Shown: in pieces, positions 1-27,961 of the stretch
How positions within the stretch are numbered: the first letter of the stretch is position 1
Layout: each line of letters begins with the position of its first letter
Origin: an uncultured Pseudomonadota bacterium
Lineage (GTDB): Bacteria > Myxococcota_A > UBA796 > CAJQPC01
DNA length: 27,961 bases
Direction: 5' to 3'
Assembly: GCA_937915955.1 (NCBI GenBank)
Contig: CALGIB010000804.1
Span: 1-27,961, forward strand
Notes under the pieces: generated by a model
Database searches by the model: none
Told to the model about the DNA's origin: nothing
The model's input: the letters and a program-made list of their open reading frames with translations, nothing else
Translations under genes and position numbers: made by a program

Positions 1-480
1 CTGCGGCTTGGTGGTCGCGAAGATGAAGATGACGTGGGGCGGAGGCTCCTCGAGCGTCTTGAGCAGGGCGTTGAAGGCCCCGATCGAGAGCATGTGGACC
101 TCGTCGATGATGTAGATGCGGTAGCGGTCGCGCGAGGGCAGGTAGCGGACGGCGTCGCGCAGCTCGCGCACGTCGTCGACCGAGTTGTTGCTGGCGCCGT
201 CGACCTCGACCACGTCGGAGCTGTTGCCGTTGGGCGTCTCGTAGCAGCTGGCGCACTCGCCGCAGGGCTTGGAGGTGGGGCCGCTCACGCAGTTCAGGCA
301 GCGGGCGAAGGTGCGCGCCGCGGTGGTCTTGCCCACCCCCCGGGCCCCGGTGAACAGGAACGCGTGGTGGACGCGGTCGCGGTCCAGCGCGTTCTGGAGG
401 GTCTGGGTGACGTGACCCTGGCCCGCGATCTCTTCGAAGGTCGTGGGGCGCCACTTCCTGGCGATGGCCTGGTAGCTCAA
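1..480 (-). CDS. dnaX: DNA polymerase III subunit gamma/tau, N-terminal part (runs off the window)
   Basis: Manual translation from TTG at 480 (GGAGG upstream): SYQAIARKWRPTTFEEIAGQGHVTQTLQNAL...HAFLFTGARGVGKTTAAR...C-x7-PCGECASC zinc motif...EVDGASNNSVDDVREL...IIDEVHML...FNALLKTLEEPP. Not in the supplied ORF track because it is open at the window edge. Confidence 0.97.
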   Translation of the reverse strand, partial: MSYQAIARKWRPTTFEEIAGQGHVTQTLQNALDRDRVHHAFLFTGARGVGKTTAARTFARCLNCVSGPTSKPCGECASCYETPNGNSSDVVEVDGASNNSVDDVRELRDAVRYLPSRDRYRIYIIDEVHMLSIGAFNALLKTLEEPPPHVIFIFATTKPQ

Positions 481-547
481 GCTGCCTCCGAGGTTGGGCC
501 TCCCGTAACCCTGAGTGGCGGTACCCTGCGATCTTGTCGGAGAGACC

Positions 548-1183
548 ATGCTGTTGATGATGCTGGCCTGCCTGAGTGAGCGCGACGTGGCCCCGTCGAG
601 CGGGGTCCCCGAGGCGGACGCGGACACGGACACGGACGCCGACACGGACACGGACAGCGACTCGGACTCGGACTCGGACTCGGACGCTGACAGCGACGCG
701 GACTCGGACGCCGACTCGGACGCCGACACCGACGCCCGGGCCGCCTTCCTGGACGTGACGCTGCAGGCAGGCGAGGAGCGCCGCGAGCTGGCCTGGACCC
801 GCGACGGAGGTCAGACGCTGGAGTGCTGGGACTTCGGCGATGGCTGGCTGTGGCTGCACTTCCTGGACGAGGCCACGGGCACCCAGCTCGACATCGACGT
901 CTGCAACTACGAGGGCAGCGGCTCGTACATGGCCTTCGACCCGACGGTGCAGGACTGCCCCGGGGCGGTGCCGGCCTTCGATGTCTGGCGGACCGAGCAG
1001 GAGGAGCAGGTCTGGACCAGCGCGGTGGGCCAGCCCTGCGAGCTGGAGCTCGAGGAGGACGCCGGCCTGGGCGGGGAGTTCGCCTGCTCGCTGGCGGACC
1101 TGGACGAGGAGGGCAACGACGGGCGAGGCGACCGCATGCTGGAGTCGGGCAGCTTCTGGTGCGAGCTGGAGCCCTTCGAGTAG
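548..1183 (+). CDS. Putative lipoprotein with Asp-X repeat linker and Cys-containing acidic C-terminal domain
   Basis: ATG at 548 after GGAGAG; MLLMMLAC lipobox-like start; 20 D-X dipeptides; strong GC3 bias; stop TAG 1181-1183. Confidence 0.8.
   Translation: MLLMMLACLSERDVAPSSGVPEADADTDTDADTDTDSDSDSDSDSDADSDADSDADSDADTDARAAFLDVTLQAGEERRELAWTRDGGQTLECWDFGDGWLWLHFLDEATGTQLDIDVCNYEGSGSYMAFDPTVQDCPGAVPAFDVWRTEQEEQVWTSAVGQPCELELEEDAGLGGEFACSLADLDEEGNDGRGDRMLESGSFWCELEPFE
617..736 (+). repeat. Coding hexanucleotide repeat GAC-NNN x20 (DA/DT/DS)
   Basis: gacgcg gacacg gacacg gacgcc ... gactcg runs ... gacacc gacgcc read directly from the sequence. Confidence 0.9.
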
Positions 1184-1193
1184 CGAGCTGGGC

Positions 1194-2591
1194 TCAGGGC
1201 CAGCGCTGGTCCAGCAGCTCGCCGCCGCCGTAGAGCCGCTCCTCGACCAGGACGCCTTGATGGTAGGTGCGCCACCAGCCGTTGGCCGCGTCGCCCTGGT
1301 ACTCGCCCTGCTCCCGGACCGAGCCGTCCTGGTTCCAGCGCGTCCAGGCGCCCTCCATCTCGCCGTCGACGAAGTGCAGCTCGTCCCGGAGTTGCCCGTC
1401 GGGGAACCAGCCGCGGTGCACGCCCACGGGCAGCCCGGCCTGGTAGTGCATCTCGCTGATGAGCTGGCCGCTGACGGTCCAGAGCTGCCAGGTGCCGTCG
1501 CGCTCGCCGGCCTCGTCGAAGACCTGCAGCTCCTGGAGCCGCCCGTCCGGGGACCAGCTGCGGTGCTCGCCGACCTCGCGCCCGCCCCGGAACTCTCCCT
1601 CGAAGAGCAGCTGCTCGCCGGCATACTCGCGCCTCCAGCCGTCCAGCTGGCCGTGGGAGTAGCTGGCCTCGGTGGCCAGCACGCCGGAGTCCGACCAGCT
1701 GCGCTGGATGCCGTGCAGCTGCCCCCCCAGCCAGCCGGCCTCCCCGACCAGCGCGCCGCTCCGGCTCCAGCTCCGGTGCACGCCCTCCCGCTCGCCGCGC
1801 GCCCAGCTGCCCGAGCTGCGCGGCTGACCGTTGGCGTGGAAGATCCGCCAGTCGCCGTGGGTCAGCCCGTCTTCGTAGGCGCCCTGCCGGTAGAGCTGGC
1901 CGTCGGCGTACCACTCGCGCATGGCCCCGGTCTGCGCGCCCAGGGACCAGCTGGACTCGAGCTTGGGCACCTCGGCGGCGTGCCACTCCCGCCAGTCGCC
2001 GTCTCGCACGCCGCGCACCCAGACCCCCTCGAGCAGCAGCGCTCCCTCGGGGCTCCACTGGCGCTCGGGGCCGTCCAGCGCGCCCTCGAGCCAGCCCCGC
2101 TCCAGCGCCAGGCTGCCGTCCTCGTACCAGCGGCTCTCGGGCCCGGACTGCCGGCCATCCTCGAGCACACACCAGCGCTGCTGGAGCTGCCCGTCGATGT
2201 ACTCGATCTGCAGCTTGCGGGTGCCCTCGGGGCAGCCCGCGTTCGCGGTCAGCTGGCTGACCACCAGCCCGACGACGACGACCACCCCGGTCAAGCTGGC
2301 GCCGGCCACGGCCAGAGCCTGCCGGGCGCCGCGGCTGAGCCCGGGCCGGATCATCACGTCCTCGCCGCGCTCGGCGGCGGCCAGGCGATCCCGCTGGCTC
2401 TGCTCGCTGAGGTGCGCGACCACCGCGCCGCCGACGTAGAGCAGGGCCCCCAGCATGGTCAGGCTGCCGACGAGGATCGGCCGCTCGACGAAGGCCTTCA
2501 GCCAGCTGTCGATGAAGACGCCGACCACCCCGACCAGGGTGGCCAGGAGCCAGGAGAGCAGCTTGAAGTCCGAGTAGCGGGGCGAGCCCAC
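1194..2591 (-). CDS. Membrane-anchored MORN-variant (YwqK-like) repeat protein
   Basis: Three hydrophobic N-terminal segments, then about 13 repeats of about 24 aa of the form G-x-W/H-x-x-W-x-x-x-G-x-L-x-x-E-G-x-W/Y-x-x-G. Confidence 0.85.
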   Translation of the reverse strand: MGSPRYSDFKLLSWLLATLVGVVGVFIDSWLKAFVERPILVGSLTMLGALLYVGGAVVAHLSEQSQRDRLAAAERGEDVMIRPGLSRGARQALAVAGASLTGVVVVVGLVVSQLTANAGCPEGTRKLQIEYIDGQLQQRWCVLEDGRQSGPESRWYEDGSLALERGWLEGALDGPERQWSPEGALLLEGVWVRGVRDGDWREWHAAEVPKLESSWSLGAQTGAMREWYADGQLYRQGAYEDGLTHGDWRIFHANGQPRSSGSWARGEREGVHRSWSRSGALVGEAGWLGGQLHGIQRSWSDSGVLATEASYSHGQLDGWRREYAGEQLLFEGEFRGGREVGEHRSWSPDGRLQELQVFDEAGERDGTWQLWTVSGQLISEMHYQAGLPVGVHRGWFPDGQLRDELHFVDGEMEGAWTRWNQDGSVREQGEYQGDAANGWWRTYHQGVLVEERLYGGGELLDQRWP

Positions 2592-2594
2592 CGG

Positions 2595-3074
2595 CTAGCC
2601 CATGCTCGCCTCGGCCAACGCCTGGCCCGTCTTCAGCGCGGTGCGGAAGCGCTCGTCCAGGCGGCGGATGTCCGAGGCCAGCTGCTGGGCCAGCAGCAGC
2701 TGGAAGCGCGCGTGCACGCCACGGTGCGTGCGCAGCAGCAGCTTCAGGGTGCGGCGGTCAAGGCGCGCTGTGCGGCTGGGGCCCAGCGTGGTGCAGGTGG
2801 CGCTGCGCGGGCCGTCGTCGAACAGGGCGACCAGGCCGAGCAGCGCGCCGGGCGTCACGACCTTGCGCACGGTCTGCTCGCCGCTGGGGGAGCTGCAGGT
2901 CACCTCGACCTGGCCCTCGAGCAGCAGGTAGACCGCCGAGCTGCCGCCGTCGGCCTGGTCTCCCTGGCGCAGCAGGGTCACCGGACGGGCGTGCTCCTCG
3001 ACCACCATCAGGCGCTCGAGCAGGCTGAGATCGTCCGGGCGGAGCCCGGCGAACAGGCGGAGCTGGTCCAGCAT
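2595..3074 (-). CDS. Stand-alone cyclic nucleotide-binding domain protein
   Basis: LFAGL...LLRQGD...VYLLLEGQVEV...PGALLGLVALFDDGPRSATC plus C-helix; ATG overlaps the upstream stop (TGATG); no HTH. Confidence 0.85.
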   Translation of the reverse strand: MLDQLRLFAGLRPDDLSLLERLMVVEEHARPVTLLRQGDQADGGSSAVYLLLEGQVEVTCSSPSGEQTVRKVVTPGALLGLVALFDDGPRSATCTTLGPSRTARLDRRTLKLLLRTHRGVHARFQLLLAQQLASDIRRLDERFRTALKTGQALAEASMG

Positions 3075-3577
3075 CAAGTCGTCCCCGGGTCGAGGAGCCA
3101 GGACAGGGCGCGCTCGACCAGGCTTCGCTGCGAGCCGGGGGCCTGCAAGGTCCAGTTGTCCTGGTCCTCGGTCAGCACGCCCTCGCTCGTGCGGCGCAGG
3201 CGGCTCGCCAGCGTCGCGGTGAGGTGTTCCAGCAGGGGGCCGGCCTGCTCGGGGTAGCTCAGCACCAGGCGCTGGAAGGTGTCGGGGCCCATGACGAGCA
3301 CGCGGCTGGCGTCCAGCGCGCGCACCGTCGCGGTGGAGGTCCGGCCGTCCACCAGCTGGATCTCGCCCAGGACCGCCCCGGGCCCGAGCGCGCCGAGATC
3401 CAGGGTCTCGCCGTCGACCTCGAGCAGGACCTGAAGGCTGCCCTCGACCAGCACACAGAGCCCGGGCCCGGGCGCGCCGAAGGTGAACAGCTCGTCCCCC
3501 GCGGCCAGGCTGCGAGGCTCCATGCGCGCCGCGAGCTCGGCTGATCCCAGCGCCCGCTCGACGAGCTGCGCGTCCAA
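3074..3577 (-). CDS. Stand-alone cyclic nucleotide-binding domain protein
   Basis: LAAGDELFTFGAPG..LCVLVEGSLQV...LGPGAVLGEIQLVDGRTSTATVRA; probable TTG start at 3577, 1 nt after the preceding TAG. Confidence 0.8.
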   Translation of the reverse strand: MDAQLVERALGSAELAARMEPRSLAAGDELFTFGAPGPGLCVLVEGSLQVLLEVDGETLDLGALGPGAVLGEIQLVDGRTSTATVRALDASRVLVMGPDTFQRLVLSYPEQAGPLLEHLTATLASRLRRTSEGVLTEDQDNWTLQAPGSQRSLVERALSWLLDPGTT

Positions 3578-3578
3578 C

Positions 3579-3953
3579 CTAGCGGCCGAAGTGGATGGGG
3601 GCGTCGGCGCCGTCAGCCAGGTAGGCGCCCATCGCCAGCAGGGCCACGCCGCGGGCCACGTCGCGGGCCCAGCGGCCACCCTCGTGATCGCTGGAGAAGC
3701 GGAGGCGCACGTCGCTGGCCTTGGCCACCGCCGTCCAGGCTTCGCCCTCGCCCAGGCCCAGGTCGTCGGTGTCGACGCTGATCTGCACGGGCACCGGCTG
3801 GCCGTCGATCGTCAGGCCGAGCTCGCCCGAGCGCGCGGAGAGCGCGTCGTCGCCGTCGAGCTCCAGCGCCCAGCCGCGGCTGGACAGGGCGCGAAGGACG
3901 TCGGCGGTGGAGGGCAGGCGGTCGGTGCGGACAAAGGCGCTGTACTCAGGCAT
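3579..3953 (-). CDS. Hypothetical protein (124 aa)
   Basis: ATG at 3953 with GAGGAG upstream; typical codon bias; first gene of the cNMP/MORN operon. No family recognised. Confidence 0.65.
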   Translation of the reverse strand: MPEYSAFVRTDRLPSTADVLRALSSRGWALELDGDDALSARSGELGLTIDGQPVPVQISVDTDDLGLGEGEAWTAVAKASDVRLRFSSDHEGGRWARDVARGVALLAMGAYLADGADAPIHFGR

Positions 3954-4019
3954 GTCTCGTGCTCCTCGAGGTCCCGGAACTATCGCGCAGGCGAGGCTGC
4001 TGCACGTAGGCTGCCGGAC

Positions 4020-4934
4020 ATGAGGAAGCTGTGGCCGTTGCTTGTGCTGGGCGCTGGGTTGGCGCTGCCGGTGGTGGTGGTGGGCGGACTGCTGGCTCGC
4101 GGACGCGCCTCGGTGCCGGACGAGCCTCCGCTGCGGCCCTTGCCATCGGAGGTGTCGCCAGGGCCCGAGGTCTGGGCGGAGCTCCAGCGGGTGCCCGAGC
4201 TGCCGGCCCATGAGCAGGGCGCCGCGCTGGAGGAGCTCTACCGCCGGGGCGGACTCAGCTTTCCGACGGTGGACCCGCTCGGCGCGGGCCCCGATCTGCG
4301 GCCGGTGCTGGACCTGATGAAGGCCCGCTCCGCCGAGGCGCTGGTCCTCGAGGACGGACGAGAGGCGCTGCGGCAGGTGATCACCTGCCTGGCCTGGGGC
4401 CTGCGCATCAAGGACGCCGAGGGCTCGCTGATGAGCCTGGTCACTGGAGCGGTCGTGGCCGAGGACGCCCTGAGCCAGCTCGAGGCGCTGCTGGGCCAGC
4501 GGCCCGAGCTCCGGGAGTCCGCGCTGGCTCTGCTGCAGGGGCTGCCCCGGCGTCAGAGCTCGCCGCGGGCTGTGGTCGAGGAGTGCGAGAGCCTCGCGCG
4601 GCTGTTCGAGGACGAGGAGCGGCTGCTCGGCGAGGTGGGCTCGACGGGGCCCGCGTTCGCCCAGAGCTGGCTCATCGACGGGCACGCCAACGCGGCGTGG
4701 CAGCGCGCCTGGTGCCGGGAGATCCTCGCTCAGCTGGTCCGGCCGCCGGAGCTGCGCGAGCTGGTGCCGTTCACGCCGCGCTGGGAGGGCGCGGGGCCGG
4801 AGCGCTTCGTACACAACCCAGGCGGGCGCGTGCTCGCGGACCTGGCCTCGCCGGATCTGATGGCCTTCGCCGAGCGCGAAGACCAGGTGCTGGCGCACAT
4901 GCGCGAGCTCATCGACGAGCTCGGCGGGACCTGA
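4020..4934 (+). CDS. Hypothetical protein with N-terminal signal/membrane anchor (304 aa)
   Basis: MRKLWPLLVLGAGLALPVVVVGGLL hydrophobic N-terminus; strong GC3 bias; stop TGA 4932-4934. Confidence 0.7.
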   Translation: MRKLWPLLVLGAGLALPVVVVGGLLARGRASVPDEPPLRPLPSEVSPGPEVWAELQRVPELPAHEQGAALEELYRRGGLSFPTVDPLGAGPDLRPVLDLMKARSAEALVLEDGREALRQVITCLAWGLRIKDAEGSLMSLVTGAVVAEDALSQLEALLGQRPELRESALALLQGLPRRQSSPRAVVEECESLARLFEDEERLLGEVGSTGPAFAQSWLIDGHANAAWQRAWCREILAQLVRPPELRELVPFTPRWEGAGPERFVHNPGGRVLADLASPDLMAFAEREDQVLAHMRELIDELGGT

Positions 4935-5459
4935 TCAGTCCAGCTCGGCCCAGCCCTCGACCTCCTGCTCGCCGCCGCCGCCGCCCATGTTGATCTCGGC
5001 CACCCACTGCAGGGTCACGTCGCCGTCGTCGATCTGGCCCTCGAGGTCGGCCTCGATCTCCTGCGCTCCGTCGCGGCCCTCCCAGAGGATCACGACCTGG
5101 CCGGTGATCTGACCGTCCTCGTCGACCTCGCCCTCCAGCTCGGCGGGCAGCTCCCAGTCCTCGCCCCAGTTGGACTCGGCGCCGCAGACGCCATCGCCGC
5201 TCAGCTGACCGTCCTCGTCGACGGACAGCGACAGCTCGCCCTCGCAGAGCTCCCAGCTCTACTCGGGGATGAACAGGCCCATCTGGCCGCTGTAGTCGCC
5301 CTCGAAGGCGCTGGTCTCGGGCTCGTCGGTGTCGTCGGTGTCGTCGGTGTCGTCCCCACCGCCCGTGTCGTCCCCGCTGTTGTTCGGGTCGGCCTGGCCG
5401 GTGTCACCGAGGGCGCTGGTCGTGGGGCCGCACGCCAGGCTGAGGGCGAGAAGAAGCAT
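4935..5459 (-). pseudogene. Acidic lipoprotein gene interrupted by one in-frame TAG (codon 67 of 175)
   Basis: MLLLALSLAC...GLFIPE-TAG(5259-5261)-SWELCEGELSLSVDEDGQLSGDGVCG...EGWAELD-TGA(4935-4937); the frame continues with the same codon bias after the TAG. Confidence 0.75.
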
Positions 5460-5541
5460 GGGGTCTCCGGGATCGGGGGTCGTTCGGGTCTAGATGGGTT
5501 GAAGGTGGCCGCGCGATCGACGTCATCGCGTGAACCCTGGC

Positions 5542-6297
5542 TCAGGGGCTGTACGCGACGAGGTGGCTGCTCACGCTCTGGACCGAGCCGGCGTCGCTGT
5601 CTACCCAGCCCGAGGGCTCGCCGTCGTAGCGGATCTCGAGCACCTGGAAGGTGCCGGCGGGCACCGTGACGTCGCCGTGGGCGTGCAGAGAGCCCGTATA
5701 GCCGCCTTCGAAGTCCTGGCTGGTCGGCCCGCTCGAGCCGGTCTCGGTCGTGCTCATGCCCGCGTAGGTCGAGGTCCAGCTGTCGCCCTCGCCCGCGCCG
5801 GCCGGCATCACCAGGTAGGGCTCGGTGTAGGTGATCGTCGTGTTGGCCCAGTAGTCGGTGCCCTCGATGCGGTAGTCGGTCTCCTGGCTGAAGCCGAGGA
5901 ACCAGGCTCCGTCGTCGTCGCAGCGGTAGGTGCTCAGGATCGTCCACTCGTAGCGCTGGTAGCTGGGGTGATCGATCTCCCCGACGCTGCGCGTGGTCAC
6001 CCGGTCGCCGTCCACGCTCTGGGTCTGCACGGTCCAGGTCGAGCTGTAGCCGAGCTCGTCTTCGAACTCGGGCGTGTAGCTCCACTCCCAGCTGCGGCCC
6101 TCGTAGCCCAGGCCGGTGTAGGCCGGGCACAGGCGCCCGGGGCCGCCGCCGCTGTCGTCGGTGACGCTGTCGTCGCCGCCGTTGCCATCGCCGTTGCCAT
6201 CGCCGTTGCCGCCGGGCAGGTCGCCGTCGGGGGGCTTGCCGCCGGCGCAGGCCAGGCCGAGGAGCACGAAGGGGACCAGCAGGGGGCGGGCGTTCAT
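5542..6297 (-). CDS. Lipoprotein of unknown function (251 aa), Gly/Asp-rich linker and beta-rich domain
   Basis: MNARPLLVPFVLLGLAC lipobox; GNGD repeats; C-terminal 'VTVPAGTF' motif; ATG overlaps the upstream stop (ATGA). Confidence 0.85.
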   Translation of the reverse strand: MNARPLLVPFVLLGLACAGGKPPDGDLPGGNGDGNGDGNGGDDSVTDDSGGGPGRLCPAYTGLGYEGRSWEWSYTPEFEDELGYSSTWTVQTQSVDGDRVTTRSVGEIDHPSYQRYEWTILSTYRCDDDGAWFLGFSQETDYRIEGTDYWANTTITYTEPYLVMPAGAGEGDSWTSTYAGMSTTETGSSGPTSQDFEGGYTGSLHAHGDVTVPAGTFQVLEIRYDGEPSGWVDSDAGSVQSVSSHLVAYSP

Positions 6298-7298
6298 GGC
6301 CGCAAGGGTAGTCCCTCGAGCATGGGCATCGCATGCTGGCTCTCGAAGAGCACGAAGCCCGCCGCTCCGGCCTCTCGAGAGGCCAGGATGCAGGCGGCGA
6401 CCTGCTCCTGGGACAGGTGCTCGGTGTCGACGCCTGCGTAGATCGGGCGGCCCCCGGAGCGCTGGACGTGGTCGGCGGCCAGGGTCGCGAAGTCCAGCCG
6501 CTCGCCGGGCGGCGCCGTGGTCGGCCAGTAGATCATCGGCATGGCGGCATCGAGCAGCCCCTGCTGCAGCCAGGCGTGGCTGTCCTGCAGGTAGTCGGCG
6601 CTCCCTTCGCTGACGCCGGACCAGCCCCAGCGGTTGGTGTGTACCCCCCAGACCGCCGCGCTCAGGGGGATGTCCAGGGTCTGCTGGACCGCCTCGACCG
6701 TCTGCGTGACGTGGCCCGGGTCGGCGCCGTCGAAGTCCGAGGCCGGGTAGCGCACGTAGTCCAGGTGCAGCCCGTCCAGGGCGTAGCGGGACTCCAGGTC
6801 CTCGGCGACCGCCGCGATGTGCGCGCGGACCTGGGCGTTGGCGGGATCCGCGAAGACGTAGCCGCTGCTCTGGGCCATGGGCTGCCCGCCCTGCTTCAGC
6901 CACCAGTCGCGGTGCAGCGCCGCGGGGTGGTCCGGTGGAGGAGCCGAGGTGCCACGCCACAGCGGGAAGGTGTTCAGCCAGGCGTGCACCTGCATGTCCC
7001 GGGCGTGGCCCTGCTCGACCACGAAGGCCAGGGGATCCCAGCTGCCGCCGAGGCGGGCGGCCACGGGCTCCAGGCCCCCCAGGTAGTAGGCGTCGAAGGT
7101 GCCGCGGACCTGGAAGTAGACGGCGTTGATGCCGGCCTGGCCTGCCTCCTCGAGCAGCTGCTCGAGGTCGGCCTGAGAGGACCAGCCCCAGCGGGTGATC
7201 CAGAGGCCGCGCAGCTCCTGTGTGGGGGCCGCGATCGGCTCGGGGATCTGCTGGGCGAGGACGGGATCGGGCGAGGCGCAGGCCAGCAGGAGGAACAT
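6294..7298 (-). CDS. Glycoside hydrolase-like family 10 (GHL10, YddW/DigH-like) putative lipoprotein
   Basis: ELRGLWITRW, GINAVYFQVRG..DAYY, WDPLAFVVEQGHARDMQVHAWLN, DPAN..VRAHI...Y.LDGLHLDYVRYP, PMIY motifs. Confidence 0.88.
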   Translation of the reverse strand: MFLLLACASPDPVLAQQIPEPIAAPTQELRGLWITRWGWSSQADLEQLLEEAGQAGINAVYFQVRGTFDAYYLGGLEPVAARLGGSWDPLAFVVEQGHARDMQVHAWLNTFPLWRGTSAPPPDHPAALHRDWWLKQGGQPMAQSSGYVFADPANAQVRAHIAAVAEDLESRYALDGLHLDYVRYPASDFDGADPGHVTQTVEAVQQTLDIPLSAAVWGVHTNRWGWSGVSEGSADYLQDSHAWLQQGLLDAAMPMIYWPTTAPPGERLDFATLAADHVQRSGGRPIYAGVDTEHLSQEQVAACILASREAGAAGFVLFESQHAMPMLEGLPLRP

Positions 7299-7363
7299 GA
7301 AGGCTTGGTCACACGGCAGGCCGCCAGGTTCCACGTGCTTTGAGCCCCACTGTGTCCGTGATG

Positions 7364-7400
7364 TTCGATACAGTCGGCATGTAGATTCGAGAGAGACGAA
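7364..7400. promoter_or_regulatory. Two TTCG-N7-CGAA-type boxes in the GHL10/LysR divergent region (candidate LysR operator)
   Basis: TTCGATACAGTCGGC (7364-7378) and TTCGAGAGAGACGAA (7386-7400), 22 bp apart; the second contains T-N11-A. Confidence 0.55.
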
Positions 7401-7402
7401 CG

Positions 7403-8335
7403 ATGGACCTCAACTACCAGCACCTGCGCTACTTCTGGGTGACGGCGCGCGAGGGCAACCTCACGCGCGCCGCCGACCTGCTGCGCCTGGCCCCCAGCAC
7501 CGTGTCCGCCCAGATCAAGACCCTCGAGGCGTGGCTGGGCTACGCCCTGTTCGAGCGCCAGGGGCGCGGGCTGGCGATGACGCTGCGGGGGCAGCAGGTC
7601 AAGGAGTACGCCGACGAGATCTTCGCCCTAGGCGAGGAGCTGGTGGACACCGTCCGCAGCGAGACCGGCCTTCGGCACGCCTACCGCTTGCGGGTGGGCG
7701 TCGGGAACCACTTGCCCAAGCTGGTAGCCTGGGAGCTGCTGTCTCCGGCGCTGCATGTGCCCGAGTTCCCGGTCCACCTGCTCGTGCGCGAGGACAGGGC
7801 CGACCGCCTGGTGGCCGATCTGGCTGTGCACCACCTGGACCTGGTCCTGTCGGACAAGCCGGTGGGCCTGTCTCTGGACGTGCACGCCGAGAGCGTGCTG
7901 CTGGGTGAGTCCGGCATCTCGCTGATGGCGGCCCCGCAGCTCGCCGCCCGCGTGCTGCACGACTTCCCCCAGAGCTTGCAGGAGGCTCCGGTGCTCCTGC
8001 CCGAGGTGGGCTCATCGATGCGCGGTCTGCTCGAGGCCTGGTTCCAGAGAGTGGGCGTCCGTCCGCGGATCGTGGCCGAGTTCGGCGACAGCGCGCTGAT
8101 GAAGTCCTTCGGCCAGGAGGGCGCGGGGCTGTTCCCGGTCCCGACGGCCGTGCGCGACGTGGTCGAGGCCACCTACCGGGTCGTGACGGTCGGGGAGCTG
8201 GAGGACACCTGGGAGCAGCTCTACGCCATCGTCATGCCCGGAAGGAGGGCCAACCCGGCCGTGGCGGCGGTCCTCCAGGCAGCCCAGAATGTTCGATACA
8301 ATCGAATCAGGAACGCTCCATTATCTAATGGATAG
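7403..8335 (+). CDS. nhaR: LysR-family transcriptional regulator, NhaR-like
   Basis: LNYQHLRYFWVTAREGNLTRAADLLRLAPSTVSAQIKTLE HTH; LRVGV...LPKLVAWELL; IVAEFGDSALMKSFGQEGAGLFPVP matches the NhaR subfamily pattern. Confidence 0.8.
   Translation: MDLNYQHLRYFWVTAREGNLTRAADLLRLAPSTVSAQIKTLEAWLGYALFERQGRGLAMTLRGQQVKEYADEIFALGEELVDTVRSETGLRHAYRLRVGVGNHLPKLVAWELLSPALHVPEFPVHLLVREDRADRLVADLAVHHLDLVLSDKPVGLSLDVHAESVLLGESGISLMAAPQLAARVLHDFPQSLQEAPVLLPEVGSSMRGLLEAWFQRVGVRPRIVAEFGDSALMKSFGQEGAGLFPVPTAVRDVVEATYRVVTVGELEDTWEQLYAIVMPGRRANPAVAAVLQAAQNVRYNRIRNAPLSNG
8292..8332. promoter_or_regulatory. AT-rich operator/promoter region inside the LysR 3' end, upstream of carbonic anhydrase
   Basis: TTCGAT-ACA-ATCGAA palindrome (8292-8306) and TCCATTA-TC-TAATGGA palindrome (8317-8332) in a local AT-rich patch. 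Confidence 0.6.
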
Positions 8336-8385
8336 TACATTTTTTCGGCTCTATCACTGGGACGGTCCCCCAGAACGGAGCCCGC

Positions 8386-8973
8386 ATGCACCCGATCCAC
8401 GAAGGCGTCCGACGCTTCCAGGCCGAGGTCTTTCCCGGCCTGAGTGAGCGCTTCGCGGGGCTGGCCGAGGGCCAGTCTCCCCACTCGCTCTTCATCACGT
8501 GCTCCGACTCGCGCATCGATCCGGGGCTGGTCACCCAGTCGCGGCCCGGTGAGATCTTCGTGCAGCGGAACGCGGGCAACCTCGTGCCCGAGTACGGCCG
8601 GGACGAGGGCACGGCCTCGGCCGTCGAGTACGCCGTGGCCGCCCTCGGCGTGCAGCTCATCGTCGTCTGTGGCCACAGCGGCTGCGGCGCCATGGGCGCG
8701 CTGCTGAACCCGGGGTCCCTGGCGCTGCTCCCGCGCGTGGCCTCCTGGGTCGAGCACGCCGCCCCCACGGGCGCGGCGGTCGCCGACTACGGGCCAGCCC
8801 GTCAGCTGGACGGCGCCATCGAGCACAACGCCCTGCGCCAGCTCGACAACCTGCAGACCCACCCGAGCGTGCAGGTCGCGCTGGCCGAGGGCCGCCTGCG
8901 CCTGGAGGCCTGGGTCTACGACATCGCCAGCGGCAGCGTCCGGGTGGTCGGCTCGGTGGGGAGCGAGCTGTGA
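8386..8973 (+). CDS. can: Beta-class carbonic anhydrase
   Basis: GQSPHSLFITCSDSRIDP, GEIFVQRNAGNLVP, SAVEYAV, IVVCGHSGCGAM zinc ligands (C, D, H, C). Confidence 0.95.
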   Translation: MHPIHEGVRRFQAEVFPGLSERFAGLAEGQSPHSLFITCSDSRIDPGLVTQSRPGEIFVQRNAGNLVPEYGRDEGTASAVEYAVAALGVQLIVVCGHSGCGAMGALLNPGSLALLPRVASWVEHAAPTGAAVADYGPARQLDGAIEHNALRQLDNLQTHPSVQVALAEGRLRLEAWVYDIASGSVRVVGSVGSEL

Positions 8974-9041
8974 GGGGCGGGGGCCCCGCAAGGTGACGGT
9001 CCTGCCTTCGAGCTGACACAGACGCTCCATAGAACGTCGCC

Positions 9042-9920
9042 ATGAAGAAGCTCCTCCTCCTCGTCGCCGCCCCGGCCCTCGTCCTCGTCGCCTGCTCGCG
9101 CCCCGAGCCGGGCGCCAAGGGCTCGCGCGTGGTCCTCCAGAACAAGGGCTCCGACACCCTGGTCAACGTCGCCCAGGCCTGGGCCGAGGCCTACAAGGAG
9201 GTCGACCCGAACACGGCCATCGCCGTCACCGGCGGCGGCTCGGGCACGGGCATCTCGGCGCTGATCAACGGCACGGTGGACATCGCCAACGCCAGCCGCG
9301 AGATGAAGGACCAGGAGATCGCCTCGGCCAAGGCCAACGGGGTCGAGCCGGTAGAGTTCGTCGTCGGCTACGACGCGCTGGCGGTCTTCCTGCACCCCGA
9401 CAACCCCGCCACGTCGCTGTCCTTCGAGCAGCTGGCCGGCATCTACGGCGACGGCGGCGAGACGGTGTCCTGGTCCCAGCTGGGCCTGGACGTGCCCGGC
9501 TGCAGCTCGGGCGAGATCGTGGTGGTCAGCCGCCAGAACAACTCCGGCACCTACGCCTACTTTCAGGAGGTGGTGCTCGGCGGCAAGGACTTCAAGCTCG
9601 GCACCCGGGACATGCACGGCAGCAAGGATGTTGTCGACCTGGTCGAGAACACGCCCTGCGCCATCGGCTACAGCGGCCTGGCCTACGCCACGGAGCACAT
9701 CAAGAAGGCCTGCATCGGCGAAGCCGGCGCCTGCGTCGAGCCCACCGTCGAGGGCGCGATCAGCGGCGAGTACCCCATCGCGCGGTCGCTCTTGATGTAC
9801 ACCTCGGGCCAGCCCACGGGCGGCACCAAGGCCTACATGGACTGGATCCTCTCGGACGCCGGCCAGTGCATCCTGCTCGACAAGGGCTACGCGCCCGCCG
9901 CCAAGGTCAGCTGCAAGTGA
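9042..9920 (+). CDS. pstS: Phosphate ABC transporter substrate-binding lipoprotein
   Basis: Lipobox LVAC; KGSDTL, GGGSGTGISALINGTVDIANASR, SRQNNSGTY, IGYSGLAY, YPIARSLLMY. Confidence 0.96.
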   Translation: MKKLLLLVAAPALVLVACSRPEPGAKGSRVVLQNKGSDTLVNVAQAWAEAYKEVDPNTAIAVTGGGSGTGISALINGTVDIANASREMKDQEIASAKANGVEPVEFVVGYDALAVFLHPDNPATSLSFEQLAGIYGDGGETVSWSQLGLDVPGCSSGEIVVVSRQNNSGTYAYFQEVVLGGKDFKLGTRDMHGSKDVVDLVENTPCAIGYSGLAYATEHIKKACIGEAGACVEPTVEGAISGEYPIARSLLMYTSGQPTGGTKAYMDWILSDAGQCILLDKGYAPAAKVSCK

Positions 9921-10978
9921 GCGGGGCCCACCAGCGGCGTCTGCTCGAGGATCTCGACAAGATCCGTCGTCGCGTCGCGGCGGTGGGTGCCCGCGTCGAC
10001 GACGCGCTGGGCATGGCCGTGCACGCCCTGATGACGGGCGATCGAGGCCTGGCCGCCGAGACCGTGCTGAACGACTTCCCGATCAACCGCACGGTCCGTG
10101 AGCTGGACGCCGACTGCCACCGCTTCGTGGCCCGGCACCTGCCCAGCGCGGGCCACCTGCGCACGGTGTCCTCGGTCCTGCGCCTGAACATCGCGCTGGA
10201 GCGCATCGGCGACTACGCGGTGACCATCGCGCGGGAGACCGAGCAGCTGGGTGCGCCGCCGCCCGAGCCCCTGGCCTCGACCATGCAGGCCATGGCGGAC
10301 CAGTCCCGCAAGATGTACCGCCAGGCCATCGCCGCCTGGGTGGACCAGAACGCGGACCTGGCGCGCGGCACCAAGGGCATGGCCGGCTCGGTCGATGTCC
10401 TGCTGGACAGCGCCTGGAAGGAGCTGCTGCGCATGGGCAAGGAGCCCGGCGCGCCCTCGATGCGGCGCATGTTCGCGTTCCTCATCATCTGCTCGAACCT
10501 GGAGCGGGTCAGCGATCAGGCCAAGAACATCTGTGAGGAGGCCGTCTTCGCCGCCACGGGCGAGACCAAGCCGCCCAAGGTCTACAAGGTGCTCTTCGTC
10601 GACGAGGGCAACAGCCGGCTGTCCGTGCTGGCCGAGGCCATGGCGCACAAGGCCTTCCCCGAGTCGGGCCACTACACCTCGGCGGGCTGGAGCCCGGCCC
10701 CGGCGGTCGACCCCGAGCTGATCGCCTTCCTCGACGAGCGCGCGATGGAGCCCAGCCCCCACGTGCCCCAGAGCCTGGCCTCGATGATGCACAAGCTGCC
10801 CGCGCAGCACATCGTCGTCAGCCTGGCTGGCGACCCTCGCCCCCACCTCGGGTCGGTGCCGTTCAGCACGGTGGTGCTCGAGTGGTCCATCTCCGGTGAC
10901 CTGCCCGCCGCCACCGAGCAGCTGGCTGACAAGATCGCCTGGCTCATGGAGAAGTGCCGAGGAGAAGGCGCGCACTGA
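9917..10978 (+). CDS. phoU: PhoU fused to a C-terminal ArsC/LMW-PTP-like domain
   Basis: GTG overlaps the pstS stop; D..IN...ELD.DC, LERIGDYAV.IA, LERVSDQAKNICEEAVF PhoU motifs; tail KVLFVDEGNSRLSVLAEAMA...TSAG..PA..VDP. Confidence 0.9.
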   Translation: MSGAHQRRLLEDLDKIRRRVAAVGARVDDALGMAVHALMTGDRGLAAETVLNDFPINRTVRELDADCHRFVARHLPSAGHLRTVSSVLRLNIALERIGDYAVTIARETEQLGAPPPEPLASTMQAMADQSRKMYRQAIAAWVDQNADLARGTKGMAGSVDVLLDSAWKELLRMGKEPGAPSMRRMFAFLIICSNLERVSDQAKNICEEAVFAATGETKPPKVYKVLFVDEGNSRLSVLAEAMAHKAFPESGHYTSAGWSPAPAVDPELIAFLDERAMEPSPHVPQSLASMMHKLPAQHIVVSLAGDPRPHLGSVPFSTVVLEWSISGDLPAATEQLADKIAWLMEKCRGEGAH

Positions 10979-11889
10979 TGGCCGCTCCCTCGCCAGCCCG
11001 CCCGGGGGCGCGTGACCTCGCCTGGGCCGGTGACAAGCTGGCCCAGGGCGTGATCTTCCTGGGAGGCATCAGCGGCATCCTGCTGGTCATCGGCATCTTC
11101 GTGTTCGTGTCCCGCGAGGGCCTGGGCTTCGTGTCCAACGGCCTGGACCTGCGGGAGTTCCTCACCAGCCCGGCCTGGCGTCCCACCTCGAACCACCCCA
11201 CCTTCGGGGCCCTGGCGCTCATGGCCGGCACCGCCAGCGTCACGGGCCTGGCCATGCTGGTCTCGGTGCCTCTGAGCCTGGGCGCGGCCATCTTCATCGG
11301 CGAGTTCGCCAAAGGCCGCACCCGCGAGCTGCTCAAGGTGCTCATCGAGATGCTGGCGGCCATCCCCTCGGTGGTCTGGGGCTTCATCGGCCTGACGATG
11401 ATGAACGAGCTCATCATCGACGTCTTCAACGTGCCGGTGGGCCTCAACGTGCTCAACGCCGGCATCATCCTGGGCCTGATGGCGGCCCCCATCATGACGA
11501 CCATCGCCGAGGACGCGCTCAAGGCGGTGCCCGACGGCTACCGGCAGGCCGCCGAGGCCATGGGCGCCACCAGGTGGCAGGTCATCTGGCGGGTGGTCAT
11601 CCCGGCCGCCAAGAACGGCCTGGTCGCCGCGGTGTTGCTGGGCGTGGGCCGAGGCTTCGGCGAGACCATGGCCGTGCTCATGGCCAGCGGGCACAGCATC
11701 AACATCCCGACCAGCCCCTTCGACTCGGTGCGGGCCCTGACGGCCACCATCGCCGCCGAGCTGGGCGAGACCGCCGTGGGCAGCGAGCACTACCAGGCGC
11801 TGTTCTTCCTGGGCATCTTCCTCTTCGTCGTGACCTTCGCGATCAACCTCACGGCCGACCTCGTCGTCCGCGGCATCAAGAACGGCTGA
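10978..11889 (+). CDS. pstC: Phosphate ABC transporter permease PstC
   Basis: TGATG overlap with phoU; IEMLAAIPSVVWG, EDALKAVPDGYRQAAEAMGATRWQ, GRGFGETMAVLM. Confidence 0.96.
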   Translation: MAAPSPARPGARDLAWAGDKLAQGVIFLGGISGILLVIGIFVFVSREGLGFVSNGLDLREFLTSPAWRPTSNHPTFGALALMAGTASVTGLAMLVSVPLSLGAAIFIGEFAKGRTRELLKVLIEMLAAIPSVVWGFIGLTMMNELIIDVFNVPVGLNVLNAGIILGLMAAPIMTTIAEDALKAVPDGYRQAAEAMGATRWQVIWRVVIPAAKNGLVAAVLLGVGRGFGETMAVLMASGHSINIPTSPFDSVRALTATIAAELGETAVGSEHYQALFFLGIFLFVVTFAINLTADLVVRGIKNG

Positions 11890-11892
11890 GCG

Positions 11893-12762
11893 ATGTTCGG
11901 ACCCACCGCACGAACCGTCCAGGACCAGCTCGTCGAGCGCCGCGTGCGCGTCGGCCTGGGCCTCGTCACCGCCGTCCTCGTGCTGCCCGTGGTGCTCATC
12001 CTGGGGGTGCTCGTCGTCAAGGGCGGGCCCATGATCAGCATGGAGTTCCTGTTCTCGGATCCCACCAACGGGATGACCGAGGGCGGCATCTTCCCGGCCC
12101 TGATCGGCACGGTCTGGCTGGTGGGCTTCGCGCTGCTGTTCAGCGTGCCCGTTGGCATCGCCGCGGCGCTGTACCTGAGCGAGTACGCCCCGGACAACTG
12201 GGTGACCCGCGCCATCAACCTGGCCATCATCAACCTGGCCGGCGTGCCCAGCATCGTGCACGCGCTGTTCGGCCTGGGCGCCTTCGTGCTCTTCGCCGGC
12301 TTCGGCACCAGCATCCTGGCCGCCAGCCTGACCCTGGCCGTGATGACCTTGCCGGTGGTCATCGTCGCCACCCGCGAGTCGCTGCAGGCCGTGCCGATGG
12401 AGTTCCGCGAGGCCTGCTGGTCGATGGGCGCCACGCGCTGGCAGACCATCTGGCGCATCGTGCTGCCCAACAGCATCACCGGCATCCTCACGGGCGTCAT
12501 CCTGGAGGTCAGCCGCACCGCCGGAGAGACGGCGCCCATCATGTTCACGGGCGCGGCCTTCTTCCTGCCGTTCCTGCCCGAGAGCGTGTGGGACCAGACC
12601 ATGGCCATGAGCCTGCACCTGTTCGTGGTCTCCACGCAGGTGCCCGACGTGCCCGAGGCGCTGCCCTACGGCGTGGCCCTGGTGATGATCCTGATGGTCC
12701 TGACCATGAACGCGCTGTCCATCGGCTTCCGCATGTGGCTCCGAGGGAGGCGCAAGTGGTGA
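11893..12762 (+). CDS. pstA: Phosphate ABC transporter permease PstA
   Basis: GGIFPALIGT, YLSEYA, NLAGVPSIVHALFG, RESLQAVP, RTAGETAPI. Confidence 0.96.
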   Translation: MFGPTARTVQDQLVERRVRVGLGLVTAVLVLPVVLILGVLVVKGGPMISMEFLFSDPTNGMTEGGIFPALIGTVWLVGFALLFSVPVGIAAALYLSEYAPDNWVTRAINLAIINLAGVPSIVHALFGLGAFVLFAGFGTSILAASLTLAVMTLPVVIVATRESLQAVPMEFREACWSMGATRWQTIWRIVLPNSITGILTGVILEVSRTAGETAPIMFTGAAFFLPFLPESVWDQTMAMSLHLFVVSTQVPDVPEALPYGVALVMILMVLTMNALSIGFRMWLRGRRKW

Positions 12763-13520
12763 AGCTCTCGGTCCGCGACCTGCGCATCACCTACGGAGAG
12801 GGCCCCTCGGAGAAGGTGGCCCTGTCCGGCGTGAACCTGGACATCCACGAGCACGAGATCTTCGGCATCATCGGGCCCGCGAACAGCGGCAAGACCAGCT
12901 TCCTGCGGGCCATCAACCGCATGGACGAGTTCACCCTGGGCATGGACGTGCGGGGCTCGGTCAAGCTGGACGGCACCGAGGTGCGCGACTGGGCCAACGT
13001 CTACGCCCTCCGCCGCCGCATCGGCGTGGTCTTCCCGCTGCCCGTCGGCCTGCCCATGAGCGTGTACGACAACGTGGCGCTCTCGCCTCGCCTGCGCGGC
13101 GTCCGCAAGCGCTCGGTGCTGGACGAGAAGGTCGAGCAGTGCCTGACGCGCGCGGCGCTCTGGGACGAGGTCAAGGACCGCCTCGGCACGCTGGGCAGCC
13201 TGCTCTCGGGCGGCCAGCAGCAGCGCCTGACCATCGCCCGGGCGCTCTCGCAGGAGCCCGACCTGCTGCTGCTCGATGAGTTCTCCATCGCGGTAGACCC
13301 GGTCACCACCATGCGCATCGAGGACGTCCTGGTCGACCTGAAGCAGGACATGACCATCGTGCTGGTCACCAACCTCGTCCAGCAGGCCCGCCGCCTGGCC
13401 GACCGAACGGCCTTCTTCCTCATGGGCGAGTGCGTCGAGATCGCCGAGACCGAGGAGCTCTTCACCGGCGAGGTGAAGGACCCGCGCACCCGCGACTACG
13501 TGGACGGACGCTTTGGTTGA
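12759..13520 (+). CDS. pstB: Phosphate ABC ATPase PstB, copy 1 (degenerate Q-loop and H-switch)
   Basis: GTG overlaps the pstA stop; GPANSGKT, IGVVFPLP, LSGGQQQRLTIARAL, LLLLDEFSIAVDP, VTNLVQQARR, TRDYVDGRFG. Confidence 0.92.
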   Translation: MKLSVRDLRITYGEGPSEKVALSGVNLDIHEHEIFGIIGPANSGKTSFLRAINRMDEFTLGMDVRGSVKLDGTEVRDWANVYALRRRIGVVFPLPVGLPMSVYDNVALSPRLRGVRKRSVLDEKVEQCLTRAALWDEVKDRLGTLGSLLSGGQQQRLTIARALSQEPDLLLLDEFSIAVDPVTTMRIEDVLVDLKQDMTIVLVTNLVQQARRLADRTAFFLMGECVEIAETEELFTGEVKDPRTRDYVDGRFG

Positions 13521-14289
13521 CGCCACCGACAGCAGCGACGCGATCCGCACGCGCGACCTGAACCTCTGGTACGGGACCTTCCAGGCGCTGCACGACGTCA
13601 CGCTGGACATCCAGACCGGCGTGGTCACCTCGATGATCGGGCCCTCGGGCTGCGGAAAGAGCACGCTGCTGCGCTGCTTCAACCGCATCAACGAGCGCCT
13701 GGACTACGTGCGGACCACGGGCAGCGTCGAGATCCTGGGCCACGACATCCTGGCCCCCGAGGTCGAGATCCTGCAGGTCCGCAAGCGCGTGGGCATGGTC
13801 TTCCAGCGCCCCAACCCGCTGCCCTTCTCCATTCGGGACAACGTGCTCTTCGCGCACAGCCTGCACGCCCCCGACGCCAGCAAGCAGGCCCAGGACGAGC
13901 TGCTCGAGGGCGCCCTGCGCAAGGTGCTGCTCTGGGACGCGGTGAAGGACCGGCTGGACAGCCTGGCCACCAGGCTGTCTCTGGAGGAGCAGCAGAAGCT
14001 CTGCATCGCGCGCTTGCTGCCCGTGAAGCCCAGCGTGCTGCTGATGGACGAGCCCTGCTCCGCCCTGGACCCCGACGGGACCCGCGCCGTCGAGGAGCTG
14101 ATCTGGGAATTGGCCGAGGAGTACAGCATCCTCATCGTCACCCACAACATGGCCCAGGCGCGCCGGGCCAGCGACCGCTGTGTGTTCATGCTGATGGGCA
14201 AGGTCATCGAGCACGGGCCCACCTCCGAGATGTTCGTCACCCCCCGGGACGAGCGCACCGCCGCCTACATCGAGGGTCGCTACGGCTGA
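13513..14289 (+). CDS. pstB: Phosphate ABC ATPase PstB, copy 2 (degenerate signature)
   Basis: GPSGCGKST, GMVFQRPNP, LSLEEQQKLCIAR, LMDEPCSALDP, VTHNMAQARR, TAAYIEGRYG. Confidence 0.93.
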   Translation: MVDATDSSDAIRTRDLNLWYGTFQALHDVTLDIQTGVVTSMIGPSGCGKSTLLRCFNRINERLDYVRTTGSVEILGHDILAPEVEILQVRKRVGMVFQRPNPLPFSIRDNVLFAHSLHAPDASKQAQDELLEGALRKVLLWDAVKDRLDSLATRLSLEEQQKLCIARLLPVKPSVLLMDEPCSALDPDGTRAVEELIWELAEEYSILIVTHNMAQARRASDRCVFMLMGKVIEHGPTSEMFVTPRDERTAAYIEGRYG

Positions 14290-14339
14290 GTCGGCCAGGC
14301 CGGCTCGAGCGACCGCCCACCACCACCGAAGGAACGCTC

Positions 14340-15449
14340 ATGCTCCTCATGGCTTGGATCACCGCTCTGTCCACCGCCCAGGCTGCCGACGAGGCGCCGG
14401 TCGAGACCGGCTACGACAAGGGCTTCTACGCCTCCCAGGGCGAGAACTACCTGATCCGGTTCCAGGGTCGGGTGCAGCCGCGCTTCACCTTCGAGTCCAA
14501 CGGAGACTTCAGCTCCACCCAGGAGCACTTCGAGGTCAGCCGGGCCCGGTTCAAGATGAGCGGCCACGTCTTCGACCCCCGCGTGAAGTACTACCTCCAG
14601 CTCGACGCCGGCAAGGGCGCGGTCACGCTGAAGGACTACTTCGTGGACGCCTACCTCGGCGACAGCGAGGTCTTCGTGCGGGCCGGGCAGGCCAAGATCT
14701 GGGCCAGCCGGCAGCAGATGGCCAGCACAGCGAACCTGCAGATGGTCGAGCGCGCCATCACCGACGAGCACTACGGCTATGGCCGCGACGTCGGCATCGC
14801 CGCCTACCACTCGCTCGGCAAGGAAGGCGGCGTCGAGTGGGTGGTGGGCGTGTACAACGGCACCGGCGACAAGGGCGTGTTCCGCGGCGAGACCACCGTG
14901 GACCTGAGCACCGGCGAGGGGGACGTCGAGGGCAAGTTCAGCAACGTGCCGGCCAAGATGATGCCCAAGGTGGCCGCCACGCTCGGCTGGGCCAACGACG
15001 GCGACGTCATCAAGGAGGCCGACTTCAAGCCGGACGCGGACCTGCGCTTCGGCGTCGGCGGCAGCGTCGTAGCGGCCTTCGACCACGACGGCGGGGACGA
15101 CGGCGCGGTGGTCGCCAACCTGGACTACATGCTCAAGCACCGCGGCCTGACGCAGACCTCGGCGGTCTACGTCGGCGTGGCGCAGAGCGGCGGCAGCTGG
15201 ACGTCGCAGGCCTACGAGAGCCTAGGCTTCCACGCGCAGGTCGGCTACACCCTCGCCGGCAAGGTCCAGCCCGCCCTCCGCTACGCGATGATCCTGCCCT
15301 CCCAGGGCGAGCGCACCAGCGAGGTGGGCGTGGGCGTGAACGGGTACTGGCACCGGGACGGCTGGAAGGTCCAGGCCGACGTGAACCGGCAGCAGACCGG
15401 GGCCGAGGTCGCCTACCTGGGTCGGACGCAGCTGCAGCTCTCGTTCTGA
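14340..15449 (+). CDS. Outer-membrane porin, OprO/OprP (phosphate-selective) family
   Basis: Signal peptide; RFQGRVQPRF, FEVSRARFKMSG, LKDYFVD, VRAGQAK, GRDVG amphipathic strands; C-terminal QLQLSF; position after pst genes. Confidence 0.82.
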   Translation: MLLMAWITALSTAQAADEAPVETGYDKGFYASQGENYLIRFQGRVQPRFTFESNGDFSSTQEHFEVSRARFKMSGHVFDPRVKYYLQLDAGKGAVTLKDYFVDAYLGDSEVFVRAGQAKIWASRQQMASTANLQMVERAITDEHYGYGRDVGIAAYHSLGKEGGVEWVVGVYNGTGDKGVFRGETTVDLSTGEGDVEGKFSNVPAKMMPKVAATLGWANDGDVIKEADFKPDADLRFGVGGSVVAAFDHDGGDDGAVVANLDYMLKHRGLTQTSAVYVGVAQSGGSWTSQAYESLGFHAQVGYTLAGKVQPALRYAMILPSQGERTSEVGVGVNGYWHRDGWKVQADVNRQQTGAEVAYLGRTQLQLSF

Positions 15450-15467
15450 GTGTGCTACGTCGTGGCG

Positions 15468-17864
15468 ATGAGCCGTGACACCAAGCGCCTTCACGTCATC
15501 AGCCGCCACGGCGAGTACAACTTCCAGACCGGCATGATCACCGCGACGCTGCTGCGTCGGGGGGTGCCCATGGACCAGGCCTTCGAGCTGGCCCGCGAGC
15601 TGCGGCGCCGCCTCGAGGGCCGGGAGCGCATCGAGACCGGCGAGCTGGGCGAGCTGCTGCGGGCGCTGGTCCGCGAGCGCCTCGGTGACCTCGTCGACGA
15701 GCCGGCGGCCCAGCCCGAGAGCGCGCCGGTCACGGTCCTCAGCCGCCGAGGCCCGCTGGCCTTCTCCCAGGGCATCTTCCTGCGGCGCATGTCCCACATC
15801 GGCCTGTCCTCGGCTCAGGCCCACCAGGTCCTCGACGAGCTGGTGACCTGGCTGCACGCTCGCCGAAAGCCGACGGTGGAGCGCCAGCACCTGGACCGGC
15901 ACGTCGTCCGGCTGCTGACCCGCATCTGCGGGGTGGCTCCCGCTCGCCGCTACCGCCTCGTGCGCTGGCTGGCCGAGCAGCACGAGCCCGTCGTCATCTT
16001 CATCGCGGGCGCCACCGGCACGGGCAAGTCCACGCTGGCCATGGAGCTGGGCGTGCGCCTGGGCATCCGCATGGTGACCAGCACCGACCTGATCCGCGAG
16101 ACCATGCGGGCCGTGCTCTCGCCGGAGCTGGTGCCGGGCCTGCACGACCACAGCTTCACAGGCATGCTCCAGGGCGGCACGGTGCTGACCGATCCGCGGG
16201 AGCGGGTGCTGGCCGGCTTCCGGCAGCAAGCCCAGCAGGTCAGCGTGGGCATCCGGGCCGTGATCCGCCGAGCCCTGCGCGAGGGCGTGTCCATCATCGT
16301 CGAGGGCACCCACCTGCTACCCCCCTTTGACCAGTACGTGCCCGCCGACGCTCAGGTCCACACCGCCGGCCTGACCCTGGCCGTGCAGGACCCCGCCGAG
16401 CACCTGGCCCGCTTCCCCGAGCGGGACCGGGGGCACCGGTCGGCTCAGCCCTACATGGACTCCTACCAGTCGGTGCGCTGGATCCACGACGACCTGCTGA
16501 CCCTGGCCGAGGACCACGAGGAGGTCGTCGTGCTGGCTCGGGGCGACGAGGACGTGACCGCCGCCGAGGCGCTGACCTTCCTGTCCCAGGCCCTGCCGGT
16601 GGACGGCGAGCCGGTCGAGCCCAGCGCGCCCGAGGCGGCCCCGGAGCGCAGCCGGCGGCTCTACCTGATCCTGGACGGCCTGGGCGACGAGCCCATCCCC
16701 GCCCTGGGCGGGCAGACCCCGCTGCAGGCGGCCTCGACCCCCACGCTGGATGCGCTGGCCAGCTCGGGGGCGCAGGGCGTGGTGGCCCTGGACTGGGGCG
16801 AGGTGCACCCGAACACGGCGGACGCCATGGCCCTGCTGTTGGGCATGGACGTCGGCGTCGGGCAGCTGGGGCGCGGCCTGCTCGAGGCCATGGGCAGCGG
16901 CGTGTCGATCCCGCGGCCGTCGGTGGTCTTCCGAGGCAACCTGGCCACGCGGGAGCCCGGCGGCCTGATCAGCGACCGCCGCGCGGGCCGGATCCGACAG
17001 GCGCCCGAGCTGCTCGAGGGCTTGCGGCGGGTGCAGCTCGAAGGCGGCATCCAGGGCAGCATCCTGCCCAGCCACGAGCACCGGGTCACGGTGGTCCTGC
17101 AGGGCCGGGGGCTCTCCGCCGAGGTCTGCGCCACGGACCCGGGGAACCGGGCGCCGGAGTGGAGGGTGCAGCGGGCTCGCCCCCTGGACGACTCACCCGA
17201 GGCGCTGCGCACCGCGCGGGCCCTCAACCAGATGCTGGATCTGGCCGCCCTGAGGCTGGCCAACCACCCGGTCAACGTGCGCCGGGCCGAGCAGGGGCTG
17301 CCGGTGGCCAACTGCGTCATCACCCGGGGCGCGGCCCACACCGACAGCCTGGGCGAGGTCCCCCCGCCGCGTCACGAGGCCGCCGTGGTCTCGGGCTGCC
17401 GCACGGTGCTGGGGGCTGCGCGCCTCTGCGGCATGCACGTGGTGACGGACGCGCGCATGACGGGCAGCGTCGACACGGACCTGGAGGCCAAGTTCCAGGC
17501 CGTCGAGACGCTGCTGGCCAGCTGGAGCACGGTCGTCCTGCACCTCAAGGGGGCCGACGTCGCGGCCCACGACCGCCGGCCCGAGCTCAAGCGTGACTTC
17601 CTGAGCCGGGCGGACCAGGCCCTCGGTCGCTTCCTCGAGCGGCTCCGGCGGAGCGGTCGCGACCTGACCGTGCTGGTCACCGCGGACCACGGCACCTCCT
17701 CGCTCACCGGCGTCCACCTCTACGAGCCGGCGCCGGTGCTGCTGGGTCAGTGGGAGGGGCCCGACTCGCCCGGCGGCGCGGTCTTCGACGAGCGCAGCGC
17801 GCAGGACGGCGAGCTCGGACGCATCGACGCTGCGCGGCTGCTGGAGCTCCTGGCCGAGCGCTGA
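15468..17864 (+). CDS. Fusion: two ATP-cone-like repeats + archaeal-type 2-phosphoglycerate kinase + ApgM-type cofactor-independent phosphoglycerate mutase-like domain (798 aa)
   Basis: Kinase: EPVVIFIAGATGTGKSTLAMELGVRLGIRMVTSTDLIRETMR...LVPGLHDHSF...RRALREGVSIIVEGTHLLP. Mutase: LILDGLGDEP...TPLQAASTPTLDALA, HLKGADVAAHD, VTADHGT, GVH..EPAPVLL. Confidence 0.85.
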   Translation: MSRDTKRLHVISRHGEYNFQTGMITATLLRRGVPMDQAFELARELRRRLEGRERIETGELGELLRALVRERLGDLVDEPAAQPESAPVTVLSRRGPLAFSQGIFLRRMSHIGLSSAQAHQVLDELVTWLHARRKPTVERQHLDRHVVRLLTRICGVAPARRYRLVRWLAEQHEPVVIFIAGATGTGKSTLAMELGVRLGIRMVTSTDLIRETMRAVLSPELVPGLHDHSFTGMLQGGTVLTDPRERVLAGFRQQAQQVSVGIRAVIRRALREGVSIIVEGTHLLPPFDQYVPADAQVHTAGLTLAVQDPAEHLARFPERDRGHRSAQPYMDSYQSVRWIHDDLLTLAEDHEEVVVLARGDEDVTAAEALTFLSQALPVDGEPVEPSAPEAAPERSRRLYLILDGLGDEPIPALGGQTPLQAASTPTLDALASSGAQGVVALDWGEVHPNTADAMALLLGMDVGVGQLGRGLLEAMGSGVSIPRPSVVFRGNLATREPGGLISDRRAGRIRQAPELLEGLRRVQLEGGIQGSILPSHEHRVTVVLQGRGLSAEVCATDPGNRAPEWRVQRARPLDDSPEALRTARALNQMLDLAALRLANHPVNVRRAEQGLPVANCVITRGAAHTDSLGEVPPPRHEAAVVSGCRTVLGAARLCGMHVVTDARMTGSVDTDLEAKFQAVETLLASWSTVVLHLKGADVAAHDRRPELKRDFLSRADQALGRFLERLRRSGRDLTVLVTADHGTSSLTGVHLYEPAPVLLGQWEGPDSPGGAVFDERSAQDGELGRIDAARLLELLAER

Positions 17865-17866
17865 GC

Positions 17867-19024
17867 TCAGCCCTTGGGCGTGACCCGGCGCCTCAGCTGC
17901 GCCTCGTCGTAGACGACCTCGACGCGGTCCAGCTCGGACTCGCTGTAGTCGCCCATGCCGAAGCCAGCGACCTCGACCAGGTCGTTCAGGCTCTGCTTGC
18001 GCCGGGCCTCGGTGACCTCGTCGTCGACGTCCTCGATGTCCTCGTCGACCTGCAGCGCCTCGGCCAACAGGGCATCGCAGCCCTTCAGCTGGCCCGTCAC
18101 GTTGCGCAGCACGGACTCCCACCACCAGGGCTGGACCGCCGCCGGGGGCCTCTGGAAGTCCTCCTTGCTGATCCGGTACAGCCACACGGGGCTGGTCGCC
18201 ACGCAGCTGGCGGTGCGGGGGCCCGGCTCGACCAGCGCGTTGCAGCCGAACTGGTCGCCCGCCTTCAGCGTGATCAGGCGCTTGGCGCCGCCGCGCACGC
18301 AGCGCAGCACGTCGACGCTGCCGGACGCGACGATGTACATGGCGTCCAGGCGCTCGCCGGAGTCGCCCTCCATGACCACGACCTCGCCCTCGCGGACCCC
18401 CACGGGCTGGAACACGGTGGTCAGGGCCAGGACGACCTCGGGCGGCGCCTCGGCCAGCCCGGGCTGCATGCGCAGCAGGGGAGGGAGCGCCGGGGGCGGA
18501 TCGGCGGGCAACCCGGGCACCAGGGCGCGCCACATGCGCAGCAGGCCCGAGACCTCCTTGCGGCCGGGCGCCTTCGCGTCGCTGTCGGCCACGCGAGCCA
18601 GCCAGGCCGTGGCGCGCCGGACGCGCCGGACCGTGCCGATGGACGCCTGTTGCAGCAGGACCCCGTAGACGCTGTTGCGGTCCTGGCGCAGGCGGCGCAG
18701 ATGCAGGGTGTCCATGACGAGCAGCGTCGAGGCCTCCTTGGCGCGGACGTTCGCGGACCGGACGCTCCCGGACTGGAACGCGCCGGCCTCACCGACCAGT
18801 TCACCCGCGTAGATCGCGCCGAGGATCTCGCCTGCAAGCTCCACTTCCAGACAGCCCTTGTGCACGATCGCGAGACGATCCGCGGGCTCGCCGCGGCCCC
18901 AGACGAGCTCGCCCGGCTTCAGGCGCTGGACCCTCCAGGCGGCCGCTGAGAACTGGAGGTCCGCGGGATCGGCAGCTTTCAGGGTGGTTGAGGCCATCAG
19001 GGCTTTGAGCAGGCGTTCGTTCAT
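17867..19024 (-). CDS. Tandem cyclic nucleotide-binding domain protein, no effector domain (385 aa)
   Basis: CNB-A: LKPGELVWGRGEPADRLAIVHKG...GELVGEAGAF...VRSANVRA; CNB-B: VREGEVVVMEGD..DAMYIVASGSVDV...GDQFGCNALVEPGPRTASC; acidic tail. Confidence 0.88.
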   Translation of the reverse strand: MNERLLKALMASTTLKAADPADLQFSAAAWRVQRLKPGELVWGRGEPADRLAIVHKGCLEVELAGEILGAIYAGELVGEAGAFQSGSVRSANVRAKEASTLLVMDTLHLRRLRQDRNSVYGVLLQQASIGTVRRVRRATAWLARVADSDAKAPGRKEVSGLLRMWRALVPGLPADPPPALPPLLRMQPGLAEAPPEVVLALTTVFQPVGVREGEVVVMEGDSGERLDAMYIVASGSVDVLRCVRGGAKRLITLKAGDQFGCNALVEPGPRTASCVATSPVWLYRISKEDFQRPPAAVQPWWWESVLRNVTGQLKGCDALLAEALQVDEDIEDVDDEVTEARRKQSLNDLVEVAGFGMGDYSESELDRVEVVYDEAQLRRRVTPKG

Positions 19025-19070
19025 GCCCGGAGTATGGCATTCCCGGCGTCCAAACTCCGGTGTGGGCGCG

Positions 19071-19079
19071 TGATAGACT
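19071..19079 (+). promoter_or_regulatory. Candidate extended -10 element (TG-A-TAGACT) for the cyclase operon
   Basis: Matches TGnTAnnnT, 28 nt upstream of ATG 19108 in the divergent intergenic region; motif match only. Confidence 0.35.
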
Positions 19080-19107
19080 GCCGCCGCCATCACCTGAGCA
19101 GACGACC

Positions 19108-22100
19108 ATGAATCAGCAGCCTCCGGGGGGCCAGAAGACTCTGGCCAGCTACCTCCCGGCCCTCCACCTGGAGCGCCTCGGAGGGACCCAGGACGGTCCC
19201 AGCGTGGAGGGTCTGCACGGCGCCGTCCTGCTCGTCGACGTGCGGGGCTTCACCAGGCTGACCGCCCGCTACGCCGAGAAGGGGGCCCGAGGCGCAGAGC
19301 TGCTGTCCGAGGTGCTGAACCTCGGCTTCGGCGCCATCATCGACGTCATCGCCGAGCACGGCGGCGACGTGCTGAGCTTCGCGGGCGACGCCGTCCTGGC
19401 CGTCTGGCCCTGCACACCGGATCGGCTCGAACAGGCCGTGGTCCTGGCGGCCGAGGCCGGGCTGCGCGTGCACGAGGTGCAGGGGCACCCCGACGAGCCG
19501 CTGCGGCTGCGCTCCAGCGTGGGGGTAGGCCCCCTGCAGCTCTTCCACGTGGGCGGCGCCGCGGGTCGCTGGATGCTGCTGGCCACGGGCGAGCCCCTGG
19601 CCCAGGTGGGCCAGGCCGACAAGGTCTGCGAGTCCGGTGAGCTGGTGCTCTCGCTCGAGGCCTGGGCCCGGGTCCAGGACCGCTGCGCTGGCGAGCTGAG
19701 GGGGACCGCGGTCCGACTCAGCGCCATCAAGAAGCCCGTCCCGGCGCCCGGCGCGGGGCCGCTCCCGACCACCGACGTGGACCTCGAGCCCTACGTGCCC
19801 GAGGTGGTCTGCGGCCGCCGCGGCCGGGCCGAGTACCTGGCCGAGTTCCGTCCGCGCATGACGATCCTGTTCGTCAATCTGCCGGACATCGCCCCCGAGG
19901 GCGCCGGCGCGCTCGAGCGCATCCAGCAGGCCGCGCTGCTCATGCAGGAGGAGCTGGCCCGCTTCGAGGGCGCGGTCTACCAGTTCCTGACCGACGACAA
20001 GGGCAGCACCCTGCTCGGCGCCTTCGGCCTTCCCGGCATGGCCCACGAGGACGACGCGGTCCGGGGCTGCCTGGCCGCCCAGAGCATCCGCGAGCGCCTG
20101 ACCGAGGCCGGCATGGCCTCGGCCGTCGGCGTCGCCACCGGTCGGCTGTTCTCGGGCTCCTACGGCAACGATCGGCGCCGCAGCTTCGCCCTGGTCGGCA
20201 CCACGATGAACCTGGCCGCGCGGCTGATGCAGGCCAGCGAGGGCGACGGCCTGCTCGTCTGCCCCACCACGCGCGAGGCCGCCGGCACCCGCTTCGACTT
20301 CGAGGAGCTCGAGCCCGTCACGGTCAAGGGCATCGACGAGCCAGTGCAGGTCTACCGACCCCACGGCCTGCACGGGCGGCAGCACGGATCGGGCGACACG
20401 CTGATCGGTCGCGCGGCTGAGCGGGCCTACCTGGACACGGTGATGGACGGCAGCGGCCCGCGCATCACGGTGTTCGAGGGCGAGGCCGGCATCGGCAAGA
20501 GCCAGCTGCTCCGCTACGCCGTGGGCCTGGCCGAGGCCCAGGACGTCACGGTGCTCGAGGGCTCGGCGGACTCGATCGAGACCGACAGCTCCTGGTTCAT
20601 GTGGCGCCCCGTCCTGGCCGAGCTGCTGGAGCTCGACGAGGGCCAGGAGCACGCCCAGGCGCGCCTGATGGAGCTCATCGGCGGCGACCCGACCCGCGAG
20701 AGGTGGGCGCCGGTCTTCGAGGACGTGCTCGAGCTGGGCCTGCAGGCCAACGAGATCTCCGCGGAGATGTCCGGACCGGCTCGCGCTGACGCCGTGCGGA
20801 CCCTGCTGATCGAGGTCCTGCGCAACTGCGGCAAGGAGCGTCGCTTGATGCTGCGCGTCGAGGACGCCCACTGGCTGGACTCGGCCAGCTGGGGCGGACT
20901 GCTGCACGTGGCCCGCGCCGTGGACACCCTGCGCATCCTGGTCTCGACCCGCCCGCCGTCCGACCCCGTGCCGCCCGAGCACCTGGCCCTGGTGGAGATC
21001 GAGGACTGCGAGCGCCGGGTCCTGGGCGCCCTGTCCGCCGCCGAGGCCGAGCAGCTGGTCTGCTACCGGCTCGAGGTCGACGCGCTGCCGCCCAGCGTCG
21101 CCGCCCTGCTGGCCCGGCAGGCCGAGGGCCACCCGCTCTTCACCGAGGAGCTCGCCTGGTCGCTGGTCGAGCAGGGCGCCCTCGAGATCCGGGGCCGTCA
21201 GGCCGTGCTGACCATGGGCGCGGACGAGCTGGCCGCTCAGTCCTTCCCCGACAGCGTCCAGGGGGTCATCACCAGCCGCATCGACCGGCTGCCGCCGGAC
21301 ACCCAGCTGATCCTCAAGGTGGCCTCGGTCATCGGTCGGGTCTTCCAGATGCACATCCTGTCGGCCGTGAACCCGGTGACCCAGGACGGCGGCCGCCTGC
21401 AGGCCGAGGCCGAGGACCTGGTCCGCCACGACCTGACCCTCATCGAGCGGCCCGCCCCCGACCCCGCCTGGATCTTCAAGCACGCGCTGATCCAGGACGT
21501 GGCCTACAACCTGCTGGCCTTCCGGCAGCGGCACAAGCTGCACAAGGCCGTGGCCGAGTGGTACGAGTCGCAGTTCGAGCACAACCTGGCCAGCTACTAC
21601 CCCGTGCTGGCCCACCACTACGCGCTGGCCGAGGACCAGCCCAAGACGCTCGAGTACCTGGACCTGGCGGGCACGCGAGCCCTGCGCAACGGCGCCAGCG
21701 GCGAGGCCGTCAGCTTCTTCCTCCGCGCCCTCGATCTGGGCCAGGACAAGGAGGCCCTGGCCAGCGCCGAGACCCGGCTGCGGCAGGCCCGCTGGTGGCG
21801 CTCGCTGGGGCTGGCCTACTACGGCCTGGGCCGCCGGCTCGAGGCCCGCGATGCCTTCCTCCGGACGATGGAGATCGCCGGCTACCCCTTCGCCAGCAGC
21901 CTGCCGGGTCAGCTCTTCCAGCTGTCGCGCGAGTACGTCTACCAGGCCCTGCTGCTGGCGGCGCCCAAGCTGCTGCTCGAGGGCGACGAGACGCGCCGGC
22001 TGCTGGCCGCCGAGGCCGCGGACGCCGCGCAGTACGTCTCGACGACCTACTACTTCGACAAGGAGAACCTGCCGATGTTCGTGGCAGCGCTCTCCTGCGC

Positions 22101-23148
22101 CACCCTGTCGACCCGCTCGGGCAACACCCGCGAGGCCGCCGTCGGCCTGTCCTACGTCGGCGTGCTCGTGGGGCTCTTCAACATCGCGCCGCTGCTTGAC
22201 GCCTACTTCGACCGCGGGCTCGCGGCGGCCCAGGCCGTCGGTGACCCCTGGGCGGTGGCCCGCCACTGGCAGCTCCGGGCCATGCAGTACGCCGGCCGAG
22301 GCATCTGGGTCGAGAAGGAGCTCGACGACTCGATCGAGTTCTTCCGCCGCACGGGCGACCGGCACGAGTACGAGATCTCGCTGACCGTGAAGCTGCTGAT
22401 CCGCAGCTACCAGGGCCGCTACGGCGAGTGGCTGCAGATGACCGGGCGGCTCTCCGACAGCGCCACCGGGCACAGCGCGCAGCACCTGATGTGGGCCAAC
22501 AGCAAGATGGCCGAGCTGCTCCTCCTCATGGGCGAGGCCGCCGCCGGACACCCCTACGCGGACGAGGTGCTGCGCATCCACGAGACCGATCCCGAGCCGC
22601 CCACCTGGGCCTCGGGCGTGATGATGAAGGGCTGCTGCCAGTGGCAGGAGGGCGACATCGACGCCGGCGTGGCGACCCTGGAGCCCGGGCTCGACCTGCT
22701 CCTCGAGGCGCCCACGAACACCCACGGCGGCCTGACGGCCTACCAGGCCTCGGGTGAGCTGGTGATGCAGTACCTGGAGCAAAGCATGGGCACGCCGAAG
22801 CAGGCCCACGCGCTGAGCCTGGCGGGTCGCTTCACCAAGATGTTCTTCATCTTCAGCCTGGTCTTCCCCTTCTCCAAGGGGGCCCGCCAGGCCTGGCAGG
22901 CGCGCCTGGCCATCGCCACCGGCAAGCAGGCCAAGGGCCGCAAGCTGGCGGCCAAGGCCATCGCCTGGGGCAGCGACAAGGGCCTGCCCCTGACCGAGGG
23001 GCTGGGGCACTACCACTTGGGGCTCAGTCATCCCCCAGGTTCGCCGGAACGAAAGGCTGCGCTTCAGCAGGCGCTGTCGGTGTTCGAGGGTATCGGAGCG
23101 CGCTATTACGCAGGCTTCGTCAGCGGAGCCCTCGGAGGAGATGGCTGA
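19108..23148 (+). CDS. Class III adenylate/guanylate cyclase (two cyclase domains, soluble-AC/ADCY10-like) + STAND/AAA ATPase + TPR-like helical region (1346 aa)
   Basis: C1: VLLVDVRGFTRLT...GAELLSEVLN...GGDVLSFAGDAVLAVW; C2: DDKGSTLLGAFGLP...GVATG...MNLAARLM; Walker A GEAGIGKS; Walker B VEDAHWLD; AEGHPLFTEEL, RIDRL, FKHALIQDVAY winged-helix motifs. Confidence 0.92.
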   Translation: MNQQPPGGQKTLASYLPALHLERLGGTQDGPSVEGLHGAVLLVDVRGFTRLTARYAEKGARGAELLSEVLNLGFGAIIDVIAEHGGDVLSFAGDAVLAVWPCTPDRLEQAVVLAAEAGLRVHEVQGHPDEPLRLRSSVGVGPLQLFHVGGAAGRWMLLATGEPLAQVGQADKVCESGELVLSLEAWARVQDRCAGELRGTAVRLSAIKKPVPAPGAGPLPTTDVDLEPYVPEVVCGRRGRAEYLAEFRPRMTILFVNLPDIAPEGAGALERIQQAALLMQEELARFEGAVYQFLTDDKGSTLLGAFGLPGMAHEDDAVRGCLAAQSIRERLTEAGMASAVGVATGRLFSGSYGNDRRRSFALVGTTMNLAARLMQASEGDGLLVCPTTREAAGTRFDFEELEPVTVKGIDEPVQVYRPHGLHGRQHGSGDTLIGRAAERAYLDTVMDGSGPRITVFEGEAGIGKSQLLRYAVGLAEAQDVTVLEGSADSIETDSSWFMWRPVLAELLELDEGQEHAQARLMELIGGDPTRERWAPVFEDVLELGLQANEISAEMSGPARADAVRTLLIEVLRNCGKERRLMLRVEDAHWLDSASWGGLLHVARAVDTLRILVSTRPPSDPVPPEHLALVEIEDCERRVLGALSAAEAEQLVCYRLEVDALPPSVAALLARQAEGHPLFTEELAWSLVEQGALEIRGRQAVLTMGADELAAQSFPDSVQGVITSRIDRLPPDTQLILKVASVIGRVFQMHILSAVNPVTQDGGRLQAEAEDLVRHDLTLIERPAPDPAWIFKHALIQDVAYNLLAFRQRHKLHKAVAEWYESQFEHNLASYYPVLAHHYALAEDQPKTLEYLDLAGTRALRNGASGEAVSFFLRALDLGQDKEALASAETRLRQARWWRSLGLAYYGLGRRLEARDAFLRTMEIAGYPFASSLPGQLFQLSREYVYQALLLAAPKLLLEGDETRRLLAAEAADAAQYVSTTYYFDKENLPMFVAALSCATLSTRSGNTREAAVGLSYVGVLVGLFNIAPLLDAYFDRGLAAAQAVGDPWAVARHWQLRAMQYAGRGIWVEKELDDSIEFFRRTGDRHEYEISLTVKLLIRSYQGRYGEWLQMTGRLSDSATGHSAQHLMWANSKMAELLLLMGEAAAGHPYADEVLRIHETDPEPPTWASGVMMKGCCQWQEGDIDAGVATLEPGLDLLLEAPTNTHGGLTAYQASGELVMQYLEQSMGTPKQAHALSLAGRFTKMFFIFSLVFPFSKGARQAWQARLAIATGKQAKGRKLAAKAIAWGSDKGLPLTEGLGHYHLGLSHPPGSPERKAALQQALSVFEGIGARYYAGFVSGALGGDG

Positions 23149-24115
23149 GCTCAGCTTCTGGCACCCCGTGCTGCTCGACAAGCAGCTGGGGGACAAGCCC
23201 GAACCCATCCGGGTCCTGGACCAGGACCTCGTGCTGTTCCGTGGGGAGCAGGGCATCGGCTGCCTGCCGGATCGCTGCCCTCATCGGGGCGAGCGCCTCT
23301 CGCTGGGGCTCGTCCGCGGGGGCGACATCGCCTGCCCCTACCACGGGTGGACCTGGTCGCCCCAGGGCAAGGGGCGCTGCCCGGGGGACAGCACGTTCTC
23401 GCCGACCATCGCCCACTTCGAGGTCGCCACGGCCCACGGCGCCATCTGGATCCGCGAGCCCGGCGGCCGGGGCCAGCTGCCCAGCTTCGAGGTCTCCGGC
23501 TTCCGCCCGCTGACGGTCTTCAGGACGCGCCTGCCCGGCTCGCTCGAGCGCGTGCTGGACAACTTCAGCGAGTCCGAGCACACCCCCGAGGTCCACCTGA
23601 TGGGCTTCGATCCGCGCAAGATGGACCAGGTCCAGGTCACGGTTCGGACCGACGAACACAGCGTGCACGTGGTCAACCGCGGCCCCCAGCGCCGGGCCAT
23701 GAGGCTGCTGCGCCTGGGCGTCGGCGTGCCGCCCAAGGCCGACTACGTCATCGAGTGGACCACCCGCTTCCAGCCCGTGCACGCCCAGTTCGACCACTAC
23801 TGGCTGCCCCCGGGCGGCGACCAGCCCTACGACAAGCGCGTGCGCGCCTGGGTCTACTTCGTGCCCGTCAGCGAGAAGCAGACCGACCTGTTCAGCTTCG
23901 TGTTCGTCAACGAGGGCCCCGCCTGGGAGCGCCTGGGTGACGCGCTCCATGCCCGCTACGCCCGCTGGGACATCGAGCAGGACCGCCCGCTGCTCGAGGG
24001 CCTGGCGCCCGAGCTCGACGACCAGCAGTCGACCTTTGGCTGGAAGAGTCGCTTCGACGAGGCCATCGACGCCAACCGCGAGCGCCTGAACCTGCTGTAC
24101 CGAGGCACGACGTGA
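23141..24115 (+). CDS. Rieske non-heme iron oxygenase (single-subunit VanA/KshA-like architecture)
   Basis: CPHRG and CPYHGW Rieske ligands; DNFSESEHTPEVH mononuclear-iron motif; late WDIEQD acidic ligand; GGAGGAG SD; start overlaps the cyclase stop. Confidence 0.92.
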   Translation: MAELSFWHPVLLDKQLGDKPEPIRVLDQDLVLFRGEQGIGCLPDRCPHRGERLSLGLVRGGDIACPYHGWTWSPQGKGRCPGDSTFSPTIAHFEVATAHGAIWIREPGGRGQLPSFEVSGFRPLTVFRTRLPGSLERVLDNFSESEHTPEVHLMGFDPRKMDQVQVTVRTDEHSVHVVNRGPQRRAMRLLRLGVGVPPKADYVIEWTTRFQPVHAQFDHYWLPPGGDQPYDKRVRAWVYFVPVSEKQTDLFSFVFVNEGPAWERLGDALHARYARWDIEQDRPLLEGLAPELDDQQSTFGWKSRFDEAIDANRERLNLLYRGTT

Positions 24116-24993
24116 ACCGCCTGACCCAGCTCCGGGGCCTCGCCGGCCTGCTCATCCCTGGCCTCGACGCCCACGAGGCCCGGACGCTGGGCTGGTACCA
24201 CGTCTACGGCGAGATGTTCCGCCTGCTCTGCGAGGACTCGGGCTTCCTGGACTTCGGCTGGTCCGAGGACCCGGACACGTCGGATCTGCTGGGCGCCCAG
24301 CACGAGATGGTGCGCCAGGTGACCGCCTCGCTGCAGGCGGGGCCCGAGGGGCCGTGGCTGGACGTGGGCTGCGGCGAGGGCGGCCCAGCCTGTCTGATGG
24401 CCCAGGAGCGGGGTGTGCAGGTCACCGGCCTGAACATCAACGCCTCGCAGGTCGCCATGTGCATCGAGCGGGCCCAGCGCCTGGGCGTACAGGTGGACTT
24501 CGTAGAGGGCAACGCCCAGGAGATGCCTCTGGATTCCGGAACATTCTCAGGGGTCTACACCATCGAGTCGCCGCTGCACTACCCGGACAAGCCGGCCTTT
24601 CTGGCCGAGGTCACCCGGGTGCTGAAGCCTGGCGGCCGCTTCGCGCTCTGCGACATCGTGCGCGTGCCGCGGGACATCTCGCTGGGGCAGGCCATGGGTG
24701 TGGAGCTGGGGCGCTGGCTGTACGCCTGCCCGCCGCTCTGGTCGGCCGCGGACTGGGCCGAGGGCATGCGCTCCCTCGGCCTGGAGGACGTCGAGATCAT
24801 GGACTGCACCCGGCAGACGCTGGGCCTGACGCCGGCCTGGATCCGCCAGCTGGACAGCGTGAAGGGCGAGATCCGCAAGCGCTACCCGCCGGGGGTGTAC
24901 CAGGGCGCGCGGCGCATCCTGGTCGAGCTCTCCGCTCGGCTGGAGGGCCTGCCCATCGGCTACACCCTGGTCACGGCTCGGAAGCCGGCGTGA
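24112..24993 (+). CDS. Class I SAM-dependent methyltransferase (sterol/tocopherol/natural-product type)
   Basis: FLDFGW, WLDVGCGEGGPA, VTGLNINASQV, GNAQEMP, IESPLHYPDK..FL.EVTRVLKPGGRF; GTGA overlap with the Rieske gene. Confidence 0.9.
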   Translation: MNRLTQLRGLAGLLIPGLDAHEARTLGWYHVYGEMFRLLCEDSGFLDFGWSEDPDTSDLLGAQHEMVRQVTASLQAGPEGPWLDVGCGEGGPACLMAQERGVQVTGLNINASQVAMCIERAQRLGVQVDFVEGNAQEMPLDSGTFSGVYTIESPLHYPDKPAFLAEVTRVLKPGGRFALCDIVRVPRDISLGQAMGVELGRWLYACPPLWSAADWAEGMRSLGLEDVEIMDCTRQTLGLTPAWIRQLDSVKGEIRKRYPPGVYQGARRILVELSARLEGLPIGYTLVTARKPA

Positions 24994-26039
24994 GCGTCGG
25001 GATCCTGGGGGCGACGGGGCACACGGGGCGGCTGCTCGCCCGAGCCCTTCACGAGCTGGGTCAGCCCCTCGTCCTGTTCGGCCGAAGCCAGGAGAAGCTG
25101 AACGATCTTCGTGAGATGGGTGAGACGATCGTGGGCTCCGCGCTGGACGTGGAGAGCCTGCGTCCCGTCTTCCGGCGCTGCCCGCTCGTCATCAACTGCG
25201 CGGGGCCCTACACCGAGCTGGGCTGGCCCGCCGTTCAGCTGGCCATGGAGTACCGGGTCGACCTCTGGGATCTCACGGGCGAGCAGCCCTTCCAGCTCCG
25301 CTGCCTGGAGCTGGACGCCCGCCTGCGCATGTTCGACGTCGCCATCGCCAACGCCATGGGCCTCGAGGTCCTGGTCAGCGACTGCGGGGCCGCGCTGCTC
25401 TCCGAGGAGCTCCGCGGGCTGCACGGCGAGGTCGAGCGCGTCGACATCGTGAACAAGGTCAGGGACTTCCAGTCCAGCAAGGGCAGCTTTGAGTCGGTGC
25501 TGAACATCCTGGGCCGGGACACCTTCGCCTGGCGTGACGGCGGCCTGGTCCCCGCTCGCATGGGCAAGCCCTGGCGCCGAGAGGGTGGCCGTCACCTGGT
25601 CTGGGGACCGGGGGTCGACATCCTCACCGTCGCCCGGTCCACCGGCGCCCGCCAGGTCGAGGTCTGGTTCGACATGCCCGGCTGGGTGGCCATGGGCGCC
25701 CGCGCTGGCTCGCGCAGCAACAAGGCCGTCTTCGGCTCCAGGCTGGGCCCCGCGCTCCGTAAGCTCGGCAAGCGGGCCCCGCTGGATCCCCAGGTCGACG
25801 CCGACGGTGGACCTTGGGAGATCCAGGTCACCGTCCACGGCGGCGGTCACAGCCTGTCGCGGACCTGGGTCGGGCGGGACCCCTACGGCAGCACCGCCGC
25901 GATCACCGCGTGGTGCGCCATCGAGCGGCTGGCCGCGGGCAACCGCGTGCGGCGGGGCGGACTGCTGTCCCCCAGCCAGGTCGTCAGCCCCGCCCGCTTC
26001 TTCGAACACCTCCATCCCCTCATCCGGGAGCAAGCATGA
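24990..26039 (+). CDS. Saccharopine dehydrogenase-like NAD(P)-dependent oxidoreductase (trans-acting enoyl reductase-like family)
   Basis: GILGATGHTG Rossmann motif, GRSQEKL, VINCAGPYTELGWP, YWD-like 'LWDLTGE', DPYGSTA; GTGA overlap. Confidence 0.85.
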   Translation: MSVGILGATGHTGRLLARALHELGQPLVLFGRSQEKLNDLREMGETIVGSALDVESLRPVFRRCPLVINCAGPYTELGWPAVQLAMEYRVDLWDLTGEQPFQLRCLELDARLRMFDVAIANAMGLEVLVSDCGAALLSEELRGLHGEVERVDIVNKVRDFQSSKGSFESVLNILGRDTFAWRDGGLVPARMGKPWRREGGRHLVWGPGVDILTVARSTGARQVEVWFDMPGWVAMGARAGSRSNKAVFGSRLGPALRKLGKRAPLDPQVDADGGPWEIQVTVHGGGHSLSRTWVGRDPYGSTAAITAWCAIERLAAGNRVRRGGLLSPSQVVSPARFFEHLHPLIREQA

Positions 26040-27604
26040 GCACCCCCAAGCGCGCCATCGTGGTCGGCTCGGGCATCGCCGGCATGTCCGCCGCCGCCCA
26101 CCTCGCCGAGGCCGGCGTCGTCGTCACCGTCCTCGAGAAGCAGCCCTACCTGGGCGGTCGCCTGTCCACGCCGACGCAGGTGGACCTCGAGCACAACGGC
26201 AAGACCTGGACCTTCCCCGTCGAGCACGGCATCCACGGCTACTGGCGGCAGTACCGCAACCTGAAGGCCCTGCTCGTCAAGCACGGCCTGGACCACCGCC
26301 TGATCGACAGCAAGAGCCAGGAGATCGTGATCTGGCTGGACAACGACCGCCCTCGCTTCGTCGAAGTTGGCGACATCGTTCGTGACTCCAAGCTGCCCGA
26401 TCCCTTCTGCTTCCTCGAGCTGCTGCGCCAACGGGAGTTCCTGAAGCTCAGCCTCATGGCGGGCCCCTTGCAGATGGCGCAGGTCGGGCGCGACATGGCC
26501 CACGCCTTCGCCTTCGACCCCAGCCGGGACATGGACGAGTACGAGCAGTACAGCGTCAGCCAGCTCATTGGCGGCTGGCCGCCCTACCTGAAGAAGTTCT
26601 TCAAGGCGATGACGCACTCGAGCTTCTTCCTGGAGGTGGAGGACACCAGCCTGGGCGCCTTCCTGACCAGCCTGCAGTTCTACACGATCAAGGACAAGCG
26701 GGACATCGGCTTCGAGTACATGGACGGCAGCACCGAGGAGTGCGTGCTGCGCCCCCTGGCCGACGTCGTCGAGTCCAACGGCGGCCGCGTGCTGACGAAC
26801 AACCTGGTCGAGGAGGTGCTCTTCGAGGGCGGCCGCGCGGTCGGCGTGCGCGCCCAGGACGCCAACGGCCGCAGCCGCGTGCTCAAGGCGGACGCCTGCG
26901 TGATGGCCGTGGATCCCCCTGGCATGGGGGTGCTGCGGCGGCACGAGGACCTGGCCCGGATCACGCCCGGCATGCACGTGCCCGAGGGCGTGCACAGCCA
27001 CACCGTGCGGCTGTGGTTCGGCCGGCAGCCCAGCCCGGACCGGGCCACCAACGGCATGGCCGCGGGGCCGGACATCGACAACTACTTCTGGCTGTCCACG
27101 ATCCAGAGGCCCTACGTCGAGTGGGCGCAGGCCACCGGCGGCTCCTGCATCGAGGCCCACCAGTACGGCAAGCGCGCCACCTGGGCCGCCGAACAGTCGG
27201 ACCAGGTGGTCATCGACGCCGCGGTGAAGACGGTCGAGGCTTGCTGGCCGGGCGTCCGCGGCAGCCTGGTCAAGGCCCACCTCAAGCGCAACCCGCCCAC
27301 CCACGTCGGCTTCAACCCTGGCACCTACGCTCTGCTCCCCAAGGTCCGCACCCGCTGCGCGAACCTCTCGCTCTGCGGAGACTGGATCGAGGCCCAGTAC
27401 CCGGTGCTCTACCTGGAGCGCGGCGCCAGCACCGGGCTCGAGGCGGCCAGGGCCGTGGCTCCGGAGCTCGGCGTCGACGTGGCCGGCATGGACGACGTCA
27501 TCCCGCCCTTCCCCAGCAGCAAGGGCTTCGACCGCTACCAGGCCGTCGCCCGGGGTTTGCGCGAGCTGGGGCTGCTTCCGAACCTCGGGAAGCGCCCTCG
27601 CTGA
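26036..27604 (+). CDS. FAD-dependent oxidoreductase, phytoene desaturase / CrtU / HpnE-like family (522 aa)
   Basis: VVGSGIAGMSAA, LEKQPYLGGR, VEHGIHGYWRQYRNL, NLSLCGDW...LERGASTGLEAA; ATGA overlap. Confidence 0.85.
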   Translation: MSTPKRAIVVGSGIAGMSAAAHLAEAGVVVTVLEKQPYLGGRLSTPTQVDLEHNGKTWTFPVEHGIHGYWRQYRNLKALLVKHGLDHRLIDSKSQEIVIWLDNDRPRFVEVGDIVRDSKLPDPFCFLELLRQREFLKLSLMAGPLQMAQVGRDMAHAFAFDPSRDMDEYEQYSVSQLIGGWPPYLKKFFKAMTHSSFFLEVEDTSLGAFLTSLQFYTIKDKRDIGFEYMDGSTEECVLRPLADVVESNGGRVLTNNLVEEVLFEGGRAVGVRAQDANGRSRVLKADACVMAVDPPGMGVLRRHEDLARITPGMHVPEGVHSHTVRLWFGRQPSPDRATNGMAAGPDIDNYFWLSTIQRPYVEWAQATGGSCIEAHQYGKRATWAAEQSDQVVIDAAVKTVEACWPGVRGSLVKAHLKRNPPTHVGFNPGTYALLPKVRTRCANLSLCGDWIEAQYPVLYLERGASTGLEAARAVAPELGVDVAGMDDVIPPFPSSKGFDRYQAVARGLRELGLLPNLGKRPR

Positions 27605-27635
27605 CGGGACACGATATCGGCCCGCTGGAGGACCG

Positions 27636-27961
27636 ATGTCGACCCTGATCCTGACCTTGCTCGCCTGCAACGGCTCACCCGACGACAGCAGCCCCGTGGA
27701 CGACGGGCTGCTCCGCCTGACCATCCTCCACACCAACGACTGGCAGAGCCACATGCTGGGTTGGGGGCCCAACGCCGAGTACTCGCCGGAGAGCACCGGC
27801 GACGACACGACGGTGGGTGGGCTGGCGCGCACGGCCACTCTGGTCGCCGAGATCCGGGGCGCGGCGACGAACCCGGTCGTGCTCTACGACGGCGGCGACT
27901 GGATGGCCGGGGCGCTCTTCCAGCTGCTGGCCACCAGCCACGCCAGCGAGCTGCAGATGTT
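27636..27961 (+). CDS. 5'-nucleotidase/CpdB-family metallophosphoesterase lipoprotein, N-terminal part (truncated by window end)
   Basis: GGAGGA SD; MSTLILTLLAC; LTILHTNDWQSH...GGLARTATLV.EIR...VLYDGGDWMAGALF. Confidence 0.85.
   Translation, partial: MSTLILTLLACNGSPDDSSPVDDGLLRLTILHTNDWQSHMLGWGPNAEYSPESTGDDTTVGGLARTATLVAEIRGAATNPVVLYDGGDWMAGALFQLLATSHASELQM

What the first reader, a model, noticed from the sequence alone, without database searches (positions are those of the whole stretch)
15468..17864. Archaeal-type 2-phosphoglycerate kinase fused to a phosphoglycerate-mutase-like domain at the end of a pst operon
Seen: one 798-aa ORF, 18 nt after the porin stop, joins two ATP-cone-like repeats, a 2PGK-like P-loop kinase and an ApgM-like metalloenzyme. 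Established: in methanogens 2PGK makes 2,3-bisphosphoglycerate from 2-PG as the first step to cyclic 2,3-diphosphoglycerate, and the mutase supplies 2-PG from 3-PG. Inference: a channelling enzyme (3-PG to 2-PG to 2,3-BPG) co-expressed with phosphate uptake, producing a phosphate store, solute or signal of P status, conceivably read by the PhoU pseudo-phosphatase domain or the dead PstB site. No cDPG synthetase is in this window.
Basis: partly seen in the sequence, partly recalled or inferred. Interest (0 to 1): 0.75.

Follow-up and report, generated by a model that had tools for sequence, protein, structure and literature searches.

The report
Phosphate-linked 2PGK–phosphoglycerate mutase fusion enzyme
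A real, widely conserved bacterial enzyme joins a 2-phosphoglycerate-kinase-like domain to an archaeal-type phosphoglycerate-mutase-like domain and sits next to phosphate-uptake genes of two unrelated types, which points to an undescribed phosphoglycerate-based branch of phosphate homeostasis.

Summary
Window 15468-17864 (+) is one intact 798-aa ORF, 18 nt after the porin stop. It has two ATP-cone-like modules, a 2PGK-family P-loop kinase and an ApgM-family metalloenzyme, with catalytic residues intact. It is not an assembly join: more than 120 full-length homologues of about 800 aa exist, and relatives only 31-38% identical in the kinase part share the architecture.

The pst linkage holds and is broader than proposed. 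In 49 species-level loci, all from uncultured MAGs mostly labelled Myxococcota:
- 28 lie within 10 kb of the same atypical pstS-phoU-pstCA-pstB1B2 operon.
- 10 lie within 10 kb of a PiT/PhoU_div phosphate transporter.
- Phosphate porins and PhoBR-like regulators recur, and one distant locus has Ppx.
- Pho-box repeats fill the shared pstS/fusion intergenic region in relatives.

The mutase nucleophile is Thr, not Ser, in every fusion examined. Every domain scores below the curated family cut-offs. GpmI is the housekeeping mutase, and no cofactor-dependent mutase was found.

Best reading (about 0.5): an ATP-driven enzyme that makes 2,3-bisphosphoglycerate from 3-PG/2-PG as a sink, buffer or signal for imported phosphate. 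A kinase/phosphatase pair in the manner of PFK-2/FBPase-2 is a live rival. The chemistry is untested, and cDPG synthetase could not be searched. First-stage notes of this scan recorded the same fusion in three other genomes.

The parts
15468..17864 (+). Fusion gene, 798 aa: two ATP-cone-like modules, a 2PGK-family kinase and an ApgM-family metalloenzyme. It is the last gene of the + strand cluster.
15492..15683 (+). ATP-cone-like module 1 (residues 9-72). The motif V10..G15..F19-Q20-x-G22 is nearly invariant in the family.
   Evidence: Secondary structure of the AF2 model; conservation; Pfam ATP-cone hits on homologues.
15732..15929 (+). ATP-cone-like module 2 (residues 89-154).
   Evidence: AF2 model; marginal Pfam ATP-cone hit at residues 112-168, E 0.11; NF003259 alignment begins at residue 89.
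15990..16592 (+). P-loop kinase domain of the 2PGK family (residues about 175-375). The Walker A motif G181-S188 lies at 16008-16031.
   Evidence: In the Foldseek search of PDB, the hits that are not ApgM or phosphomutases are NMP-kinase-like.
16614..16640 (+). Low-confidence interdomain linker (residues 383-391, pLDDT below 50).
16653..17858 (+). ApgM-type (alkaline-phosphatase superfamily) domain, residues 396-797. Putative nucleophile T450 (codon 16815-16817). Residues at the metal-ligand motifs: D403, D697, H701, D740, H741, H750.
14340..15449 (+). Outer-membrane porin, a homologue of Porin_O_P (OprO/OprP-type) proteins. It has no Pfam or NCBIfam hit of its own.
   Evidence: About 50% identical to the L018/L019 porin genes, whose products carry PF07396. 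No Pfam or NCBIfam hit on the window protein itself.
9042..9920 (+). pstS, the phosphate-binding protein.
   Evidence: TIGR02136 scores 224 bits against a cut-off of 206.6; PBP_like_2.
9917..10978 (+). Long PhoU of about 353 aa: a PhoU domain plus a C-terminal tail that resembles LMW-PTP/ArsC only weakly.
   Evidence: PhoU TIGR02135 scores 126.8 bits against a cut-off of 130.25; LMWPc E 0.03 at residues 242-305.
10954..12762 (+). pstC (10954-11889) and pstA (11893-12762), the permeases.
   Evidence: TIGR02138 265.6 bits and TIGR00974 257.8 bits, both above their cut-offs.
12759..14289 (+). Two PstB-like ATPase genes: pstB1 (12759-13520) and pstB2 (13513-14289).
   Evidence: TIGR00972 scores 275.6 and 312.7 bits, both below the cut-off of 343.2.

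Best explanation
The gene encodes a cytosolic enzyme with three kinds of module.
- Two divergent ATP-cone-like sensor modules.
- A P-loop kinase of the 2-phosphoglycerate-kinase family.
- An archaeal-type, metal-dependent phosphoglycerate-mutase-like domain whose nucleophile is Thr.

Proposed chemistry (inferred). The mutase-like domain binds phosphoglycerate and interconverts 3-PG and 2-PG. The kinase uses ATP to phosphorylate 2-PG to 2,3-bisphosphoglycerate.

Proposed role (inferred). The enzyme belongs to the phosphate-uptake module of these bacteria. Its product is a sink or buffer for phosphate that has just entered through Pst or Pit, or a read-out of phosphorus status. The cone modules would gate the enzyme.

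Shown: the architecture, intact catalytic residues, conservation of the fusion, and its genomic coupling to phosphate transporters, porins, regulators and Pho boxes.

Not shown: the substrate, the product, the direction of net flux and the physiological role.
For: Architecture and fold. Searches give the domains. The ApgM domain matches solved archaeal iPGMs: 2ZKT at E 8e-51 by sequence and Foldseek E 2e-27. Against AlphaFold models of Swiss-Prot ApgM, the TM-score by hit is about 0.8.

Active sites.
- The Walker A motif, D207, R210 and R214 are invariant in 120 fusions.
- The remaining kinase core residues are kept in most one-, two- and three-cone 2PGK-family representatives: H226, S229, Q254, R268, E279, G280, H282, R319, R324, Y329.
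- D403, T450, D697, H701, D740, H741 and H750 are invariant. So are the motif residues R489 and N491 (RGNLAT), D503-R504-R505-x-G507-R508 (DRRAGR), E537-H538-R539 and D557-P558.
- The DRRAGR, HR, RGA, H-x-K-x-x-D-x-x-x-HD and DH-x-T motifs also appear in the solved archaeal ApgMs.

Closest families. Both domains score best against 2PGK and ApgM, not against their divergent offshoots.

Conservation of the fusion. More than 120 full-length homologues were listed. Fusions at 31-38% kinase identity share the architecture.

Phosphate coupling, in 49 species-level loci:
- 28 have the same pstS-phoU-pstC-pstA-pstB1-pstB2 operon within 10 kb.
- 10 have PiT and/or PhoU_div within 10 kb.
- 38 have some phosphate transporter or PhoU gene within 10 kb, and 39 when porins are counted.
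- Three of the 10 loci with none of these are contigs shorter than 7 kb.

Arrangements differ, which argues against inherited synteny alone:
- divergent from pstS;
- at the 3' end of the operon, as in the window's clade;
- convergent with the end of the operon.

On the fusion tree, the window's clade is separated from the large divergent clade by rows that are unlinked to pst or linked only to a porin.

Other recurring neighbours. PhoB/PhoR-like pairs and Porin_O_P recur. A distant fusion lies between Ppx-GppA and PiT plus PhoU_div.

Pho boxes. Three yTGTCAC repeats with an 11-bp period lie in the divergent intergenic regions. Fourteen of the 18 such pairs found in 421 kb fall within those 7.6 kb.

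Not housekeeping. GpmI scores above its cut-off in 39 of 41 relatives, including those that carry the fusion. The fusion itself was found in only 9 of 41.

Literature.
- 2PGK makes 2,3-DPG from 2-PG (PMC12136491).
- cDPG has been proposed as a phosphate and energy store (PMC10690619).
- The rice 2PGK homologue Lpa1 controls seed phosphorus storage (PMC4844318).
Against: - No biochemical data exist for any member of this clade.
- All four family scores are below the curated cut-offs: 226 against 603, 211 against 343, 277 against 489, 265 against 320.
- The nucleophile is Thr, whereas the archaeal ApgMs and the stand-alone ApgM of G039 have Ser. H228 replaces a Ser that is conserved in other 2PGK-family classes.
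- With GpmI present, a second mutase to supply 2-PG seems redundant.
- Kinase-only paralogues beside pst show that the kinase can work without the mutase-like domain.
- In most genomes the Pho boxes point toward pstS and lie only about 40-170 nt from the fusion start. PhoB could therefore repress the fusion, or leave it alone, rather than co-induce it.
- No Pho box of this type lies upstream of pstS in the window.
- PPK1 presence and absence gives no clean complementary pattern.
- pTM 0.63 leaves the relative position of the two active sites undetermined.
Confidence: 0.5

Rival explanations
1. An opposing kinase/phosphatase pair. The kinase makes 2,3-BPG, or a related bisphosphate, and the ApgM-like domain removes a phosphate through a phospho-Thr enzyme. 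The protein would then set the level of a signal metabolite rather than build a store. This is the same logic as eukaryotic PFK-2/FBPase-2, a P-loop kinase fused to a mutase-family phosphatase. PhoU-family gatekeepers or regulators would read the signal.
For: - The domain order matches: a P-loop kinase followed by a mutase-like phosphoryl-transfer domain. The PFK-2/FBPase-2 analogy is from my own knowledge.
- The nucleophile is Thr in every fusion examined but Ser in the archaeal and G039 stand-alone ApgMs.
- All scores are below the ApgM cut-offs.
- GpmI already equilibrates 3-PG and 2-PG.
- Two sensor modules are typical of a regulatory enzyme.
- A PhoU-family gene is the recurring neighbour in both the Pst and the Pit contexts, and one locus (L068) has PhoU alone.
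Against: - The cap-domain motifs of true ApgM are fully kept, which fits an unchanged mutase.
- A Thr nucleophile also occurs in a true mutase, phosphopentomutase (own knowledge; the T85 variants among the hits).
- No receptor for 2,3-BPG is known in bacteria.
- Nothing here distinguishes a hydrolase from a mutase.
Confidence: 0.2
2. The same architecture acts on another substrate. The kinase would phosphorylate a different phosphorylated hydroxy compound, and the metalloenzyme would move or remove that phosphate. Candidates are an inositol monophosphate, as proposed for plant Lpa1, or another phospho-acid.
For: - The 2PGK family is functionally diverse. It includes mevalonate-3-phosphate 5-kinase (NF008996), and Lpa1 has been proposed as an InsP1 kinase (PMC4844318).
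- The ApgM family includes PhpG and a proposed homoserine kinase.
- All scores are below the equivalog cut-offs.
- H228 and T450 are clade-specific changes.
Against: - The best scores are to 2PGK and ApgM proper: 211-277 bits against 37-189 bits for the offshoots.
- The core residues and motifs of both parent families are retained.
- The two parent activities are consecutive steps on phosphoglycerate, which is the most economical explanation for a conserved fusion.
Confidence: 0.2
3. The first step of a bacterial cyclic-2,3-diphosphoglycerate pathway, making a compatible solute or thermoprotectant as in methanogens.
For: 2PGK is the first enzyme of that pathway (PMC12136491). cDPG levels have been linked to phosphate storage (PMC10690619).
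Against: - cDPGS is reported only from hyperthermophilic methanogens (PMC10690619).
- No recurring third enzyme appears beside the fusion in 54 loci clustered.
- The sequencing runs that hold the window are labelled metagenome, aquatic metagenome or seawater metagenome, and none names a hot habitat.
- cDPGS itself could not be searched here.
Confidence: 0.05
4. The gene is simply the housekeeping glycolytic mutase carrying a fused accessory domain, or it is an assembly or frameshift artefact.
For: No GpmI or GpmA scoring above its cut-off was found in the window's own genome.
Against: - That genome is only 74% complete.
- GpmI is present in 39 of 41 relatives, including fusion carriers.
- The fusion is patchy, found in 9 of 41 relatives.
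- The best 120 hits are uninterrupted full-length homologues on independent contigs.
- The reading frame is open and the model is confident across both halves.
Confidence: 0.02

Closest known systems
Archaeal 2-phosphoglycerate kinase (COG2074; Methanothermus fervidus 2PGK; NCBIfam NF003259 and NF008994)
   Same: It has an ATP-cone followed by a P-loop kinase. The Walker A motif and the D207/R210/R214, H226/S229, Q254, R268, E279-G-x-H282, R319, R324 and Y329 positions are shared by most family representatives. This is the best-scoring kinase family.
   Different: - It has two cone-like modules instead of one, and both have diverged from the Pfam consensus.
- Scores are below the curated cut-offs.
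- H228 replaces a conserved Ser.
- It is fused to a mutase-like domain.
- It is bacterial, and the runs that hold the window are labelled metagenome, aquatic or seawater.
- No cDPGS partner is known.
- It sits beside phosphate transporters.
Archaeal-type cofactor-independent phosphoglycerate mutase ApgM (TIGR00306; PDB 2ZKT, 3KD8, 3IDD)
   Same: It has the same fold, with TM-score by hit about 0.8. The residues at the metal-ligand motifs are invariant. The cap-domain motifs DRRAGR, HR, RGA and DH-x-T are shared with the solved archaeal ApgMs.
   Different: The nucleophile is Thr450 instead of Ser in every fusion examined. The score is 265 bits against a cut-off of 320. It is not the housekeeping mutase, because GpmI is present in relatives.
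PFK-2/FBPase-2 (eukaryotic 6-phosphofructo-2-kinase / fructose-2,6-bisphosphatase). Analogy only, from my own knowledge.
   Same: One polypeptide carries an N-terminal P-loop kinase and a C-terminal domain from a phosphoglycerate-mutase-type phosphoryl-transfer family. Its product is a bisphosphorylated metabolite.
   Different: The C-terminal fold is unrelated: histidine-phosphatase superfamily there, alkaline-phosphatase superfamily here. The substrates differ. No evidence here shows that the ApgM-like domain hydrolyses anything.
Plant LPA1 (rice low phytic acid 1), a 2PGK homologue
   Same: It is a 2PGK-family kinase whose genetics tie it to phosphorus storage (PMC4844318).
   Different: It is eukaryotic and has no mutase fusion. 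Its proposed substrate is inositol monophosphate, and its biochemistry is also unresolved.
Classical pstSCAB-phoU Pho-regulon operon
   Same: PstS, PstC and PstA score above their curated cut-offs. Relatives have Pho-box-like repeats at 11-bp spacing upstream of pstS. OprO/P-type porins and PhoBR-like pairs lie nearby.
   Different: phoU is internal and carries a long tail. There are two divergent pstB genes, both below the cut-off. A porin and the kinase-mutase fusion are attached.

Membership tests
2-phosphoglycerate kinase family (COG2074 / NF003259 / NF008994) | Whole-protein score above the curated equivalog cut-off. | tested here: not met
   NF008994 scores 226 bits against 603. NF003259 scores 211 bits against 343.
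2-phosphoglycerate kinase family (COG2074 / NF003259 / NF008994) | P-loop and the conserved polar core residues of the family. | tested here: met
   Walker A G181-S188, D207, R210 and R214 are invariant in 120 fusions. These residues plus H226, S229, Q254, R268, E279, G280, H282, R319, R324 and Y329 are kept in most of 126 representatives of all length classes. H228 is Ser elsewhere.
2-phosphoglycerate kinase family (COG2074 / NF003259 / NF008994) | N-terminal ATP-cone. | tested here: inconclusive
   The model shows two modules that I read as ATP-cone topology, and homologues carry Pfam ATP-cone hits. The window protein itself reaches only E 0.11. The ligand is unknown.
2-phosphoglycerate kinase family (COG2074 / NF003259 / NF008994) | ATP-dependent phosphorylation of 2-PG to 2,3-BPG. 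| not testable with these tools
   This needs an enzyme assay.
ApgM, archaeal-type cofactor-independent phosphoglycerate mutase (TIGR00306 / NF003104) | Whole-protein score above the curated cut-off. | tested here: not met
   TIGR00306 scores 265 bits against 320. NF003104 scores 277 bits against 489.
ApgM, archaeal-type cofactor-independent phosphoglycerate mutase (TIGR00306 / NF003104) | The fold, and the bimetal ligand set of the alkaline-phosphatase superfamily. | tested here: met
   Foldseek finds 2ZKT at E 2e-27, and Swiss-Prot ApgM models at TM-score by hit about 0.8. D403, D697, H701, D740, H741 and H750 are invariant. Their assignment as metal ligands is by motif correspondence with iPGM, from my own knowledge.
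ApgM, archaeal-type cofactor-independent phosphoglycerate mutase (TIGR00306 / NF003104) | Serine nucleophile in the G-S-D motif. | tested here: not met
   T450 occupies this position in the window protein and in all 120 aligned fusions, as well as in the distant fusions. The solved archaeal ApgMs and the stand-alone ApgM of G039 have Ser.
ApgM, archaeal-type cofactor-independent phosphoglycerate mutase (TIGR00306 / NF003104) | Cap-domain motifs shared with true ApgM. | tested here: met
   DRRAGR, E/x-HR, RGA and DH-x-T are shared with 2ZKT and 3KD8 and are kept in close and distant fusions. That these motifs bind the substrate is my inference; no ApgM-substrate complex was examined.
Pho regulon / pst operon member | Physical linkage to phosphate-transport genes across genomes. 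| tested here: met
   Of 49 species-level loci, 28 have pst and 10 have PiT/PhoU_div within 10 kb, and 38 have some phosphate transporter or PhoU gene. Several arrangements occur.
Pho regulon / pst operon member | A Pho box in the control region. | tested here: inconclusive
   Relatives have clear triple repeats at 11-bp spacing in the shared pstS/fusion intergenic region, oriented toward pstS. The window has none upstream of pstS. No expression data were found; only DNA runs hold the window.
cDPG biosynthesis pathway (2PGK plus cDPGS) | Presence of cyclic 2,3-diphosphoglycerate synthetase in the genome. | not tested
   No tool gave me a cDPGS sequence or a family accession. The literature reports it only from hyperthermophilic methanogens (PMC10690619). 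No recurring third enzyme lies beside the fusion.

The most novel reading that the evidence does not exclude
The protein is a bacterial counterpart in logic to PFK-2/FBPase-2. A sensor-gated kinase and a mutase-derived phosphatase on one chain would set the level of 2,3-bisphosphoglycerate, or a close relative, as an intracellular phosphorus-status messenger. That messenger would tune Pst and Pit transporters through PhoU-family gatekeepers. This would be a second-messenger layer of phosphate homeostasis not described in bacteria.
Probability: 0.15. Interest if true: 0.85.

Novelty: new variant of a known kind. Interest (0 to 1): 0.66.

Why it matters
Bacterial phosphate homeostasis is usually explained by three things: the transporters Pst and Pit, the PhoR/PhoB/PhoU control circuit, and polyphosphate. 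Here a conserved and apparently undescribed enzyme, whose two halves act on phosphoglycerates in archaea, is tied to phosphate uptake. The tie holds across two unrelated transporter families, phosphate porins, Pho boxes and, in one distant locus, an exopolyphosphatase gene.

If it makes 2,3-BPG, that metabolite would gain a role in bacteria as a phosphate sink, buffer or signal. The widespread non-methanogen 2PGK family (COG2074), including plant LPA1, would gain a physiological context. The hypothesis can be tested directly with a recombinant protein.

The carriers are uncultured MAGs, mostly labelled Myxococcota. The sequencing runs that hold the window include aquatic and seawater metagenomes.

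Tried and rejected
- Complex prediction of the window's PhoU with residues 1-390 of the fusion. The tool gave no verdict. This is no evidence either way.
- Sequence search of PDB for the kinase half. Only ApgM structures were returned, and no 2PGK structure matched at E up to 0.01.
- Word-indexed homologue search with residues 1-390. It had little reach. The exhaustive representative search was needed to see the one-, two- and three-cone classes and the distant fusions.
- Search for a Pho box in the window with the relatives' consensus. It gave one match where 3.2 are expected by chance, so none is real.
- Promoter and terminator scan of 8300-19200. It found no promoter-like site and three terminator-like sites, a number at chance level.
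- PPK1 presence and absence as a test of 'replaces polyphosphate'. The pattern is mixed: not found in the fusion carriers G000, G007 and G010, present in G008, and mixed among non-carriers. Not informative.
- Search for RNA-seq runs. Only DNA metagenome runs hold the window, so co-transcription could not be checked.
- cDPGS search. I could not obtain a sequence or family accession from any tool, so this was not done.
- Literature searches. No paper describing this fusion or its pst linkage was found in the library.
- Rejected: the ApgM domain as the housekeeping mutase.
- Rejected: 2,3-BPG as a primer for a cofactor-dependent mutase. No GpmA scores above its cut-off in any of 41 genomes.
- Rejected: an assembly artefact.


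Full report
**1. What is in the window**

Window 15468-17864 (+) is a single open frame of 798 codons. In-frame GTG codons at 15450 and 15462 are alternative starts, and the database copy is 800 aa. The gene is the last in a same-strand run:
- pstS, 9042-9920
- a long phoU, 9917-10978
- pstC, 10954-11889
- pstA, 11893-12762
- two pstB-like genes, 12759-13520 and 13513-14289
- a porin, 14340-15449

PstS, PstC and PstA score above NCBI's curated cut-offs. PhoU and both PstB copies fall just below theirs. No terminator-like site lies between genes in this run. A two-domain cNMP-binding gene on the opposite strand ends 2 nt after the fusion's stop.

**2. Domain anatomy**

Residues 9-384 match the 2-phosphoglycerate kinase models NF008994 (226 bits) and NF003259 (211 bits). 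Residues 396-796 match the ApgM models NF003104 (277 bits) and TIGR00306 (265 bits), and Pfam PhosphMutase and Metalloenzyme. All four NCBIfam scores are below the curated cut-offs. The functionally divergent relatives score much lower:
- mevalonate-3-phosphate 5-kinase, 37 bits
- PhpG, 189 bits
- proposed homoserine kinase, 163 bits

An AlphaFold2 model built on 120 homologues has mean pLDDT 89.8 and pTM 0.63. It shows:
- the same module twice, a beta-hairpin followed by helices, at residues 9-72 and 89-154, which I read as ATP-cone topology from my own knowledge of that fold
- a P-loop kinase at about residues 175-375
- a disordered linker at 383-391
- the metalloenzyme domain

Pfam's ATP-cone model reaches only E 0.11 on the window protein. 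It hits homologues clearly. The cones are therefore real but divergent, and their ligand is open.

Foldseek places the C-terminal half with the solved archaeal iPGMs 2ZKT, 3KD8 and 3IDD (E about 1e-25 to 1e-27). It also matches Swiss-Prot ApgM models at TM-score by hit about 0.8. The remaining hits are NMP-kinase-like folds, which fit the kinase half.

**3. Catalytic residues**

In 120 aligned fusions the following are invariant:
- kinase: the Walker A motif (G181-S188), D207, R210, R214, H228, S229, F230, H282, R315, R319, R324 and Y329
- metalloenzyme: D403, T450, D697, H701, D740, H741 and H750, plus R489 and N491 (RGNLAT), D503-R504-R505-x-G507-R508 (DRRAGR), E537-H538-R539 and D557-P558

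The kinase core residues are also kept in most of 126 representatives of the one-cone (about 300 aa), two-cone (about 390 aa), roughly 490-aa and fusion classes of the 2PGK family. Position 228 is the exception: it is Ser outside this clade.

In the metalloenzyme, the position of the nucleophilic Ser of archaeal ApgM (the G-S-D motif) is Thr in the window protein, in all close fusions and in fusions only 31-38% identical in the kinase part. A stand-alone ApgM in relative G039 and the PDB proteins have Ser.

Both domains therefore look active. The cap motifs shared with true ApgM are retained. The Ser-to-Thr change is a signature of the fusion clade.

**4. The fusion is real and old**

A word-indexed search returned 325 significant proteins. 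The best 120 are all 764-857 aa, cover 95-100% of the query at 46-78% identity, and come from many independent contigs and sources.

An exhaustive search with the kinase half found 1382 cluster representatives. Among them are further proteins of about 800 aa at 31-38% identity, and Pfam confirms these as ATP-cone plus kinase plus ApgM.

A scan of one genome per prokaryote species found 49 species with the full fusion and 3 with a kinase-only form. All are MAGs. Most are labelled Myxococcota, Polyangiaceae or 'Deltaproteobacteria'; some carry other labels such as Enterobacterales or Rickettsiales.

Among 41 relatives of the window's genome, 9 have a match and 7 of those matches are full-length. 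Neither same-genus genome carries the fusion: G001 (95% complete) gives only a weak partial match, and G002 (100% complete) gives none.

An assembly or frameshift origin is excluded.

**5. Linkage to phosphate uptake**

I ran tblastn with the window's proteins, and with proteins taken from related loci, against the 49 full-length species-level loci:
- 28 have the same atypical operon (pstS, long phoU, pstC, pstA, two pstB) within 10 kb.
- 10 have a PiT (PHO4) transporter and/or its PhoU_div partner within 10 kb.
- 38 have some phosphate transporter or PhoU gene, and 39 when porins are counted.
- Three of the 10 loci with none of these are contigs shorter than 7 kb.

The arrangement varies:
- Usually the fusion is divergent from pstS across 100-380 bp.
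- In the window's clade it is at the 3' end of the operon (L017, L019 and L020).
- Once it is convergent with the end of the operon (L053).
- Unverified first-stage notes of this scan describe it at the 5' end of a pst operon in another genome, and coupled to a PhoU-like gene behind a Na/Pi cotransporter in a third.

On a maximum-likelihood tree of the fusion proteins, the window's clade groups with the copies from its own taxonomic family. Those copies are unlinked to pst: some sit beside a porin or a PiT/PhoU_div pair, others beside none of these. The window's clade is separate from the large 'divergent' clade. Linkage to pst therefore exists in at least two unrelated layouts.

Other recurring neighbours:
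- Porin_O_P-type porins
- PhoB/PhoR-like two-component pairs
- Ppx-GppA on one side and PiT plus PhoU_div on the other, in a distant fusion

Clustering all ORFs of 54 loci found no other recurrent neighbour family. A kinase-only paralogue sits divergent from a full pst operon in a genome that also holds a complete fusion next to a lone phoU (L070 and L068).

**6. Pho boxes**

In the 24 divergent intergenic regions the hexamer TGTCAY is eight-fold enriched. It occurs as three direct repeats of yTGTCAC at an 11-bp period, all oriented toward pstS. Fourteen of the 18 pairs spaced 11 or 22 bp apart, in 421 kb of locus DNA, fall within these 7.6 kb. This matches the classical PhoB-box layout as I know it.

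The boxes lie about 40-170 nt from the fusion's start and face away from it. Co-induction, repression and independence are all possible for the fusion in those genomes. The window has no such box before pstS. Its fusion is probably read through from the operon, which is an inference.

**7. What it is not**

- It is not the housekeeping mutase. Canonical GpmI scores above its cut-off in 39 of 41 relatives, fusion carriers included. Its absence from the window's genome is best put down to 74% completeness.
- Its product is not needed to prime a cofactor-dependent mutase. No GpmA scores above its cut-off in any of the 41 genomes.
- The window's operon holds the only PstC scoring above its cut-off in that genome.
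- PPK1 gives no clean complementary pattern.

**8. Mechanism**

The two parent activities are consecutive steps on phosphoglycerate. The most economical reading is therefore ATP-dependent formation of 2,3-bisphosphoglycerate from 3-PG through 2-PG, gated by the cone modules. Its place next to Pst, Pit, porins and Pho boxes suggests a physiological role: handling phosphate that has just entered the cell, as a sink or buffer, or reporting phosphorus status.

Literature gives partial precedent:
- 2PGK makes 2,3-DPG (PMC12136491).
- cDPG has been proposed as a phosphate and energy store (PMC10690619).
- The rice 2PGK homologue LPA1 controls seed phosphorus storage, and its substrate is still uncertain (PMC4844318).
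- Thermus and Deinococcus were noted to share both COG2074 and COG3635 with archaea (PMC1274311).

The main rival is an opposing kinase/phosphatase pair that sets the level of a signal metabolite, as PFK-2/FBPase-2 does. Three observations favour it:
- the clade-specific Thr nucleophile
- the redundancy of a second mutase where GpmI exists
- the recurring PhoU-family neighbour in both transporter contexts

A different substrate also remains possible. None of these readings can be separated without an assay.

**9.

The suggestion that the product is read by the PhoU tail or by the degenerate PstB site loses force, because PiT-linked copies lack both features. A complex prediction of PhoU with the kinase half gave no verdict. 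A cDPG pathway is unlikely on literature grounds but was not tested.

**10. Novelty**

Public annotations call these proteins 'hypothetical', 'alkaline phosphatase family protein' or iPGM. Three literature searches found no description of the fusion or of its link to phosphate transport. The domains are known. The conserved fusion, its Thr nucleophile and its coupling to two kinds of phosphate transporter are new. First-stage notes of this scan recorded the same fusion in three other genomes. None had been followed up.

Noticed in passing
L028, L045, L051 and 10 other divergent loci (intergenic region between pstS and the fusion): Three direct repeats of yTGTCAC at an 11-bp period, oriented toward pstS, followed about 10 nt later by a TA-ending -10-like element. 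This looks like a Pho-box consensus for these MAGs. Fourteen of the 18 spaced pairs in 421 kb lie in these 7.6 kb.
   Followed up: yes
L070:10001-11149 and L068:10001-12385 (same MAG): One genome holds two copies. A kinase-only paralogue (two cones plus kinase, 419 aa, P0125) is divergent from a full pst operon with a porin. A complete fusion sits next to a lone phoU. This suggests that the kinase half is the part tied to pst.
   Followed up: partly
window 9042-17864 against relatives G001-G021: Neither the long PhoU nor the fusion was found in the two same-genus genomes (95% and 100% complete). The long PhoU is nearly absent from the whole taxonomic family, although the fusion tree places the window's copy with that family. 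The pst-porin-fusion cluster may have been acquired or rearranged recently, or the 28-kb contig may be mis-binned in a MAG of 1044 contigs that is 74% complete.
   Followed up: partly
window 9917-10978: The PhoU protein is about 120 aa longer than usual. Its tail gives only a weak LMW-PTP hit (PF01451, E 0.03, residues 242-305). Long PhoU genes accompany nearly all the pst operons linked to the fusion.
   Followed up: partly
window 12759-14289: Two different PstB-like ATPase genes overlap by 8 nt. Both score below the PstB equivalog cut-off (276 and 313 bits against 343). The pair is conserved in all the linked pst operons.
   Followed up: partly
window 14340-15449: The porin gene has no Pfam or NCBIfam hit of its own. 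It is about 50% identical to neighbours' porins that carry PF07396 (Porin_O_P). It is a divergent phosphate-porin subfamily that current profiles miss.
   Followed up: partly
window 17867-23148: A protein with two cNMP-binding domains on the minus strand ends 2 nt after the fusion's stop. It is divergent from an adenylate-cyclase/AAA_16/TPR (STAND-like) gene of 1362 aa, which heads Rieske oxygenase and methyltransferase genes.
   Followed up: no
window 7403-8973: A LysR-family regulator and a beta-carbonic anhydrase lie directly upstream of pstS on the same strand. No Pho box lies in the 68-nt gap before pstS.
   Followed up: partly
L077:1571-7599: A fusion only 32% identical in the kinase part lies between an exopolyphosphatase (Ppx-GppA) gene and a PiT plus PhoU_div pair. 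This links the enzyme to polyphosphate turnover as well.
   Followed up: partly
L008 (G039:C34:4956-6143): This is the only stand-alone ApgM scoring above its cut-off among the 41 relatives (460 bits, Ser nucleophile). It lies inside an open frame of 1160 aa, so it may itself be part of a different fusion.
   Followed up: no

Follow-up and report, generated by a model that had tools for sequence, protein, structure and literature searches.

A conserved cyclase, CNB and tailoring-enzyme gene block in uncultured Myxococcota, a proposed private cAMP switch governing isoprenoid-lipid modification

Layout of the locus and its leading cyclase

The window analysed here is a whole contig of 27,961 nucleotides, and its right-hand part carries a compact operon headed by a large cyclase gene, with a tandem cNMP-binding (CNB) protein encoded divergently (Table 1). 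Every gene, domain and junction described in the original prediction is present and the genes are intact, so that its observation is confirmed, down to the overlaps of 8, 4, 4 and 4 nt within the operon, the 83-nt divergent gap and the 31-nt gap between the AmOx1 gene and the 5'-nucleotidase fragment. The cyclase-Rieske junction, ATGGCTGA, forms the 8-nt overlap, with a GGAGGAG Shine-Dalgarno sequence upstream of the Rieske start, and the three later enzyme-gene junctions read GTGA, GTGA and ATGA. A sigma-70 scan of the 83-nt divergent region found nothing; in a rough alignment the short stretches GAGTAT and CGTGGTA recur there across clades. The module goes on in two contigs (C234 and C93) that carry a second flavoenzyme, AmOx2, and a third CNB protein, and the circuit, predicted to be self-contained, is thus not fully so in the window.

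Table 1. Features of the locus, in window positions
Feature	Positions	Strand	Details
Tandem cNMP-binding protein	17867..19024	-	385 aa; PF00027 x2, E 3e-31
CNB-B of tandem protein	about 18149-18397	-	PF00027
CNB-A of tandem protein	about 18683-18928	-	PF00027
Divergent intergenic region, presumably with the promoters of both transcription units	19025..19107	.	83 nt
Soluble-adenylyl-cyclase-type cyclase-STAND-TPR protein	19108..23148	+	1346 aa; first gene of the operon
Cyclase domain C1 with metal-binding Asp44 and Asp94	19186..19704	+	aligned to human ADCY10 residues 30-206
Cyclase domain C2 with Lys298 (purine-specifying), Asn368 and Arg372	19759..20370	+	ADCY10 residues 257-465; PF00211
STAND (MalT/Apaf-type) NTPase module	20401..21507	+	PF13191 AAA_16; Walker A GEAGIGKS, Walker B VEDAHWLD
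TPR-like sensor region, all-helical, ~540 aa	21520..23145	+	AlphaFold model pLDDT 90, helices only
Rieske/VanA_C non-haem-iron oxygenase, alpha3 type (VanA/NdmA/DdmC-like)	23141..24115	+	PF00355 + PF19112
Class I SAM methyltransferase	24112..24993	+	best models are lipid methyltransferases
NAD(P) oxidoreductase, saccharopine-dehydrogenase fold (Sacchrp_dh-like), SCCPDH/trans-acting enoyl-reductase-like	24990..26039	+	
FAD enzyme AmOx1 (Amino_oxidase), HpnE/phytoene-desaturase-like	26036..27604	+	full-length model matches
5'-nucleotidase lipoprotein, N-terminal fragment	27636..27961	+	contig end cuts gene

Over its full length the cyclase is similar to mammalian soluble adenylyl cyclase, in keeping with its description as a soluble-AC-like STAND cyclase, with both catalytic and P-loop residues preserved. 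Its catalytic core matches human ADCY10 with E 3e-35 over both domains, and ADCY10 is also the best Swiss-Prot fold match of the STAND/TPR part (E 2e-24). The STAND module matches the folds of 6mfv, Apaf-1 and MalT, and the nearest Swiss-Prot fold to the TPR-like region is the ADCY10 C-terminal region, followed by MalT, with a weak match to TPR_12. The residues D44, D94, K298, N368 and R372 and both Walker motifs are invariant in 7 orthologues, and the product is probably cAMP. With ADCY10 and bacterial sAC-like cyclases the protein shares the C1-C2 pseudo-heterodimer, the C1 metal aspartates, the C2 Lys/Asn/Arg set and the subsequent STAND (P-loop) and TPR-like parts, but it does not retain the bicarbonate-site residues, having Ser and Gly in place of human K95 and R176, and the gene differs from those of sAC-like cyclases in heading an enzyme operon and being paired with CNB proteins. 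A class III cyclase effector joined to a MalT-type STAND ATPase and a helical-repeat sensor also recalls MalT/PH0952 and the Mycobacterium tuberculosis proteins Rv0386, Rv1358 and Rv2488c. The latter, cyclase-ATPase-TPR-LuxR proteins, have a single cyclase domain and carry a DNA-binding domain at the C-terminus, whereas the window protein has a pair of cyclase domains and lacks an HTH.

Conservation of the block across three clades

A lack of synteny elsewhere between the cyclase and enzyme genes had been set beforehand as part of a refutation test, but the cyclase, tandem-CNB and enzyme genes occur together in three clades, comprising the window with L001-3 (clade A), L004, L027 and partly L008 (clade B) and L029-31 (clade C). 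The order is tandem-CNB on the opposite strand, then cyclase, Rieske oxygenase, methyltransferase, SCCPDH/enoyl-reductase-like enzyme and HpnE/PDS-like flavoenzyme, in some cases followed by the CrtI-like flavoenzyme, with junctions tight or overlapping throughout; at the cyclase-Rieske junction the genes always either overlap or lie 4-6 nt apart. The cyclases of the three clades are just 54-58% identical, and the flanks differ between loci (2PGK-apgM at the window, MoaC elsewhere, every downstream flank different), which together argue that the block itself is the conserved unit. The 5.2-Mb source genome encodes about 22 CNB proteins and about 12 cyclases, and with the same gene order found in six further independent contigs, the CNB-cyclase pairing goes beyond chance. 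Elsewhere in the phylum, 12 other sAC-like homologues, 32-37% identical, have neither a CNB gene nor the enzymes adjoining. The nucleotidase-family gene does lie immediately downstream as predicted, but it is not conserved with the block: it encodes an exported lipoprotein with an LLAC lipobox (full-length in L001 at 600 aa, with Metallophos and 5_nucleotid_C domains), occurs only in the closest relatives, in one clade, and is absent from clade B and C loci. On these grounds we judge it to be adjacent to the module but outside it.

Enzymes and cyclase are also found separately. One genome (G167) has a Rieske-AmOx1-methyltransferase-reductase-ADC-like gene run together with AmOx2, lacks both cyclase and CNB genes within 10 kb, and encodes an ADC-like protein in which no CNB domain is detectable; a relative (G102) that has lost three of the enzymes keeps the CNB, cyclase, reductase and AmOx2 genes and has no Rieske, methyltransferase or AmOx1 gene at that locus. 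Every complete instance belongs to a single family-level lineage of uncultured, marine-metagenome Myxococcota, so that shared ancestry contributes to the synteny. These observations would fit a general-purpose cyclase/CNB pair that happened to sit upstream of an unrelated metabolic operon and had been kept there by descent in a small lineage. We nevertheless regard such a lack of functional coupling as quite unlikely, since the block has stayed together while diverging to 54% identity and through one or more moves that replaced its flanks entirely, the cyclase-Rieske spacing stays close throughout, and within the same operon a methyltransferase is fused to a CNB domain.

CNB proteins and the direction of control

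As predicted, the divergently encoded protein has two PF00027 domains and no output or other domain. Its inter-domain linker and C-terminal motif are conserved, and in an alignment of 6 orthologues CNB-B, including its RTA phosphate-binding motif, is invariant; the CNB-B phosphate-binding cassette has an invariant cysteine where a glutamate would be usual, and the CNB-A arginine becomes histidine in clade B. Two tandem CNB domains with no enzymatic or DNA-binding output are also the architecture of PKA regulatory subunits and of Myxococcus xanthus CbpB, from both of which the block's protein differs in the cassette cysteine; no dimerisation/docking or inhibitor segment was recognised in it. 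CbpB is described as having two domains that bind cAMP (Kimura et al. 2005, pmid 15727824; cited in PMC10313047).

The juxtaposition of a cyclase gene with a CNB-domain gene is likewise seen in Pycsar, and an anti-phage system of the Pycsar/Avs kind would consist of a STAND sensor and a cyclase whose cyclic nucleotide activates a CNB effector. PADLOC reports domain-level matches to the cyclase of Pycsar and, among its effectors, to their CNB part, and one Avs4 structure matches weakly in fold. We consider this highly improbable, as the locus has no TIR, transmembrane or nuclease killing domain that could serve as a toxic effector, the cyclase specificity residue is the purine-type lysine, and the genes are closely packed into one operon with metabolic enzymes, among housekeeping or Pho-type neighbours rather than in a defence island.

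Two further findings connect the cyclic nucleotide with the enzymes. In clade B the methyltransferase is fused to CNB and acetoacetate-decarboxylase-like (ADC-like) domains in a protein of 766-772 aa, found on two contigs from different samples (L004 and L027), and the tandem-CNB protein persists in that clade. In distant Myxococcota, stand-alone CNB-ADC genes lie in operons with AmOx1 homologues that are 33-41% identical (Archangium L073, with overlapping junctions, L074 and G344), with no cyclase adjacent. A precedent is the mycobacterial CNB-GNAT acetyltransferase Pat, in which cAMP controls catalysis allosterically through the fused CNB and whose model the block's CNB domains match at domain level; here the fused partner is instead a methyltransferase plus ADC-like domain, or an ADC-like domain alone, the fused CNB proteins lie in flavoenzyme operons, and the block's operon includes the cyclase gene as well. 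The clade B fusion and the CNB-ADC/flavoenzyme operons elsewhere thus favour control in which the cyclic nucleotide, presumably cAMP, acts on the enzymes.

The same two observations, as input into enzymes rather than output, count against the circuit originally proposed, read here as a feedback loop in which a hydrophobic metabolite made or inactivated by the enzymes would be the ligand through which the TPR/STAND part controls the cyclase, with the tandem-CNB protein signalling outside the locus. STAND ATPases with TPR sensors, such as MalT, are ligand-gated, and the MalT-fold kinship of the cyclase, the plausibility of a sensor co-translated with the enzymes that make its ligand, and a tandem-CNB protein lacking an output domain all fit such a loop. 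It strikes us as doubtful, though compatible with cAMP gating of the enzymes as an extra loop. Overall, the original interpretation is partly supported.

Tailoring enzymes, likely substrate and proposed mechanism

The enzyme folds and families, together with the gene neighbours of homologues, point to an isoprenoid lipid as the substrate class, and the hydrophobic substrate originally envisaged is accordingly probable. The methyltransferase matches models of Mtf2 (5e-24), phthiotriol methyltransferase (1e-21) and CMAS, and in fold the NAD(P) enzyme comes closest to Rv2953 (TM 0.78) and SCCPDH (E 2e-19). Rv2952 (phthiotriol methyltransferase) and Rv2953 (trans-acting enoyl reductase) are adjacent mycobacterial genes that tailor PDIM lipids, and their counterparts here are likewise adjacent; sequence identity is just ~20%, however, the block adds flavoenzymes and a Rieske oxygenase, and no polyketide synthase lies nearby. 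AmOx1, described beforehand as CrtU-like, scores instead with HpnE (3.5e-25) and phytoene_desat (3e-21), both full length, and matches plant PDS (5mog). AmOx2, encoded in the source genome just past the contig end, belongs to the CrtI/CrtISO family and also matches full length, but all of these scores fall far under equivalog cut-offs, and the locus has no carotenoid or hopanoid synthase. Homologues of AmOx2 at ~60% identity lie inside futalosine-pathway/UbiA/UbiE clusters in five genomes, and a geranylgeranyl-reductase-like gene adjoins the related loci in G344 and Archangium. The substrate is possibly menaquinone or its prenyl chain, a suggestion that rests on the AmOx2-homologue neighbours in other families and not on the window locus. 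The Rieske oxygenase, with its CPH...CPYH and EH-x4-H motifs, matches NdmA, SxtT and DdmC in the PDB, and the locus encodes no reductase partner for it.

The same regulatory logic could instead serve a small amine or amino-acid-derived metabolite, with amine-oxidase-family enzymes yielding keto acids or imines, Schiff-base chemistry at the ADC-like domain, and the saccharopine-dehydrogenase-like protein acting as an opine/polyamine-type reductase. PF01593 takes in amine and amino-acid oxidases; the GRE.yGFPK lysine motif is retained in the ADC-like domain, for which MppR is a weak match, and the substrates of known ADC-superfamily enzymes are small keto acids; the polyamine enzyme carboxyaminopropylagmatine dehydrogenase matches the fold of the NAD(P) enzyme almost as well as Rv2953 does (TM 0.75); and the methyltransferase also matches sarcosine/dimethylglycine N-methyltransferase. 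An amine substrate nonetheless appears unlikely, since amine oxidases match the two flavoenzymes only in the FAD-binding N-terminus, where isoprenoid desaturases and isomerases match full length, and homologues adjoin UbiA/mqn and geranylgeranyl-reductase-like genes.

Our literature search found no published description of this arrangement of cyclase, CNB and tailoring-enzyme genes, and the original prediction likewise did not recognise it as a described system. At roughly even odds (about 0.5), we propose that the block is a conserved, dedicated cAMP module that gates the tailoring of a polyisoprenoid lipid through CNB input. In such a module the sAC-type cyclase, with its C1-C2 pair, STAND ATPase switch and TPR-like sensor, would be co-transcribed and translationally coupled with the enzymes, and a cue read by the TPR/STAND part would turn on cAMP synthesis. 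The cAMP would then bind the pathway's own CNB modules, namely the divergent tandem-CNB protein in all clades and, in one clade, an additional receptor formed by the CNB domain within the methyltransferase-ADC-like protein. The cAMP-bound modules may gate the enzymes post-translationally, and the Rieske oxygenase, lipid-type SAM methyltransferase, enoyl-reductase-like NAD(P) enzyme and HpnE/PDS-like and CrtI-like flavoenzymes would modify an already existing polyisoprenoid lipid through desaturation or saturation, together with hydroxylation, methylation and reduction. For this lineage of marine Myxococcota, the gene block would then serve as a private cAMP switch governing isoprenoid-lipid modification.

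Gene layout and conservation of the block

The best reading of this locus is a dedicated cAMP switch, built around a cyclase of the mammalian soluble adenylyl cyclase type (sAC, ADCY10), for the tailoring of isoprenoid lipids, where we infer both the direction of control and the product. The window is the entire contig C804 of a 5.2 Mb MAG that comprises 1044 contigs and is 74% complete. Its GC content is about 71%, its named homologues come from Polyangium, Sandaracinus, Archangium and 'Myxococcota bacterium', and DNA of the locus was found in DNA sequencing runs of aquatic and seawater metagenomes; a search for RNA runs that cover the cyclase-Rieske junction listed none. The original prediction had listed the genes tabulated below, the overlapping junctions from the cyclase to the flavoenzyme AmOx1 and a gap of 83 nt between the divergent cyclic-nucleotide-binding (CNB) and cyclase genes, all of which are present; the junctions read, in order, ATGGCTGA, GTGA, GTGA and ATGA. 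That observation stands, while its interpretation as a self-contained circuit, in which the enzymes act on a hydrophobic metabolite, the cyclase senses and the CNB protein reads the cyclic nucleotide, is supported in part only.

Genes of the block and the adjoining nucleotidase in the window
Feature	Position	Strand	Description
Tandem-CNB protein	17867-19024	-	385 aa; two PF00027 domains, no other domain
Cyclase-STAND-TPR	19108-23148	+	1346 aa
Rieske/VanA_C oxygenase	23141-24115	+	PF00355 + VanA_C
Class I SAM methyltransferase	24112-24993	+	
NAD(P) enzyme (reductase)	24990-26039	+	
Amino_oxidase-family flavoenzyme AmOx1	26036-27604	+	
5'-nucleotidase fragment	27636-27961	+	starts 31 nt past AmOx1; truncated by contig end

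The check proposed at the outset, whether the cyclase, Rieske, methyltransferase and flavoenzyme genes keep company elsewhere, came out positive, as the full order of tandem-CNB (minus strand), cyclase, Rieske, methyltransferase, reductase and AmOx1 recurs in related loci L001-L003 (85% identical, from three samples), L004, L027/L028, L029/L030 and L031. Three clades can be told apart by their cyclases, namely A (window, L001), B (L004, L008, L027) and C (L029, L031), with 54-58% identity across clades. In clades B and C, AmOx1 overlaps by 4 nt with the next gene, AmOx2, which encodes a second, CrtI-like flavoenzyme; in clade A, AmOx2 lies downstream on the opposite strand, beside genes for a CNB protein of 366 aa and for a TPR protein. 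These three genes sit on contigs C234 and C93 of the window's genome, in the order seen in L001. The corresponding stretch L001:16371-20972, which equals contigs C234, C93 and C57, encodes on the opposite strand the TPR protein, the 366-aa protein with its C-terminal CNB domain, AmOx2 and a Myxococcota-specific 270-aa hypothetical protein; in its N-terminal half, the CNB protein of 366 aa is faintly PP2C-like, by a language-model score of 0.89 only.

Because the flanking genes differ between clades, the block itself is the conserved unit: upstream, clade A has 2PGK-apgM and a pst/porin set where clades B and C have MoaC, and the downstream flank differs in every case. The clade A flanks (window 5200-17864 and 27636-27961; L001:1-4721) hold pst/PhoU, porin O/P, 2PGK-apgM and a 5'-nucleotidase lipoprotein, and it looks as if the module had been inserted into a Pho-type neighbourhood. 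The nucleotidase begins with a lipoprotein signal (its L001 version is a 600-aa UshA-type protein), is absent from clade B and C loci, and is not counted in the module. The phylum has many full-length homologues of the cyclase with 32-37% identity, and since 12 other sAC-like homologues in other genomes have neither a CNB gene nor the enzymes nearby, the association of cyclase and block is specific to one orthologue group.

Partial versions of the block occur among close relatives. The clade B genome G102, of the window's genus, carries CNB, cyclase, reductase and AmOx2 genes (L008:4700-12500, contig C59), and Rieske, methyltransferase and AmOx1 genes are absent from this locus; such a natural reduced version could reveal which enzymes need the cyclase. 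A second genome, G167, of the window's family, holds Rieske, AmOx1, methyltransferase and reductase genes, a gene for an acetoacetate decarboxylase (ADC)-like protein in which no CNB domain was detected, and further flavoenzymes including AmOx2; neither a cyclase nor a CNB gene lies within 10 kb of this enzyme set. Scans of species genome and metagenome contig collections with patterns from the AmOx1 alignment returned solely this G167-type locus, so the cassette is either rare or diverged beyond the scan patterns. One locus, L024 (CAZFLE010000086.1, contig C86 of G167; 30,813 bases, high-GC), is publicly titled 'uncultured Enterobacterales'; its genes match Myxococcota genes and a genome search places the contig in the window's own family, and the public label is probably wrong. 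Distant Rieske homologues of about 40% identity in Polyangium and Sandaracinus adjoin an FMO-like gene with no cyclase, and were set aside as not being orthologous contexts.

Scans for promoters and terminators found none, and are uninformative at 71% GC. In a rough alignment of the divergent gaps (window 19025-19107; L001, L004, L027, L029, L031), two stretches are common to the three clades, GAGTAT beside the CNB start and CGTGGTA in mid-gap, and these may be shared promoter or operator elements. The whole genome encodes 31 CNB domains. Two small tandem single-CNB genes elsewhere in the window (2595-3077 and 3074-3679, both on the minus strand), which encode 160 and 201 aa and overlap by 4 nt, are unrelated to the module.

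The cyclase and the divergent tandem-CNB protein

The description of the first gene of the operon as a soluble-AC-like STAND cyclase holds along its whole length, because ADCY10 is matched by both the catalytic core and the modelled C-terminal part. Residues 27-421 match the human sAC catalytic core across both domains (E 3e-35), with the two class III cyclase domains, carried in one chain, aligning to ADCY10 residues 30-206 and 257-465; in sAC such a pair within one chain forms a pseudo-heterodimer. The metal-site aspartates D44 and D94 (C1), the specificity lysine K298 and residues N368 and R372 (C2) are invariant in seven orthologues, as are the Walker A (GEAGIGKS) and Walker B (VEDAHWLD) motifs of the AAA_16 domain. 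For residues 432-1346, modelled at pLDDT 90, the top Swiss-Prot fold match is the C-terminal part of ADCY10 (E 2e-24), followed by MalT, Rv0890c and PknK, and the best PDB fold match is 6mfv, the STAND-TPR protein PH0952; a PDB sequence search with this part gave no match. The features of a STAND switch are thus found together, with Walker A, Walker B, a helical sensor repeat and folds like those of 6mfv, Apaf-1 and MalT. At the positions of human Lys95 and Arg176, which we take to be the bicarbonate-binding residues, the cyclase has Ser and Gly, so bicarbonate regulation is not expected.

The divergent tandem-CNB protein resembles the PKA regulatory subunit in its pair of CNB domains, which retain the phosphate-binding cassette. 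In the orthologue alignment CNB-B is invariant, including its PRTAS motif, and the phosphate-binding motif of CNB-A reads RSA in clades A and C and HS in clade B, where the arginine is replaced by histidine. The inter-domain linker and a C-terminal motif are conserved, and domain searches detected no DNA-binding, enzymatic, inhibitor or docking domain. A predicted complex of this protein with the reductase scored 0.00, which has no bearing either way. Myxococcus xanthus CbpB is reportedly another tandem-CNB protein. Pairing of a cyclase with CNB proteins also recalls Pycsar defence, and PADLOC matches both proteins to it at the domain level only; Pycsar combines a pyrimidine cyclase with a TIR or transmembrane CNB effector, whereas no effector domain is present here and the cyclase has lysine as the specificity residue.

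Enzymes of the block and their likely substrate

In keeping with the preferred reading of a cAMP switch for isoprenoid-lipid tailoring, the matches of the flavoenzymes, reductase and methyltransferase, the neighbours of AmOx2 homologues and the absence of a scaffold synthase point to an existing isoprenoid lipid as the tailored substrate, menaquinone being a candidate. Along its entire length AmOx1 matches HpnE and phytoene desaturase, and its nearest solved structure is plant PDS. Its earlier label, CrtU-like, is not supported, as the best models are HpnE, PDS and ZDS and no CrtU model matched; no carotenoid genes occur in the locus. An AmOx1 paralogue on contig C1017 of the same genome has uninformative neighbours. 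The reductase, an SCCPDH/enoyl-reductase-like enzyme modelled at pLDDT 93, is nearest to SCCPDH and the mycobacterial trans-acting enoyl reductase Rv2953 (TM 0.78), with a polyamine enzyme almost as near as Rv2953; a PDB sequence search with it gave no match. The methyltransferase is best matched by models of lipid methyltransferases.

The Rieske protein belongs to the NdmA/SxtT/DdmC type; its translation contains the cluster ligands and the 2-His mononuclear iron site (CPH...CPYH and EH-x4-H). No gene for a reductase or ferredoxin partner was found in the window or the related loci. Assignment as the sterol C-4 demethylase SdmA was rejected, since the match is confined to the Rieske domain and scores 50 bits, where the cut-off is 600.

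AmOx2 is a member of the CrtI/carotenoid-isomerase (CrtISO) family, and its homologues in five genomes of other families (about 60% identical) come after a DUF455-like di-iron gene. Four of these five genomes have futalosine genes close by (UbiX-like, MqnE, MqnA/C, amidohydrolase, UbiA and a UbiE-type methyltransferase). Loci with such CrtI/CrtISO-like homologues comprise L033:1-12000, L032:4500-9600 and L052-L056, most of them inside futalosine menaquinone clusters; in the first, an unknown 514-aa gene precedes the homologue in place of the DUF455-like gene. The CrtI-like and di-iron genes of the futalosine clusters are candidates for quinone-tailoring steps such as prenyl-tail saturation or hydroxylation. 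According to a 2026 quinone survey, the prenyl reductases for tail saturation have yet to be found (PMC13386864). The mqn and UbiA genes are absent from the module locus, and the link to menaquinone is indirect because the mqn genes of the window's genome lie on another contig (C627).

CNB-ADC proteins and the wider meaning of the module

The direction of control is suggested by proteins that join CNB domains to enzymes. The methyltransferase of L004 and L027 carries CNB and ADC-like domains in the same chain of 766-772 aa, the ADC-like one matching PF06314 at 1e-14. The motif GREvyGFPK of this domain aligns to GRE(I/L)WGFPKK of the ADC structures 3c8w and 3bgt, and the Schiff-base lysine of the ADC superfamily (E..GFPK) is kept in the clade B fusion. 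In clade A, hhalign found no match to the ADC profile in the hypothetical protein of 270 aa or in the N-terminus of the 366-aa CNB protein, so the clade A locus is without an ADC-like gene.

Proteins of CNB-ADC architecture (PF00027 + PF06314) constitute a separate family that comprises dozens of clusters. In Archangium (L073:5790-9816) a CNB-ADC gene overlaps at its junctions with the genes on either side, one geranylgeranyl-reductase-like and the other an AmOx gene, in L074:7001-9900 it precedes an AmOx gene, and in another genome, G344, it sits between an AmOx gene and a same-fold reductase, beside a geranylgeranyl-reductase-like gene. These neighbouring AmOx proteins are 33-41% identical to AmOx1 of the window. 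Operons of CNB-ADC with an HpnE/PDS-like flavoenzyme thus recur in L073, L074, L012:5356-10811 and on contigs of the window's genome, and sometimes also hold geranylgeranyl-reductase-like and SCCPDH-like genes; about eight further CNB-ADC copies are present in that genome, several in tandem (contigs C10, C171, C336, C803, C938 and C1035). Several lineages have CNB domains fused to, or encoded beside, pathway enzymes, and this argues for an action of the cyclic nucleotide on the enzymes.

Taken in full, the proposal is that the sAC orthologue is the sensor of a private cAMP switch that works post-translationally to remodel the cell's pool of isoprenoid quinones or lipids, as one form of a wider, undescribed Myxococcota class of cNMP-gated lipid tailoring typified by CNB-ADC and HpnE/PDS-like pairs; we give this tentative reading roughly one chance in four. 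The arrangement does appear to be undescribed, as had been suspected, for literature searches on the domain combinations gave nothing relevant. In bacteria, cAMP is mainly known for its global control of transcription through CRP, and to our knowledge there are very few documented cases, mycobacterial Pat among them, of an enzyme that cAMP controls directly. If the proposal is true, the module is a second-messenger-controlled metabolic operon with its own cyclase, receptor and target enzymes. An operon of sAC-type cyclase, receptors and lipid enzymes would be a compact, transplantable form of local second-messenger control of metabolism, and CNB-ADC and flavoenzyme pairs carry the idea of cNMP control past the window's lineage. 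The role of the STAND/TPR half of the sAC family is, as far as we know, obscure even in mammals, and the module would supply this half with a functional context.
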